Part shown: piece after piece, positions 1 through 50,722 of the stretch
How positions within the stretch are numbered: the stretch's first letter is position 1
Layout: every line of letters starts with the position of its first letter
Origin: Candidatus Moraniibacteriota bacterium
GTDB taxonomy: Bacteria > Patescibacteriota > Minisyncoccia > Moranbacterales > UBA2206
Assembly (NCBI GenBank): GCA_030645735.1
Contig: JAUSNP010000004.1
Span: 76,739 to 127,460, forward strand
Direction of reading: 5' to 3'
DNA length: 50,722 bases
Notes under the pieces: generated by a model
Seen by the model: the letters and a program-made list of their open reading frames with translations, nothing else
Told to the model about the DNA's origin: nothing
Database searches by the model: none
Translations under genes and position numbers: made by a program

Positions 1-762
1 GATAGAGGAAAAAACCGCTCGCCCTGCCAAGGATGCCTTGATTGCATATTCAGCTGTTTCTGCATCACGAATTTCACCAATCATAACAACATCTGGATCC
101 TGTCTAAGAATCGACTTCATACCTACGGCAAATGTAAACCCCACTTCCGGACGTATTTGGCATTGTTGCATATTGTCAAAACCAAACTCCACAGGATCTT
201 CCAATGTAATTATCTTGCGATCATTATTGGTTCCTACATTATTGAGTATTGAATAGAGCGTGGTTGTTTTCCCAGAACCTACTGGACCTGTTGTTAAAAA
301 CATACCATAACTCCTCATCGCCATTCTCTTCAATTTATTGATATTCTCTTCGGACATGCCCAAATCACTTACAGACAAAAGCATTTCTGATTTATTAAGA
401 ATTCTCAATACAACATTTACACCCCTAGCTGTTGGAAAAAATGAGGATCTGACATCAAAAGATCTGGTCACATTATTATTGTCCATCGTTTCGTGAGAAA
501 AATGGCCTTCTTCTGGAACAACTATGCGCCCAGAATCAAGATTACATACAATCAGAAGTGAATTTACAATGTAATCATGATCTTCAATGGGAAAATCATA
601 AATATCCTGCAATATACCATCAATTCTAAATCTTATCTTACCGCCATTTCCTTCTCGTTCAATATGTATGTCTGAAGCGCCTGCCTGATCTGCCTCTTCA
701 ATAACTTTGAATATAAAACTGCTCGCCGAGAGATTGTCATCTTTAATTTCAATGTTTTTCAT
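1..762 (-). CDS. Type II/IV secretion ATPase, GspE/PilB family; N-terminal part only, as the gene continues past the window start
   Basis: Open minus-strand frame from ATG at 762-760 to the window edge, absent from the ORF track because it runs off the end. My translation begins MKNIEIKDDNLSASSFIFKVIEEADQAGASDIHIE..RFRIDGIL. It contains Walker A FLTTGPVGSGKTTTLYSILN (about nt 241-300). It has no long N-terminal T2SSE_N-type domain. Confidence 0.8.
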   Translation of the reverse strand, partial: MKNIEIKDDNLSASSFIFKVIEEADQAGASDIHIEREGNGGKIRFRIDGILQDIYDFPIEDHDYIVNSLLIVCNLDSGRIVVPEEGHFSHETMDNNNVTRSFDVRSSFFPTARGVNVVLRILNKSEMLLSVSDLGMSEENINKLKRMAMRSYGMFLTTGPVGSGKTTTLYSILNNVGTNNDRKIITLEDPVEFGFDNMQQCQIRPEVGFTFAVGMKSILRQDPDVVMIGEIRDAETAEYAIKASLAGRAVFSSI

Positions 763-920
763 TTTTTATTTTAGTTTTAATATCTAAAATGACCCACGCG
801 GAATCATCGCTAATTTATTACTTAAATTATAACATATTTTATAAAAAGAAACTACCCAAAAAAGTTATCCACATCTGCTTTAAATAGGCAGTTGTCCATA
901 TTTTTCCAAAACCTTCAGAT

Positions 921-949
921 TTGACATGGCACTTTTTTAAAAATAAACT
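921..949 (+). promoter_or_regulatory. Sigma70-like promoter candidate: TTGACA, 17-nt spacer, TAAACT
   Basis: TTGACA at 921-926, a 17-nt spacer, then TAAACT at 944-949. It lies in the divergent intergenic region upstream of comF. Confidence 0.3.
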
Positions 950-1035
950 GAAGGAGTCGAGTTTAAGTCAAAATATTCTACAAAATTCAACTAAACAGCT
1001 TCGCAAACAACCTTCTAGCACTAAACTAGTTATTT

Positions 1036-1797
1036 ATGTTAAAAATATTTACTAAAACAAAAATCTTCATCCTCGACACCCTTTTCCCCATCTCCTGCCT
1101 CTCCTGCAACAAAGATGATGCTTGGCTGTGTGAAAATTGTCTAGAAAACATCAACCTTTTATCTTTTCAAGTTTGTCCGAAATGCGAAGACACTGTCACT
1201 GAATATGGCCAATTGTGCCGAAATTGCAAAACAACTTCTGATTTGGATGCGCTAGTGGTGGCGCTGAAATATCAAGACAATCACATCGACAAGTTTGTAC
1301 ACCTCTACAAATATCGCTTCGTGGAAGATTTGCATATTCCTTTGGGCAAAATTATAGTCGAAGCTATTTTGAATTCGGGCTTGCCCATGCCTGACATCAT
1401 CATTCCCGTGCCACTCCACAAACGCCGCCTGCGCTGGCGTGGTTTCAACCAGTCCGAACTCTTGGCCAAGTATGTTAGCCAAAATCTGACACCGGGTTTT
1501 GAAATCCCAGTTTTTTCAAACCTACTCACTCGCCACAAATACACTCCACCCCAAATGAAAATTGGCAAATATGCCGACCGCCAGAAAAATATGCGCAATG
1601 CTTTCGCCTTCAATCACAAATCTGATAGTTTTCAACAACTAGAACAGCTAGAACATTCCAACAAATATAACGTTTTATTAGTTGATGACATCAGCACCAC
1701 CGGCTCCACCCTCTTTGAATGCGCCAAAGTCTTGAAACAAAACGGCGCCAAAAAAGTTTTTGGCGCTGTTATTGCAAGGCAAGATATGAAAAACTAA
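1036..1797 (+). CDS. comF: ComF-family protein (phosphoribosyltransferase domain, competence-associated)
   Basis: The N-terminus has four Cys pairs (CLSC, CENC, CPKC, CRNC), a double zinc ribbon. The C-terminus has the PRTase motif VLLVDDISTTGSTL. Confidence 0.8.
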   Translation: MLKIFTKTKIFILDTLFPISCLSCNKDDAWLCENCLENINLLSFQVCPKCEDTVTEYGQLCRNCKTTSDLDALVVALKYQDNHIDKFVHLYKYRFVEDLHIPLGKIIVEAILNSGLPMPDIIIPVPLHKRRLRWRGFNQSELLAKYVSQNLTPGFEIPVFSNLLTRHKYTPPQMKIGKYADRQKNMRNAFAFNHKSDSFQQLEQLEHSNKYNVLLVDDISTTGSTLFECAKVLKQNGAKKVFGAVIARQDMKN

Positions 1798-2216
1798 AAA
1801 ATGTTTCTAAATTCTTCGACCAACACTTTTGCATCAGCATCAGACATGAATCTTTTTTCATCTGAACTGTTACGAAAGATGTGTGTTTCGACGATGCCAT
1901 CGTCCGCATATCTGGGCATAATGTGAAAATGCATGTGCGGAACTGTTCGGCCTGACAGCTCCCCCTCGTTGAAACCATAATTAAAACCAGCGGGTTGTAA
2001 ATAGGTAGTGAGTTTTTCCGAAACCATTTTGACGGTCTGCATCAAGCTAGCCAATTCAGCCTCATTCAATTCTCGCACGCCTGCCACATGTCTTTTTGGC
2101 ACCACTAAACACTGCCCTTTGGTTCGCGGGCCAAGATTGTAGAAAACAAATTCATTTTCAGTTTCTGCGATCTTTTGTTTAGCAATGATTTCCGGGTTAC
2201 AAAATGGACAAGACAT
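1794..2216 (-). CDS. HIT-family (histidine triad) nucleotide hydrolase
   Basis: Histidine triad HMHFHIMP and 140 aa, typical of HIT proteins. Its stop overlaps the comF stop in a convergent arrangement. Confidence 0.85.
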   Translation of the reverse strand: MSCPFCNPEIIAKQKIAETENEFVFYNLGPRTKGQCLVVPKRHVAGVRELNEAELASLMQTVKMVSEKLTTYLQPAGFNYGFNEGELSGRTVPHMHFHIMPRYADDGIVETHIFRNSSDEKRFMSDADAKVLVEEFRNIF

Positions 2217-2249
2217 ATTTTTATACTAAAAAATTATTATTATGTCAGA

Positions 2250-3458
2250 CTAGGACATTTGGGAAACTTCCTCTAATGAAACCTCGTCTGTTCCTATTAT
2301 TTTATCATTACAACAAAATTTCATAACCACAAAAGCTATCAATAGCATCACCGAGCTAACTACAAATGGCAAGAAATTCTTAACCTCAAAAATTATTCCA
2401 GCAATTATCGGCCCGCCAATATTGGCCAACGCCGTGATGGAAGACATCACGCCACTGATCTCACCGCGTCGCTCAACGCCAGCTAGGCCAGCTACGCGAC
2501 TAGAAATAACAATGCGCAAAACCGAGCGCGACAGCAAGTTTATCAAAATTCCCACCGCAAACAAAAACAATGATTGCGTGGCTAGTAATATAAATCCAAT
2601 TGCATAAACAAGAAAGAGCCAGGTTTCTAAACTGGATTCTTGAAATTTTTTGAGCCAAAACTTTTTCAACAATACGGCCTGATTGATCACCATCAAAATT
2701 CCCATAATCGTGAACATAGTCCCCGTTGCCTGCGCATCAAAACCAAATACATCGTGCATATACAGCGCTATGACCGCCTGCATACCCGCAATGGCCAAGC
2801 CAAACAAAAACCAAGCCACAAATCGCGAATGCAAAATTTTCATTTTGAAAGCGCTGACCAACGGTTTGAAGGGATTGATGCTGATTTTTTTAGCTTTATT
2901 TTTATGCCGATTAGTTTCTGGCAAAAATATCCAAGCGCCAATTGCATTGAACGTGGCCAAAGCGCCCACCACATAGAATGGCAAGGTGTGCGAAAAAACA
3001 CTCAAGGCTGCACCAATAGCTGGGCCAACAATAAACCCCACACCGAAAACAGTTCCAATGAGTCCAAAATTGGCTGTGCGTTCTTTTTCATCTTTAGCAA
3101 TGTCTACCAAATAACTTTCCGCCACTGGCAAATTGCCCGCCGCCATACCATCAATGATGCGTCCCAAAAACAACACCCACACCGCATTGGCCGAAGCAAA
3201 AACCAACCAACCAAGAGCCGTACTGACAATACTCAAGATCAAAACTGGCCGTCGTCCAATCTTGTCGGAAAGCGCGCCCAACATTGGAGCACTGATAAAT
3301 GAAAACAAAGAAAAAACCGAAAACAACAATGTCAACACAAAAGTTGACACGCCGAAACTCTCTACATAATATGGCAGAATCGGAATCACAATTCCAATCC
3401 CCAACACATCAATAAAAACAGTTGTAGCAATAATGATTTTTTCTTTTTGCATTTTCAT
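2250..3458 (-). CDS. MFS transporter
   Basis: About 12 hydrophobic segments and MFS motif A GALSDKIGRRPVL between TM2 and TM3. Confidence 0.85.
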   Translation of the reverse strand: MKMQKEKIIIATTVFIDVLGIGIVIPILPYYVESFGVSTFVLTLLFSVFSLFSFISAPMLGALSDKIGRRPVLILSIVSTALGWLVFASANAVWVLFLGRIIDGMAAGNLPVAESYLVDIAKDEKERTANFGLIGTVFGVGFIVGPAIGAALSVFSHTLPFYVVGALATFNAIGAWIFLPETNRHKNKAKKISINPFKPLVSAFKMKILHSRFVAWFLFGLAIAGMQAVIALYMHDVFGFDAQATGTMFTIMGILMVINQAVLLKKFWLKKFQESSLETWLFLVYAIGFILLATQSLFLFAVGILINLLSRSVLRIVISSRVAGLAGVERRGEISGVMSSITALANIGGPIIAGIIFEVKNFLPFVVSSVMLLIAFVVMKFCCNDKIIGTDEVSLEEVSQMS

Positions 3459-3516
3459 ATTTTTATATTATACTCCCAAAACAAAAACAGCTCAAGAAGC
3501 TGTTTTTGCCTATTTT

Positions 3517-3604
3517 TGGAGGAGAGAGAGGGATTCGAACCCTCGGACCCTTACGAGTCAACACGTTAGCAGTGTGCCCCTTTCGGCCACTCAGGCATCT
3601 CTCC
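3517..3604 (-). tRNA. tRNA-Ser(GCU), with encoded CCA
   Basis: The reverse complement is GGAGAGATGCCTGAGTGGCCGAAAGGGGCACACTGCTAACGTGTTGACTCGTAAGGGTCCGAGGGTTCGAATCCCTCTCTCTCCTCCA. It has a 7-bp acceptor stem, anticodon loop CUGCUAA, a long variable arm and a T-loop TTCGAAT. Confidence 0.85.
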
Positions 3605-3667
3605 CTCGGCCGGATTATGCATATCCGAACGCTAATTTAGAATACCAGACCTACGGCATTTTATCAA

Positions 3668-3695
3668 GTAGAGACGCATTGCAATGCGTCTCTAC
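3668..3695. repeat. Perfect 28-nt palindrome of the GTAGAGACG/CGTCTCTAC hairpin family
   Basis: The sequence is gtagagacgcattg|caatgcgtctctac, followed by tgcattttt. The same 9-nt outer stem recurs at 17631, 34276 and 34829. Confidence 0.85.
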
Positions 3696-3708
3696 TGCAT
3701 TTTTCAGC

Positions 3709-3737
3709 TTGACTTCTAGCTTTCTTCGTGCTATCAT
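3709..3737 (+). promoter_or_regulatory. Sigma70-like promoter: TTGACT, 17-nt spacer, TATCAT
   Basis: TTGACT at 3709-3714, an exact 17-nt spacer, then TATCAT at 3732-3737. It lies about 120 nt upstream of the ATG at 3858. Confidence 0.5.
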
Positions 3738-3857
3738 CATTCTAGATGTGATTTCGAAATTAAGTTTTATTTATATAAAAACTTAGATAAGCTCGGAAAG
3801 TAGAGTCACCATAATATCCCGCTTAGCGGGGCTAGAAAGGCAGGTGACTACTACAAT

Positions 3858-4103
3858 ATGGCTTATCAAGATCAAGGAGCACGCCCACAAAGACAAATGT
3901 TTGATATTACTTCAATGAATATCGTATGTTCAGGATGTGGAGCTGCTATCAACGAACTACCATTCGAACCAACAAAAAAGGCTGACGGAACTTTCGGAGA
4001 CCTTTTCTGTTACGAATGTAACAAAAAAAGAAACGCTGACAAACCCCGAAGAGGTGGATTTGGCGGAGGCAACGGAGGATTCGGAGGAGGGAGAAGATTC
4101 TAA
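3858..4103 (+). CDS. Small zinc-ribbon protein with a Gly/Arg-rich (RGG-like) C-terminal tail
   Basis: 81 aa with CSGC..(25 aa)..CYEC and a tail PRRGGFGGGNGGFGGGRRF. It has its own promoter and a terminator hairpin directly downstream. Confidence 0.6.
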   Translation: MAYQDQGARPQRQMFDITSMNIVCSGCGAAINELPFEPTKKADGTFGDLFCYECNKKRNADKPRRGGFGGGNGGFGGGRRF

Positions 4104-4120
4104 CTTTGAATTTCGACAAC

Positions 4121-4153
4121 AAAAAACGACCCAAGAAATTGAGGTCGTTTTTT
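4121..4153. terminator. Rho-independent terminator hairpin (A-run, stem, T-run; could act in either direction)
   Basis: The sequence is aaaaaacgacc-caagaaattga-ggtcgtttttt. Confidence 0.65.
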
Positions 4154-4176
4154 GTTATGCAAAAGTTACTATAATG

Positions 4177-4249
4177 TGCGCTTAGGAGGAATCGAACCGC
4201 CGACCTTCTGGACCGCAACCAGACGCTCTATCCACTGAGCTATAAGCGC
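4177..4249 (-). tRNA. tRNA-Arg(GCG)
   Basis: The reverse complement is GCGCTTATAGCTCAGTGGATAGAGCGTCTGGTTGCGGTCCAGAAGGTCGGCGGTTCGATTCCTCCTAAGCGCA. The anticodon stem is TCTGG/CCAGA and the loop is TTGCGGT. The T-stem has one C:T mismatch. CCA is not encoded. Confidence 0.7.
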
Positions 4250-4263
4250 ATTGAATAAGCTTA

Positions 4264-4875
4264 CTATATTCTCAGAAATCTTTCAAGTGTGTCCACAAAA
4301 TTGTGACTTTGTTTCATTTCGTGCAGATTTATCAACAAGGCCTCACGGATTTTGACTGGATCTTGATCATGAATCGGAATGTGGATATAGGGCAGCATTC
4401 CGCCGTTCATATGCAAACTGATCACTTTCTGACCTTCCGGTTCATAGAAAATCCAGAAAGATTTGATGTTCTCATATTCAAAAATTTCACTACCCGCTAC
4501 CACGCCATCATGTGTCACCATAAAATCCAAAGTGCGCGGTGCTTTTTCAATATAAATGTAACCCACCACGCCAATCAAAACAAAGGTGATGGCCATAATC
4601 AAACTATTATCATAAATTGCATAACCAATAATGGCTACCAAAACCAAACCGATATAGGTCATCCATTTTTGATCTTGTTCATAAACCTCAAACTCCGGCG
4701 CCTGCCAATGCGCCAAAACATCCGCTGAATGTTCAGAAATCAATTTTTCATGCGCTTCTTCCGGCTCTGGCAAATCTTTCATTTCCGGATTGCCTTGCAG
4801 AAAAAGATTTTTCAAGCGATTGTCAACTTGATTTTCGCTATTTTTTCTAAATCCGTCTAGACTCATATTATTCAA
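4264..4875 (-). CDS. Hypothetical membrane protein (two central TM helices, possible PH-like C-terminal domain)
   Basis: 203 aa with a charged N-terminal stretch and two adjacent hydrophobic helices (YIGLVLVAIIGYAIY and MAITFVLIGVVGYIYI). No catalytic motif recognised. Confidence 0.55.
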   Translation of the reverse strand: MNNMSLDGFRKNSENQVDNRLKNLFLQGNPEMKDLPEPEEAHEKLISEHSADVLAHWQAPEFEVYEQDQKWMTYIGLVLVAIIGYAIYDNSLIMAITFVLIGVVGYIYIEKAPRTLDFMVTHDGVVAGSEIFEYENIKSFWIFYEPEGQKVISLHMNGGMLPYIHIPIHDQDPVKIREALLINLHEMKQSHNFVDTLERFLRI

Positions 4876-4967
4876 AGATTAAAAATATTTATTTCTTGAG
4901 TTTATAGTACCATATTTACAAACTTATTCATAGATGTTACTATAGTTTGGTAATTTAAAACCTGTTT

Positions 4968-5041
4968 GGAAGAGTGGCCGAGTCCTGCCTGCCGGCAGGC
5001 AGGGGTTGAAGGCGACAGTCGCTTGTTGCAAATTTAATATT
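4968..5041 (+). pseudogene. tRNA-Ser 5'-half remnant interrupted by a 20-nt palindrome
   Basis: GGAAGAGTGGCCGAGT[cctgcctgccggcaggcagg]GGTTGAAGGCGACAGTC matches the first ~40 nt of the adjacent tRNA-Ser(UGA). It has no matching anticodon-stem 3' strand, T-arm or acceptor 3' strand. Confidence 0.5.
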
Positions 5042-5128
5042 GGAAGAGTGCCCGAGTGGTTTAAGGGAACAGTCTTGAAAACTGTCGTGGGTTAAAGCTC
5101 ACCGAGAGTTCGAATCTCTCCTCTTCCT
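5042..5128 (+). tRNA. tRNA-Ser(UGA)
   Basis: The sequence is GGAAGAGTGCCCGAGTGGTTTAAGGGAACAGTCTTGAAAACTGTCGTGGGTTAAAGCTCACCGAGAGTTCGAATCTCTCCTCTTCCT. The anticodon stem is ACAGT/ACTGT and the loop is CTTGAAA. It has a long variable arm. Confidence 0.85.
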
Positions 5129-5133
5129 CAATG

Positions 5134-5164
5134 AAAAACAGCCCCATCATTAGGGGCTGTTTTT
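5134..5164. terminator. Bidirectional rho-independent terminator
   Basis: The sequence is aaaaacagcccc-atcatta-ggggctgttttt, lying between the tRNA-Ser gene and a convergent CDS. Confidence 0.7.
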
Positions 5165-5179
5165 ATATTCAAAAATTTT

Positions 5180-6004
5180 TTAGTATTTTTTATAATAATC
5201 TGCAAACAACTCCATCACCACCTGCGTATTTTTGCCAACCTTGCCATTCCCAACCTTTTTGCCATCAATCCGCACCACTGGCACGACATTTTTGTTGGCA
5301 CCGGTCAAGAAGACTTCGTCAGCCGCGCGGAATTCCTTTTCGGTCATTTCCCGCTCTTCAACTTTGAATTTTTTCTTGGCCAGTTTGACTACCAAATTTC
5401 TGGTGGTGCCCAACAGAACACCGTCTTTAGCCGTCACCAAAACATTGTTTTTGAAAATGAAAATGTTGCTCGTGGAATTTTCCAAAACTTTGCCCTCTTT
5501 GATATAGGTGATTTCCAAATCATCTTTGCGTTTCTTGATGTGCTGATTGCGAATCGCTTCTAAATAATTAGTAGTTTTGACTCTCGGCAGATGTCGTCCA
5601 AATTCCAAAGTCACCACGCCCACGCCATTTTCATAACAAACTTTGGGCAAAGCCACAAATTTTTCAATCAAAATGTAACACGTCGGTTTGCCTGGCAAAA
5701 AAGCATTGGCACTCACCCCACCGGTCAGCACGGTGCGGATGGTGGATTTGGCAAAACCATTGGCTTTCAGCAACTTTTTCAAAATTTCGGCAAATTCATT
5801 TTTGGAAAATGGCATGGGCAATTTCAACTCTTGCGCAAACTTTTTCAAACGCGCAAAGTGCTCATCAAACAAAAATGGTTTGCCGTTGCTAGTACACATC
5901 ACATCAAACACGCCATAGCCCCGCAAAGTCCCAATGTCATAGGGATTGGTTTTGATTTGATCAGGCTTACAAATTTTTCCATTGAAATACGCTAATTTAG
6001 CCAT
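5180..6004 (-). CDS. Class IV aminotransferase (branched-chain or D-amino-acid aminotransferase family)
   Basis: 274 aa. The family-typical C-terminal segment is EVFLTGANKNVVPVVRIDGKKVGNGKVG, and size and layout fit fold-type IV PLP enzymes. Confidence 0.75.
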   Translation of the reverse strand: MAKLAYFNGKICKPDQIKTNPYDIGTLRGYGVFDVMCTSNGKPFLFDEHFARLKKFAQELKLPMPFSKNEFAEILKKLLKANGFAKSTIRTVLTGGVSANAFLPGKPTCYILIEKFVALPKVCYENGVGVVTLEFGRHLPRVKTTNYLEAIRNQHIKKRKDDLEITYIKEGKVLENSTSNIFIFKNNVLVTAKDGVLLGTTRNLVVKLAKKKFKVEEREMTEKEFRAADEVFLTGANKNVVPVVRIDGKKVGNGKVGKNTQVVMELFADYYKKY

Positions 6005-6086
6005 ATAAATTCTATTAATACTTAGCTTCCATATTATATACCAGCTGCAACTAGATACAAAATACCAAATACTATATACTCAAGAT

Positions 6087-8351
6087 ATGTCAACTCTGCA
6101 AACCCAACTCAAAAACATCCCCAAAATCCTGCCGAAATATGCCAAGATTTTGGAAAAAATGGAACTCCACAGCGTGGAGGATCTTTTACTGAACTTTCCT
6201 TTCCGTTATGATGATTTTTCGCAGGCTTCTCCAATTTCCCCAGAATATATCAATCAAACAGTCACTATCGAAGGCATGGTCACCAAGAGCAAATTGGCGC
6301 GCGTTTTTCGACGCAAGATGACTATTGCCGAAATCACCGTCGAAGACTCTTCTGGCAATTCACTCAAAGCGGTGTGGTTCAATCAGCCATTCATTCTGGA
6401 AAGTTTGAAGGAAGGCACGCCAGTGCGTTTGAGCGGCAAGCTCACCTTGAAAGGCAAAGTCTTGCAAATGAGCAACCCAGCTTGGGAGCGCGCTGGTCGT
6501 GAAACCACCAACACGGGTTGCCTTGTGCCGGTCTACAACGAAACTCGCGGACTCACTTCCAAATGGTTGCGCTGGCAAATCAAACCGCTTTTGGCAATTG
6601 CCCAACAAATGGAAGATGTGGTGCCCTATGAAATTCGCCAACGCTTGAATCTATATGACATCTACACCGCCCTAACCCAGATTCACTTTCCCGACTCCAA
6701 AGAAAAACTTTTGCGCGCGCAAAAAAGATTCGCTTTTCAAGAAATGTTTTTGGTACAACTCAAAACTTTGCAAATCAAGTCGCTTTGGGAAGGCAATGCT
6801 TCTGTGCCAATCGCTTTTGATGAAAAATTGATTCAAAATTTTGTCAGTGGTCTGCCATTCAAATTGACCAACGCCCAACGCAAAGCTTCTTTTGAAATTC
6901 TCAAAGACCTGGAAAAACCCGCCCCCATGAATCGCCTGCTCAATGGGGATGTGGGAAGTGGCAAAACGATGGTAGCCGCCATCGCTTCCCTGCAAGCCAT
7001 GCAAGCTGGTTTTCAAGTGGTTATTATGGCACCGACGGAGGTTTTGGCGAAACAGCATTTTGAGAGTTTTAATAAAATTTTTGAGAAGTATGATTTTAAT
7101 ATTGCTTTGTTGACGAATTCGTATAAGTTAGTCAGCAGTCACCAGTCAACAGTCAACGGAAATGATAAGGTAGTCATCAGTCAATGGTCAACAGTCATTA
7201 AGAATGCTACGGCCGTCATCAGTCAACAGTCAACGGTCAACAACTGCAACGCCAAAGATGACAGATTACCGATGACCGATGACGTAATATTAAAACGCGA
7301 TGTTCTACTTAATAAAATACAATCTGGTGAAATAAATCTAGTCATTGGAACTCACGCCATCATCCAAAAAGATGTGGCCTTCAAAAATCTAGCGCTAATA
7401 ATTATTGACGAGCAACACCGCTTCGGCGTCGCGCAACGCGCTTTCCTCCAACAGGAAACCATGAGTGCCAATGACCCCGTAAAGTCCGCGACGGGCCACG
7501 GGGCAAGTGGCCAGAAGAAAACAATCCCCCATTTGCTGACCATGACGGCTACGCCTATCCCAAGAACTTTGGCCATCGCCATGTTTGGCAGTTTGGAACT
7601 TTCCATTCTGGATGAAATGCCAAAAAACCGCAAAGAAATTGTGACCAAAATCATTCCCGCCACCATTCGCCAAGAAGCCTATGATTTCATCCGCCAACAA
7701 GTGCACGAGGGTCGCCAAGTTTTTGTCATTTTGCCACTGGTAGAAGATTCAAAAGTTTTGACCGAAATCAAAGCCGCCACTTCAGAGCACCAAAGATTGT
7801 CCAGCGAAATTTTTCCTGATTTGCGTTTGGGACTTTTGCATGGCAAACTCAAATCCAAAGACAAAGAAGATGTGATGCAAAAATTCAAAGATCGCGAATT
7901 CGACATTTTGGTTTCCACTTCGGTGGTGGAAGTGGGCATCGACATTCCCAATGCCTCCGTGATTGTCATTGAAGACGCTGATCGTTTTGGATTGTCGCAA
8001 CTGCACCAATTCCGTGGACGCGTCGGTCGTGGCGAGCATCAATCCTATTGTTTTCTCTTCACCAATTCCAACACTGACAAAGCCACTGAAAGATTGCAAG
8101 CTATGGAAGACAGCAACGATGGTTTTGAAATTTCGCAAAAAGATTTGGAACTGCGTGGCCCAGGCCAATTCTTCGGCCTCGTCCAATCCGGCCTACCCGA
8201 CATTGCCATGGAGCATCTTTCAAATATAAAACTAATAAAATTCGCCCGCGCCGAAGCGCAAAATATTTTATCTTCCGACCCCGACCTAAAAAAGCACCCG
8301 CTCCTCGCGAGTGCCTTGCAAAAATTTCAAGAGAAGATTCATTTGGAATAG
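6087..8351 (+). CDS. recG: ATP-dependent DNA helicase RecG
   Basis: It has an N-terminal OB/wedge region, Walker A GDVGSGKT, DEQHRFG, TATPIPRTL and QLHQFRGRVGRG. It carries two atypical insertions; see the findings. Confidence 0.9.
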   Translation: MSTLQTQLKNIPKILPKYAKILEKMELHSVEDLLLNFPFRYDDFSQASPISPEYINQTVTIEGMVTKSKLARVFRRKMTIAEITVEDSSGNSLKAVWFNQPFILESLKEGTPVRLSGKLTLKGKVLQMSNPAWERAGRETTNTGCLVPVYNETRGLTSKWLRWQIKPLLAIAQQMEDVVPYEIRQRLNLYDIYTALTQIHFPDSKEKLLRAQKRFAFQEMFLVQLKTLQIKSLWEGNASVPIAFDEKLIQNFVSGLPFKLTNAQRKASFEILKDLEKPAPMNRLLNGDVGSGKTMVAAIASLQAMQAGFQVVIMAPTEVLAKQHFESFNKIFEKYDFNIALLTNSYKLVSSHQSTVNGNDKVVISQWSTVIKNATAVISQQSTVNNCNAKDDRLPMTDDVILKRDVLLNKIQSGEINLVIGTHAIIQKDVAFKNLALIIIDEQHRFGVAQRAFLQQETMSANDPVKSATGHGASGQKKTIPHLLTMTATPIPRTLAIAMFGSLELSILDEMPKNRKEIVTKIIPATIRQEAYDFIRQQVHEGRQVFVILPLVEDSKVLTEIKAATSEHQRLSSEIFPDLRLGLLHGKLKSKDKEDVMQKFKDREFDILVSTSVVEVGIDIPNASVIVIEDADRFGLSQLHQFRGRVGRGEHQSYCFLFTNSNTDKATERLQAMEDSNDGFEISQKDLELRGPGQFFGLVQSGLPDIAMEHLSNIKLIKFARAEAQNILSSDPDLKKHPLLASALQKFQEKIHLE
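7128..7292 (+). repeat. In-frame degenerate-word repeat insertion inside recG
   Basis: Words such as cagtcaacagtcaacgg, gtcatcagtcaa and gaccgatgaccgatgac encode LVSSHQSTVNGNDKVVISQWSTVIKNATAVISQQSTVNNCNAKDDRLPMTDDVILK. The segment lies between helicase motif Ia and the GTHA motif. Confidence 0.7.
7470..7514 (+). repeat. In-frame GC-rich hairpin insertion inside recG
   Basis: The DNA gaccccgtaaagtccgcgacgggccacggggcaagtggcc contains hairpins ccccgt/acgggg and ggccac/gtggcc. It encodes NDPVKSATGHGASGQ between the DEQH and TATPIPR motifs. Confidence 0.55.
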
Positions 8352-8396
8352 CTCCAAACATATTAGCACGTTAACATATTAACATTTGAAAAAAAC

Positions 8397-8428
8397 AAAA
8401 AAAGCGCTGATTAATTTCAGCGCTTTTT
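8397..8428. terminator. Rho-independent terminator flanked by word-repeat arms
   Basis: The sequence is aaaaagcgctga-ttaatt-tcagcgcttttt. The flanking arms are catattagcacgttaacatattaacat (8359-8386) and gctaacatgctaacgtgtttatgtgc (8429-8454), which are approximate reverse complements. Confidence 0.7.
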
Positions 8429-8454
8429 GCTAACATGCTAACGTGTTTATGTGC

Positions 8455-10143
8455 CTATTGTTTGCGTATCTTCTCCGTCACCCAAAAATCACCGAAATAA
8501 TTTTTGGTCATGATGCGAGTCTGGGAATCGATGGCTGGGAAAGCTGAGAAGATGGCGATGACTGGAAATAGCAAATATTGAAACAACATATTGAAATAGC
8601 GGGTCCAATGATATTTTTCCGGTTTCGGCGGCAGAGACAACATTGAAAGCGGAATGGACACCAACATACCCATCAAAGAAATCTGCATCAGATATTGCGT
8701 GATCATCGGCAGGTTGTGCGCCAAGACGCTGGTGCGGAAAATTTCTCCACCCAAGGCCAAAGGCAACCAACCTAGGAACGCCAACACGAAAGCGGTAGTC
8801 GCCCAAGTGTAGTGACCTTCCAACATTTCAAAGGAAATGCGCAACTTCGTTTTCAAAGCAATTTTTTTGTTCGGCCAAATGGCGCGCATGGTCACCGGAA
8901 AATTTTCAATACCATAAGCCCAACGACGATTCTGTTTATATTGATTCACAATTGTCTTCCAATAGGTGTCAGCCAACACGGCGTCCAATGAAATCGGCAA
9001 ATGGATTGGATGGACTTCATAGGCGCCGTCATACATCGACAAACATTTCCAATAGATGTTGGAGTCTTCACTGATGATGTTGACTGACCAAAAACCGACT
9101 TTGACCAATGTATCAAACGGTTCGGAATGCGAAGAAAAAGTCACCATCTCGCGGCGCGTGCTTTGATAGAGATGCCAGAAAGATGAACCCGTCACAATCA
9201 TACGCACCACTGCATTGGTGTCCCACAGGGTGTTGTGATAGACCGGAATCGGTTGATAGGCGCGTTGCAATCGCATTGGCGTGGTGATGTAGGCATAGGT
9301 CAATGCGGCAAAATATTCTGGATGCGCTACGGAGTCACAATCAAAATTGGAGAAGATAACTTTTTTGAAATCTACATTTCGTTCATTCAAATAGTTCACC
9401 AAATATTTGGCCGCATAAGTTGCATTGGATGCTTTGCATTTCATTTCACCCTCAGCCACCACATGAGTGGTCACAATGAAGTCGCGAAAAACGCCTTTGA
9501 ATTTGTTTTGTAGATATTCAACTTTAGCCAAGCGGGTTTCTGGATTCTCGCGCTCCTCCGTGCCCAACACCACAATCATCTGGCTCTTGGGGAAATTAGC
9601 ATCCATCAAAGATTGGATAGCTGGTTCGATGATTTCCGCTGGTTCATTGGCCGTCGGCAAAAAAACCACGTGCACGATCGAGCGCCAATCCCAAATTTCG
9701 TCTTTGATCGGAATCAGTTTTTCCACTTCACGCAAAAATTCAACATCTTGTTTGATTTTTTTCTTGACCGCTCGTTTCTGACCAAAACTAAAAAAAGAAA
9801 TTTCTCGCAAAGATTCTCGCATCAACTGAATGTGCGCTATCAAGTCTTGCGCATACGCCTCCGGATGCACAATGTTTTGGCAACGCCCCCACCAATCAAT
9901 TTTCTTGCCTTCCCGCATTTTGAAATGCGCTTCCACAGAATAATAGGTGATGAAAATAATTTTCAAAATGAAATAGATATCAAACACAATGATCGCAATC
10001 GCTGCCACCGCCGGAAAATACATCGAACCTACAATCATCAAAAAGAAAGTGGACCAAGTCATAGCCCCCGGAATAATCTCAAAAAAGCGCTGTTTTTTGC
10101 GCTCCTCGGGGACAGTCGTTTTTGGATCTGGGAATTTATACAT
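8455..10143 (-). CDS. Membrane-embedded family-2 glycosyltransferase (processive, QxxRW type)
   Basis: 562 aa with N- and C-terminal TM helices. Motifs seen: FLPTANEP, acidic NFDCDS, and QNRRWAYG (Q-x-x-R-W). Confidence 0.7.
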   Translation of the reverse strand: MYKFPDPKTTVPEERKKQRFFEIIPGAMTWSTFFLMIVGSMYFPAVAAIAIIVFDIYFILKIIFITYYSVEAHFKMREGKKIDWWGRCQNIVHPEAYAQDLIAHIQLMRESLREISFFSFGQKRAVKKKIKQDVEFLREVEKLIPIKDEIWDWRSIVHVVFLPTANEPAEIIEPAIQSLMDANFPKSQMIVVLGTEERENPETRLAKVEYLQNKFKGVFRDFIVTTHVVAEGEMKCKASNATYAAKYLVNYLNERNVDFKKVIFSNFDCDSVAHPEYFAALTYAYITTPMRLQRAYQPIPVYHNTLWDTNAVVRMIVTGSSFWHLYQSTRREMVTFSSHSEPFDTLVKVGFWSVNIISEDSNIYWKCLSMYDGAYEVHPIHLPISLDAVLADTYWKTIVNQYKQNRRWAYGIENFPVTMRAIWPNKKIALKTKLRISFEMLEGHYTWATTAFVLAFLGWLPLALGGEIFRTSVLAHNLPMITQYLMQISLMGMLVSIPLSMLSLPPKPEKYHWTRYFNMLFQYLLFPVIAIFSAFPAIDSQTRIMTKNYFGDFWVTEKIRKQ

Positions 10144-10216
10144 ACGCTACTCAAAATAGCTCATTTTGGTCGAAAAGTCAATCCAAAATTAGCTATAAAT
10201 TTAAAAATATCTTATA

Positions 10217-10245
10217 AAACAAAACCTCCCTTTCATAGGAGGCTT
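10217..10245 (-). terminator. Terminator following tRNA-Glu
   Basis: The minus strand reads cctcc-tatgaaa-gggagg, followed by ttttgtttt. Confidence 0.45.
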
Positions 10246-10255
10246 TGCTATTATG

Positions 10256-10330
10256 TACCGCCAAGGGGATTCGAACCCCTGATTTCCAGGATGAAAACCT
10301 GGCGTCCTGACCGGGCTAGACGATGGCGGC
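10256..10330 (-). tRNA. tRNA-Glu(UUC)
   Basis: The reverse complement is GCCGCCATCGTCTAGCCCGGTCAGGACGCCAGGTTTTCATCCTGGAAATCAGGGGTTCGAATCCCCTTGGCGGTA. The anticodon stem is CCAGG/CCTGG and the loop is TTTTCAT. Confidence 0.85.
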
Positions 10331-10391
10331 ATGTCTAACAAATATAACAGTAGGAATAATAGCATGAAGTCAAAAATAAATCAAGGGCTAA

Positions 10392-12461
10392 CTACAGTTC
10401 ATCAATAATTTTACGAGCTTCATCCTGTGTTTCTTGTTTTTTAAAAATTTTATTTTCAAGAAGTTTTTCACCTATTTCCCTTCTTTTTTCAAGCGAAAGT
10501 CCAGCATGACCCATCGCAACTTCTTCGGGAGTTATTTGTTTGCCAACTTCAATTGTTCCGTCATCATTAACATTGATACATTCATATACATTCCTATCGA
10601 GAGTCATAATATACAGTGGAATATTTCGCTTACTCGCAACAGCAAAACGTTCTTTATAAGAATCCACTATGGCTTTGAGATTATGCCTATTAGAACCCTT
10701 ATCTATCCCGGAGCCAAAAAATTCTGGCATTTCCTCTGAAAGATGCCTAACATCCTCAACCTTGCCAGCCCAAAAGCGCCCATTTTCATCCTGCTCAGCA
10801 TGTTGGAAAAAACCAAAAACTTCTGGATTATTGACAACAACCTCGTTCATCACGACATGTTCTCCAAAGCGCTCATAAGTCTTCCTTGATGACTCATCTT
10901 TTCGACCAACTACTTTATCAATTTCTTCAATTGATGATTTTTCTCCTCCTCTTTTTTTAATTCCATATGCGTGTGTTCCAGCATCACCAGTTGAAGCTTC
11001 CCCGATTTGCCCACCCCCGAATAAAAATCCACTTGCTCCTGGCCATAAATTTGCTTTCTCTCCTGGCGTAACTGATGAAGCGGAAACAGATGGTTCCAAT
11101 GCAAGCATTATATCAATGTCGTCCTGATAGGTTGTCTCACTGGAAACATTTGAATTTGCATTATGCCTCAAGCTTTCTCGTTCTTCTATCTTATGCACAA
11201 GAAAAACATTATTGCGCTTCATTACATTCTCAAGTGAACGATTCAGTGTGTCAAAGCGCTCTCTTGCCAATCCTTCAGCTTTATCATAATGCTCTTTTAT
11301 CTTTTCTTTTATTGATTTTAGCTTTTCACTATTTTCGATAAGTTGAGCTACATTTTCTTTTTCCATTTGAGCATCCTCCTGACTCAACTCACCACTAGAC
11401 ATAATTCTCTCAGCTGTCGCGCTCGCTTGCTCGCCTTGCATCTCAGAAAATTTTCCATATTCTGAATCACCTCTTTCTCCTTCCATATTTTCCGAAGAAA
11501 TATTCACAAAATCAATTCTAGTTTTTTGTAACCTAAGTTGACTACGACTTGCCTTACGCTGCTCGCGAATTTCTTGTGCCAGCTTTATGCGTTCTTCCAT
11601 AAGTAATTTTTTCGAAGCTTCTTTTTCACTCAGTAATTCTGGACTTTCCGTTACTCGCTCTTTCATCGCTGAAATATTTTCAACACTATCGACATCTTTT
11701 GAATGTTCTCCTTTCATATTTTCCTGTGACTTTAAATCAGTTACTGATTCTTGCTGAGTTTCTGGCAACTCATTTTGACTTGATAAATCCGTTGCATCAA
11801 TCATCTTCTTAATTTTGTCGGCATCTATTTCACTGACATTTTTCCATTTTGCATTCTGACCAGAAACTTCAACTATCTGTGAATGCAATTCAAGATATGC
11901 AGAAGAAGTATTTTTACCCTCAGCATGCAAACCTTTTATTTTTTCCTTAGCTTTATCAAATGTTTCCTGTCGATCAATATTTTCCAAAACGCCTTCGACT
12001 CCAGCTGCATCTATTTCTTCAGCTGACTTCCAAATATTCTGACCATTTTCTTGTTTCATAAGAAGAGAATTCAAAGCGACATATTCAGCACTTTCTTGTT
12101 TGCCAGCTGAAAACATTGTGTGAATTTTTTCCTGCCCGCTTCGGATTATTTTAGTAGGATTTTTTTCTTCATTTTTTAGCAATGATTGCAACTCTTCTTT
12201 TGCAGCATCAACCTCAGCAGCAATCTTTTGCAATTCTTTTTTGTCTTCGTTATCAATAGCCAATCCATCCTTCTCTGCCCTCGCCTCAGTTTGCGAAATT
12301 TCGTCGGCGCTTTCGGATTGAAAACCGGCAACTTCTTTTTCTGCCTCGGTCATCATTTGTTGTCGCGATTCCTCTGGTGATTCGACGCTCCGCGAAGCTT
12401 CATGATTTTCATGCGCTTCAGATTTTTTTTCAATTGTTGCCTGCTCATTATTCATGCTCAT
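10392..12461 (-). CDS. Large hypothetical protein: acidic coiled-coil N-terminal two-thirds plus an unrecognised ~270-aa C-terminal domain
   Basis: 689-aa uninterrupted ORF with no signal peptide or TM segment. Two internal ~50-aa repeats are visible (..SAEYVALNSLLMKQENGQNIWKSAEEIDA.. and ..SSAYLELHSQIVEVSGQNAKWKNVSEIDA..). No motif recognised in the C-terminal domain. Confidence 0.65.
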   Translation of the reverse strand: MSMNNEQATIEKKSEAHENHEASRSVESPEESRQQMMTEAEKEVAGFQSESADEISQTEARAEKDGLAIDNEDKKELQKIAAEVDAAKEELQSLLKNEEKNPTKIIRSGQEKIHTMFSAGKQESAEYVALNSLLMKQENGQNIWKSAEEIDAAGVEGVLENIDRQETFDKAKEKIKGLHAEGKNTSSAYLELHSQIVEVSGQNAKWKNVSEIDADKIKKMIDATDLSSQNELPETQQESVTDLKSQENMKGEHSKDVDSVENISAMKERVTESPELLSEKEASKKLLMEERIKLAQEIREQRKASRSQLRLQKTRIDFVNISSENMEGERGDSEYGKFSEMQGEQASATAERIMSSGELSQEDAQMEKENVAQLIENSEKLKSIKEKIKEHYDKAEGLARERFDTLNRSLENVMKRNNVFLVHKIEERESLRHNANSNVSSETTYQDDIDIMLALEPSVSASSVTPGEKANLWPGASGFLFGGGQIGEASTGDAGTHAYGIKKRGGEKSSIEEIDKVVGRKDESSRKTYERFGEHVVMNEVVVNNPEVFGFFQHAEQDENGRFWAGKVEDVRHLSEEMPEFFGSGIDKGSNRHNLKAIVDSYKERFAVASKRNIPLYIMTLDRNVYECINVNDDGTIEVGKQITPEEVAMGHAGLSLEKRREIGEKLLENKIFKKQETQDEARKIIDEL

Positions 12462-12609
12462 TTATTTTTTTTCTTAGCGCCTCCATGTGTTGCTCATCTA
12501 ATTTTCCAGAAATGCGTGCCAAAATATCAGAACGTCTTTTTTTCAAAGAAGTCATTTTGTCTTGAAAAATTTTCCAAGCCTGTTTATATTTTTCTGTTTT
12601 TTCTAACAT
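12448..12609 (-). CDS. Candidate 53-aa ORF overlapping the start of the 689-aa gene
   Basis: My translation is MLEKTEKYKQAWKIFQDKMTSLKKRRSDILARISGKLDEQHMEALRKKINEHE. It falls below the ORF-track length cut-off. Its stop (12450-12448) lies 14 nt inside the downstream ORF (ATG at 12461). A TGgTATATT extended -10-like motif lies upstream on the minus strand. Confidence 0.35.
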   Translation of the reverse strand: MLEKTEKYKQAWKIFQDKMTSLKKRRSDILARISGKLDEQHMEALRKKINEHE

Positions 12610-12664
12610 ATTTTTTCTAATTTGTATTCTAAATATACCACACCCGAGCTTCTTGGACGAAATA

Positions 12665-12673
12665 TGCTATAAT
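12665..12673 (+). promoter_or_regulatory. Extended -10 promoter element TGCTATAAT upstream of tsaD
   Basis: Exact TGCTATAAT about 29 nt upstream of the ATG at 12702. The same nonamer recurs at 43621 (+) and 28399-28407 (-). Confidence 0.45.
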
Positions 12674-12701
12674 TCACTCATATCCAGCTAACTAGAAACT
12701 T

Positions 12702-13772
12702 ATGAAAATTTTAGGCCTTGAATCGTCTTGCGATGAGACCGCTGCTTCGGTGGTGGAAATTGATGAGACGAATGGCTCGATTAAGCCTTTGTCTAATGTC
12801 ATCTCGTCTCAGATCAAGCTACATGCCAAATGGGGCGGTGTGGTGCCAAATTTGGCTGCCAGAGAGCATCTCAAAAACATCCTGCCAGTCATTGAGAGTG
12901 GCCTAGCTGAGGCTGGAGTTTCGAAAGATGAAATAGACCTGATCGCGGTGACGCATGGCCCAGGACTCATTCCTGCACTGCTAGTGGGCACAAACACGGC
13001 CAAAACTCTGTCTTTAGCTTGGGAGAAGCCCCTGTTGGGCATTCATCATATTGAAGGTCATATCTACGCCAATTTCATCAACAAGAAGGACGCTGACATC
13101 AAATTCCCTGCCTTGTGCTTGGTGGTTTCTGGTGGGCACACGCAGTTGGTTTTGATGAAAAAACATTTGACCTATGAAATCATCGGCGAGACACAAGATG
13201 ACGCCGTCGGCGAAGCTTTCGACAAAGTGGCGCGCATCTTGGGCTTGGGCTATCCTGGTGGACCAGCCGTGGCCTCTGCGGCCGCCACTTGTGAATTCCA
13301 ATCTTTTGATTTCGATGTGCACTTCCCACGCCCGATGCTCAAAAAAACTAATTTTGATTTTTCTTTTTCCGGTCTCAAAACGGCCGTGCTCTATTTCGTG
13401 AAAAAAAATCCAAAGGAAATTAAAAACAAAAAATTCATCGCTGAAGTCGCTTATGAATTTCAACAAGCGGCCGTGGAAGTTTTAGTGACCAAGACTATTC
13501 GCGCAGCTAAAAAATATTCTCCCAAAACCATTCTTTTGGCTGGTGGCGTCAGTGCCAACACAGAGCTGCAAACCCAACTCACTCAAGCCATTGAAGACAA
13601 TTTGTCTAAGACAAACTTCTCTTTTCCAGAAATCGCCTATCAATTGGACAATGCTACTATGATTGCCACGGCCGCCTATTTCCGCCATAAAGCCCTAACT
13701 AACAAAAAATCTCTGCTTTCAACTTGGAAAAATCTGCAAACTAAAGCTAATTTGGAATTGCCTAAAAAATAA
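12702..13772 (+). CDS. tsaD: tRNA N6-adenosine threonylcarbamoyltransferase TsaD (Kae1/Gcp family)
   Basis: ILGLESSCDETAASVV at the N-terminus, metal-binding HHIEGHI, and GGVSAN. Confidence 0.9.
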   Translation: MKILGLESSCDETAASVVEIDETNGSIKPLSNVISSQIKLHAKWGGVVPNLAAREHLKNILPVIESGLAEAGVSKDEIDLIAVTHGPGLIPALLVGTNTAKTLSLAWEKPLLGIHHIEGHIYANFINKKDADIKFPALCLVVSGGHTQLVLMKKHLTYEIIGETQDDAVGEAFDKVARILGLGYPGGPAVASAAATCEFQSFDFDVHFPRPMLKKTNFDFSFSGLKTAVLYFVKKNPKEIKNKKFIAEVAYEFQQAAVEVLVTKTIRAAKKYSPKTILLAGGVSANTELQTQLTQAIEDNLSKTNFSFPEIAYQLDNATMIATAAYFRHKALTNKKSLLSTWKNLQTKANLELPKK

Positions 13773-13776
13773 ATCG

Positions 13777-14340
13777 ATGCAAAAAATCAAACCTGTTATT
13801 TTTGGAATGTTGGCTGCTGGCGCCGCACTGGTTGTTGAATTGGTTCTGTCTGATGCCTATTTTATATTTTCCGGCCGAGAAGTCGAAACCAATTATTTTG
13901 ATCATATCACTTTGTTTTTATTTATCGTCGTCCTAATTGAAGAGAGCGCCAAATATATTCTCATCAAAAAATTATATACTGAAAAAAATGAAAATCACAA
14001 AATTTCCACTGCCTTTTTGGTTGGACTAGGCTTTGCGACCGTAGAATTTTTCTTTGTTTATGCCAATCAAAATTTGACTGATTTATATTCAGGCGCTTTT
14101 GGCGCCATCGCATTGCATTTGGCTACCACCGGAACCATTGGAATTGCAATTCTCGCGACAAAAAATTCCAATAGCGTTGCAATTCTAAAAACTGTTCTAA
14201 CTGCCTTTGGTCTACATATAATCTACAATTTAATGGTTATTTATAACTTGCCGTATGTACTGATTTATGTTTATTTAGCCCTTGTTTTCTTGACCTTATT
14301 TATCCTCAATCAGAAAATTCAATCTAACAGTAAAAAGTAA
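13777..14340 (+). CDS. Polytopic membrane protein, possibly a PrsW-like intramembrane protease
   Basis: 187 aa with 5-6 TM helices and an EESAKY motif (E-E-x-x-K, as in PrsW family). The assignment is tentative. Confidence 0.45.
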   Translation: MQKIKPVIFGMLAAGAALVVELVLSDAYFIFSGREVETNYFDHITLFLFIVVLIEESAKYILIKKLYTEKNENHKISTAFLVGLGFATVEFFFVYANQNLTDLYSGAFGAIALHLATTGTIGIAILATKNSNSVAILKTVLTAFGLHIIYNLMVIYNLPYVLIYVYLALVFLTLFILNQKIQSNSKK

Positions 14341-14412
14341 CTTTCATTTGCCAAATAAGCAATCCTCTATTATAATTATCTTAGATAATAAACCTAATAT
14401 TTATATAAACAA

Positions 14413-14934
14413 ATGCTTAAAGTAAAACGATCTTTCTTAGAGAAATTGACTGGCTCCAGCCGAATTGAAGACAATAACGAATACGAATCTCCAATGAAGC
14501 CCTTGTCACGCATTTATGAGGAAGAGGAAGAGTCAGAAATGATTATCAGTCCTTCTTCTCGAAACAATGCCCAAGAAGAAAGCCTTGTTTCTAGCGATGA
14601 AAGTGAGGGTCAACTGACTATTGATGTCTACCAAACTGAAAATGACATCGTCATCAAATCCACAATTGCTGGCGTGAAACCGGAAGATTTGGATGTCAGC
14701 ATCAACAATGATATGGTCAGCATCCGCGGTGAAAGAAAAAACGAAGAAGTGGTTGGTGAAGAAAATTATTACTACCAAGAATGTTATTGGGGAAACTTCT
14801 CCCGCTCAGTTATCTTGCCAGTTGATGTTCTATCCGAGAAATCAGAAGCTTCTATGAAAAATGGAATCTTAACCATCCGACTTCCAAAGGCTGACAACAC
14901 CAAGACCAAGAAAATTCAGGTTCGTGGCTTCTAA
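14413..14934 (+). CDS. Small heat-shock protein, Hsp20/alpha-crystallin family
   Basis: The alpha-crystallin domain reads GQLTIDVYQTENDIVIKSTIAGVKPEDLDVSINNDMVSIRGERK...GILTIRLPK. Confidence 0.85.
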   Translation: MLKVKRSFLEKLTGSSRIEDNNEYESPMKPLSRIYEEEEESEMIISPSSRNNAQEESLVSSDESEGQLTIDVYQTENDIVIKSTIAGVKPEDLDVSINNDMVSIRGERKNEEVVGEENYYYQECYWGNFSRSVILPVDVLSEKSEASMKNGILTIRLPKADNTKTKKIQVRGF

Positions 14935-14945
14935 AGCAACCTCTC

Positions 14946-14975
14946 AAAAAAACGCTCCCATGTGGAGCGTTTTTT
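14946..14975 (+). terminator. Rho-independent terminator
   Basis: The sequence is aaaaaaacgctcc-catgt-ggagcgttttt. Confidence 0.7.
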
Positions 14976-14986
14976 ATATCTTACAT

Positions 14987-14998
14987 CCTGCCGGCAGG
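14987..14998. repeat. CCTGCCGGCAGG palindrome (same core as the insertion in the tRNA-Ser remnant)
   Basis: cctgccggcagg is embedded in catcctgccggcaggcaggaatcctaggatg. The core matches 4984-5003. Confidence 0.7.
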
Positions 14999-15075
14999 CA
15001 GGAATCCTAGGATGACAGTTTACAGATGACCGTTCTCGTATTGATTCCGAAGCGATTTTACGCTATTATTAATCC

Positions 15076-16371
15076 ATGGCAAAACTCCTAAAAATTGTTG
15101 CTCTATTTTGTTTACTGCTAATCAGCAGCAACTTTGCTTTGGCTGAAAATATCCCCGTTCAAAAATCAACTATCCAAAAAATAAACAACCAAACAGCTGA
15201 CATAGATCTAAAAATAAATGGTTCAACCTTTCCCCTTTCCAAGACAGAGTTGATTGGTTGGGTCAGTGAAAAAAATGAATTGAATTACAATCCAAAATAT
15301 AAATCCGAAATTGAGAATCAAAATATTTGTCTGCACAAAAAATCCATTCTGTGCAAATTGACTTTTGATATCAAAAAAGAAAATCATATCAAAAAATCCA
15401 CTTCTTTTTTTATTAGCACTGATTCGGTTGATAAGTTTTTAGATGACCTCGCCAGAAAAACCAATCGAGATCCAGAAAATGCTAAGTTAATTATGGAGGG
15501 TGGCAAGGTTTCAGTTTTTTCCTTGAGCCAAAAAGGCATTGAATTGGACAAAGAAAAAAGCGCAACAATCCTGATTAAATATTTAACTGGAAATAACTCA
15601 AGCAATTCAATCGAGTTGCCTTACCTTGAAAAAAGTCCCGAAATTTCTACAGGCTCAATTGAAAATCTAGGTATCACTGAACTTATTGGTGAAGGCCATT
15701 CCAATTTCAAAGGCTCGCCTAAAAATAGAGTCTTCAATATCAAAGTAGCTACTAATCGCTTCAATGGCGCCCTCATCAAACCTGGGGAAGAATTTTCTTT
15801 TGTGAAAATCCTTGGAGAAGTAGACGGTGAACATGGCTATTTGCCAGAACTGGTTATCAAACACAACAAAACCGAAGCGGAATTTGGCGGTGGCATTTGC
15901 CAAGTTTCCACTACGGCTTTTCGCGCGGCCATCTACAGTGGACTGAAAATCACCATGCGCAAAAATCATGCTTATCCAGTTTCTTACTACAACCCACAAG
16001 GCATGGATTCAACTGTCTACATTCCTAAACCCGATTTGCGTTTCGTCAATAACACTCCGTCTCATATCCTCATTCAAACAGAAATTGTCGGGACAGAGTT
16101 AATCTTTAGATTCTATGGTACTAGCGACGGTCGAAAAACAACCGTGATTGGCCCAACCATCACCGAAAGAAACCCGGATGGTTCTCTCAAAGCGTCGTTC
16201 ACGCAACAGGTTTTTGACGCAACTGGCAAAATGTCCCAGGAAGATGTTTTCAACAGCGCCTATGCTTCGCCTAGCAAATATCCGCACCCAGGAGATGTGC
16301 TAACCACAAAACCCAAAGATTGGTCTAGCAATGAATGGTCACAGTATCTCAAAGCCAACAAAAAACCCTAA
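15076..16371 (+). CDS. VanW-domain protein with an N-terminal signal or anchor
   Basis: Hydrophobic N-terminus LLKIVALFCLLLISSNFALA. The VanW-type core reads RFNGALIKPGEEFSF...GGGICQVSTTAFRAA. Confidence 0.75.
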   Translation: MAKLLKIVALFCLLLISSNFALAENIPVQKSTIQKINNQTADIDLKINGSTFPLSKTELIGWVSEKNELNYNPKYKSEIENQNICLHKKSILCKLTFDIKKENHIKKSTSFFISTDSVDKFLDDLARKTNRDPENAKLIMEGGKVSVFSLSQKGIELDKEKSATILIKYLTGNNSSNSIELPYLEKSPEISTGSIENLGITELIGEGHSNFKGSPKNRVFNIKVATNRFNGALIKPGEEFSFVKILGEVDGEHGYLPELVIKHNKTEAEFGGGICQVSTTAFRAAIYSGLKITMRKNHAYPVSYYNPQGMDSTVYIPKPDLRFVNNTPSHILIQTEIVGTELIFRFYGTSDGRKTTVIGPTITERNPDGSLKASFTQQVFDATGKMSQEDVFNSAYASPSKYPHPGDVLTTKPKDWSSNEWSQYLKANKKP

Positions 16372-16396
16372 TCTCGTATGTTGATTACAGGTTTAG

Positions 16397-16425
16397 TTGA
16401 CTAACTGCTCTTTTACTGCTATTAT
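16397..16425 (+). promoter_or_regulatory. Sigma70-like promoter (TTGACT, 17-nt spacer, TATTAT) for the tRNA cluster
   Basis: TTGACT at 16397-16402, a 17-nt spacer, then TATTAT at 16420-16425. Confidence 0.45.
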
Positions 16426-16503
16426 AGCCGTATTGCCTGTGGGCAATTTTAATTTGCACTTGCGCTGACAAATCCGCGACTGGTTAGCAAAAATTGAAAA
16501 TAT

Positions 16504-16576
16504 GCGCCGGTAGCTCAGTGGATAGAGCAGTAGCCTTCTAAGCTATTGGTCGCAGGTCCGATTCCTGCCCGGCGCA
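16504..16576 (+). tRNA. tRNA-Arg(UCU)
   Basis: The sequence is GCGCCGGTAGCTCAGTGGATAGAGCAGTAGCCTTCTAAGCTATTGGTCGCAGGTCCGATTCCTGCCCGGCGCA, with anticodon loop CTTCTAA. Confidence 0.85.
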
Positions 16577-16581
16577 CATAT

Positions 16582-16654
16582 GCACTCATAGCTCAGTTGG
16601 TAGAGCAGATCCCTCTTAAGGATATGGTCCCAGGTTCAAGTCCTGGTGAGTGCA
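16582..16654 (+). tRNA. tRNA-Lys(CUU)
   Basis: The sequence is GCACTCATAGCTCAGTTGGTAGAGCAGATCCCTCTTAAGGATATGGTCCCAGGTTCAAGTCCTGGTGAGTGCA, with anticodon loop CTCTTAA. Confidence 0.85.
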
Positions 16655-16682
16655 CTAAAAGAATAGTAAAAGTCTATAGTGG

Positions 16683-16757
16683 GGCGGCCATCGTCTATCG
16701 GTAAGACATCAGTTTGTGGTACTGAGAAGCTGGGTTCAACTCCCAGTGGCCGCCCCA
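16683..16757 (+). tRNA. tRNA-His(GUG) with encoded G-1 and CCA
   Basis: The parse is G(-1) GCGGCCA TC GTCT ATCGGTA AGAC A TCAGT TTGTGGT ACTGA GAAG CTGGG TTCAACT CCCAG TGGCCGC C CCA. G-1 pairs with C73, as is typical of bacterial tRNA-His. Confidence 0.85.
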
Positions 16758-16775
16758 GTATAGATTTTTATTTTA

Positions 16776-16848
16776 GCGCCCTTAGCTCAGTGGATAGAGT
16801 ACTTGGCTTCGAACCAAGGGGTCGTAGGTTCAAATCCTGCAGGGCGCA
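16776..16848 (+). tRNA. tRNA-Arg(UCG)
   Basis: The sequence is GCGCCCTTAGCTCAGTGGATAGAGTACTTGGCTTCGAACCAAGGGGTCGTAGGTTCAAATCCTGCAGGGCGCA, with anticodon loop CTTCGAA. Confidence 0.85.
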
Positions 16849-16895
16849 CACGATTAAATTCGAAGTACGAAATCACAAATTCGAAACAATTTCTT

Positions 16896-16925
16896 AAAAA
16901 TGGTCTGACTTGTCAGGCCATTTTT
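16896..16925 (+). terminator. Terminator of the tRNA cluster
   Basis: The sequence is aaaaatggtctgac-ttgt-caggccattttt, with one G:U pair. Confidence 0.6.
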
Positions 16926-16935
16926 CAGCAAAAAT

Positions 16936-17625
16936 ATGCCACAAAAAAACGCTTGGGAAAAAGAATATCAGAACCCGCTTTTCATCACCAAGGGTGACAA
17001 ACCACAGAGTGATGTTTTGCGTTTTCTAAAATTTTTCAAAAAGCAGACTGGCCACAAAATTTATAATCTACGCGTACTCGACCTTGGTTGTGGCACAGGG
17101 CGCAATGCCAATTATCTAGCCAATTTAGATAACACTGTCTGTGGGATTGAAATCTCGCCCACTGCACTGTCGTTAGCACAAAAACGCGCTCAGAATCTAG
17201 GAGTTTCCGTGCAATACCTAGAACAAAGTATTGGCGAAAAATATCCATTTGCGGATAAAAGTTTTGATTTAATTCTAGATGTCACTTCCTCTAACGCGCT
17301 AAATGAAAGAGAAAGAGAAACTTATTTGCAAGAAACAGCGCGAACTCTGCAAAATGAGGGCTATTTATTTGTCAGGGCGCTATGCCGAGACGGTGACAAG
17401 AACGCCAAGAAGTTGATTGAGAAATTTCCCGGCGCAGAAAAAGACACTTACGAAATGCCCAGAAGCGGACTTGTGGAAAGAGTTTTCTCCGAACAAGACT
17501 TTCGCGCGACTTATGGAAAATTTTTCCAAATTCTGCAGCTTAGTAAAAAAACTGGCTACACCAATTTTGACGGACAACCATATAAAAGAAATTATTGGAT
17601 TGCCTATCTCAAGAAAATATCCTAA
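16936..17625 (+). CDS. Class I SAM-dependent methyltransferase
   Basis: Motif I VLDLGCGTGRN followed by an acidic residue after beta-2 (GIEIS). Confidence 0.8.
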   Translation: MPQKNAWEKEYQNPLFITKGDKPQSDVLRFLKFFKKQTGHKIYNLRVLDLGCGTGRNANYLANLDNTVCGIEISPTALSLAQKRAQNLGVSVQYLEQSIGEKYPFADKSFDLILDVTSSNALNERERETYLQETARTLQNEGYLFVRALCRDGDKNAKKLIEKFPGAEKDTYEMPRSGLVERVFSEQDFRATYGKFFQILQLSKKTGYTNFDGQPYKRNYWIAYLKKIS

Positions 17626-17630
17626 AAAAT

Positions 17631-17659
17631 GTAGAGACGCCCCACTGGGGCGTCTCTAC
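17631..17659. repeat. GTAGAGACG/CGTCTCTAC hairpin in a terminator position between convergent genes
   Basis: The sequence is gtagagacgcccca-c-tggggcgtctctac, 6 nt after the methyltransferase stop. Confidence 0.8.
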
Positions 17660-17678
17660 ATTCAGGACAATTTATTTT

Positions 17679-18005
17679 TTATTTTAATTTAAAAATATCC
17701 TTTTTAGTGTCAATGTTTTTTTGATATTCATCCTGCCTTGCGGTTATACCCCTTAAAACTTTTTCAAATTTTGTCTTATTGAAAGTAGCGCTGGCTTTTT
17801 TAGTGTTCATATATTCTTGCTTTCTCACCTCGTCCCACTGATATTCATAGGCATATCCATACCAAAGATAACCGCAATATCCAATAGCCATAATAAGAAT
17901 CGCCAGTAAAACACACGCTTCTTTGCGCATAATGAAACAACTGATTTTTTTAAACAAATCACTTGGATTGATACCGCTTTGCAAATTTTTTAGATCTATT
18001 TTCAT
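17679..18005 (-). CDS. Small single-TM protein, last gene of the pilus operon
   Basis: 108 aa with one TM helix (VLLAILIMAIGYCGYLWY). Its ATG overlaps the stop of the upstream pilO-like gene by 4 nt. Confidence 0.5.
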   Translation of the reverse strand: MKIDLKNLQSGINPSDLFKKISCFIMRKEACVLLAILIMAIGYCGYLWYGYAYEYQWDEVRKQEYMNTKKASATFNKTKFEKVLRGITARQDEYQKNIDTKKDIFKLK

Positions 18006-18661
18006 TTTTTTATATACACCACCACATCTAAAATGCTATTTACAATCTCTTTGCCAACTGCTACTTTCTTTGTATTTGAGGCGGCATCGAATGGATTTGG
18101 ATTGATAGCAGACATATCTGGTTCCTTTTTTTCAGAGCTCACGGATATGATATTGACCGTTTTCTTATAATTTTCCAACTTGTGAATAAAATTCAGCAGA
18201 TTGACATAATCACCCTCTATAGCAATCTTCATGGAAAGATAGTTGGCATAGGCTAATTTGGTCTTGATATCGCCCTCATTTCCCTTCTGTTTAGCTGCCG
18301 TTTTGACATCCGCTACATCCTGAATTCGAAATTCAATTTTATTGTTAGTCTCCGCGGCTATAGCCTCGAGTTCCTTGATTAGCTCAACCTCGCTATTTGG
18401 CTCAATAACTATAGTGAAATCGCCTTCATTATCTTTAAATTTATTATAATTTTCTTTCATGCTAGGCACATCCGCCAATCTTTTTTCATTTAACTCTCCA
18501 TCAATTTTTTTCTGTTGAATTTCATCGGCCTTATTATTTATTTTATCTATAATCGGCATACCCACGAAATATAAGAGCGCAAAAACCACCGCCACATAGG
18601 TGCCGATTATTAATTGAATTTTATATATTTTCAAAAAATCTTTCATTTGTTTTTTATACAT
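18002..18661 (-). CDS. PilO-like pilus assembly protein
   Basis: 219 aa with an N-terminal TM helix and a coiled-coil segment. It sits directly after the pilN-like gene with overlapping ends. The call rests on position and architecture only. Confidence 0.5.
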   Translation of the reverse strand: MYKKQMKDFLKIYKIQLIIGTYVAVVFALLYFVGMPIIDKINNKADEIQQKKIDGELNEKRLADVPSMKENYNKFKDNEGDFTIVIEPNSEVELIKELEAIAAETNNKIEFRIQDVADVKTAAKQKGNEGDIKTKLAYANYLSMKIAIEGDYVNLLNFIHKLENYKKTVNIISVSSEKKEPDMSAINPNPFDAASNTKKVAVGKEIVNSILDVVVYIKK

Positions 18662-19197
18662 TCCTCTTTTATATCAAACTCTATCTGAAACTCCACATTC
18701 TCCTTTGAGGCTAAATTGGAAAGTGGCAGATTCACATTAGCAAAACAAGGTTCCTGTGCAAGACTGTCCTTCATGGCTATCAAAATATCGCGTGTATCCG
18801 CTATGCCAGCGATTAGCACTTTATAATTCTTGTTTGCTAGCTTATTTACACCCACGCCGTCTGGCATGGCGCTGTTTAATTTATCAAACATCCGTGACCA
18901 ATATAGCTGGTCATTTTGAATTGATTCATCCAGCGTCACCTGCGCATTCACTGTCTTAAAATTACTGTCTAAATTTGTGATGGTTTCATATTTTTCCTTG
19001 CTCTGTTTGCTCTCAAATTCACTGGTTTGCGCATCTAGATTGAACTTCAATAAATAATTCAAACTAAAAAGCAGAGCAAAAAAGACAAGTATAATAACTG
19101 CCAGCTCAATTTCCCATCGCAAAATCAATCTCATTTTACTTGATTGAGCTATTTCATCTTTTCGATATTGCGGGATGAGATTTAATTTAATTTCCAT
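18643..19197 (-). CDS. PilN-like pilus assembly protein
   Basis: N-terminal LNLIPQ motif (compare INLLP of PilN) followed by a single TM helix. It overlaps pilM by 11 nt. Confidence 0.6.
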   Translation of the reverse strand: MEIKLNLIPQYRKDEIAQSSKMRLILRWEIELAVIILVFFALLFSLNYLLKFNLDAQTSEFESKQSKEKYETITNLDSNFKTVNAQVTLDESIQNDQLYWSRMFDKLNSAMPDGVGVNKLANKNYKVLIAGIADTRDILIAMKDSLAQEPCFANVNLPLSNLASKENVEFQIEFDIKEECIKNK

Positions 19198-20266
19198 AAT
19201 TCATTCCCCTGATAGCTAGGCCAATGGCCGTAACATATCGAACGGAGGTTTCCTTATTGATTGTAGGTAAATTATCTTCTGTTTTCAAATTGACCCACGG
19301 GTTGCCCACCAACACTTCTTTTTGAGTTCTTTGATGCAAATATTCCGGCAAACCTTTCATACTTGACCCACCTCCACATAAAATTATTTTGTTTATGCCT
19401 TGCGACCGCCCAGACATCTCACCATAAAAATCCATTGTCTTATTTATTTCCATTACTAAATTTTCTATCAGCGGACTAACAGCGCTAAAAATTGGATTGC
19501 CGTCGCCCGCGTTGGCTATCCCATTGTTAACTTTCACCTTCTCAGCGTCAGCGCTACTTAAATTTAGAGCTTTGCTAATGGCATCATTGATACTTTCTGA
19601 AGAAAATGGAATGCTTGAAGTGAAATATGGCACCACGCCATCAGCGATTATAAAGCTTGTCCTGCGCGCGCCCAAATCTACAATCAATGATATCTCTCCT
19701 TGGACTGCGTTACTATCCACTAAACTCCGAATGCTAGCTATTGATTCAACTTCCAACCCATAGACATCTAGCCCCGCTAATTTCAAGACATTCATCCAGC
19801 TATCTACGATTTCTCTGGAAACTGCCACTGTTAACACCTGCTGTTTATCGTTTTCATCAACTTCCAAAAATTGCCAATCAAAATATACTTCTGCCAAAGA
19901 CATCGGCATATTAGCCTCCATTTCCCACTTGACTGCCTCGCGAGCCTCTTCCTCGCTCATTTTCGGAATAGTAATTATGCGCACAAAGGCTTTCGATTCT
20001 GGCAAAGAACAGATGACTTTGTTAGAATTTATTTTTTTCGCGCTAGCAGATTTCAACACGGACTTAATTGCCTCAGCCACAACATCTAGATTAATTATCC
20101 GCCCATCTTCAATATTACCCAAAGGGATGTCCATTGAGCCATACCCTCGCACCACATCACGGTTACCATCTTTTTCAATTTGAAAAACCTTAACCGAAAG
20201 ATCGCTCAGATCCAACCCAATTATTTTTGGTTCAAAGTTTATTATATTTTTATTGAGAAAGCTCAT
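19187..20266 (-). CDS. pilM: Type IV pilus assembly ATPase-fold protein PilM
   Basis: Actin-like motifs IGLDLSDLSVKV, LIVDLGARRTSF and ILCGGGSSMKGLPEYL. I place the start at MSFLNK (20266), because the 15 upstream codons of the track ORF lie within the CGTGAAACG word repeat. Confidence 0.8.
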   Translation of the reverse strand: MSFLNKNIINFEPKIIGLDLSDLSVKVFQIEKDGNRDVVRGYGSMDIPLGNIEDGRIINLDVVAEAIKSVLKSASAKKINSNKVICSLPESKAFVRIITIPKMSEEEAREAVKWEMEANMPMSLAEVYFDWQFLEVDENDKQQVLTVAVSREIVDSWMNVLKLAGLDVYGLEVESIASIRSLVDSNAVQGEISLIVDLGARRTSFIIADGVVPYFTSSIPFSSESINDAISKALNLSSADAEKVKVNNGIANAGDGNPIFSAVSPLIENLVMEINKTMDFYGEMSGRSQGINKIILCGGGSSMKGLPEYLHQRTQKEVLVGNPWVNLKTEDNLPTINKETSVRYVTAIGLAIRGMNYGN

Positions 20267-20325
20267 GACGTGAAACTTAAAACGTGAAACGTAAAACGTT
20301 ATGCGATACACGTTACACGATATAC
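20267..20325. repeat. Degenerate-word repeat of the CGTGAAACG family
   Basis: The sequence is gacgtgaaacttaaaacgtgaaacgtaaaacgttatgcgatacacgttacacgatatac. It shares its words with the insertion inside uvrC at 35207-35314. Confidence 0.7.
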
Positions 20326-20328
20326 TTA

Positions 20329-21762
20329 TTATAGCTCATCCCACAGATCTATGGAATACTCTGTGCCAGTTGGAAAATATGGCGGCGGATAATATAATAA
20401 ATTATTATCAAAATTTAAAACGCGCGTAGTATAGCCAGTTCCATCCGTATAAGCGAAGCCGTAGCGCAAATTAGTGGCGATTGAACCATTGACCGTGATA
20501 GAGTTTTTATGATTGCCAGAATAATAATCTCGTCCAACGCGACCAGACTGTGCCAAAAGCGCCGCATCGATAGTTAAATTTGTTTGACTGTTTAGTACAA
20601 CACTGACATTTTGCTGGGCAATCAGCCCGATTATATCTTTGCCGTCAAAATTAGTGTACACAAGATTATTGTCTCCAATATAAATATTGGCCTTGGTACC
20701 ACCAATAAGATTAGCGGCTACAATAGTTACCCTTGAATTATTCACGGTCCCTTCCACCCAAATATTATCTTCCACAAAGATCACGCCGTTAGTCGGCATG
20801 ACATAATTTTTTAGACATTGTCCGCTACAAGTATCACAAGTTCCGCCACCCGAAGTTCTCTTATATTTAGAAATGCTATATGACGAAGAACTATACGTAT
20901 CTACTGTACATACATCAAAAGTGCCATTATTCTTAAGGATGATTCTCCTGCCTCCGCCAGTTTGATCAAAATATAATCCATGCCCAGCAATTTTGGATTC
21001 TGTTTTTATATTATTCAGGTCAGAGAGAATCCCATTGAAATCGATTACTGGCAACGGAAATTGCCGCCCAGCTTGAAAAACATCTGCCCGTTGCGGAACT
21101 GCGTTTGGTGGCAACGAATCTGTCGGAGAAATGTGTGTATGCACGCCAAATTCATTTCCACCAGAATGATCTGGATCATCATATTTGTCCATTGAACTGC
21201 TTACGATATTATGCGCTACACCATCGAAGCGAATGCCGTTATTCGAATGAATTTTGCCATAAACTTCCGTGCCTGCGCCAAACCTCATAACATCATTAGC
21301 CGCCACTGCAAACTCACTCCAAGAAGGTCGGCGAAATCTGGCCTGCACCACTCTCTTCACATCTGGATCTTTGTATGTCCAGCCGGTTGATTTCACCATC
21401 ACGATTGTTGAATCTAAATCAGGCGCATCAACTTGAATCTTATATTTACCAATCGCCCCGCCCTCTGGGTCAAAAAATTCAGCTTCATACGGAGTGTTCA
21501 CGCCATAGGGATTGCCACTCTGCCAAAAAGTTTTTATTTGCTGAGCAGTTTTTCCGGATACTTGATGCGCAAGATACCATCGATAAAAGTATATTCCAGC
21601 TTCAGCCACTTGAAAAGATTGCTCCTTTTCACTGCGATAAAAACTAAAATTCAATTGCGAAGTGATATACCGCAAAAGAGAGGTTGAAATGATGGCCACA
21701 ATCGCCATGATAACTAAGGCATAAGCCAACACCGATCCTTTTTTGTTGTTTTTTATAATCAT
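20329..21762 (-). CDS. Large pilus-associated protein with a PilX-like N-terminal anchor
   Basis: 477 aa. The N-terminus KKGSVLAYALVIMAIVAIISTSLLRYI resembles a PilX_N-type hydrophobic segment. The remainder is predicted extracellular and unrecognised. Confidence 0.55.
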   Translation of the reverse strand: MIIKNNKKGSVLAYALVIMAIVAIISTSLLRYITSQLNFSFYRSEKEQSFQVAEAGIYFYRWYLAHQVSGKTAQQIKTFWQSGNPYGVNTPYEAEFFDPEGGAIGKYKIQVDAPDLDSTIVMVKSTGWTYKDPDVKRVVQARFRRPSWSEFAVAANDVMRFGAGTEVYGKIHSNNGIRFDGVAHNIVSSSMDKYDDPDHSGGNEFGVHTHISPTDSLPPNAVPQRADVFQAGRQFPLPVIDFNGILSDLNNIKTESKIAGHGLYFDQTGGGRRIILKNNGTFDVCTVDTYSSSSYSISKYKRTSGGGTCDTCSGQCLKNYVMPTNGVIFVEDNIWVEGTVNNSRVTIVAANLIGGTKANIYIGDNNLVYTNFDGKDIIGLIAQQNVSVVLNSQTNLTIDAALLAQSGRVGRDYYSGNHKNSITVNGSIATNLRYGFAYTDGTGYTTRVLNFDNNLLYYPPPYFPTGTEYSIDLWDEL

Positions 21763-21763
21763 A

Positions 21764-22399
21764 TTATTTCATTCGATCGTAATCATTTAAATTGCGAAAT
21801 TCTACAAATGATTGGGTCTCAATGCTATCTGGATCGCGATTTGGATCAATATTTATCTTCAAATAAATCTTAACTAATCGAATAGTCGAAACATCTACAG
21901 GCATCGCCACAGGATTGTGTGTCGTGTCTCCAGGATAACTGCTGTTATAATAATAGAAAATTGGTTCACTGCCAGAATTAACAATATTTTCTGCTAAAAT
22001 TTTTGTCTGCTGGTCGCCCGTTGGATATGATTTTGGAATCCCACTAGTTGGATCCGTAATCCCCATTTTTATTTGACGATTTTGAAAATATAAATGCAAT
22101 CTCTCGGTGATGCCATCCTTGTCGTAATCAGAAAACACCACCAAATCCGTTCCCGTAGCTGATTTTATCGGATAGGAGCCATCATCTGCTTGCCTAACTT
22201 TTCGTAGATAACCCACCATGGTGTTTATTCCTTGCGAAACAGCAAAAGAAGACTGGCCCATTTCGACGGTATATGAATTTACTTTCCAGCTTCGAATAAA
22301 AAGCGTCGTGAAGCCAGCCATAGCAACTGTTAAAATTGCGATGGCTACCAACATTTCAACCAGACTCATGCCAGAATAATTTTTTATTTCTTTTTTCAT
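21764..22399 (-). CDS. Prepilin-type (type IV pilin-like) protein
   Basis: Class III signal MKKEIKNYSG|MSLVEMLVAIAILTVAM, with Gly at -1 and Glu at +5. Confidence 0.75.
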   Translation of the reverse strand: MKKEIKNYSGMSLVEMLVAIAILTVAMAGFTTLFIRSWKVNSYTVEMGQSSFAVSQGINTMVGYLRKVRQADDGSYPIKSATGTDLVVFSDYDKDGITERLHLYFQNRQIKMGITDPTSGIPKSYPTGDQQTKILAENIVNSGSEPIFYYYNSSYPGDTTHNPVAMPVDVSTIRLVKIYLKINIDPNRDPDSIETQSFVEFRNLNDYDRMK

Positions 22400-22403
22400 A
22401 TAA

Positions 22404-23843
22404 CTAATTAGCTACCATCTTTGCTTGTTGTGTAATCAATGTGTCTGAATTCACATCCACTGTTGCAGTATAATCGCTAAACCCTGTTGCAGTCACTCTC
22501 AAATCGTATGTCCCAATCGCCAGTGGCGTCGCTGAATTCGGGAAAAAAACTGCCCCATTTTTAGGTGTTGCTTGCATTTCGCTATAACCTGTTGAGTTTG
22601 ATAGTGTAACTTCAGCGCCTCCTATCAAAGTGTTGTCCGAGTCCTTGACTACCTGTACAATCAAGGAATTAACATTATTATTAGCAAATCTCATCGTGAC
22701 ATCTTCAGCATCGCCAAATAGTTTTGATATTGTATAAATATTAGTAGCCAAATCAAGGCTCACAAAATCAGTTAATCCGATTAATGTATAGTCTGCCTTA
22801 GTTATACTAGAGATAAAAAATTGTCCAGGACTCACATCACCAAAATCAACTTCACCATTAGAGTTCGTTGTTTTATCAGCAACCAAATTATATGTCGGTT
22901 TAGCTGGAGAATACATCATATCTGAACCCAAAATCCTACCTCCCTCTATGCTAAAATTGACACCTGGCAATTTGACTCCTTGTGTATCAACGGTGACAAT
23001 TTTTAAGCTTGCTAGCTTGTCTTGCACAATACTTTTCATATTCAACATTCCATCCACTACCGAAGCGGGCGTGTCTGTAACTGAATAGGAAACTGTATCA
23101 GGATTGATTGTTTCAACAGTTTCATAGCCATTTTTTGTAACAGTAATGTTATATCCCTGAATTGATTGCTTGGCTCCTGGCAACATCAAATTTCCAGTGT
23201 TATCAGTCATCGCTGTCACATTGACTGTTGGCGAGATCGATGAATTAGTGATGTGCACTGAGGCCTGTGGCACGCCGATTCCATCACTGCCCATAATATT
23301 CACTGCTAATGTTCCGCCCGAAGCGCTCTGCTCTATCCCTGCAGGTACAAATCGTGCCACCAAAAACATAGTACTATCAACATCTTTGACTCCCTTCCAA
23401 GAAACAGTCACTTTGACGCGTTTATAGTCATTAGGGATTGCATCTGTTGGCAAAACACCGTCAAACGGGTCATCCACGAATTGCACAAAAGTTTTCACAT
23501 GATAAGTGTGCTTACTTTCAGTCACATCTTCCTCCGCCACAAGGCTTCCGCTTGGGATTCCACCCACGATTCCGATATCATCATATTTCAAATTTCTAAT
23601 AATCTCCATCCTTTCATTCGCCAGTGCTACCGCCCCCAAACGATTTTTTGATTCAATAATAAATCTAGTGCCTAATGAAAAAATTGAATAAAAAGTCACA
23701 GTAATCAAAGAAAAGATAAACAAAACCGTCAAAGCCTCAATGAGCGTAAAGCCTTGATTTTTCGAAACTAACAATAAATTTTGATGTCCTTTCTTCATTA
23801 AAAATATCTTCTTTAAAAAATCAGTGAAATCAAGTGCGGTCAT
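22404..23843 (-). CDS. Large prepilin-type protein with carboxypeptidase-regulatory-like Ig domains
   Basis: ..KNQG|FTLIEALTVLFIFSLITV is a prepilin cleavage and methylation motif. Two segments resemble the CarboxypepD_reg fold (MTDNTGNLMLPG...GYNITVTKNGYETV and GTYDLRVTATGFSDY). The true start may be the internal MKKGHQ at 23798. Confidence 0.7.
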   Translation of the reverse strand: MTALDFTDFLKKIFLMKKGHQNLLLVSKNQGFTLIEALTVLFIFSLITVTFYSIFSLGTRFIIESKNRLGAVALANERMEIIRNLKYDDIGIVGGIPSGSLVAEEDVTESKHTYHVKTFVQFVDDPFDGVLPTDAIPNDYKRVKVTVSWKGVKDVDSTMFLVARFVPAGIEQSASGGTLAVNIMGSDGIGVPQASVHITNSSISPTVNVTAMTDNTGNLMLPGAKQSIQGYNITVTKNGYETVETINPDTVSYSVTDTPASVVDGMLNMKSIVQDKLASLKIVTVDTQGVKLPGVNFSIEGGRILGSDMMYSPAKPTYNLVADKTTNSNGEVDFGDVSPGQFFISSITKADYTLIGLTDFVSLDLATNIYTISKLFGDAEDVTMRFANNNVNSLIVQVVKDSDNTLIGGAEVTLSNSTGYSEMQATPKNGAVFFPNSATPLAIGTYDLRVTATGFSDYTATVDVNSDTLITQQAKMVAN

Positions 23844-23848
23844 GTGCT

Positions 23849-23882
23849 AACCTGCCTTCGCTAAGCTACGGTAAGGCAAGGT
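23849..23882. repeat. Intercistronic hairpin between pilC and the pilin-like gene
   Basis: The sequence is aacctgcctt-cgctaagctacgg-taaggcaaggt, an imperfect inverted repeat with one bulge. Confidence 0.5.
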
Positions 23883-23896
23883 CAGTAGTTCTGATT

Positions 23897-25117
23897 TTAC
23901 TTTATGTTTTCCAACACGCTATACATTGGCTGTAAAATTGAAACAGCAAAAAAACCGACTACCGTTCCAATTAGCAACATCAGGACTGGCTCAATAATAG
24001 AGGATAAATTTTTGGTTATTTGGTCAACTTCTTCTTCATAAAATTCCGCCAACTTGCCCAAAACAGCCTCAGTTTTTCCTGTTTCCTCGCCCACTTCAAT
24101 CATCTGTGAGACTAGCACTGGAAAAATCTTTTTTTCTTCCCCAATAATCTTGCTCAAATTAACACCCTTTTGCACTTCACCGATTGAGTGCGTGAAAGCC
24201 CGCTTATAATAAAAATTAGTCAGAGTTCTCGAAATTATCCGCAAAGCTTCAACCACTGAAACACCACTTTTCAAAAGTGAGCTATAAATTCGAGCAAATC
24301 TAGCGCAATTAACTTTGATTACAATATTTTTTATAACTGGAATATTCAGCAATATTATTCCCAATATCTTCTTGCCAGCGTCAGTCGATAATAAAAACTT
24401 AATTCCGATTCCAAAAATAGGAAACAAGAAAATTAGCACATACCAATAATCACGAATCACATTGCTTGAATCAATAATAAATTGCGTTGAGGCTGGCAAA
24501 GTAGCATTCAAATCTTTAAATACGCTCGTAATTTGCGGCACAACATAAACCATCATCACGATACCAACTAATCCCATCGCCACCAAAATTACACTCGGAT
24601 ACACCAAAGCGCCTCTAACTTTTTTTATCAGCTCATGATCTTTTTCCAATTGCAAAGCCAAGATATTCAACACCTCTTCCAAACTTCCACTTACCTCTCC
24701 CACCCGAATCATATTGACAAACAGATCATCAAAAGTCCCTGGGAACTTGGCTAAACTATCAGCAAAACTAGCTCCTGTTTGAATGTCCTCGCTCACATGG
24801 TTAAGCACCTCGATAAATTTTTTATTTGCGGTTTGTGCGGTTATATTCTGCAAAGAGCGTGACAGTGGCAGCCCAGAAGAAATCATAACACTCAAGTTTT
24901 TAGCAAACATCATCTTTTCTGCCACAGAAATGCCAGAAAATCTATCCATAAATTTGATTTGGATAGCCTGGCCATCTTCGCTTTTCAATTCCTTAAATGA
25001 TGTCAACACAAAACCATCCGCGCGCAATTGCGAAGCTAGCTCTCTCTCATCATTCACTTTCATTTCACCACTTTTAGTTTCACCTGAGAAACTTTTGGCA
25101 GTATAAAAAATATCCAT
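23897..25117 (-). CDS. pilC: Type IV pilus platform protein PilC (T2SS F family)
   Basis: 406 aa with duplicated T2SSF domains and three or more TM helices, in the typical position next to pilB. Confidence 0.9.
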   Translation of the reverse strand: MDIFYTAKSFSGETKSGEMKVNDERELASQLRADGFVLTSFKELKSEDGQAIQIKFMDRFSGISVAEKMMFAKNLSVMISSGLPLSRSLQNITAQTANKKFIEVLNHVSEDIQTGASFADSLAKFPGTFDDLFVNMIRVGEVSGSLEEVLNILALQLEKDHELIKKVRGALVYPSVILVAMGLVGIVMMVYVVPQITSVFKDLNATLPASTQFIIDSSNVIRDYWYVLIFLFPIFGIGIKFLLSTDAGKKILGIILLNIPVIKNIVIKVNCARFARIYSSLLKSGVSVVEALRIISRTLTNFYYKRAFTHSIGEVQKGVNLSKIIGEEKKIFPVLVSQMIEVGEETGKTEAVLGKLAEFYEEEVDQITKNLSSIIEPVLMLLIGTVVGFFAVSILQPMYSVLENIK

Positions 25118-25231
25118 GATGTTATAAATCTCTAATTAATAACTAATTTTACCCTAATTTTCCCTAATCTTTTTTAAAAAAATTTGCGAATATTCGTGAC
25201 TTGATTCGAGACTGATTCGTGATTTATATCA

Positions 25232-26977
25232 TTATTCTTTGGTTACTCTCAATATTTCCTCAACTGAGGTTATTCCACTAACCGCCTTCACAAAGCCATC
25301 TTCCACCATCGTCAACATGCCTTTTTCGCGCGCTCTTTTTTCCATTTCTTCCGTAGGTGTTTTTTGTGAAATCATTTTTTCAATTTCATCATCAACTTCC
25401 AAAACTTCATAAATTCCACTTCGGCCTTTGTAGCCCTCGTTATGGCATTGCTCACAGCCAACAGATTTATATAATTTTATATCTTCCCATTTGGCATTTT
25501 TATCGATTGAGTCTTTTAATAATTCATTTTTCTTAATAACTTCCAGCAGTGACGGCATATCATAACTTTCACCCAGCGCCTCCAACTCTCCAGATGTCAT
25601 CTGATATTCTTTTTTACAATCCTGGCAAAGTTTTCTAACCAAGCGTTGCGCAATGATCACATTCACGGTAGAAGCCACCATAAACGCTTCAGCGCCCATA
25701 TCGATGATTCGGGGTAGGGTAGCCGCGGCACTGTTGGTATGCAAGGTAGATAAAACGAGATGTCCAGTCAACGCCGCATGAATCGCCATTTCCAAAGTCT
25801 CCTGATCTCGAATTTCTCCAACCATTATAATATCTGGGTCTTGACGCAAAAGCGAACGCAAGCCAGCCGCAAAAGTCAGACCAACCTTAGTATAAATCTG
25901 CGTTTGATTGACTCTGGGCATTCGATATTCTACTGGGTCTTCAACTGTACTAATATTGACTTCCGGCGTATTCAAAATATCCATAATTGTATACAGCGTG
26001 GTGGTTTTCCCTGACCCAGTCGGGCCTGTTACCAGAATCATGCCATTGGGTTTTTTGATTTGTCGATGGATGATTTCCAGCCCTAAGCCAGTCATTCCCA
26101 TTTTTTCCAAGGTCAGTCCCTTGCTATTTTCATTCAAAAGACGCATTACGATTTTCTCGCCATCAAAAATTGGCAGGATGCTGACACGAAAAGAAATCTT
26201 CAAATCATCTTTTTCAATTTTAAACCGACCGTCCTGCGGAACGCGATGTTCATCTAGTTTCAAATTAGACAACACTTTGATTCTAGCAATGATCCCGTGC
26301 TTAACCTGCTTCGGCAGGGTCATTGCGTCATGCAAAATTCCGTCAATGCGATAGCGCACGCGCACTTCTTTTTCATCTGGCTCAATATGAACATCACTAG
26401 CGCCCTGCAGAATTGCATGTTTGATTAGCGTATCAACAATTCTAATTATTGGCAGACCCTGTGCGACTTTTTCCAAGTCTTCTTTTTCATCCCCATCAAC
26501 TTGTGAAGAATTTTTTTCAATAATATCTCCGAATTCCGCCTTCAAACTCTTAGCATATTGCTTTAAAATAATGTTGATACTATCTTCTGAAGTTAAGCAA
26601 GTAACTATTTTTAGGCCAGTTTTTTTGCGGATAAAATCCACTGTCTGAATATCCTCGGGATTTAACATGGCAATCTTCAACTCCGATCCACTCTTTTCAA
26701 AGGCCACGATTTTATATTTCTTGGCAATCGGTTCTGGCACAATTTGCAAAATATCTGTAGGAATGATTTCTTTCGTTAAATCAACAAACGGCACGCCCAG
26801 GATATAAGCATATAGCTCACGCAATTTCACCTCATCAATCAGTTTTTTCTCCAACAAGACCTCGCCTAATATTTTGGCGCTGTCTTGAGATTCTTTGTAT
26901 GCCAATTCAAGATCCTCAAGCTTGATTAGCTCAGAATCTTTAATAAATTCATATAGTTGTTTATTTTCAATCCGCAT
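25232..26977 (-). CDS. pilB: Type IV pilus assembly ATPase PilB (GspE family)
   Basis: It has an N-terminal T2SSE_N-like domain, Walker A GPTGSGKTTTLY, ASDVHIEP, and a tetracysteine cluster CQDC...CEQC. Confidence 0.9.
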   Translation of the reverse strand: MRIENKQLYEFIKDSELIKLEDLELAYKESQDSAKILGEVLLEKKLIDEVKLRELYAYILGVPFVDLTKEIIPTDILQIVPEPIAKKYKIVAFEKSGSELKIAMLNPEDIQTVDFIRKKTGLKIVTCLTSEDSINIILKQYAKSLKAEFGDIIEKNSSQVDGDEKEDLEKVAQGLPIIRIVDTLIKHAILQGASDVHIEPDEKEVRVRYRIDGILHDAMTLPKQVKHGIIARIKVLSNLKLDEHRVPQDGRFKIEKDDLKISFRVSILPIFDGEKIVMRLLNENSKGLTLEKMGMTGLGLEIIHRQIKKPNGMILVTGPTGSGKTTTLYTIMDILNTPEVNISTVEDPVEYRMPRVNQTQIYTKVGLTFAAGLRSLLRQDPDIIMVGEIRDQETLEMAIHAALTGHLVLSTLHTNSAAATLPRIIDMGAEAFMVASTVNVIIAQRLVRKLCQDCKKEYQMTSGELEALGESYDMPSLLEVIKKNELLKDSIDKNAKWEDIKLYKSVGCEQCHNEGYKGRSGIYEVLEVDDEIEKMISQKTPTEEMEKRAREKGMLTMVEDGFVKAVSGITSVEEILRVTKE

Positions 26978-27024
26978 ATCTTTTTGATTTTTGTATTTTC
27001 GTAGGACTTGTATTTTTGTAGGTC

Positions 27025-27396
27025 CTAAATTTTCAACATTTCCTTTATTTTTCCCACTATCTCCTCCAGTTTATAATTTGATTTGACTAAATAGGTATTA
27101 ACACCCAGACTGAAAGCTTTATCTACATCATCCGCACTCTCCAAATTTGTCAGCAATATCACGGGAATTTTAGCCCACATTTCATCCGCCTTGATTTCAG
27201 CTAAAACTTCAAAGCCATCTTTTTTTGGCAAAACAATATCTAATAAAATCAAATCTGGTTTCTCACTTTTAACCTTCCGCATTGCTTCTTCTCCGTCTGA
27301 AGCCACCGCGACAGTAAAATGTTCTGCCAACAAAAATTCCTTCATCGCATTTTGCAACGAACTTTCATCCTCAACAACTAAGATTTTTTTGTCCAT
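27025..27396 (-). CDS. Single-domain response regulator (receiver only, CheY-like)
   Basis: 123 aa. ILVVEDE, the phospho-acceptor context DLILLDIVLP and a conserved K near the C-terminus. No output domain. Confidence 0.85.
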   Translation of the reverse strand: MDKKILVVEDESSLQNAMKEFLLAEHFTVAVASDGEEAMRKVKSEKPDLILLDIVLPKKDGFEVLAEIKADEMWAKIPVILLTNLESADDVDKAFSLGVNTYLVKSNYKLEEIVGKIKEMLKI

Positions 27397-27416
27397 AAAA
27401 TTATCGACTTAATCAA

Positions 27417-28352
27417 TTAGACTAACGGCAAAGAAAAGCTAAACACTGAGCCGATTTCTTCAATTGATTGGAACCAAATTCGTCCGCCCAGTTGCTCCAC
27501 GATGTTTTTAGCAATATATAGTCCTAGACCAGTCCCTTCCGTTTGATATTTGACCGCGTTATCACTGCGAAAAAACTTGCTGAAAACTTGCTCCTGCTGT
27601 TCTTTGGGAATTCCCACGCCGTTATCTCGGATAGTGAACACCAGAAAGCCTTCATTCACGGCCAGCCCAATTTCAATTTTGCCTCGATTAGGCGTGTATT
27701 TTATCGAATTGCTAAGCAGATTTTCCAGAACCAATTTTATCTTTTCTTTATCCGCTACGACTATTGATTTTTTATTCTTTTTGTTTACTATGATATGCAA
27801 ATTTTTAACTTTTGCCAATGGCAAAAAATTACTAATCGTTTCATCCACAATTTTCACCATATCAATTTTTTCTTTTTTCAAAATCAACCGACCTTGATCA
27901 ATTCTAGTTACATCTAAAAGATCGTTGACTAACCTAGTCATACGCGTAGCCAGAGTGTTGATTGTTTCAATTCCTTTGCATTGTTTGGCATCCAATCCAC
28001 AGCTGAATTTTGACAACAAAAGCTCTGTTTCCCAGCGAATAGCTGAAAGTGGGGTGCGCAATTGATGCGAGGCCACGGAAACAAATTCTGTTTTCATCTT
28101 GTTGAGCTTGGCCATTTCTTCAACCTGCCGAATGATGGAATTTCCAATAATAAGGATGATTGAAACCACCAGACTTTCAGCGCCAATCAAGACTTCGGGT
28201 TGATCATATATTTGCGAAACAAAATAGGTTGCCGTCATCGCTGCAATAATAACCAACCCCATAACGATGAGCAGGAAACTTGGGGTTTTCCAAACACTCA
28301 CGCCCAGCTCCTCCGCCTGTTTTTTTAAGTCAAAATCATTTACTATTTCCAT
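27417..28352 (-). CDS. Sensor histidine kinase with two TM helices and a minimal extracytoplasmic loop
   Basis: H-box SHQLRTPLSAI, N-box LLSNSIKYT, G-boxes DNGVGIP and GTGLGLYIAKNIV. The two N-terminal TM helices are separated by only about 15 aa. Confidence 0.85.
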   Translation of the reverse strand: MEIVNDFDLKKQAEELGVSVWKTPSFLLIVMGLVIIAAMTATYFVSQIYDQPEVLIGAESLVVSIILIIGNSIIRQVEEMAKLNKMKTEFVSVASHQLRTPLSAIRWETELLLSKFSCGLDAKQCKGIETINTLATRMTRLVNDLLDVTRIDQGRLILKKEKIDMVKIVDETISNFLPLAKVKNLHIIVNKKNKKSIVVADKEKIKLVLENLLSNSIKYTPNRGKIEIGLAVNEGFLVFTIRDNGVGIPKEQQEQVFSKFFRSDNAVKYQTEGTGLGLYIAKNIVEQLGGRIWFQSIEEIGSVFSFSLPLV

Positions 28353-28398
28353 TTTTTATATTTGTTATTTTAAAATTTTATTTTTATTTCCTACCAAT

Positions 28399-28407
28399 AT
28401 TATAGCA
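28399..28407 (-). promoter_or_regulatory. Extended -10 element TGCTATAAT (minus strand) upstream of the kinase gene
   Basis: The reverse complement of attatagca is TGCTATAAT, about 45 nt upstream of the ATG at 28352. It follows a terminator hairpin at 28429-28454. Confidence 0.4.
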
Positions 28408-28428
28408 CAAAAAATGATTTTTTGTAAC

Positions 28429-28454
28429 AAAAAACAATCCGCTATGGCGGATTG
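28429..28454 (-). terminator. Rho-independent terminator after the 143-aa gene
   Basis: The minus strand reads aatccgc-cata-gcggatt followed by gtttttt. Confidence 0.6.
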
Positions 28455-28487
28455 CTTCATTTCTAATATTCTGAAATTTTCAGTGGT

Positions 28488-28919
28488 CTACAGCAGCGTA
28501 ATTGTCGTCGCCAAATTGGTCTCTTTTTCAAAATGAACATAAGCTTTCATGCCAACCTTGATTTCGGAAATCTTCTTATTAGACATGGTGTTGTTAATTT
28601 GGGCAATGACAAAAGTCTTGCCATCCTCCATAGGCATCACCTTGGCGGTGCCATCCTCAGCTTTGATAGTAATGGATTTGGCATCGATTTTTTCTACCGT
28701 GCCAGTGATATTGTCATTCATAATTGCTTTGATTTCTGCAGGAATCGCATTGGGATCTTTTTCAACCACGACATCCTGTTTTGGCGCAACTGCAACTGGA
28801 GCTGGTGCGACCGGAGCAATTTCCGGATTAAACGTCTTTTGCGCTAAGAAATAGAAACCAACCAAGAAAGCTCCAAACAATACAACTGCGAAAATTATGA
28901 TTGATTTTTTATTTAACAT
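28488..28919 (-). CDS. Hypothetical exported or anchored protein
   Basis: 143 aa with an N-terminal TM or signal segment (IIIFAVVLFGAFLVGFYFLA), a Pro/Ala/Val linker and a beta-rich C-terminal domain. Not recognised. Confidence 0.55.
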   Translation of the reverse strand: MLNKKSIIIFAVVLFGAFLVGFYFLAQKTFNPEIAPVAPAPVAVAPKQDVVVEKDPNAIPAEIKAIMNDNITGTVEKIDAKSITIKAEDGTAKVMPMEDGKTFVIAQINNTMSNKKISEIKVGMKAYVHFEKETNLATTITLL

Positions 28920-28951
28920 TTTTTTGTTTTAATTTAATTATTTTTACTTTT

Positions 28952-29965
28952 TTAGTTCGGACTCACTTCGCGCCAATTTAAGCTTCTTTGACAGTTTTTG
29001 CTGCCATTTATTATACCTCTGCAATCTGAACAAGTTTCTCCAGTACAAGTTATTGCCTCACAATTAGTTGAAACACAAGCAGGAGCTCTGGAGCCGGTAC
29101 AAGAAGCTGTTGATCCTCCACTTGATCCATTGCATGTCCAAGGATAGCTAGCTCCTTGCGCTGGGAAATTAGTGGCATTGAGAGTTGCGCTAGCTGTTCC
29201 TGTCGCACAAGCAGTATCGGCTCCCCAGCCAGTAGCTGTGGAAGCATAGATGTGATTAGCCGTTCCGCAAGAGCCGTTAACTGGAGTGGCATTGATAATT
29301 ATTGATTTACTACAAGTGCCGGTGCCACCTGGACCAGTCACCGTGATGGTGCAGTTTTCTGTGCCAGCAGACATATTATTGAATGGTAGGCTTCCGCTAG
29401 TGGCAATTGCCACATTAGTTGCTGAAATTGGTCCCGTGCAAGAATACTTAGCGCTAGTCGTATTGGCACTTGTCCAAGTCGCGGTTGTGCTGCCAGGAGC
29501 GGTCAACGGCCCAACGGGAGAAAATGCGAGAGTGCAGGTTGGAGCTGGTGGAGTAGCAACGGTATATGTGACGGAATAATTTACAAAATTAGCTGGCGTA
29601 CATATTCTGCTCCATCCTTGCATAACACAAGTGGGGCTTCCACTTCCCGAAAAGATGGCTGAGTATGTGCCAGCCACACTCGGAGCTGTCATTGTAACTG
29701 ACCCACTTGGATATATGGTGTTATATTTTAATACAGTTGCAGTTGCAATGTTTATAGTTACATCTAGCCTTGGTACATTTGAATTTGAAGGTGTTGTTAC
29801 TGATCCATTAGCTACGATACTCTCACCAGGAGCGTATGTTGATTTATTTAAATTAACAGTATATGTGTTTGGACCAGAAACAAATTGAGCCGCATATGCT
29901 CCGTGTGAAAAAATCATCCCGAAAATAATCAGCACCAAGATTGCAAATAGTTTTGTATTTTTCAT
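28952..29965 (-). CDS. Secreted Thr/Ser/Gly/Cys-rich protein (putative surface protein or adhesin)
   Basis: Sec-type signal MKNTKLFAILVLIIFGMIFSHGAYA|AQ and 16 Cys, half of them in the last ~55 aa. A motif NGSCGTANH...ACATGTAS...YPWTCNGSSGGSTASC is present. GC content is visibly higher than in its neighbours. Confidence 0.65.
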   Translation of the reverse strand: MKNTKLFAILVLIIFGMIFSHGAYAAQFVSGPNTYTVNLNKSTYAPGESIVANGSVTTPSNSNVPRLDVTINIATATVLKYNTIYPSGSVTMTAPSVAGTYSAIFSGSGSPTCVMQGWSRICTPANFVNYSVTYTVATPPAPTCTLAFSPVGPLTAPGSTTATWTSANTTSAKYSCTGPISATNVAIATSGSLPFNNMSAGTENCTITVTGPGGTGTCSKSIIINATPVNGSCGTANHIYASTATGWGADTACATGTASATLNATNFPAQGASYPWTCNGSSGGSTASCTGSRAPACVSTNCEAITCTGETCSDCRGIINGSKNCQRSLNWREVSPN

Positions 29966-30021
29966 AAAATATTTATTAGAAAGATTTATGTTTATTTTAT
30001 GATTTTATTATACCACATTTT

Positions 30022-30120
30022 CATGAAACATGAAGCATGGAACATGCAACATGTAGCACGAGTCAAAAAAAACCTGCCAAAGCAGGTTGTTTCATGTTAT
30101 ATGTTTCGTGTTATATGACG
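30022..30120. repeat. Degenerate-word inverted repeat (CATGAAACATG type) enclosing a terminator hairpin
   Basis: The left arm is catgaaacatgaagcatggaacatgcaacatgtagcacg. The central hairpin is aacctgc-caaa-gcaggtt with an A/T run. The right arm is gtttcatgttatatgtttcgtgttatatgacg. Confidence 0.7.
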
Positions 30121-30123
30121 TAC

Positions 30124-31056
30124 CTATTTCAACTCAGCCAATCTTTCCTGAAACTTTTCAAAAACCTTTGGACTCTGCGGATTTGGCAAAAACACCAAGG
30201 CTTCATCGGTAGCGATAATCATACTGCCATTTTGCTTGGTTCTGGCGTCATTTAGAATTCTTTGGGTTTGCCATTTTTTCAAACCTTGCTCAATCCAATC
30301 AGCTTTTAGAACTTTTTCTCCAATTTTCCGCAGTGTTTTGGCTAGCCTGCTATCATGTACTAATTTTTCACCTGGAATTGAATGCAAAGCATAGTTTATT
30401 TTATATTTTGCAATCCAAGCATTTTTCCACTGGAATTTTTTAAAGGTCTTATAGCCAAAAATTGGAACTAGAAAAGAATATTCCGAAGCCGAGAAAACAT
30501 CTTTTAGATTTATTTCCAAAGACTTGCTGGTTATAAAATAATTCAAACACACTCGATCTTTGATTTTTTGGCCATAGCGCCGCCTGCCCAACAAATGTAC
30601 CACTAATGTCACTAGGGTTCGACCAGTGAAGATTTTACCTTTTTTCAAAACTACCAAAAAATCCAAATCACTTGCCCGCTCCGTATTCTTCATCGCCAAT
30701 CGCCCTGTCACAGCCACTCCTCGCACGAATGGCACGAACCGCAACCAGAAAACCACCCCTCGCACAATCCGGAATTTCTGCTCAGCAATCTTATTCCGCT
30801 CAATCCGTTGCTCAACCAAATCACGCCTGCCACGCAAAAAATAATAACCCTGAAATTCCTCAGTAAATTTCTGTAGCTTTTCATTTTCCAATTCAGCAAC
30901 AACATTCGTCAAAGAAAATTCATCTTTTGTTAACATGCGTTCATCATTCGTCATTCTCGTCAGGTATTTCCAAATCTCAAAAGCCGTCATCGGATAATCC
31001 ATAACATCATAATACGCCAGTGTGGTTAGTATGTATTTCGAAAGATTGTTGTCCAT
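30124..31056 (-). CDS. Hypothetical protein with a possible Pol-beta-type nucleotidyltransferase motif
   Basis: 310 aa. The segment GVAVTGRLAMKNTERASDLDFLVVL fits the G-[SG]-x(9-13)-D-h-D pattern. The call is otherwise tentative. Confidence 0.45.
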   Translation of the reverse strand: MDNNLSKYILTTLAYYDVMDYPMTAFEIWKYLTRMTNDERMLTKDEFSLTNVVAELENEKLQKFTEEFQGYYFLRGRRDLVEQRIERNKIAEQKFRIVRGVVFWLRFVPFVRGVAVTGRLAMKNTERASDLDFLVVLKKGKIFTGRTLVTLVVHLLGRRRYGQKIKDRVCLNYFITSKSLEINLKDVFSASEYSFLVPIFGYKTFKKFQWKNAWIAKYKINYALHSIPGEKLVHDSRLAKTLRKIGEKVLKADWIEQGLKKWQTQRILNDARTKQNGSMIIATDEALVFLPNPQSPKVFEKFQERLAELK

Positions 31057-31085
31057 TTTTTTAATCTCAATGTAATAGTGAGCAG

Positions 31086-31110
31086 ATTCCGGCTCAAGGC
31101 CGGAATGACA
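31086..31110. repeat. Short palindrome attccggc-tcaa-ggccggaat
   Basis: Inverted repeat with GAATGAC flank, related in style to the composite element at 39241-39311. Confidence 0.5.
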
Positions 31111-31140
31111 GAGCCGAACTTCAAAAATATTCCGCGCCTT

Positions 31141-31350
31141 GGCGTTAGTGCGTTTCTAAATTCCAGATTATGAGCGTTAAAAAATTTCATACTAGCAATC
31201 CTTTAGCGTTCTTATTGGAATTTTAGCGAACAAGTTGAAAATTTGTCTTGGTATGCAGCTGTGCGGCCTTTTTCTTTTTTGCCACTTTTCTTTTGGGAAA
31301 AGAAAAATGGCGTACTGATTTCTTTGCTGCCAAAGAAAATGGACGCCCTG
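31141..31350 (+). repeat. Mosaic repeat element, copy X1 (~210 nt), abutting the uvrA-paralog stop
   Basis: Its parts recur at 46208-46378 (inverted, diverged) and at 46531-46612 (direct, 81 of 82 nt identical to 31233-31314). It contains hairpins ccacttttctttt-ggg-aaaagaaaaatgg (31281-31309) and tttctttg-ctgc-caaagaaa (31318-31337). Confidence 0.8.
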
Positions 31351-34200
31351 CTAAATATACTTCGCCGTCCAACTCTTCTTCACATGTTTCAGCTTATCTG
31401 GTGTTCCAGCATAAACAACCTCACCACCTTTGTCACCACCATCTGGTCCGATATCAATCACCCAGTCAGAATTGCGAATCACATCAACATTGTGCTCAAC
31501 CACCAGCACTGAATTGCCCTTATCCACCAGTGCATCTAATACACCTAGGAGTCTTTTTACATCATCAAAATGCAAACCGATGGTTGGTTCATCTAAAATA
31601 TACAAGGTTTTACCAGTTGATTTGCGTGAAAGTTCCGTGGCCAGCTTGATTCTTTGCGCTTCACCGCCGGAAAGATTGGTGGCGCTTTGACCGAGCTTCA
31701 AATAACCCAAACCGACTTGTTCCAAGGTGGAAAGCTTTTCTACAATCAAGGGTGATTTTTTGAAAAAGCGCAAAGCATAGGACACACTCATATCCAAAAC
31801 TTCAGCGATGTTCACACCTTGATACTCAATGTCCAGCGTCTTGGGATTATATCTTGTCCCACCACAAGATTCACATTTCACATACATATCCGGCAACAAG
31901 TGCATTTCAATCTTCTTGGTGCCATCTCCTTGGCAAACTTCGCATCGTCCACCCTTCATATTAAAACTAAAACGACTAGGGGTGTAGGCGCGATTTCTCG
32001 CTTCCTCAGTTGAGGCGAATAAATCCCGAATCAAAGAGAATACACCCGTATAGGTGGCGGCGTTTGATCTTGGCGTTCGCCCAATCGGTGCCTGATTGAT
32101 ACTAATGACCTTGTCCACATTATCTAGGCCTTTGATTTTCTTATGCGCCCCTGGAGTTTCTTTGCAATTGAAAAAATGTCTGGACAGCGCCTTAGCTAAA
32201 ATATCAGAAACTAGAGATGATTTACCAGATCCAGACACGCCCGTGATAGAAACAAACTTGCCTAGCGGGATTTCCACATCAATATTTTTCAGATTATGCT
32301 CCGTGGCGCCAATGATTTCGATTGATTTCTTGTTGCCCTTTCTATAAGTTTTCTTTTCTGACACCTTTTTCTTGCCTATCAAATATTGCGCCGTGGAAGT
32401 TTTTGAATTCAATAGTTTTTTGAAATCGCCTTGAAAAATAACTTCGCCACCTTCTTCGCCAGCGCCTGGCCCCATGTCAATAATCCAATCAGCCTTGCGG
32501 ATGATGTCTTCATCATGTTCGACCACAATCAAAGAATTGCCAGCTTCTTTCAAGAGTTGCATAGTATTGATCAATTTTTCTGTGTCGCGATTGTGCAGTC
32601 CAATGGACGGCTCATCTAAAACATAGGTGATGCCCATCAATTCTGAACCAATCTGAGTGGCCAATCTGATTCTTTGCGCTTCACCGCCAGAAATTGAATT
32701 AGCGCCACGAGAAATTGATAGATATTCCAAGCCAACATTGATCAGCGCCTCAGTTTTCAATTTCATTTCTTTTACTAACGGCGCGGCGATGTCTCGCCTT
32801 GTCCGATCAACTTTCAAATTTGTTTCCACGCTATTCAAAAACGCCATAAATTTTCCAAGATCCACACTCACCACATCATCAATGGACTTGTCATCAATCA
32901 TCACGGCTAAAAATTCATCTTTGAGTCTCTTGCCTTCGCAAGCTGGGCAAACTTTTTCCAACATGTATTTCTCCAAATCACTGCGAACATAGTCGGACGC
33001 CGCTTCTTGGTATTTTTTCTTGATCATTGGAATCACGCCCTCAAAAATCACCCGCACTTCTTTCATTCCGCCCATATCACCTTTTTGTTCAATCAAAATT
33101 TCCTTGCGCTCTGGGCCAAAGAAAATGATATCGATGGCTTCTTTAGATAGTTTTTTCACTGGCGCATCAATAGAAAAACCATATTCCTTGCCTAGCACTT
33201 CCAAAATGTTCATATAATTGCCTTGCCCGCCCAATCGGCCATTGGATTTGCTCCAAGGCAAAATTGCCCCTTCAGATAAAGAGAGATTTTTATTAGGCAT
33301 CACTAGGTCAATATCCACTTCTTTGGTTATGCCTAAACCAGAACAGTGATCGCAAGCCCCTTCCGGGCTATTGAAAGAAAAGTGTCTTGGAGTTATTTCC
33401 GAAATTCGCGTGTGACATTCATGACACACAAAGTCTTTGTTATAAAATCGGTCTTCCTCGCCAATGACCGCTACAATAATTGAGCCATTGCCAACCTTGA
33501 GACCTGTTTCAATTGAATCCACAATTCGCTCTGAATCAGGATTTTTGTGCTTCACCACAATCCGATCAATCACCACTTCAACAGCGCTCTCAAACTGATC
33601 GCTGGCAATTGCAATCGCCTCAGTCACCAACATGATTTTGCCATTGAACCGCACGCGTGCATAACCAATCTGGCTAATACTACGCAAAACCTCTTTAGAA
33701 TTTTTGCTTGTCTCTTTGATTTTGGCCAAAATTGCCACCTGAGTGTTTTCCGGAAAACTCAAAATGTCCTGCAACATTTCTTGGTTGCTTTTTCTCACCA
33801 TTCCCGTTCCGCATTTGGGACAATGGGGTGCGCCAATCTTGGCAAACAAAACACGCAAATAATCATAAATCTCCGTGAGTGTTCCCACAGTTGAACGCGG
33901 AGAACGACTCAGGCTTTTCTGATCAATCGAAATAGTCGGACTCAAGTTTTCAACCTTGTCTACATCCGGCTTAGCCCCCACGTCCAGAAACTGTCGTGCA
34001 TAGGATGACATGCCTTCTAGATATCTACGATTGCCTTCGGCATAAACCACATCAAAAGCCAAGGATGATTTCCCTGAGCCAGAAAGCCCCGTCACCACCA
34101 CCAATTGGTCTCGAGGGATATCAATATCTACATTTTTAAGGTTATTTACCTTAGCTCCACGAATTATGATCTTGTCTCGAACTTTAGAAGATTTATTCAT
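31351..34200 (-). CDS. uvrA: Excinuclease ABC subunit A, divergent full-length paralog
   Basis: 949 aa with [13 protein letters not shown], two ABC signature motifs LSGGEAQRI and all zinc modules (CPKC, CHEC..CDHC, CPAC, CEVC..CESC). The N-terminal consensus is more diverged than in the second copy. Confidence 0.88.
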
Positions 34201-34275
34201 GTGTATGTAAATATAGTAAGATTTAAACTCTAGTTAAACATTTTAGGGCATTTTCTTGGGTTTGTAAAGGACTAA

Positions 34276-34313
34276 GTAGAGACGAGTCCGCCAGCTGGCG
34301 GACTCGTCTCTAC
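34276..34313. repeat. Perfect 38-nt nested palindrome: GTAGAGACG outer stem enclosing CCGCCAGCTGGCGG
   Basis: The sequence is gtagagacgagtccgccag|ctggcggactcgtctctac, lying between the uvrC stop and the uvrA-paralog start. Confidence 0.85.
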
Positions 34314-34324
34314 CTGTGAAAAAA

Positions 34325-35737
34325 TCAAATAAATTCGCTTTTACGCACCTTACGATGATATGTTATCGCAAATCGATGCGCTTCATCCATAATAGTCTTG
34401 ATCAAATTCTTATCGTCTAAAATATTTTTAATTTCTTTTGAAAATTTAGTTATTGATAATTCATTGGATCCGCCAGCTGGCGGAGGAAATTGGAAATTGA
34501 GATTTTTACGAGTCTTGCCTTTTGCAACACCGACTATTGGTATAGCAAAACCCAATTTACTCAGAAGATCAGCTGCCATATTGACATGTCCAGCACCACC
34601 ATCTAGCAAAATCAAATCTGGTTGCGTCCAAGCATTGTTGAGTCGTCGCGACAAAACCTCTTGCATCATGGCCACATCATTGGCACCCTCGACAGTTTTG
34701 ATTTTGAATTTGCGATATTCTTTTTTGTTCGGCTCGCCGTTCTCAAAAACCACCATTGATCCCACAGCCTGTTGGCCAGAGATGTTTGAGATGTCATAGG
34801 CTTCGATTCGAAATTTATCTGTGCCCCCGTAGAGACGAGGCAATGCCTCGTCTCTACCGCTTGAAATTAAGGCAACATCTTGAATATGTTGAAGGGCAAA
34901 AATCTTGTTCCTCACCTCCGTCGCTTTCTCAAATTCTTCTTTCTTGGCCAATGCTGACATTTCTTTTTCCATTTTCTTCAACAAGCTTTTTTTCTTGCCC
35001 TCCAAAATCATCTGAATACCTCGAATATTTTTGGCATAATCCGCCTTGGAAATCGCCCCCGCATACGGCCCTGGGCAACGCCCCAATTGAAAATCCAGAC
35101 AACCTTTTTCCGTTTTATTTTTACTCGAATGAAACGGAAAAATCTTCCGTACAATCTTCAATGCGATTTCCATTTGTTTTTTGGAAGTGTATGGACCGAA
35201 CAATCGTGAAACGTGGATCGTGGATCGTGGATCACCTTGCTTTGCGTTCCACGTTTTGCGTTTTGCATTTTGCGTTTTGCGTTCCACGTTTTGCGTTCTA
35301 CGTTTTGCGTCTTCCAGATCTGTTTTTCTCACAATCATCACTTTCGGAAACTCCTCTTTTGTAATCACAAAATACGCATACGACTTGTCATCCTTGCCCA
35401 ACACATTATATTTCGGCTGATGCTTCTTGATCAAATTAGCTTCCAAAATCAACGCCTCCAAAACACTCTCCGTTTCTTGCACCTCAATGTCCGCCACTTG
35501 CGCAATCATCATCTCAATCGGCCTCAAAGAAATCCCTTCATTTCCTCTTCTCCCTTTGGGAGAAGGTGCCCGAAGGGCGGATGAGGGCAAAGCGGAGGCA
35601 AAATACGACCCGACCCGGCTCCTCAAACTCGTCGCCTTGCCCACATATATAATTTTGCCTTTCGCATCACGGAAAATATACACCCCCGGAACTTGAGGTA
35701 AATCCTTTACTTTTTCATTTATATTTGCTACTTTCAT
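34325..35737 (-). CDS. uvrC: Excinuclease ABC subunit C (no C-terminal helix-hairpin-helix domain; carries several repeat insertions)
   Basis: GIY-YIG motif GVYIFRDAKGKIIYVGKA..YN, UVR domain EEFEKATEVRNKIFALQHI, endonuclease-V-like core RIEAYDISNISG and DEAHRFAITYHRK. The ORF ends about 8 aa later. Confidence 0.85.
   Translation of the reverse strand: MKVANINEKVKDLPQVPGVYIFRDAKGKIIYVGKATSLRSRVGSYFASALPSSALRAPSPKGRRGNEGISLRPIEMMIAQVADIEVQETESVLEALILEANLIKKHQPKYNVLGKDDKSYAYFVITKEEFPKVMIVRKTDLEDAKRRTQNVERKTQNAKRKTWNAKQGDPRSTIHVSRLFGPYTSKKQMEIALKIVRKIFPFHSSKNKTEKGCLDFQLGRCPGPYAGAISKADYAKNIRGIQMILEGKKKSLLKKMEKEMSALAKKEEFEKATEVRNKIFALQHIQDVALISSGRDEALPRLYGGTDKFRIEAYDISNISGQQAVGSMVVFENGEPNKKEYRKFKIKTVEGANDVAMMQEVLSRRLNNAWTQPDLILLDGGAGHVNMAADLLSKLGFAIPIVGVAKGKTRKNLNFQFPPPAGGSNELSITKFSKEIKNILDDKNLIKTIMDEAHRFAITYHRKVRKSEFI
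34469..34483. repeat. CCGCCAGCTGGCGG palindrome inside uvrC (encodes PPAGG)
   Basis: tccgccagctggcgga has the same core as the loop of the 34276-34313 palindrome. Confidence 0.6.
34829..34858. repeat. GTAGAGACG/CGTCTCTAC hairpin inserted in-frame in uvrC (encodes GRDEALPRLY)
   Basis: The sequence is gtagagacgaggca-a-tgcctcgtctctac. It maps exactly to UvrC residues 294-303. Confidence 0.8.
35207..35314. repeat. CGTGAAACG-family word-repeat insertion, in-frame in uvrC
   Basis: cgtgaaacgtggatcgtggatcgtggatc ... gcgttccacgttttgcgttttgcattttgcgttttgcgttccacgttttgcgttctacgttttgcg encodes EDAKRRTQNVERKTQNAKRKTWNAKQGDPRSTIHVS (residues ~142-177). Confidence 0.75.
35528..35596. repeat. GGGAGAAGG/GCCCGAAGGGC hairpin element, in-frame in the uvrC GIY-YIG domain
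   Basis: cttctccc-tttg-ggagaag and gccc-gaa-gggc encode SALPSSALRAPSPKGRRGNEGIS (residues ~48-70). The segment lies between ..RVGSYF and the conserved E-x-x-L-I-x-x-x-x-P-x-YN segment. Confidence 0.7.
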
Positions 35738-35797
35738 AGTATTAGAATAAACTTATTCAATGTCCTTTTCACTAATATACTTCGAGGAGGTGCACCT

Positions 35798-36109
35798 ATG
35801 GGATTTATCAAAAAGATAGATATGGTAAGCTTTTTTCAAAAACTCGTAAACATTCTGGCTGGAACACCTGAGCAGGATGAAGTTAAAAAAATTATTCAGG
35901 AATTTGAATCTGGGTCATTCACTGCTCGAAATGAGTTTCTACCAAAAATAAATAAGCTCTTTAGAAACTATGACACCCTGAGTTTTTATCCTGATGACAT
36001 CCTCGCATTTAAGAGTCCTGAGGAACTCTATGACACCCTTCGCAGAAAAGCTCAACTGTTCAAGCAAGTTCAGGCACTTGAAGATGAGTGGCAATCCCTC
36101 ATTTCTTAA
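35798..36109 (+). CDS. Hypothetical 103-aa protein
   Basis: Strong Shine-Dalgarno GAGGAGG 6 nt before the ATG, with a terminator hairpin downstream. No motif recognised. Confidence 0.6.
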   Translation: MGFIKKIDMVSFFQKLVNILAGTPEQDEVKKIIQEFESGSFTARNEFLPKINKLFRNYDTLSFYPDDILAFKSPEELYDTLRRKAQLFKQVQALEDEWQSLIS

Positions 36110-36133
36110 ATGAACTAAATCACCCTTCTATCT

Positions 36134-36169
36134 AGGAGCTTTCCGCCACGCGGACAGCTCCTGTTTTTT
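36134..36169. terminator. Terminator hairpin between convergent genes
   Basis: The sequence is aggagct-ttccgccacgcggac-agctcct followed by gtttttt. Confidence 0.65.
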
Positions 36170-36212
36170 ATATTTTTAAAAATCAGTGGAATCATGTGCG
36201 CTCAGGTGCGAA

Positions 36213-39155
36213 TCAGTGGTTCAGATATTCCCTCAAATATTTTGCTGTATAACTTTCTTTGTGATATTGCACAATTTCTTCTGGTGGGCCAGTCACAATC
36301 ACGCGCCCGCCTTGATCGCCACCTTCTGGACCAAGATCAATGATCCAATCAGCCGTTTTGATCACGTCCATGTTATGCTCAATCACAATCACCGTGTTGC
36401 CTGCATCCACCAAGCGATTCAAAACCACTAGCAATTTTTTGATGTCATCAAAATGAAGTCCTGTGGTCGGTTCATCCAGGATATACAAAGTGTCACCCGT
36501 GGCTCGGCGAGATAATTCTGTGGCCAATTTGATGCGTTGCGCTTCACCGCCTGACAAAGTTGTGGCGGCTTGTCCCAAATGGATATAGCCCAAGCCAACA
36601 TCTTCCAACACCGCCAGCTTATCATAGATATCATGGAAACTTTCAAAAAAGTCTTTGGCTTCCGAAACGGTCATAGCCAAAACTTCGGCAATGTTTTTGT
36701 CCTTATATTTCACCTCAAGTGTTTCGCGATTGTACCGTTTGCTTTTGCACACATCACACGGCAAATAGACATCTGGCATAAATTGCATTTCAATCTTGAT
36801 GTAGCCCTCGCCTTGGCAATTGTCACAACGTCCACCTTTCACATTGAAAGAGAATCGCCCAGGACCAAAACCCTTGCTCTTGGAACCGCGTGTGGAAGCG
36901 AACAATTCACGAATCGGTGTGAACAAACCGGTGTACGTCGCCGGATTGGAACGCGGGGTGCGACCAATCGGCGACTGATCAATCATAATAATTTTGTTGA
37001 TATGTTGCACACCCAAAATTTCTGAATGCTTGCCAGCTTTTTCCAAAGAATGCATCAACTTGTTGGACAATGATTTATACAAAATATCTTCTACCAAGGA
37101 TGATTTGCCGGAACCCGACACCCCCGTCACCACCGTCAAAACTTTCAAAGGAAATTCCACTGTCACATTTTTCAAATTGTTTTCCCGCGCGCCCCGCACC
37201 ACCAGCCATTTCTTGTTTTTCACATTGCGCCGCACCGCTGGCACTTCAATTTTCAATTCTCCATTCAAATATTGCGCTGTCAAAGACTTCTTGTTTTTCA
37301 TCACTTCCTCTGGCGTGCCTTGCGCCACAATTTCGCCACCCAAGCGACCGGCTCCTGGACCAATATCCACCAAATAGTCAGCTTCACGCATCGTCTCTTC
37401 ATCATGTTCGATCACAATCAAAGTGTTGCCGATGTCGCGTAACTGCAAAAGTGTTTGTAGCAACTTAGTGTTGTCGCGCGCATGCAAACCAATCGATGGT
37501 TCATCTAGAATATACAAAACGCCCACCAATTGTGAACCGATTTGTGAAGCCAAGCGAATCCGTTGCGCTTCTCCACCCGCCAAAGTGGCGGCTGAGCGTG
37601 ACAAAGTCAAATAGCCCAAACCAACATTTTCCAAAAATCCCAAACGCGCCTGAATTTCTTTCAAGATGCGTCCGGCAATCAATTCTTCCGTCTTGTTGAT
37701 TTTCAAATCTTTGAAAAATTTCAGAGATTCCTCCACGCTCACATCTGACACGCCCGCAATATTTCTCTCTCCCACAGTCACCAACAAAACTTCCGGTTTA
37801 TAGCGTTTGCCTTTGCAAATTGAGCACGGATTTTGTGACATATATTTTTCGATATTGGCCCGCACTGCATCTGATTCAGTTTTGAAATAGCGGTCTTGCA
37901 AAAAGCCCACCACGCCCCGCCAGCTCATCGAAAAAGTCCAAGCTGTGCCAGTCTTGGCGCGAATGCGAATGGCCACTTCTTCTGCTTCTTCTTCCGAAAT
38001 CATGTCCGTGGCGTCTGACGCGCCATACAACAAGCAGTTCAGTTTGCGTTCTGGCAAATCGCGCAAACGCACATTGTCAGAAATATTGAAATGTTTGCAC
38101 ACTGACAACAGCACGCCGCCATAATAATTGTTTTTCTTGAAATTCCACGGCATGAGTCCGCCTTCAGCGATTGTCTTGCTCATGTCCGGCATCACCAACT
38201 CTGGATCGATTTCCTTCTTGGTGCCCAAGCCCTCACAAGCTGGACAGGCGCCATATGGCGAATTGAATGAAAACAATCTTGGCTCCAATGTCGGAAACTC
38301 AATCTCATGCACCGGACATGCCAATTTCTGATTGAAAATGAATTCTTCTTTTTTGTTCCCCCTCGCCCTTTGGGAGAGGGCCGGGGTGAGGGCTCTAACT
38401 CTCACCAATCCTTCCGCCAACTTCAACGCTCTCTCTACATCTTCAAAAATCCGTGACAAATTTTCATCTTGAATTTTCACCACATCAACTACAATATCAA
38501 TACTATGTTTTTTGTATCTTTCCAATTTGATATCCATCGTGCTGGCCAATTCGATTTTTTTCTCATTCACATAGGCCACTGAGAAACCACGCTTAAACAT
38601 CTCTTCTAGCAACGAGGAATATTCACCCTTTCTTTGACGCACCACTGGTGCGATGATTTCGATTTCTTGTCCTTCGCCCCCGCCTCGCGTCGACGAGTGG
38701 TCGTCTCCACGAGTCGAGGCGGGAATCCCAATGATCCGATCGACAATTTCATCCGTTGAAAGTTTGGTGATTTCTCGTCCGCATTCAGGACAATGCGGAA
38801 CGCCGATTTTGGCAAACAGCAAACGCAGATAGTCATGGATTTCCGTGACCGTTCCCACTGTTGAACGTGGATTCTGCGAAGAAGCTTTTTGGGAGATAGA
38901 AATGGCTGGTGACAGCCCTTCGATATAGTCCACATCTGGCTTGTCCATCTGCCCCAAAAACTGCCGCGCATAACTCGACAAACTTTCCAAATATCTTCGT
39001 TGCCCTTCGGCAAAAATTGTATCAAAAGCTAAGGTCGATTTGCCCGACCCTGAAATACCTGTAAAAACAATGAATTTGTCACGTGGAAGCTCCAAATCAA
39101 TGTTTTTCAGGTTATGTTCCCTTGCCCCTTTGATGATTATTTTATCCATATTCAA
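36213..39155 (-). CDS. uvrA: Excinuclease ABC subunit A (consensus-like copy)
   Basis: 980 aa. [58 protein letters not shown] is close to the canonical UvrA N-terminus. It has two LSGGEAQRI signature motifs and all zinc modules, and carries two insertions. Confidence 0.92.
38355..38396. repeat. GGGAGAGGG-type GC-rich element, in-frame in uvrA (encodes [14 protein letters not shown])
   Basis: The plus strand reads ccccctcgccctttgggagagggccggggtgagggc. This is strongly GC-rich against an AT-rich gene. Confidence 0.7.
38670..38723. repeat. GC-rich hairpin element, in-frame in uvrA (encodes [18 protein letters not shown])
   Basis: ccgcctcg ... cgaggcgg is an 8-bp outer stem, with inner gacga-gtgg-tcgtc. 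It maps to residues 145-162. Confidence 0.65.
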
Positions 39156-39240
39156 TGTTCTTAGTACGACTGATTATACTACGAAATAACATAAAAATCA
39201 ATCAAATAAAAACCGCTATTTTCTAGCAGTTTTTCATATT

Positions 39241-39311
39241 GTCATTCCCGTGGAAACGGGAATCTAGTATCCAAGCTCTGTGACTAGATTCCCGATCAGG
39301 TCGGGAATGAC
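39241..39311. repeat. Composite palindromic element GTCATTCCCG...CGGGAATGAC
   Basis: Two hairpins, attcccg-tggaa-acgggaat and attcccga-tcaggt-cgggaat, are bracketed by gtcat/atgac and ctagt/actag. Confidence 0.75.
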
Positions 39312-39316
39312 AATAC

Positions 39317-39523
39317 TTAATCTATACTGTTCTTAGCATGAATATAGATAAATAGAATAAACAAAGAAATCACACCCACAATCGCCAATGTACCAAAGGC
39401 ATTTTCAGAATCCAATTTACCCGCCAGCCATTCCATATACAGCGGGTAATATTTTTGAGCTAATTGCTCAATCTGAGTAGGTAAATTTTTTATAATTTCA
39501 ATCATATTGACATTATAGCACAA
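39317..39523 (-). CDS. Possible small membrane protein
   Basis: 68-aa ORF with one C-terminal TM helix (LAIVGVISLFILFIYI). No homology recognised and the start is uncertain. Confidence 0.3.
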   Translation of the reverse strand: MCYNVNMIEIIKNLPTQIEQLAQKYYPLYMEWLAGKLDSENAFGTLAIVGVISLFILFIYIHAKNSID

Positions 39524-39559
39524 TAAAAAAACTGCCTTAGTTAATAAAGCAGTTTTTTT
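39524..39559. terminator. Bidirectional terminator hairpin
   Basis: The sequence is aaaaaaactgc-cttagttaataa-agcagttttttt. Confidence 0.6.
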
Positions 39560-39580
39560 ATTATGCTAGATATCTATTTT

Positions 39581-40645
39581 TTAGTTCCCACAACTAGCTG
39601 CGCTAGCTGAGGCTGAGGCTGTACCTTCGCCAAAGCCTGCTGCCGGAGCAGTGGCTGACAATTTAGCAGTCTCACATTCTTTGGGTGCATTGTTGAAAGC
39701 ACCGCAGATAGCTTTCAATATACTAGCTGAATCTCGTCCAGATTGCGCAGTCACACCATTCACAACTAGTGTTGGTGATCCTTGCACGCCATATTTCACA
39801 TTATCTGCTTTATCTACGCCGAATGGAGGGAATTGTCCATTACTCCATTTGCTCTTGTCAGCAGCGTCGGCCTTCACATTAAATTGTGTATCAGCTTGTG
39901 CCACACAAGATTTGATAGCTCCAGCAGAAACTCCAGCTGAAGTCATACATGCGTCCGATGTACCTTCACCCTTCTTTAGAAAACAAGTTAGATAAGCTGA
40001 CAATCGAGCAGGTTGATTTTTTTGAATACAATATTGTCGCAAATTTTCATCGATTTCTTTGTCACCATGCATAGCATAATCTACAAATTTCAACTTGTAA
40101 TCAATTTTGCTTCCCAAAGCAGCTACTACTGGCAAAATTCCTTTTTCCATTTGTGTTCCATATGGACAATAGCTCATCACAAAAAGTTCTACGCTTGGTT
40201 TGTCATTTTTTGGAATTTCCACAGCTTCTGCTGGCGTTTGTGCATCGGCAGTTTTGTCAGCGACTTCAGTTTCCATGGCTTGTGGAAAAAACTTTTTACC
40301 ATCACGCGTCATATAAGTTGGAATCTCTTGTTCGCCAACTTTGATAGTGATTTTATATAAATCATTTTCTTCCACCGCGTCAGTTACCGTTGCTTGATTG
40401 TCCGGTGACAACAAGGTGCTGTTCACAAATTCCAAAACCTTAGTTTTGGCGCCTTCCAAGCCGATGTCAGCCTTTTTAGTTTTATAAAAATACCCACCCA
40501 CTGCCAACAAAATCACCAACAAAACTACGCCGGCAACAATATGTTTTTTCTTATCACTACAATCACAATTGCATTTGAAGAACTTTTTTGCAGCCGATTC
40601 CGTCACCGGTGCCACCACAGATTCTTCTGTTTTTATTTCGTCCAT
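39581..40645 (-). CDS. Membrane-anchored thioredoxin-fold (DsbA-like) protein
   Basis: A Cys-rich N-terminus (CNCDCS) and one TM helix, then FVMSYCPYG (a CxxC position reading CPYG) and the cis-Pro-loop-like GVQGSPTLVVNG. Confidence 0.55.
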   Translation of the reverse strand: MDEIKTEESVVAPVTESAAKKFFKCNCDCSDKKKHIVAGVVLLVILLAVGGYFYKTKKADIGLEGAKTKVLEFVNSTLLSPDNQATVTDAVEENDLYKITIKVGEQEIPTYMTRDGKKFFPQAMETEVADKTADAQTPAEAVEIPKNDKPSVELFVMSYCPYGTQMEKGILPVVAALGSKIDYKLKFVDYAMHGDKEIDENLRQYCIQKNQPARLSAYLTCFLKKGEGTSDACMTSAGVSAGAIKSCVAQADTQFNVKADAADKSKWSNGQFPPFGVDKADNVKYGVQGSPTLVVNGVTAQSGRDSASILKAICGAFNNAPKECETAKLSATAPAAGFGEGTASASASAASCGN

Positions 40646-40725
40646 TATTTTTTATCCAACCTGATTTCAACTAACTGAACTCAGATCAAATTTTTACTTT
40701 AGTTACTTACCTATTATACAGGCCA

Positions 40726-40754
40726 TTGACTTTTCCGTCAAAATACGCTACTAT
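40726..40754 (+). promoter_or_regulatory. Sigma70-like promoter: TTGACT, 17-nt spacer, TACTAT
   Basis: TTGACT at 40726-40731, a 17-nt spacer, then TACTAT at 40749-40754, about 55 nt upstream of the ATG at 40811. Confidence 0.45.
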
Positions 40755-40810
40755 TCAGCGTTAGGATAGAACATTTACAATAACCTCAAAAAAAAATATA
40801 AGGAGCTTCA

Positions 40811-41560
40811 ATGCACAAAGGAAAGAGGGATTTCGAAAAAGATGTACAGGAATTTAGGGATCACATACAGAAACTTCTTAGAACTCACAAATTATCGAAG
40901 ATCTATTCGTTTGTAGTTGGAATCATTGATCCAGAAAATTTTCTAGTGGAAATTTCAATCCCCACAGAAATCCTGCGCTTTCTCGAAAAAAGAACTGATA
41001 TATCTTTTGCAGAGAGTCAATTGCAAGCTATCGGAGAAAAACAAAATGCTTTTCATAAGACAGAAGGCAAGGTTTTTCTGCTGAAAGTTGCCGATGGTAA
41101 GATTATCGTGCAAGGCAATTTCGGCCTGCCTTGCCTATCCTATGCATTGGCTGACTTCTTCAGTAAGCGCAAGGACTTTGTGCGTTCGATGCACATAGAA
41201 CTAGAGGAGATGCTTCGAGAAAAAATGCCGCTTCTCTTATCTAAAAAAAGAACTTTGAGCACCAGCTGTCAAAAAGGCGGGACTTGCAAAGTAATTATCC
41301 GCCTCAATCCAATCGTTATGAGCTTGGATGGGCACTCGCAGCACAACTTAACCGAAAAGTCTGAACGCATCTGTAATGTCTTCCAGTATCCCATTGAATC
41401 TCATTTAAAAATAGATTCTGGAAATGGCGTCTATGTTGGTAAACTAACAATTGTTTCGACAATCACTGTGACCGGAAAAAATCCGGCAGAAATAGTTTCC
41501 AAAATTCATGATGAGCTATACAAGAGGCCAGACTTCAAATATCTGACCACTAAAATTTAA
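40811..41560 (+). CDS. Hypothetical 249-aa protein
   Basis: Shine-Dalgarno AAGGAG 5 nt before the ATG, its own promoter candidate and a downstream hairpin. No motif recognised. Confidence 0.6.
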   Translation: MHKGKRDFEKDVQEFRDHIQKLLRTHKLSKIYSFVVGIIDPENFLVEISIPTEILRFLEKRTDISFAESQLQAIGEKQNAFHKTEGKVFLLKVADGKIIVQGNFGLPCLSYALADFFSKRKDFVRSMHIELEEMLREKMPLLLSKKRTLSTSCQKGGTCKVIIRLNPIVMSLDGHSQHNLTEKSERICNVFQYPIESHLKIDSGNGVYVGKLTIVSTITVTGKNPAEIVSKIHDELYKRPDFKYLTTKI

Positions 41561-41648
41561 CCGAGGAGGTTTTATTAAAACAACCCCAACAAAAAAAGCA
41601 TCAACCGCCGCGACGGTTTGGTGCTTTTTATATTTTTCAAATATTTTT

Positions 41649-43607
41649 TTATTTCAACTGCAACTTTCGCAACTGCAAAATCTCATCGCGAATGATGGCT
41701 GCTTTTTCAAATTGCAAGGCTTTGGAAGCTGCTTTCATTTCTTTTTCTTTTTGCCGGATATAACCCTGCACATCTTCCAAGGATTCCAACTCGGAGAAAT
41801 CACGCGTGAATTCTGGCTTGATTTCATGATCCACAATTGATTCAATGTTTTTCTTGATGGTTTGTGGTGTGATGTGATGTTTTTTGTTATACGCTGTTTG
41901 CACTGCGCGTCGGCGATTGGTTTCATCAATCGCCCGCTTCATGGAACCGGTGATTTTGTCCGCATACAAAATGACGCGTCCGGAAACATTGCGCGCTGCC
42001 CGCCCAATAGTTTGAATCAATGATGTTTCACTGCGCAAGAAGCCTTCTTTGTCAGCATCCAAAATTGCCACCAAGGAAACTTCTGGCAAATCCAAGCCTT
42101 CACGCAAAAGATTGACACCCACCAAAACATCAAATTCTCCGCGTCGCAAATTTTCCAAAATCCGAATGCGATCCAGCGTGTCCACATCAGAATGCAGATA
42201 TTCCGTCTTGATGCTATTTTCTTTCAAAAATTCTGACAAATCTTCCGCCATCTTTTTCGTCAGCGTGGTAATCAAAACTCGCTCCTGCTTGGCCACCACT
42301 TTTTCAATCTCCGGCAAAATGTCTTTGACTTGACCCTTAGCTGGCTTGATTACAATTTCTGGATCAATGAGACCGGTGGGTCGAATAATTTGTTCCAACA
42401 CCTGCGCTGAATTTTTCTTTTCATATTCCGCTGGTGTAGCCGAAGTAAAAATCATCTGATTGATTTTCTTTTCAAATTCAACAAACTTCAAGGGTCGATT
42501 ATCATAAGCGCTCGGCAAGCGAAAACCATTTTCCACCAAAGCCGTCTTGCGCGAAAAATCACCATTGAACATCCCGCCAATTTGGGGAATGGTCACATGT
42601 GATTCATCCACCACCATCAAAAAGTCCTTCGGAAAATAGTCGATCAAAGTGTCTGGCGCCTCACCAGCATTTCTGCCAGTCAAATAGCGGGAATAATTTT
42701 CAATCCCGTTGCAATAGCCAATTTCACGCATCATCTCAATGTCTTGGCGTGTGCGACGACTCAATCTTTCGGCTTCCAAAAGTTTGCCGGCCTTTTTCAA
42801 GAGTGCCACTTGTTTTTCCAAATCCTTTTCAATCGAGCTTTGCGCTTCTTGCATGATTGGTTCCGGCACCACAAAATGCTTGGCCGGGAAAATCATCACT
42901 TGTTCCAACTTGCCCAACTCGCTACCTGTCAAAAAATCATATTCAAAAATCTTTTTCACTTTGGAATCGTGCAATTCAATGCGCGTCACAATCTCGCGTG
43001 CCGGCGACATGATCTCCACCGTCTCACCCGTCATGCGAAACTTGGAACGCCCCAACATATCGGTGCGCAGATATTGCATCTCGATCAACTCACGAGAAAT
43101 TTCATCACGTGAAATTTTTTGTCCCACTTTGATTTCCATCGCGATGTCGCGATAATATTCTGGTGAACCCAAGCCATAAATACACGACACTGAGGCCACA
43201 ATAATCACGTCCGTGCGTGACAACAAGGCCGCCGTGGATGCATGGCGCAATCGATCAATCTCTTCGTTGATTTGCGATTCCTTTTCAATATAGGTGTCAC
43301 TGGATGCGATATAAGCTTCCGGCTGATAATAGTCATAATAAGACACGAAATATTCCACCGCGTTTTTCGGAAAAAAAGTGCGAAACTCTTGCGCCAATTG
43401 GGCGGCCAAAGTTTTGTTGGGTGCAATGACTAAGGTCGGCTTTTGCACCTGCTCAATCACGTTGGCAATCGTGAAAGTCTTGCCCGAGCCAGTCACACCC
43501 AAAAGCGTCTGAAATTTCTGCCCAGCTTTGAGACCTTTGACCAATCCCGCAATCGCCTGAGGTTGGTCGCCAGATGGCACATATTTTGAGTTAATCTTGA
43601 ATTTCAT
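41649..43607 (-). CDS. uvrB: Excinuclease ABC subunit B
   Basis: Walker A GVTGSGKT, VDESH, helicase C-terminal motifs, and the C-terminal UVR domain FEKAAIIRDEILQLRK. Confidence 0.92.
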   Translation of the reverse strand: MKFKINSKYVPSGDQPQAIAGLVKGLKAGQKFQTLLGVTGSGKTFTIANVIEQVQKPTLVIAPNKTLAAQLAQEFRTFFPKNAVEYFVSYYDYYQPEAYIASSDTYIEKESQINEEIDRLRHASTAALLSRTDVIIVASVSCIYGLGSPEYYRDIAMEIKVGQKISRDEISRELIEMQYLRTDMLGRSKFRMTGETVEIMSPAREIVTRIELHDSKVKKIFEYDFLTGSELGKLEQVMIFPAKHFVVPEPIMQEAQSSIEKDLEKQVALLKKAGKLLEAERLSRRTRQDIEMMREIGYCNGIENYSRYLTGRNAGEAPDTLIDYFPKDFLMVVDESHVTIPQIGGMFNGDFSRKTALVENGFRLPSAYDNRPLKFVEFEKKINQMIFTSATPAEYEKKNSAQVLEQIIRPTGLIDPEIVIKPAKGQVKDILPEIEKVVAKQERVLITTLTKKMAEDLSEFLKENSIKTEYLHSDVDTLDRIRILENLRRGEFDVLVGVNLLREGLDLPEVSLVAILDADKEGFLRSETSLIQTIGRAARNVSGRVILYADKITGSMKRAIDETNRRRAVQTAYNKKHHITPQTIKKNIESIVDHEIKPEFTRDFSELESLEDVQGYIRQKEKEMKAASKALQFEKAAIIRDEILQLRKLQLK

Positions 43608-43638
43608 ATCGTTATGTTTGTGCTATAATTAAACCACA

Positions 43639-43749
43639 ATGGAAAAGAAAGTGAAAGCGACAAAAAGGGAAAGTAAAAAGAAGCTGAAAATGAAAGTTTC
43701 CGGCAAGAGTGTTTTTAAATTGAAAGACATTATTATTAAAAAAGCTTAA
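43639..43749 (+). CDS. Candidate 36-aa Lys-rich ORF (possibly leaderless)
   Basis: My translation is MEKKVKATKRESKKKLKMKVSGKSVFKLKDIIIKKA. The ATG lies 10 nt after an exact TGCTATAAT at 43621-43629. There is no Shine-Dalgarno, and the ORF is below the track cut-off. Confidence 0.25.
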   Translation: MEKKVKATKRESKKKLKMKVSGKSVFKLKDIIIKKA

Positions 43750-43799
43750 CAAATTGAATTGACCAAATCAATCCATTGTGATAAGCTACTATAAGTTTT

Positions 43800-44162
43800 A
43801 TGAGAGTTTTAATTAGGATTTTAGCCAATTGCGCCGCTATTCTCATAGCTGCCAAATACATTCCGGGATTCATTTTTTCCGGTTCACCAACAGATCTTTT
43901 GATTGCTGGAATAGTGATTGGGCTAATCAACGGCCTAATCAAGCCAATTATTGAACTGATTGCCCTGCCAGTTGTGTTTCTAACCTTGGGACTATTTAAC
44001 ATCATTATCAATGTTGGGCTAATGCTTCTTGCGGACAAATTTCTGACCCAACTGACAATTGAAGGGTTCTGGCCAGCTTTCTGGGGCGTAGTCGTCATCA
44101 GTGTGGTAAATCATTTGATCTCGCACATGAGCAAAAATACAGGAGATGTAAATAAATTTTAA
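43800..44162 (+). CDS. Four-TM membrane protein of the phage-holin-4-like family
   Basis: IPGFIFSG..LIAGIVIGLINGLIKPIIELIALPVVFLTLGLFNIIINVGLMLLADKF..IEGFWPAF matches the conserved layout of that family. Confidence 0.65.
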   Translation: MRVLIRILANCAAILIAAKYIPGFIFSGSPTDLLIAGIVIGLINGLIKPIIELIALPVVFLTLGLFNIIINVGLMLLADKFLTQLTIEGFWPAFWGVVVISVVNHLISHMSKNTGDVNKF

Positions 44163-44175
44163 TATTTGAATAAAC

Positions 44176-44406
44176 ATGCTAAAAATTATCAACATAGCTG
44201 AAATTATCGTGGCCATCTTGCTCATCATTTCAATTTTGATGCAAAATCGTGGCGCTGGATTGTCGTCCACTTTTGGTGGAGACTTCGGAGGATATTATAG
44301 CAAGCGAGGATTTGAAAAATTTCTAACCTTATTCTCCTCTGCTCTCGCTGTAGCTTTCGTTGTTCTAGCCATCGTCAATCTAGTGCTGGCCAACAAACTT
44401 TCATAA
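44176..44406 (+). CDS. secG: Preprotein translocase subunit SecG
   Basis: 76 aa with two TM helices and the loop MQNRGAGLSSTFGG. Confidence 0.75.
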   Translation: MLKIINIAEIIVAILLIISILMQNRGAGLSSTFGGDFGGYYSKRGFEKFLTLFSSALAVAFVVLAIVNLVLANKLS

Positions 44407-44518
44407 TTAGTAAGACAAACATATTAGTAACAACTTCAAAAATCGTTGGCCGTCACTCAGTCAGTGGTCAAAAATAACTCAGGTTCTCAATCTAAAAGAA
44501 AAAATCACTTTCTATGCG

Positions 44519-46135
44519 TTGTTAGTTATCTTGATTAGCTCGCTAGTTGGTTGGGGTTTGATGTTTTATTATTCAAAAACCACAGTTATTGCTGACTTTG
44601 GCGGAGAATACATTGAAGGCGTGGTTGGACAACCGCTGCACATCAATCCGATTCTTTCAGTTTCCAACAATGCGGATGATGATTTGTCACAAATGATTTT
44701 CAGCAGCCTTTTCAAATATGATAACCAAGGCAAACTCATCAATGATCTTGTCGACAACTATGAAGTTTCGGACGACAAAACTCAATATACCGTTCATTTG
44801 AAAAATAATGCGCAATGGCATGACGGACAACCGCTGACAGCAACTGATGTGCTTTTCACTATCAACCTAATTGCAGATCCAGCCTACAAAAGTCCCTTGC
44901 GATCCAACTGGCAAGGCATTGAGACTAATAGCTCCGATGACTATACTTTGAATTTTCAAATCAAAACCCCCTATGTTGGATTTCTCAATAATCTGACTTT
45001 TGGAATTTTGCCTAAGCATATCTGGGAATCGATTGGACCAGACAAATTTTCTTTGACTAATCTCAATTTAGAACCTATTGGTAGCGGGCCCTACAAATAT
45101 AGTCCGTCTTTTATGAAAGATTCTGCTGGCAACATTCTTTCTTACAAATTGGCTGCTAATCCCAATTATTTTGGAGGTAAGCCCTATATATCTAAAATAA
45201 CTTTCAATTTCTATCCGGATGATGACTCAGTTATCACCGCCTACAACCAAAAAGAAGTTATGGGCATCAGTAATGTTTCGCCCAAGAAGCTAGCCGCAAT
45301 CAAACTGCAGCAAAGCACGGCCGTTCATAAATTCAATATTCCTAGATATTTTGCGGTTTTCTTTAATCAAACTAAAAGCGTGCCCTTGGCCGATGATGAA
45401 GTGCGCAAAGCCCTAAATCTAGCCACTGATCGCCAAGAAATTATCAGTTCCGTTTTGGATGGCAACGGTAATCCTGTTTATTCTCCGATTCTACCTGGAA
45501 TGATTGGCTATGATGCTGATGACAGTAAGACCAATTTTGACCTAGATCAGGCTAACAAAATTTTAGATGACAACAAATGGAAGCGCAATGAAGACGGCTG
45601 GAGAAGCAAGGGCGACACACAATTACAAATCAATCTTGCTACTACTGATTGGCCTGAACTTTCCCAAACAGCGGAAATCATCAAATCTCAATGGGAGAAA
45701 GTCGGCGTCAAAGTTGAAGTCAACAATCTCTCTATTTCTGACATTCAACAAAATTACATTCGTCCGCGAGAATATGAAGCTTTGCTTTTTGGACAAGTCA
45801 TGGGGGCTGACCCCGATCCATATTCTTTCTGGCATTCCACACAAAAAAGAGACCCAGGCTTGAATTTGGCGCTCTTTGGCGACACTGACACTGACAAGCT
45901 CATTGAGGATGGACGCACCGAATTTGACACCGAAAAACGCGCCACCATCTATCATGATTTCCAAAATAAATTGACTGATGAAATTCCTGCCGTTTTCCTC
46001 TACAGCCCTGACTATGTCTATCCAGTCAACAAAAAAATTCAAGGCGTCGATATTACAAACCTAATCCTGCCCTCCGAACGCTTTGCCAACATCGACAAAT
46101 GGTACATCAATACCAAAAGAATTTGGAATAAATAA
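44519..46135 (+). CDS. ABC transporter substrate-binding protein, family 5 (peptide/nickel type)
   Basis: An N-terminal anchor, then the family-5 layout (..PLHINPIL.., ..NAQWHDGQPLTATDV.., ..PDPYSFWHS..). The track start is a TTG. The reading frame stays open upstream to 44414, so the true start is uncertain. Confidence 0.8.
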   Translation: MLVILISSLVGWGLMFYYSKTTVIADFGGEYIEGVVGQPLHINPILSVSNNADDDLSQMIFSSLFKYDNQGKLINDLVDNYEVSDDKTQYTVHLKNNAQWHDGQPLTATDVLFTINLIADPAYKSPLRSNWQGIETNSSDDYTLNFQIKTPYVGFLNNLTFGILPKHIWESIGPDKFSLTNLNLEPIGSGPYKYSPSFMKDSAGNILSYKLAANPNYFGGKPYISKITFNFYPDDDSVITAYNQKEVMGISNVSPKKLAAIKLQQSTAVHKFNIPRYFAVFFNQTKSVPLADDEVRKALNLATDRQEIISSVLDGNGNPVYSPILPGMIGYDADDSKTNFDLDQANKILDDNKWKRNEDGWRSKGDTQLQINLATTDWPELSQTAEIIKSQWEKVGVKVEVNNLSISDIQQNYIRPREYEALLFGQVMGADPDPYSFWHSTQKRDPGLNLALFGDTDTDKLIEDGRTEFDTEKRATIYHDFQNKLTDEIPAVFLYSPDYVYPVNKKIQGVDITNLILPSERFANIDKWYINTKRIWNK

Positions 46136-46154
46136 ATTCTTTCAATAAAACCTC

Positions 46155-46176
46155 AAAGCTCCGCAAGGAGCTTTTT
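46155..46176 (+). terminator. Rho-independent terminator
   Basis: The sequence is aaagctcc-gcaa-ggagcttttt. Confidence 0.65.
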
Positions 46177-46207
46177 GATTGTTCACAATTCTTCTTTTAC
46201 CAAAGAA

Positions 46208-46378
46208 CAGGGTGTCCATTTTCTTTGGCAGCAAAGAAAGTGGACGAAAAGAAACTGCTGCCCAGACTCGTGCTGTCTAAATTTCTAGCTTACTCGCTAA
46301 AATTCCAATAAGAACGCTAAAAGGATTGCTAGTATGTAATTTCTTAACGCTCGTGCGCTGAAATTTAGAAACGCACTT
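46208..46378 (-). repeat. Mosaic repeat element, copy X2 (inverted, diverged, with an internal ~33-nt deletion)
   Basis: The start cagggtgtccattttctttggcagcaaagaaagtgg matches the reverse complement of 31306-31349. The segment cgctaaaattccaataagaacgctaaaaggattgctagtatg...tttagaaacgcac matches the reverse complement of 31141-31232. Confidence 0.75.
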
Positions 46379-46530
46379 CGTAATGGGCGAAACGGTTTTT
46401 TTGTTTTTTTGAGTTGTTAGTTTAAAAAAAATAATCACGCACTCGCGGAATACCAAGATACAAATTGAAACTTACGAGCACTAAAAAATGCTGGTCCGGC
46501 GCGGGGCAACCGGCATTTTTTTGCGAGAAA

Positions 46531-46612
46531 GTTGAAAATTTGTCTTGGTATGTAGCTGTGCGGCCTTTTTCTTTTTTGCCACTTTTCTTTTGGGAAAAGA
46601 AAAATGGCGTAC
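46531..46612 (+). repeat. Mosaic repeat element, partial copy X3 (81 of 82 nt identical to 31233-31314)
   Basis: gttgaaaatttgtcttggtatgTagctgtgcggcctttttcttttttgccacttttcttttgggaaaagaaaaatggcgtac differs from X1 at a single position. An inverted fragment, ataccaagatacaaattgaaac, lies at 46450-46471. Confidence 0.85.
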
Positions 46613-46645
46613 CGTATTTTTATGCAATAAAAATAACGTGCAATT

Positions 46646-46676
46646 AAAAAACTCATCCTTGCGAATGAGTTTTTTT
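46646..46676. terminator. Bidirectional terminator hairpin
   Basis: The sequence is aaaaaactcat-ccttgcg-aatgagttttttt. Confidence 0.65.
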
Positions 46677-46683
46677 GTTGAAG

Positions 46684-48528
46684 CTATTTGATGTTGTCTG
46701 GAATATTTTGAATATCTTGTGGTGTAATATTGTAAATCAAGATCGATGTTCCAACTTGATAAACTGGCTTGATGTTTTTCAGCCAACGATAACTCATATT
46801 GTCTGCAATGTTAGTGTTGTAAGTGCTTTCTTGTAGGAAGAGGACGGAGATGGCATACCAACCAGTTTCGATTGGTCTTTTTGCCCCCCACCATTTTTCA
46901 TATCTATCACCAAGATAATAATTCAAATCGGCCATACCAAAATAATCTGTTTTAATTTTTGTTATTCCTGGATGATCCGCCAAAAATATTTTAAACCTCT
47001 TTAAGTCTTGCCCCCAATCAGTATTGGAGTCAGTGGCAACTTTATAACCTTGTTTGGATCCACTGACTAGAGAGTTGAAATAGGATGTGTAATAGGGGTA
47101 AGCAGAGATTGTCCCTGCAACTAAAAAGATTGTGAGACCAGAAATCATGATGTTGAAAATAAGTTTGCTTTGATGATGTCTATGTTTCAAAAATCTAAAA
47201 ATTCCGACAGAGACTAGGATATAGATAAATGGTAACATCGGAAAGAGGTGACGAAAGCCAATATTGAGTTTGCCGGTAATACTGGTGATGGCATAGAGAA
47301 GAATAAAAATAAACATAGAAAATTCCACGATACTGGTGCGGAGATAATGGGTGATGTTTTTGCGAATTTTAGCAAAGAAATTTTCTGATGGTGCAATTGT
47401 TGATTTGATGATTTTTGTAAAAGCTATAATCAGCGAGAATAGGATGAAGAATAAAATTGGCAAAGGTTCTTTGATTAGGAATACAATTGGGAAATAGGCA
47501 AAGAATCCTTGAGTATTCACCTCGCCCATGAGATAGGCTACATTTCCACCACCAACTCGTTGGAAGACACGCAGTACCCCAAAAAGATAATCAGCTAGCG
47601 GCATCAAAGCTGGATGATCATTAATGGAGACGAGAAATTCACGCGTATAAACGATGGCGGGTCGAGTATCACCTGGTTTGAAATAGTGACTGATAATTTC
47701 CGGCAATTTAGTTTGCGGCATGTTGTAGGCGCTGACAAAGTAGGCGATATAAACTAGGACTAGCGAAACTGCAAAAGCCGAAAATCCTTTCAGCAAATAT
47801 TCGCCAAGTGTAGCTAGTTTACTTTTATTATTATCTCGGTGCAGTTTCACGAAGGGATAAATTATTAGCACTAGACCAAAAACAGGAAACAAGAGAACAG
47901 AAGAAAATTTTGTTAATTGAACTAGCGCTAGGAAGAATCCTCCAATAAAAACATTTTTCCACGACGGCTGCTTAATAAATTTGAGAAAATAATAAAAAGA
48001 AAAAGTCATAAAGGCAGCGATGCCCAGATCAGTGGTGACGAAATGATTGTGTCCAAGAATGTTTGGGTCAAAAGCATACAAAGTCAGAGCAAATAATCCG
48101 GCAATTGTACCAGCCATTTCTTTGGTCCATTTGAAAATGAAAAGACCAAAAACAAGAGAAAGCAGAATGATTGGCAGGCGTGACCAGAAAATTATCTGAT
48201 CTGGATTATTGCCAGCGCCAAAAAGGAAATATTTGCCAGCATTCCACTGACTGGCATCAGCGTTGTCTTTGGTCCAGAAGTCTTGGGTGACATCGAATTT
48301 CGGTTGCAGAAAAAGCAAAGGTAGTGCAGCTAGATCTTTGAGGAGGGGTGGATGCTCAGGATTCAACCGAATATCTTGCTGAATCAGGTAGCTATAGCCC
48401 GCTGGAATGTGCGCTTCTTCGTCATAAATCAAAGCATCATTCTGGGCGTTCAAAAGTGAGACGACGGTCATGAAGGCTAAAATGGCAATTATGATTGTGG
48501 CTTGATATTTTTCTAAGAATTTTTTCAT
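46684..48528 (-). CDS. GT-C-fold membrane glycosyltransferase (family 39/83-like)
   Basis: 614 aa with more than 10 TM helices, a first-loop acidic motif YDEEAH and a C-terminal soluble domain. Confidence 0.6.
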   Translation of the reverse strand: MKKFLEKYQATIIIAILAFMTVVSLLNAQNDALIYDEEAHIPAGYSYLIQQDIRLNPEHPPLLKDLAALPLLFLQPKFDVTQDFWTKDNADASQWNAGKYFLFGAGNNPDQIIFWSRLPIILLSLVFGLFIFKWTKEMAGTIAGLFALTLYAFDPNILGHNHFVTTDLGIAAFMTFSFYYFLKFIKQPSWKNVFIGGFFLALVQLTKFSSVLLFPVFGLVLIIYPFVKLHRDNNKSKLATLGEYLLKGFSAFAVSLVLVYIAYFVSAYNMPQTKLPEIISHYFKPGDTRPAIVYTREFLVSINDHPALMPLADYLFGVLRVFQRVGGGNVAYLMGEVNTQGFFAYFPIVFLIKEPLPILFFILFSLIIAFTKIIKSTIAPSENFFAKIRKNITHYLRTSIVEFSMFIFILLYAITSITGKLNIGFRHLFPMLPFIYILVSVGIFRFLKHRHHQSKLIFNIMISGLTIFLVAGTISAYPYYTSYFNSLVSGSKQGYKVATDSNTDWGQDLKRFKIFLADHPGITKIKTDYFGMADLNYYLGDRYEKWWGAKRPIETGWYAISVLFLQESTYNTNIADNMSYRWLKNIKPVYQVGTSILIYNITPQDIQNIPDNIK

Positions 48529-48529
48529 A

Positions 48530-50116
48530 TTATTTTTTTAAAATATAATAAACACTCCCTGGTGAGGGCTTGATTTCTTGTAGGGTCAGATCTGGAAAAA
48601 CAACTTTCAGTCGGCTCTCGGTGTCAGCATCTTTGCCAGTTAGGATAATGATGAAATCATTAGTTTTTGGTCTAATTTGATCAAAGTTTTGCCACGAATA
48701 AAGATAGATTGTGTTGGGTGATTTGAGATTGAAAATTTGAATTGGCAAACGATCTAGGGGGCTGTGATAGGGACCAAAACTATTGACAATGAATTTTTCT
48801 TCGGAGGCTGGCAGGGTTTTGATGAGTCTGGATATGTCAGTCAGATTTTTATCAAATTCTTCAGCGGCCTTAGGGACTTTCGGCATGAAATAGAAATATT
48901 TTACAGCATTGAAAACGCCAATCAAAATAAAAATCAAAATTAATAGAGAATAGATGGCTTTGCGGGAAAAATAGAGTTGTTTTTCAGCTCTGGAAAAAAA
49001 GTATTCAAAAGTGATGGCGCCAAAGATGAAAACTACTGGCAAAGTTCCAATCGCTCGCAGGGCATGTGGGTTGCCTTCGGCGGAAAGAAATTCTGGTGCC
49101 AGCATAATTAAAAACCAAGAAACAAGAAAAAAGTAGATTTCTAATTCAGTTTGCTTGATTTTTTTAAATATTCGCAGATAAAAAAGATGAAAGAATTTTA
49201 GGCAAACGAAGATTAGGCCAAACATAAAAGCGGTACCGCTGAATGGATCGAGAATTGGATAGGGTGGATAGTTGTGGCGCCAGTTTTGATCGCCGACTAA
49301 ATTGTATTTGATAAGACTGAGAGAAAAATTCTGCAAAATGAGCCCAGTCAAGTTGCCTTTGTTTATTTCTGGAGAAAAAACTGAGATATCATCAACCGGC
49401 GCATGCACAAATTTTGGATTGGCATAGAGCGTATAAATCATTGGAAGAGCAACTAGAGTGAGAGTGAAGGTAAAAACTAGGATATTTTTACAATATTCTT
49501 TCAAAAAATTTTTGCGCGACAATACGAAAGCTATCAACATAAAGAAAAGAATGAGAGGGGCAATCCGCCAGGCAATATAGGTGTGGGCGCCGATGCCAAA
49601 AATCAAGCCACTCAAGGCAAAATCCCACCATTTTTTGGTGCGGATGCCTCGGAAAAGGAAATAGAAAGCAAAAGTCAGCACAAATGGCAACATATTGGCG
49701 CGAAAAGAAATCCGTCCGAAATTGATAGACCAATATGACACCGTCACCAAGAAAGCCGAAACGAGCGCCATGCGTTCTTTCTTGAAAAGTTCTTTGGTCA
49801 AAAGATATGTGCCCAAAATTGTCAGTGTGCTGAAAATGATGGATGGCAATTTCAAAGTCAGAATGCTGATGCCGAAAAGTTTGAAGCACAAAGCGATGAG
49901 ATTGATGAAAAGTCCTTCGCGTCCCTCATTGGCTGGATAGAAAAGTTCATAGTTGCCAGAATCTGTGGCTTTGTAGGCATCCTCGCCATTCATCGCTTCA
50001 TCCGGAAAAATTCCCAGTGGCAATGTGTCAATGTGATAGGAACGTAAAAACAATCCAAACACAACTATGAAAAATAGCAAAGAATAGGTCAATATTTTTT
50101 TATTTTTGGCAGTCAT
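48530..50116 (-). CDS. GT-C-fold membrane glycosyltransferase (ArnT/PMT-like)
   Basis: 528 aa, polytopic, with first-loop motif FPDEAMNGEDAY. It sits immediately upstream of its paralog, separated by 1 nt. Confidence 0.65.
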   Translation of the reverse strand: MTAKNKKILTYSLLFFIVVFGLFLRSYHIDTLPLGIFPDEAMNGEDAYKATDSGNYELFYPANEGREGLFINLIALCFKLFGISILTLKLPSIIFSTLTILGTYLLTKELFKKERMALVSAFLVTVSYWSINFGRISFRANMLPFVLTFAFYFLFRGIRTKKWWDFALSGLIFGIGAHTYIAWRIAPLILFFMLIAFVLSRKNFLKEYCKNILVFTFTLTLVALPMIYTLYANPKFVHAPVDDISVFSPEINKGNLTGLILQNFSLSLIKYNLVGDQNWRHNYPPYPILDPFSGTAFMFGLIFVCLKFFHLFYLRIFKKIKQTELEIYFFLVSWFLIMLAPEFLSAEGNPHALRAIGTLPVVFIFGAITFEYFFSRAEKQLYFSRKAIYSLLILIFILIGVFNAVKYFYFMPKVPKAAEEFDKNLTDISRLIKTLPASEEKFIVNSFGPYHSPLDRLPIQIFNLKSPNTIYLYSWQNFDQIRPKTNDFIIILTGKDADTESRLKVVFPDLTLQEIKPSPGSVYYILKK

Positions 50117-50224
50117 ATTTTAGTTTTTATTTTAACTCAGCCTGTCAACTAAATAATAGCATATTCGTGGCTCTCTCAAAAGCCTTTTTTGAGTTATGCA
50201 CAGTTTCAGAAATGAGTTGGTTTG

Positions 50225-50233
50225 TGGTATAAT
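50225..50233 (+). promoter_or_regulatory. Extended -10 element TGGTATAAT
   Basis: tggtataat lies about 200 nt upstream of the ATG at 50431. Confidence 0.35.
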
Positions 50234-50430
50234 TTAAGAGATAAAAATTCTAAAATATACTCAAGGAGTAGTTGTTTGCTATAGAAAAGATAATTCATTC
50301 GTGGCAGATATATTTTATTTGAAAAGCTCTGGATTGCGGTAAGAAAATAGATGTAGGCTGAAGAAAAGATCATTAGAGGTAAAACCGAAGCAACAATAGA
50401 CAGGTTTAAAAAAGAAGTTAAATAAATTTT

Positions 50431-50722
50431 ATGGAATCAGAAGTTCCGGCAGTGCAAACTGAAATAATGGACAAACAAGCAGAAGCGCGAAGAGCTGCTT
50501 TTGTTGTGATTGAAAATGAAAAAGCCAGAAGCATCAGTGAACTTGATGGACATAACTATGATGATGTGAGTGTTAATCTGGAAAAAGCGGAAATTAGCTA
50601 TGCTGATGAGGAAGTAGAAAAATTTAAAGAAGAAATGGATGCAACTGAGCAAGCATGGCTGAAGAAAAAGGAGGAGCAAAAAAAACACCAAATGTTATTC
50701 AGAACTATTCTCTGGAAGGAAC
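50431..50722 (+). CDS. Hypothetical protein, 5' part only (runs off the window end)
   Basis: My translation is MESEVPAVQTEIMDKQAEARRAAFVVIENEKARSISELDGHNYDDVSVNLEKAEISYADEEVEKFKEEMDATEQAWLKKKEEQKKHQMLFRTILWKE, with no stop. The Shine-Dalgarno is weak and the function unknown. Confidence 0.35.
   Translation, partial: MESEVPAVQTEIMDKQAEARRAAFVVIENEKARSISELDGHNYDDVSVNLEKAEISYADEEVEKFKEEMDATEQAWLKKKEEQKKHQMLFRTILWKE

Follow-up and report, generated by a model that had tools for sequence, protein, structure and literature searches.

Perfect double-foot hairpins, probably REP elements of the RAYT-associated kind, on a Candidatus Moranbacteria contig, with one copy inside uvrC

Four hairpins and their genomic setting

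The stretch of DNA analysed here, referred to below as the window, covers 50.7 kb of a 127-kb contig of Candidatus Moranbacteria (Patescibacteria/CPR) from a groundwater metagenome, and contains the neighbouring uvrC and uvrA genes together with four short hairpins built on one 9-bp outer stem (Table 1). The pattern GTAGAGACG-N(4-34)-CGTCTCTAC matches the window exactly four times, each match also fitting the narrower form GTAGAGACG-N(10-20)-CGTCTCTAC; 100 dinucleotide-preserving shuffles of the window gave 0 matches, and the eight occurrences of the 9-mer, counted on both strands, all fall within the four hairpins. With four copies observed against none expected, it is confirmed that the hairpins are real and not a product of chance. 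Every copy is a perfect palindrome that starts with GTAG and ends with CTAC, with arms of 14-19 nt across the set (with complementary flanking bases counted, copy 1 reaches 15 nt and copy 2 reaches 17 nt), and no other perfect G+C-containing palindrome in the window is as long. As single-stranded DNA they are predicted to fold into hairpins of 13-17 pairs with loops of 3-4 nt, at -13.9 to -21.5 kcal/mol (z = -6.9 to -9.9). An Rfam scan of the window at the gathering score returned eight tRNAs only and matched none of the hairpins. The first-pass annotation had described the same four hairpins with self-complementary interiors, and this description stands except for the end of copy 4, which it had placed at 34858, one base beyond the true end of the 29-bp element.

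Three of the four copies are intergenic. Copy 1 lies between minus-strand genes for tRNA-Arg(GCG) and tRNA-Ser(GCU), 63 bp upstream of the latter, and copy 2 lies between two convergent genes whose 3' ends are at 17625 (a methyltransferase gene) and 17679 (a hypothetical gene). Copy 3 is flanked by the uvrC stop (34325) and the uvrA start (34200), and a promoter-like TTTACA-17-TAAAAT sequence is found directly downstream of it on the minus strand. The remaining copy is translated as GRDEALPRLYG in the variable linker of UvrC, immediately before the C-terminal endonuclease domain. The gene coordinates agree with the contexts originally assigned to the copies. A T-run (ATTTTTT, minus strand) follows copy 2 only, with copies 1, 3 and 4 lacking one, and the intrinsic terminator class, defined by a G+C-rich hairpin plus a T-run, fits copy 2 alone and on the minus strand.

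The copies differ in their interiors. The core CCGCCAGCTGGCGG occurs within copy 3 (34288-34301) and, as had been noticed at the outset, also by itself inside uvrC, where it shows up as a 4-residue (12-nt) indel relative to several homologues. On the best reading, copy 3 owes its long interior to a second small palindrome, GTCCGCCAGCTGGCGGAC, which is nested in the middle of the element; the same 18-mer is nested in another outer stem in locus L126 (894-923). Beside copy 4 and the solo mini-palindrome, uvrC also contains a CCTTCTCCC..GGGAGAAG hairpin and arrays of heptamer repeats.

Table 1. Hairpins, palindromic modules and host genes in the window
Feature	Position	Strand	Description
Copy 1	3668-3695		GTAGAGACG-CATTG-CAATG-CGTCTCTAC, 28 bp (30 bp with A/T flanks)
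Copy 2	17631-17659		GTAGAGACG-CCCCA-C-TGGGG-CGTCTCTAC, 29 bp (35 bp with AAT/ATT flanks)
uvrA	31351-34200	minus	downstream neighbour of copy 3
Copy 3	34276-34313		GTAGAGACG-A-GTCCGCCAGCTGGCGGAC-T-CGTCTCTAC, 38 bp; uvrC-uvrA spacer
Inner palindromic module GTCCGCCAGCTGGCGGAC	34286-34303		nested in copy 3
uvrC	34325-35737	minus	470 aa; GIY-YIG, UVR and RNase H-like endonuclease domains
Solo mini-palindrome CCGCCAGCTGGCGG	34470-34483		inside uvrC, translated PPAGG
Copy 4	34829-34857		GTAGAGACG-AGGCA-A-TGCCT-CGTCTCTAC, 29 bp; in frame inside uvrC

Perfect palindromes break de Bruijn graphs, and the Logan contigs of run X1 terminate inside or at copies 3 and 4, where an artefact of assembly might have been suspected. 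However, independent contigs overlap over the palindromes with no differences, the uvrC reading frame is intact, and the same elements are present in finished genomes of cultured strains such as Calothrix PCC 7716; together with the empty shuffles, this leaves chance or misassembly with practically no probability as an explanation. The loose ends and extra depth of the run X1 contigs at copy 4 indicate that other copies exist. Sequences near-identical to copy 2 were found in two more source-run contigs, which are 15.4 and 16.4 kb long, and because their depths of 12.9 and 13.7 equal that of this genome (13.8), the hairpin family most likely extends past the window within this genome. A REP family would be expected to have many dispersed copies per genome, mostly outside genes; the count here is four in 50.7 kb, plus at least two in the contigs of equal depth.

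Distribution of the hairpin and its link to RAYT-type genes

A search of other genomes, which the first-pass annotation had proposed as a check, showed that at least 120 genome loci, spread over about a dozen phyla and many of them from Nostocales, share the 9-bp foot and stem, as do at least 119 viral contigs, which have no gene for a REP-associated tyrosine transposase (RAYT) near the hairpin. That a single foot and stem turns up in so many phyla, and in viral contigs as well, suggests that the system has spread horizontally. Interiors across the genome loci are usually 10-11 nt long and palindromic. Several of them recur identically in unrelated genomes: the 28-mer of copy 1 is found inside uvrC of another Parcubacteria contig (L124, 10832-10859), and the 29-mer of copy 4 in an Omnitrophota MAG (L019); the interior of copy 2 may be compared with CCCCG-T-CGGGG in a Patescibacteria MAG (L088). 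For the most part the differing interiors are distinct subfamilies and did not come about by covariation in place. Of the compensatory variation to which the first-pass annotation had pointed, there is one true case at an orthologous site, an A:T to C:G change in the stem at the spacer site shared by the window and L125. Palindromy also runs through the four central bases that are unable to pair in the hairpin (39 of 54 unique interiors, p = 4e-35), so the symmetry belongs to the duplex DNA and not to the folded strand alone.

No direct repeats flank any of the 127 elements examined. A T at -1 and an A at +1 are enriched around the elements, prolonging the palindrome without constituting a target duplication. 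The MITE class is defined by terminal inverted repeats with target-site duplications, together with similarity to IS ends, and with no such duplications present the first suggestion of a REP/MITE-like element loses its MITE half; the REP half is retained, since an identical hairpin flanks or enters RAYT-like genes elsewhere.

In L123 (P0055) copy 4 is found at its uvrC site with the frame unchanged, and related Moranbacteria have members of the family in that linker which are read in another frame. At the site orthologous to copy 3, L125 has a hairpin, L124 and L128 keep the conserved promoter block with no palindrome adjoining it, and L126 has unrelated sequence; this pattern of presence and absence among related Moranbacteria shows the exact right boundary of the spacer hairpin. 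The uvrC genes of CPR also carry several palindrome families without a GTAG foot, and there are related CPR elements with GTAGGGAC or GTAGAGCCG stems.

The first-pass annotation had also advised looking for a Y1/RAYT-like gene elsewhere in the genome. In other genomes a link to such genes was found at seven of the 120 hairpin loci, where the hairpin lies within about 300 bp of, or inside, genes of one protein family. The proteins are RAYT-like members of the Y1/HUH type, about 180 aa long (177-219 aa), with the motifs MPNHLH or MPNHFH, WQ, and NYIxNNP (YIIDNP in L020). Their sole NCBIfam match is NF047646, "REP-associated tyrosine transposase", at E = 1e-15 to 1e-18, which is below the curated equivalog cut-off, and their Pfam Y1_Tnp score is borderline; the match as such speaks for the REP/RAYT reading, and the low scores speak against it. 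Three loci (L022, L055 and L108) have the REPtron layout, in which a hairpin stands on both sides of the gene, whereas L084 has one hairpin just upstream of the RAYT-like gene and one inside its ORF, and L020 and L116 have one hairpin inside the ORF. Bacteroidota genomes have the identical foot and stem to either side of such Y1/HUH genes and also embedded in frame within them. The peptide VETHGRASL, which is GTAGAGACGCACGGCCGTGCGTCTCTAC translated, is present in 94 of 120 homologues of the RAYT-like protein, several of which bear the JGI label "REP element-mobilizing transposase RayT". When a Bacteroidales RAYT served as the query of a protein search, all matches were close homologues, and the few with organism names were Bacteroidales.

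The window itself has no visible gene of this type, as the first-pass annotation had remarked: tblastn with six RAYT-like proteins and Pfam scans of nearly all larger ORFs found no Y1 transposase in the 50.7 kb. The same six proteins had no tblastn match in the other CPR loci sampled (about 415 kb) or in the viral loci (1.05 Mb), and the absence from the window and from the CPR loci sampled counts against the REP/RAYT reading. A literature search for RAYT together with CPR gave no relevant paper among the matches listed, and a literature text search for GTAGAGACG gave primer sequences only.

Known repeat systems and alternative explanations

The hairpins are probably double-foot REP elements, the cognate repeat family of RAYT/TnpA_REP subclass 2.4 (Bertels group 4). 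Their membership of a described class, the double-foot GTAG REPs tied to RayT-type transposases, is supported by comparison with the account of Quentin, Siguier, Chandler and Fichant (2018, BMC Genomics 19:475, PMC6006769). REPs of subclass 2.4 have a "double foot", 5' GT[AG]G ... C[TC]AC 3', a fully paired basal stem of 7-20 nt and, when single-stranded, a loop of 2-5 nt; the corresponding TnpA_REP is about 190 aa long with an NH[IFV]H HuH motif, WQ and YIxNNP; the REPs flank tnpAREP or occur in frame within it; and the subclass is known from Cyanobacteria, Bacteroidetes and various other phyla (PMC6006769). The present hairpins likewise have both feet, a long stem that is paired throughout and a very small loop. 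They too are found in frame within genes, among them the RAYT gene, and have a similar spread over phyla. The L found in place of [IFV] in the HuH motif of some associated proteins is a small departure. The differences are that the host is a very small Patescibacteria/CPR genome, a group without mention in PMC6006769, that no cognate RAYT was found in the window, and that each of the four copies has an interior of its own, in one case a nested one. This last point runs against the REP/RAYT reading, in that REP families amplified within a genome are usually uniform, as in L067.

The GTAG REP super-family (Di Nocera, De Gregorio and Rocco 2013, BMC Genomics 14:522, PMC3733652) resembles these hairpins in its GTAG tag, in sub-families that differ by alternative complementary residues in the stem, in loops that are modular and self-complementary, and in favouring sites downstream of genes or between convergent genes; GTAG REPs also occur inside uvrA, uvrB, uvrC and other repair genes. 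In most GTAG REP families, however, the tag is unpaired at one end and the repeats often form inverted dimers, whereas here it pairs with CTAC and the elements are single; the string GTAGAG is absent from the main text of that paper (PMC3733652). The mechanistic model is provided by the REP/BIME elements of E. coli with TnpA_REP and by the Pseudomonas REPINs (Bertels and Rainey 2011, PMC3116915), in which the hairpin of a single strand, together with GTAG, is recognised, cut and rejoined by a Y1/HUH enzyme, and a single-copy gene mobilises the non-autonomous repeats in trans. The REPs of E. coli are imperfect, bulged hairpins and REPINs are doublets, while the present elements are single perfect palindromes of 28-38 bp.

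Rickettsia palindromic elements (RPEs) are larger, at about 100-150 bp. They resemble the present hairpins in being palindromic repeats found in frame in coding genes, repair genes included, and some of them (RPE-4 and RPE-6) correspond to CGTC-tagged REPs (PMC3733652). The CGTC-tagged REP class has no associated transposase. The small dispersed repeats (SDRs) of heterocyst-forming cyanobacteria, said to have been described by Elhai and colleagues in 2008, are reportedly 21-27 nt long with inverted ends and variable centres, and are said to show nested insertions and association with heptamer tandem repeats. On this description they are like the present hairpins in their small size, inverted ends, variable centres, nesting and heptamer repeats, and many of the hairpin loci are likewise from Nostocales. 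They differ in their proposed movement through RNA and in being reported as restricted to Nostocaceae, at least as restated in PMC5861425.

Palindromes might instead arise or spread in CPR without any RAYT, whether by template switching or snap-back synthesis that generates palindromes and makes them perfect, by recombination with foreign or phage DNA carriers, or by an RNA-mediated route. The last of these was reportedly proposed by Elhai and colleagues (2008) for the cyanobacterial repeats. Several observations lean this way: no RAYT was found in any CPR sequence examined, palindromy continues through unpaired loop positions, heptamer tandem repeats stand alongside as reported for the cyanobacterial elements, the viral contigs (at least 119) carry the hairpin with no RAYT nearby, and many footless palindrome families share the same CPR UvrC linkers. 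The footless families also count against the REP/RAYT reading in their own right, and suggest that a foot-independent process may operate. Nevertheless, elsewhere it is precisely this foot and stem that accompanies RAYT genes, CPR genomes were sampled only in small part, and a de novo process would be unlikely to recreate the same 9-mer in many phyla, so that a wholly RAYT-free origin seems unlikely. It is less likely still that the hairpins are not mobile and were selected by the host as terminators, mRNA 3'-end stabilisers or operators for dimeric proteins. The intergenic placing of three copies would suit such roles, as would the T-run next to copy 2 between convergent genes, the conserved promoter-like block that copy 3 adjoins upstream of uvrA, and a symmetry through the centre fit for a dimeric protein. 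However, the T-run is confined to one copy, copy 4 is translated within a coding region, close relatives without the spacer copy keep the promoter block, and the same sequence, present in viral contigs and across about a dozen phyla, stands next to RAYT-like genes. Individual copies may later have been put to use by the host.

The stem contains GAGACG/CGTCTC, the recognition site of BsmBI/Esp3I-type enzymes, and each copy holds the hexamer twice in inverted orientation, and the first-pass annotation had advised a check for methylation or restriction-modification genes at this site. That the stem is a restriction-modification or methylation target is very improbable: outside the hairpins GAGACG is neither avoided nor enriched (9 observed against 8.9 expected), conservation goes past the hexamer to the whole of GTAGAGACG, the GTAGGGAC and GTAGAGCCG stems of the CPR relatives lack the site, and no restriction-modification gene was found in the window.

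Proposed mobilisation and its consequences

In vivo transposition of a REP has not been directly demonstrated for any RAYT (PMC6006769), which counts against the REP/RAYT reading. By analogy with E. coli TnpA_REP and with IS200/IS605, the proposed model for the probable double-foot REPs begins with single-stranded DNA, for example the lagging-strand template, in which each strand would fold to the same hairpin; being a perfect palindrome, the element would offer the same substrate on either strand. A RAYT would then recognise the hairpin with its GTAG foot and cut and rejoin the strand, and this cut-and-rejoin reaction would make or move copies without target duplications. Selection would filter the resulting insertions. 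Intergenic copies would persist, and some may come to serve as terminators, as copy 2 might, while the survival of genic copies would be limited to flexible linkers and to the two reading frames, out of three, that have no TAG stop, yielding VET...SL or RD...VST/RLY peptides.

A more far-reaching proposal is that, in a CPR genome lacking any RAYT of its own, these REPs remain perfect and go on multiplying, either mobilised in trans by an enzyme that a host bacterium, phage or other replicon supplies or made by a RAYT-independent process, and that their repeated arrival in uvrC linkers reflects targeting tied to repair or replication. We regard this combination as unlikely; if true, the recurrence in the uvrC linker across Moranbacteria would reflect such targeting and not mere tolerance of insertions.

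CPR genomes are about 1 Mb in size and are usually regarded as streamlined. The class of double-foot GTAG REPs probably extends to this group, and uvrC provides a concrete case in which tiny mobile palindromes reshape the linkers of an essential repair protein in many CPR lineages. Such palindromes fragment short-read assemblies and yield odd peptide inserts, and annotators should treat inserts of the VET...SL and RD...VST/RLY types as repeat-derived.

Double-foot hairpins in the window and in Moranbacteria relatives

The pattern GTAGAGACG-N(4-34)-CGTCTCTAC matches the window four times and occurs in 0 of 100 shuffles, bearing out the four hairpins described in the first-pass annotation; the coordinates given there also hold, with one correction: 34857 is the end of the last palindrome (see table). 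Every occurrence of the outer-stem 9-mer in the window falls within these copies, which are perfect palindromes and the longest perfect ones containing G+C. Folded as single-stranded DNA, they form 13-17 pairs with loops of 3-4 nt (-13.9 to -21.5 kcal/mol, z = -6.9 to -9.9). A terminator-like T-run accompanies copy 2 only, and an Rfam scan of the window returned tRNAs and no other family. That the four interiors differ and yet are each perfect suggests several subfamilies, either young or under active maintenance, and not a single recent burst.

The 20-nt interior of copy 3 is A-GTCCGCCAGCTGGCGGAC-T. The 18-mer GTCCGCCAGCTGGCGGAC is also nested inside a different outer palindrome in another locus (L126). 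A 14-nt core, CCGCCAGCTGGCGG, lies inside copy 3 and also stands alone in the window's uvrC, where the UvrC alignment reveals it as a 4-residue indel (PPAGG); the core is found at other positions in the UvrC homologues P0004, P0012 and P0047. Copy 3 is most simply read as a REP (short palindromic repeat) that has another small palindrome nested in its middle.

The UvrC alignment contains several hypervariable linkers. In the linker before the endonuclease domain, homologue P0055 (65% identity) reads RDEAVPRLYGG, encoded by GTAGAGACGAGGCAGTGCCTCGTCTCTAt (locus L123), which agrees with copy 4 in both site and frame; in P0020 (L124) the copy-1 sequence, read in the other open frame, gives VETHCNASL, and P0031 reads VETQNLTSL. 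The hairpin can be read through in only two of its three frames, since in the third the TAG of the foot is a stop codon. In the uvrC-uvrA spacer, a double-foot hairpin occupies the same place in the window and in L125 (homologue P0005, 75% identity); in L124 and L128 no palindrome lies beside the promoter-like block conserved there (TTTACAAAC...TAAAAT), and in L126 the site is taken up by some 140 nt of sequence unrelated to it. The right boundary of the spacer hairpin is exact, falling between ...CTAC and TTAG(T/C)CCTTTACAAACCC. Compared with that of the window, the L125 hairpin, GTAGAGCCG-AGGCAGTGCCT-CGGTTCTAC, has a single compensatory A:T to C:G change and one G:T pair, and its interior is not the same.

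Near-identical copy-2 hairpins were found in other AT-rich contexts, in same-run contigs of depth 12.9 and 13.7 (13.8 for this genome), and extra depth and loose ends of the copy-4 sequence mark other copies as well. The copies in the window are therefore most likely not the only ones in this genome, and the prospect raised in the first-pass annotation, of four chance matches with no others elsewhere, becomes unlikely.

Positions of hairpins, other repeats and RAYT-like loci
Feature	Sequence	Position	Context
Copy 1	window	3668-3695	between two minus-strand tRNA genes
Copy 2	window	17631-17659	between convergent ends of a methyltransferase gene and a small hypothetical gene
Copy 3	window	34276-34313	between uvrC stop and uvrA start
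Copy 4	window	34829-34857	within uvrC, translated GRDEALPRLYG
Solo 14-nt core	window	34470-34483	within uvrC
CCTGCCTGCCGGCAGGCAGG	window	4984-5003	intergenic
CCTGCCTGCCGGCAGGCAGG, one central change	L124	11200-11219	uvrC
CCTGCCTGCCGGCAGGCAGG, exact 20-mer	L195	1420-1443	directly upstream of uvrC
CCTTCTCCC-AAA-GGGAGAAG	window	35545-35590	N-terminal part of uvrC
GCCACTTTTCTTTT-N3-AAAAGAAAAATGGC	window	31281-31311, 46578-46608	40-80 bp downstream of minus-strand genes (uvrA, PMT_2 glycosyltransferase)
Heptamer array	window	35203-35310	uvrC
Heptamer array	window	7123-7283	RecG-like gene (6087-8351)
Other heptamer arrays	window	20268-20322, 30022-30117, 6050-6080	
Excision-repair cluster	window	31351-43607	uvrA, uvrC, second uvrA paralogue (36213-39155), uvrB (41649-43607)
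RAYT-like locus	L022		two hairpins each side of gene
RAYT-like locus	L055		one hairpin each side of gene
Bacteroidota RAYT locus	L108	5333-5580	one hairpin upstream; 5-copy tandem array downstream, 57-bp period
Bacteroidota RAYT locus	L084	863-1600	one hairpin directly upstream, one within ORF
RAYT-like locus	L020		hairpin within ORF
Bacteroidota RAYT locus	L116	4928-5518	hairpin within ORF

The excision-repair cluster and its tandem repeats

The window holds a full excision-repair cluster, and its gene order is conserved in L123-L125. The UvrC is short (470 aa) and, like its Moranbacteria homologues, has no C-terminal helix-hairpin-helix match. Several tandem heptamer arrays lie within coding regions and keep the frame, with TTTGCGT (ten copies) and ATCGTGG (four) in uvrC and AGTCAAC and GATGACC in recG; AGTCAAC is a circular permutation of CAACAGT, the STRR unit of cyanobacteria. 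The UvrC linker that carries heptamer arrays is hypervariable across Moranbacteria. Two identical 31-nt AT-rich hairpins, GCCACTTTTCTTTT-N3-AAAAGAAAAATGGC, probably serve as terminators or else represent a further small repeat.

Spread and symmetry of the family

A scan of one genome per species with the same pattern yielded at least 120 loci, including finished genomes of cultured strains. By record title these belong to Bacteroidota, Cyanobacteria (many Nostocales), Chloroflexota, Spirochaetota, Geobacter, Desulfuromonas, Omnitrophota, Acidobacteriota, Ignavibacteriales, Rhodothermales/Balneolia, Zixibacteria, Planctomycetota, Methylococcales, Binatia and one Patescibacteria MAG; the hairpin family is not lineage-specific. 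Unrelated hosts can share a given interior: L019, an Omnitrophota MAG, contains the 29-mer of copy 4, and the uvrC gene of the Parcubacteria locus L124 contains the 28-mer of copy 1. The double-foot hairpin is also present in at least 119 viral contigs (IMG/VR, L206-L324), some with multiple copies and some with forms of 38-40 nt, and the viral loops are asymmetric more often than the cellular ones. No RAYT-like gene (REP-associated tyrosine transposase) was detected near the viral hairpins in 1.05 Mb of viral contigs. Phages may be carriers of the hairpins, or may simply have been colonised.

Among 127 elements with interiors of 8-13 nt, the interior is 10 or 11 nt long in 121, its first base is C or T in 121, and its base pairs are complementary in 84-100% of elements, pair by pair. 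An excess of T at -1 and of A at +1 extends the palindrome; no target duplications were found around the elements. Symmetry continues through the four central bases in 39 of 54 unique 10-nt interiors, against an expectation of 1 in 16 (p = 4e-35). These four bases are unable to pair in the folded strand, and their symmetry therefore belongs to the duplex, with the same element on both strands, and not only to the folded strand.

Transposase association and relation to published REPs

When the ORFs of the 120 loci listed were clustered, with tblastn used to add members, one protein family lay right at the hairpin in six loci by clustering and in a seventh by tblastn. Random placement would bring far fewer than seven of 120 randomly matched loci into contact with a single low-copy gene family; by our estimate the excess is tens of times or more. 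The proteins (177-219 aa; motifs MPNH[LF]H, WQ and NYIxNNP) have NF047646, REP-associated tyrosine transposase, as their sole NCBIfam match, at E = 1e-15 to 1e-18 and under the equivalog cut-off, and match Pfam Y1_Tnp with a borderline score. Several homologues of the L108 protein bear the JGI name 'REP element-mobilizing transposase RayT', and VETHGRASL, the hairpin read in frame, is found in 94 of its best 120 homologues. The hairpins flanking these genes are identical or slightly degenerate copies. Short tandem peptide repeats accompany the hairpin inside RAYT ORFs, as with HDSHDS... and SNEQSNEQ... in L084.

The closest protein matches of the window carry the name Candidatus Moranbacteria (Parcubacteria, CPR), and its DNA is present in a metagenome run from groundwater. 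The window itself encodes eight tRNA genes, TsaD, Hsp20, a type IV pilus cluster, a two-component system, uvrB, two uvrA paralogues and uvrC; as previously noted from the sequence, it has no Y1/HUH transposase among its Pfam hits. A search for RAYT likewise came up empty, both for the window and for a small sample of CPR (Patescibacteria) loci totalling about 415 kb. A more general process may make or insert palindromes in CPR genomes, given that CPR uvrC genes contain several palindrome families without the GTAG foot (CCCCTCTCC..GGAGAGGGG, CCTGCCTGCCGGCAGGCAGG and GAAGGTTGAACCTTC). Judged by its relatives in L124 and L195, CCTGCCTGCCGGCAGGCAGG, a perfect 20-bp palindrome of 80% G+C, is a second cross-genome palindrome family of this foot-less kind. 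Another inserted hairpin, CCTTCTCCC-AAA-GGGAGAAG (peptide ...PSPKGRRG...), has a word depth of about 500 in the source metagenome, against about 10 for its flanks, and is therefore a very abundant repeat; many CPR loci have relatives of it in their uvrC, L190 as many as four.

For the hairpins that do carry the foot, the closest counterpart is a published one. The E. coli TnpA_REP cuts and rejoins REP sequences, and Y1 enzymes act on single-stranded DNA, mainly the lagging-strand template. TnpA_REP subclass 2.4, equivalent to Bertels group 4, has the HuH motif NH[IFV]H, WQ and YIxNNP, and a median length of 194 aa; its hosts come from various phyla, Cyanobacteria and Bacteroidetes among them, and one type of its REPs has a 'double foot', GT[AG]G at the 5' end and C[TC]AC at the 3' end (Quentin et al. 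2018, PMC6006769). GTAG-tagged REPs have alternative complementary stem residues and modular self-complementary loops, which the nested interior of copy 3 resembles, and they occur within genes, notably uvrA, uvrB, uvrC, recBCD and polymerase genes (Di Nocera et al. 2013, PMC3733652). The window hairpins match the double-foot REPs of subclass 2.4 feature by feature, although the cognate gene was not seen in this genome. This sequence-level comparison supports their assignment to the double-foot GTAG REPs, a described class tied to RAYT subclass 2.4. Together with the RAYT-flanking hairpins of other genomes, it supports the REP-like nature proposed in the first-pass annotation.

Logan contigs of the source run end in or at copies 3 and 4, one 38-bp contig being the palindrome itself, and perfect palindromes of this type break up CPR genomes in de Bruijn graph assembly. 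With the assignment above, the CPR are a new host group for double-foot GTAG REPs.

Follow-up and report, generated by a model that had tools for sequence, protein, structure and literature searches.

Short palindromic repeats that interrupt protein genes in frame were reportedly described in Rickettsia by Ogata and colleagues, in Science in 2000, as Rickettsia palindromic elements (RPE). These elements are also mentioned in two later papers (PMC3733652 and PMC1779305). The first of these, by Di Nocera, De Gregorio & Rocco (2013, BMC Genomics 14:522), reports in-frame REPs, many of them in uvrA, uvrB, recB, and polA (PMC3733652). The intragenic REPs are GTAG- and CGTC-tagged, with the GTAG motif left unpaired; two Xanthomonas species have such an insert at about the same site of recB (PMC3733652).

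A second kind of short repeat is built from 7-nt units. The cyanobacterial STRR heptanucleotide tandem repeats are said to have been described by Mazel and colleagues in 1990. TAACTGA heptamer repeats are found in Beggiatoaceae (PMC4679880), and heptameric SSRs have also been published (PMC4692102). Perfect inverted repeats that lie within genes and have both arms translated are documented for Nematomorpha mitochondria, where these coding palindromes are organellar, reach 284 bp, and do not belong to a dispersed intergenic family (PMC6649704).

The elements considered here lie in uvrC of a member of Candidatus Moranbacteria (Patescibacteria, CPR), in a stretch of 50,722 nt that is called the window below. 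Three of the four are palindromic hairpins; the fourth is a series of tandem 7-base repeats. How do they compare with the described systems? As with REPs, a minority of the elements are wholly inside ORFs, where they encode about 7-30 aa and there can be several to a gene, and many of the hosts are DNA replication or repair genes, including those for excinuclease ABC subunits. The palindrome family called F1 shares with REPs the size of 20-40 nt and the start in GTAG and, as far as its four copies in the window go, a mostly intergenic position that may be near the 3' ends of ORFs. In REPs the GTAG is an unpaired tag, whereas in F1 it is base-paired in a perfect palindrome that has CGTC in the same arm. 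Unlike in the REP cases, the same four loops have been re-used across a whole phylum-level group. The REP survey does not list Patescibacteria (PMC3733652), and the word uvrC is absent from its text and text-form supplements. A literature search on palindromic or in-frame insertions in CPR/Patescibacteria, on the characteristic peptides, and on the DNA words returned nothing specific; the DNA words matched only primers.

The initial annotation of this DNA had likened the inserts to the palindromic elements of Rickettsia. The likeness is sound, as both are selfish-looking palindromes, in-frame and stop-free at permissive, surface-exposed sites of essential genes whose function is spared; RPEs are translated, and the uvrC elements presumably are too. 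There are differences: RPE-1 measures about 100-150 bp and the uvrC elements 16-60 nt, their sequences appear unrelated, and the RPE host is an obligate intracellular alphaproteobacterium, whereas the present host is a free-living or episymbiotic CPR bacterium. The comparison was also too narrow, for the phenomenon has been published for REP elements, including those in uvrA and uvrB (PMC3733652). Since this kind of in-frame repeat is already published, the uvrC case is a further member in a new lineage. The heptamer arrays resemble STRR, the Beggiatoaceae repeats, and heptameric SSRs in having 7-nt tandem units spread over the genome. Published heptamer arrays are described as mainly intergenic, whereas those described here lie in-frame within uvrC and recG and give 7-aa-periodic peptides.

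The uvrC Gene and Its Protein

The uvrC ORF encodes 470 aa in an open frame. The gene and the four sites, in the order of the protein, are:

uvrC coding sequence: 34325..35737, minus strand; intact, with GIY-YIG, UVR, and RNase H-like endonuclease domains, without the C-terminal (HhH)2
Site c: 35528..35596, minus strand; two-hairpin GC-rich element, residues 48-70, GIY-YIG domain (alpha1-alpha2 loop)
Site b: 35203..35314, minus strand; heptanucleotide tandem arrays, residues about 142-177
Site a: 34829..34858, minus strand; F1 element of 30 nt, made up of the 29-nt perfect palindrome GTAGAGACGAGGCA-T-TGCCTCGTCTCTAC and a further G
Site d: 34469..34499, minus strand; F2 palindrome plus heptamer remnant, in a loop of the endonuclease domain

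Pfam matches cover GIY-YIG (PF01541, residues 18-111), UVR (PF02151, residues 250-284), and UvrC_RNaseH_dom (PF08459, residues 310-458, E = 6e-45). Solved structures align to the GIY-YIG domain (1YD6 and 1YCZ) and to the endonuclease domain (3C65, 2NRR, and 8B0Q). The catalytic motifs had been described as intact, and in an alignment of 31 orthologs all nine catalytic residues are invariant: Y20, Y31, K34, R41, E99, and N111 of the GIY-YIG domain and the Asp/Asp/His site D315, D379, and H454 of the endonuclease. Pfam found no HhH match in this UvrC, which stops 12 residues past the endonuclease domain. All aligned Patescibacteria orthologs terminate at the same point without the (HhH)2 DNA-binding domain; its absence is a lineage trait and not a truncation.

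The proposal that the gene carries four in-frame repeats stands: the gene is intact, its frame is open, and all four sets of DNA coordinates are exact. Details of sites b and c have to be corrected. The uvrC gene of this Moranbacteria member carries four short repeat elements in frame in its loops and, as part of the best explanation given below, is very probably a working nucleotide-excision-repair (NER) gene.

Palindromic Elements

Positions 34829-34857 of site a form a perfect palindrome (GTAGAGACG...CGTCTCTAC) with 14-bp arms and a 1-nt loop; G34858 completes the codons. The peptide that it encodes, GRDEALPRLY (residues 294-303), belongs to the linker that joins the UVR domain to the endonuclease domain. 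As RNA the element folds with -25.7 kcal/mol (z = -6.4). The word GTAGAGACGAG occurs 4 times in the window, against 0.10 expected. Site a had been read as a hairpin that is also found in intergenic DNA, which is correct; GTAGAGACG..CGTCTCTAC palindromes occur at three further places in the window, all of them outside genes (no strand is assigned):

3667..3696: F1 intergenic copy with a 15-bp stem, between two tRNA genes
17628..17662: F1 intergenic copy with a 17-bp stem, right behind the stop codon of the methyltransferase ORF 16936..17625
34276..34313: perfect composite palindrome of 38 nt, 12 nt downstream of the uvrC stop codon

The F1 copies are 29-38 nt long, with perfect stems of 14-19 bp, and form very stable hairpins (z = -6 to -10). 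Three of the four in the 50-kb window are outside genes and two directly follow stop codons. On both strands F1 has GTAG at its 5' end, paired with CTAC within the stem. One of the three frames of F1 contains TAG, and intragenic copies are found only in the two open frames, where they encode VET..SL or RD..RLY/VST. The composite palindrome adjoins the uvrA1 promoter (34268-34240). The palindrome shares the 11 nt of its outer arms with F1 at site a, and the 16-nt F2 of site d occupies its centre. F1 hairpins as canonical intrinsic terminators were considered and rejected; they were not called by the scan, and 34276-34313 has no trailing T tract.

F2 (TCCGCCAGCTGGCGGA) is a 16-nt perfect palindrome at 34469-34484 that encodes the PPAGG of site d. 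As the initial annotation had noticed, it is also the core of the palindrome downstream of the gene; TCCGCCAGCTGGCGGA occurs exactly twice in the window, at these two places. A heptamer remnant (GGAAATT x2.1, 34485-34499) adjoins F2, and part of the extra length of site d, SNELSITKFSKEIKN, is conserved within Moranbacteria.

Site c consists of two hairpins, GCCCTTCGGGC at 35568-35578 and CTTCTCCC-AAA-GGGAGAAG at 35547-35565, the latter with an 8-bp stem. The 86-nt region folds with z = -2.4, and the insert adds about 20 aa to a 5-aa baseline. The element is thus real, as had been claimed, but it has no intergenic copy in the window, because neither of its words recurs there. A related element is in-frame in the uvrC of one ortholog. 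Two elements lie in-frame in the neighbouring uvrA2, both at indel-variable sites:

uvrA2 copy of the site c family: 38346..38402, minus strand; diverged, in-frame, residues 256-266
uvrA2 hairpin: 38679..38723, minus strand; imperfect, with 19-nt arms, in-frame, residues 147-162

Could the hairpins have been selected as cis-acting elements (for mRNA stability, pausing, processing, or protein binding) that tune the uvrC-uvrA1 cluster? At least eight orthologs have F1 exactly at site a, in two reading frames, so that the hairpin is kept and the peptide is not. The inner cores vary between F1 copies and stay self-complementary. A 15-nt stretch of F2 is identical in three orthologs whose flanking codons differ synonymously. 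The great stability of the hairpins, and the position of one F1 copy next to the conserved uvrA1 promoter, point the same way. However, F1 is absent at site a in the nine nearest relatives (77-86% core identity), and in other orthologs the four loops are occupied by palindromes of unrelated sequence or by heptamer arrays. Downstream of uvrC, the query and L085 both have the hairpin, the L085 copy with an inner core identical to that of the query's intragenic site a copy, but L084 and L082 are without it, although the promoter flanks are conserved. Rfam, at the gathering threshold, reports only 8 tRNAs in the whole window and no family for the elements. F1 is widespread in metagenomes (at least 120 stretches), and 90 copies from 80 metagenome loci all lie outside homologs of uvrA, uvrB, uvrC, and recG, a result on which general targeting of NER genes by F1 was also dropped. 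A cis-acting role for the hairpins is accordingly improbable.

Heptanucleotide Arrays

Site b had been described as a word array and counted among the repeat or hairpin elements of the gene. The arrays are confirmed, as two heptamer arrays; they are a tandem repeat and no hairpin element, and the fold of site b as one large hairpin is not significant (z = -1.6). On the coding strand, the units are (ACGCAAA/ACGTGGA) x10 at 35241-35310 and (GATCCAC) x4.4 at 35203-35233, which read TTTGCGT x10 and ATCGTGG x4.4 on the forward strand. An alternative reading of the first array is a 35-nt block x2 with 91% identity. The encoded peptide has a 7-aa period (KTQNAKR), and the loop, of 5-7 aa elsewhere, has an insert of about 30 aa here. 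Heptamer arrays occur in at least five intergenic spacers of the window and in recG, and two are of particular relevance:

Intergenic heptamer array: 20268..20322, plus strand; (ACGTGAA/ACGTAAA)n, of the same unit type as site b
recG heptamer arrays: 7123..7283, plus strand; in-frame (AGTCAAC)n and (GATGACC)n, residues about 345-399

A connection between site b and the intergenic array (20267-20325) had been drawn from common words. The single 9-mer that they share, CGTGAAACG, is weak alone; both arrays, however, consist of one heptamer type, ACG[C/T]RRA. The recG arrays split the match to the helicase domain, and one of their units, AGTCAAC, is circularly permuted with respect to CAACAGT, the unit of STRR3.

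Heptamer arrays in coding sequence might act as a phase-variable contingency switch, in which changes by 7-nt units turn NER off and create a reversible mutator. A unit of 7 nt is not divisible by 3, an array keeps the frame only when taken whole, and such arrays recur in UvrC of many relatives as well as in recG. By contrast, the site b arrays are degenerate, with 71-87% matches and at most about three consecutive perfect units, and do not have the long perfect tract that is the hallmark of a phase-variable locus. High-rate slippage at simple-sequence contingency loci needs tracts well above these lengths. Moreover, the ORF is intact in every one of about 180 orthologous uvrC genes examined. 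Phase variation is thus very unlikely here.

Comparison with Orthologs and Structures

Have these segments been inserted, or are they old parts of the protein? Among 63 Patescibacteria UvrC proteins, the loop at site c is usually 5 aa long, that at b 5-7 aa, that at a 9-14 aa, and that at d 12-13 aa; in the query they have 25, 37, 17, and 30 aa, respectively. Each of the four segments is a lineage-specific indel. The closest relative compared as DNA (L083, 80% identical) is without the inserts at b and c, where its loops have baseline length, and carries a different heptamer array at a. The best matches among CPR UvrC proteins are between 408 and 531 aa long.

All four segments are in loops, as the structural comparison shows. 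On the solved GIY-YIG domain 1YD6, site c maps between residues 48 and 54, and PPAGG of site d is a gap in the alignment with Thermotoga UvrC (2NRR). In an AlphaFold model all four sites have pLDDT below 50, as unstructured loops; this model is of moderate quality (mean pLDDT 67, from a 31-sequence alignment), and two conserved segments also score low.

The repeat nature of the inserts extends to the orthologs. In the 63 proteins there are 66 inserts of at least 8 aa over baseline. A repeat, either a perfect palindrome (8 bp or more) or an array with period 7, is present in 48% of these, compared with 3.7% of length-matched core segments from the same genes. Perfect palindromes in these inserts reach 24 bp. 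Some elements are found both in intergenic DNA of the window and in-frame in UvrC of other genomes: CCTGCC..GGCAGG (window 4984-5003; L010, L014, and L045) and ATTCCCG..CGGGAAT (window 39244-39308; L002 and L076). In three cases one element is present at two sites of a single uvrC, namely in L016 and L082 (c and b) and L015 (c and a). Perfect palindromes in the window are strongly intergenic, and in 1.28 Mb of Patescibacteria loci their density per kb is 0.53 in non-ORF DNA, 0.32 in UvrC, 0.23 in UvrB, and 0.09 in other ORFs.

These data bear on the reading of the segments as ancestral, compositionally biased hypervariable linkers, in which no insertion took place and the likeness to repeats is coincidental. 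Length variation at the four sites is indeed found throughout Patescibacteria, and site d has some extra length that is conserved within Moranbacteria. Coincidence does not account for the exact sequences common with intergenic DNA (the 11-nt arm of F1 and the 16-mer F2), for the long palindromes in ortholog inserts, for the contrast with matched core segments, or for the baseline loops of the 80%-identical relative; nor were the same peptides, which would mark them as ancestral, seen in distant lineages. This reading is largely refuted, and there is next to no likelihood left for it. Least credible is an assembly artefact or an untranslated pseudogene: the exact query protein is represented by one sequence in the protein collection, from a single contig, but equivalent inserts are present in dozens of independent assemblies from different projects, the synteny of uvrB, uvrA2, uvrC, and uvrA1 is conserved across relatives, and the intact ORF, strong domain scores, and invariant catalytic residues speak against decay.

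Origin of the Inserts

The best explanation, and a very likely one, is that short repeats of Patescibacteria colonised four surface loops or linkers of UvrC at the DNA level. Two classes of repeat would be involved. The first would comprise REP-like perfect palindromes, represented by the GTAG-ended F1 (a), the 16-nt F2 (d), and the two-hairpin element (c). These would be dispersed elements that are gained and lost, mostly intergenic and often after stop codons, and that may nest in one another's centre. The second class would be the heptanucleotide tandem arrays of site b and the remnant at site d, which most likely grow via slippage or block duplication. Selection would then act as a filter, such that in an indispensable gene the survivors are those that lie in a permissive loop, are a multiple of 3 nt long, and have a stop-free frame. 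Surviving elements would be transcribed and translated as disordered peptide loops without a required function. The data above establish that the segments are insertions of repeats in loops, that they come and go, and that the same sites are hit again; that they are translated and neutral, and how they got in, is inferred.

REPs are associated with RAYT, the REP-associated tyrosine transposase, whereas a Pfam scan of 20 window ORFs found no transposase (RAYT/Y1 or other), and the ORFs flanking F1 clusters in three metagenome contigs (L087, L109, and L148) contain no Y1/RAYT transposase. Diversity-generating retroelements, inteins, and introns were set aside on the features of the segments, which are 5-37 aa and palindromic or tandem. 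For introns and inteins there is a further reason, because the segments must be in-frame and stop-free and splicing would not require that.

F1 recurs at site a, and F2 stays identical in three orthologs, beyond what a pure tolerance filter would give; both observations hint at targeting, local templated copying, or a constraint at the nucleic-acid level. There is some slight chance that the NER genes of Patescibacteria, foremost UvrC, are preferred and re-used landing sites for cross-phylum 28-nt GTAG palindromes and heptamer arrays, with the hairpin at the UVR-endonuclease linker kept at the nucleic-acid level whatever the frame. If so, a site-directed insertion or a local templated copying mechanism independent of RAYT would be at work or, alternatively, the hairpin would have a cis-acting role within repair-gene mRNA or DNA.

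Significance

The insert segments should be masked before UvrC sequences are aligned, placed in phylogenies, or used for structure prediction. Such segments account for recurrent odd peptides in metagenomic proteins (such as VETxxxASL, RDAxxRVST, PPAGG, LPAGRQ, SPxGRG, and KIQNPKS) and serve as a natural map of where UvrC permits insertions. Repeat inserts also explain much of the length variation of CPR UvrC.

That intragenic REPs often lie in genes for replication and repair had been observed before; colonisation of uvrC by short repeats adds a new major lineage to this observation. GC-rich palindromes have about 3.5 times the density in UvrC that they have in other ORFs of the same loci. 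The genomes of CPR/Patescibacteria are small and streamlined, yet their NER proteins appear to be studded with translated repeat DNA.

UvrC and its variable loops

Both halves of this UvrC align with solved fragments from Bacillus caldotenax, Thermotoga maritima, and Deinococcus. Its top database relatives share 55-72% identity; those that carry a name are excinuclease ABC subunit C of Candidatus Moranbacteria or Parcubacteria, which places the window in a CPR/Patescibacteria genome. The catalytic motifs are intact, as originally noted: neither nuclease domain varies in its catalytic residues across an alignment of 31 Moranbacteria orthologs. In the query and all aligned Patescibacteria orthologs, UvrC stops immediately beyond its RNase H-like endonuclease domain; the C-terminal (HhH)2 DNA-binding domain of model-organism UvrC is absent. 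Repair genes surround uvrC, which is flanked by two UvrA paralogs (31351-39155). The order uvrB, uvrA2, uvrC, uvrA1 is kept in relatives; with a small ORF between uvrA2 and uvrC, it is the conserved Moranbacteria order (L081, L082, and L085, ortholog loci).

Genes and UvrC domains
6087..8351, plus strand: recG
31351..34200: uvrA1
34325..35737, minus strand: uvrC, ORF of 470 aa
UvrC residues 18-111: GIY-YIG domain (Pfam)
UvrC residues 250-284: UVR motif (Pfam)
UvrC residues 310-458: UvrC RNase H-like endonuclease domain (Pfam, E = 6e-45)
36213..39155, minus strand: uvrA2
41649..43607: uvrB

Four repeat-bearing segments of this protein (sites a to d) had been mapped onto the DNA by the initial annotation, and the mapping proved exact. 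Are they lineage-specific? Alignments of the 31 Moranbacteria orthologs and, separately, of 63 Patescibacteria UvrC genes from species-representative genomes identify all four as lineage-specific insertions. Column occupancy is 0-40% inside c, b, and d, and about 60-70% at a.

Loop lengths, as the distance between conserved anchor residues of the alignment
Site c: usual 5 aa; query 25 aa
Site b: usual 5-7 aa; query 37 aa
Site a: usual 9-14 aa; query 17 aa
Site d: usual 12-13 aa; query 30 aa

Codon-level comparison among the closest relatives of the query shows fast turnover. In L083, which is 80% identical, the loops at c and b are of baseline length and a heptamer array unlike those of the query, (AATCTCA)n, occupies site a; the F2 palindrome at d is the sole insert that it has in common with the query.

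The four sites fall in loops, as judged from solved structures (c and d) and an AlphaFold2 model (all four). Query residues 49-75 match residues 48-54 of the GIY-YIG domain structure 1YD6, which form the loop that follows helix alpha1, and the PPAGG stretch of site d is a gap in the alignment to Thermotoga UvrC 2NRR. AlphaFold2 predicts the four sites (50-71, 158-172, 286-306, and 421-430) at pLDDT < 50 and without regular secondary structure. The model is moderate (mean pLDDT 67 from 31 sequences), conserved segments 110-119 and 201-222 also have low pLDDT, and the predicted loop placement is supporting rather than decisive.

Palindromes and heptamer arrays

At site a (34829-34857), arms of 14 bp and a loop of 1 nt form a perfect palindrome, which together with a further G gives the 30 nt that encode GRDEALPRLY; its RNA fold has -25.7 kcal/mol (z = -6.4). 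It belongs to F1, a family of GTAG-ended palindromes. Three more palindromes in the window have the same ends, and the 11-mer GTAGAGACGAG occurs 4 times against 0.1 expected.

Palindromes with GTAGAGACG/CGTCTCTAC ends, all outside genes
3667-3696
17628-17662
34276-34313

Site d carries F2, the 16-nt palindrome TCCGCCAGCTGGCGGA, of which the window has exactly two copies: one encodes PPAGG (34469-34484) and the other makes up the middle of a 38-nt hairpin (34276-34313). Since the outer 11-nt arms of this hairpin are identical to those of the site a copy, it represents element d nested inside element a. Site c comprises an 8-bp stem (CTTCTCCC/GGGAGAAG) plus GCCCTTCGGGC. The claim that the segments recur in intergenic DNA of the window stands for a and d, which share an exact 11-nt arm and 16-mer, respectively, with that DNA, but not for c, for which a word search of that DNA found no second copy. 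The site c element is a member of a family with a recognisable consensus, further copies of which lie in uvrA2 (38346-38402, in-frame) and in L082 UvrC (sites c and b).

Site b, initially described as a word array, is a pair of heptanucleotide tandem arrays with coding-strand units ACGCAAA/ACGTGGA (ten copies) and GATCCAC (4.4 copies). Because three heptamers make 21 nt, the peptide has a period of 7 aa (KTQNAKR). Its proposed link to the array at 20267-20325 reduces to a single shared 9-mer, although ACG[C/T]RRA units are common to both.

Heptamers also occur elsewhere in the window. RecG residues ~345-399 (7123-7283) hold three clusters of in-frame (AGTCAAC)n plus (GATGACC)n heptamers, which encode ..VSSHQSTVNGN..VISQWSTV..VISQQSTVNN.. 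and split the DEAD/ResIII helicase match; AGTCAAC is a circular permutation of CAACAGT, which we take to be cyanobacterial STRR3. Heptamer/14-mer arrays fill spacers between co-directional genes (20268-20322, 25055-25219, 30022-30117, and 6050-6080), and genes for a type II/IV secretion ATPase (25232..26977) and a PilN-like protein (18643..19197) are among those bordering the spacers. Of the 45 tandem-repeat rows listed for the window, about 12 show a period of 7 or 14.

In-frame repeats across Patescibacteria

Other repeat DNA occupies the same four sites in other orthologs, including perfect palindromes with stems of up to 24 bp (L015, L030, L053) and heptamer arrays that give KIQNPKS, ISNFKFQ, or NSKFKIQ-type peptide periods. 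In L015, L016, and L082, one element lies at two sites of a single uvrC. A perfect palindrome of 8 bp or more, or else a strong signal of period 7, is present in 48% of the 66 inserts that exceed baseline by at least 8 aa, compared with 3.7% of segments of matched length taken from the conserved parts of these genes. Two palindrome families that are intergenic in the window, CCTGCC..GGCAGG (4984-5003) and ATTCCCG..CGGGAAT (39244-39308), are found in-frame within the UvrC of other genomes. In-frame repeat DNA is a general habit of the lineage, and palindrome density (0.32 per kb against 0.09 in other ORFs) makes UvrC an unusually frequent coding host.

GC-rich perfect palindromes per kb in 1.28 Mb of Patescibacteria loci
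Outside ORFs: 0.53
UvrC: 0.32
UvrB: 0.23
UvrA2: 0.13
Other ORFs: 0.09
UvrA1: 0.04 (lowest of all gene classes)

The uvrA2 gene has two in-frame hairpin segments (38346-38402 and 38679-38723), both at low-occupancy indel sites among 56 orthologs, and a third variable stretch at residues 384-392. Upstream of it, intergenic nested hairpins (39237-39315) consist of TATTGTCATTCCCG...CGGGAATGACAATA enclosing ATTCCCG..CGGGAAT hairpins; the 20-nt perfect GC palindrome CCTGCCTGCCGGCAGGCAGG (4984-5003) lies upstream of a tRNA (5042-5128). In other Patescibacteria UvrC, these two families yield DSRLRGND and LPAGRQ-type peptides. Eight CCTCTCCC..GGGAGAGG copies occur within 21 kb of L045 (Candidatus Uhrbacteria, 4201-19385), each within a long ORF (uvrB, uvrA2, uvrC, or one of two others); its uvrA2 alone has six GC-rich palindromes. 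The uvrB of L016 has a palindrome with a 23-bp stem. Near-identical intergenic blocks of imperfect inverted repeats (GTGCGGCCTTTTTCTTTT ... AAAAGAAAAATGGCGTAC) lie 15 kb apart in the window (31261-31315 and 46558-46612).

Gain, loss and distribution of F1

The query and L085 have the hairpin that closely follows uvrC on its downstream side; L084 and L082 lack it. The uvrA1 promoter beside it (TTTACA-17-TAAAAT, 34268-34240) is conserved, also where the hairpin is absent. The inner core GAGGCAnTGCCTC is common to the L085 downstream copy and the intragenic site a copy of the query. At least eight orthologs have F1 at site a (query, P0055/L081, P0056, P0020/L082, P0031, L020, L027, and L030), and the proteins P0020, P0055, and P0056 are mutual near neighbours. 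Both stop-free frames are used, inner cores differ, and the nine nearest relatives of the query lack F1 at this site. Was F1 acquired once or repeatedly? The best reading is that it was acquired more than once at the same linker; a single old insertion there, followed by many losses, may also account for the distribution. A fifth insertion site lies in the endonuclease domain, between VVFEN and PNKKEY, where the close relatives P0006 and P0008 have an F1-type peptide (VEMQNLASVQ or VETQSIASVQ) and the query has none.

A metagenome scan for GTAGAGACG-N6-14-CGTCTCTAC matched at least 120 stretches, and the matches listed include 80 loci with 90 copies. Among these listed copies, 71 are exactly 28 nt, 47 are perfect palindromes, and 37 lie within open frames of at least 100 codons; the G+C content of the host contigs ranges from 29% to 70%. 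None of the 90 is inside a uvrA, uvrB, uvrC, or recG homolog, thus F1 is not generally targeted to repair genes. The 28-nt palindrome GTAGAGACG-N10-CGTCTCTAC is widespread across metagenomes (L086-L165); its outer 9 nt are conserved, its inner 10 nt are variable yet self-complementary, and it holds two opposed CGTCTC (BsmBI/Esp3I) sites. F1 clusters include four identical copies in about 1.3 kb (L109) and four copies in about 0.9 kb (L087), with no RAYT (REP-associated tyrosine transposase) nearby. No RAYT gene adjoins three F1 clusters or was found among the 20 window ORFs scanned.

Origin and persistence of the inserts

How might repeats come to lie within an indispensable gene? In the simplest, three-part account, short palindromes and heptamer arrays would be the common repeats of these genomes, they would insert or expand at the DNA level, and only events that fall in permissive loops, lengthen the gene by a multiple of 3 nt, and introduce no stop codon would survive, the segments then being translated as disordered loops. 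The TAG-containing frame of F1 is never used by intragenic copies. Tolerance alone does not explain why F1 recurs at one linker, why the 15-nt F2 is identical in three orthologs that differ synonymously in neighbouring codons, or why copies inside and beside uvrC are nested and locally similar. These observations leave room for local templated copying, targeting, or a cis-acting role of the hairpins. The heptamer arrays are unlikely to drive phase variation: they are degenerate, and all orthologs examined are intact.

Comparison with known systems

Cyanobacterial STRR are heptamer arrays resembling those described here. The arrays are also similar to the TAACTGA repeats of Beggiatoaceae (PMC4679880). 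Unlike STRR and TAACTGA repeats, those of uvrC and recG are read through in-frame.

The initial observation is confirmed, apart from the two corrections to sites b and c; its interpretation as in-frame insertion is supported overall, and the comparison that it drew with Rickettsia palindromic elements is valid at the functional level. Among published descriptions, the nearest is a survey of GTAG- and CGTC-tagged REPs (short palindromic repeats), some lying wholly inside ORFs, where they encode about 7-30 aa; many host genes act in replication and global genome repair (PMC3733652). Its Figure 7 legend and supplementary table include insertions in uvrA of Opitutus terrae and Thioalkalivibrio, and in uvrB of Rickettsia conorii (PMC3733652). 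F1 has the size and GTAG end of these REPs and, like them, is found after stop codons, but differs in that GTAG is base-paired, no RAYT was found (20 window ORFs, three F1 clusters), and the host lineage is new.

No paper describing in-frame repeats in CPR was found among open-access papers and preprints, an absence that is no proof of novelty. The uvrC inserts are a new lineage's instance of a known phenomenon, and their interest lies in the density of the repeats and their recurrence at four sites across Patescibacteria UvrC.
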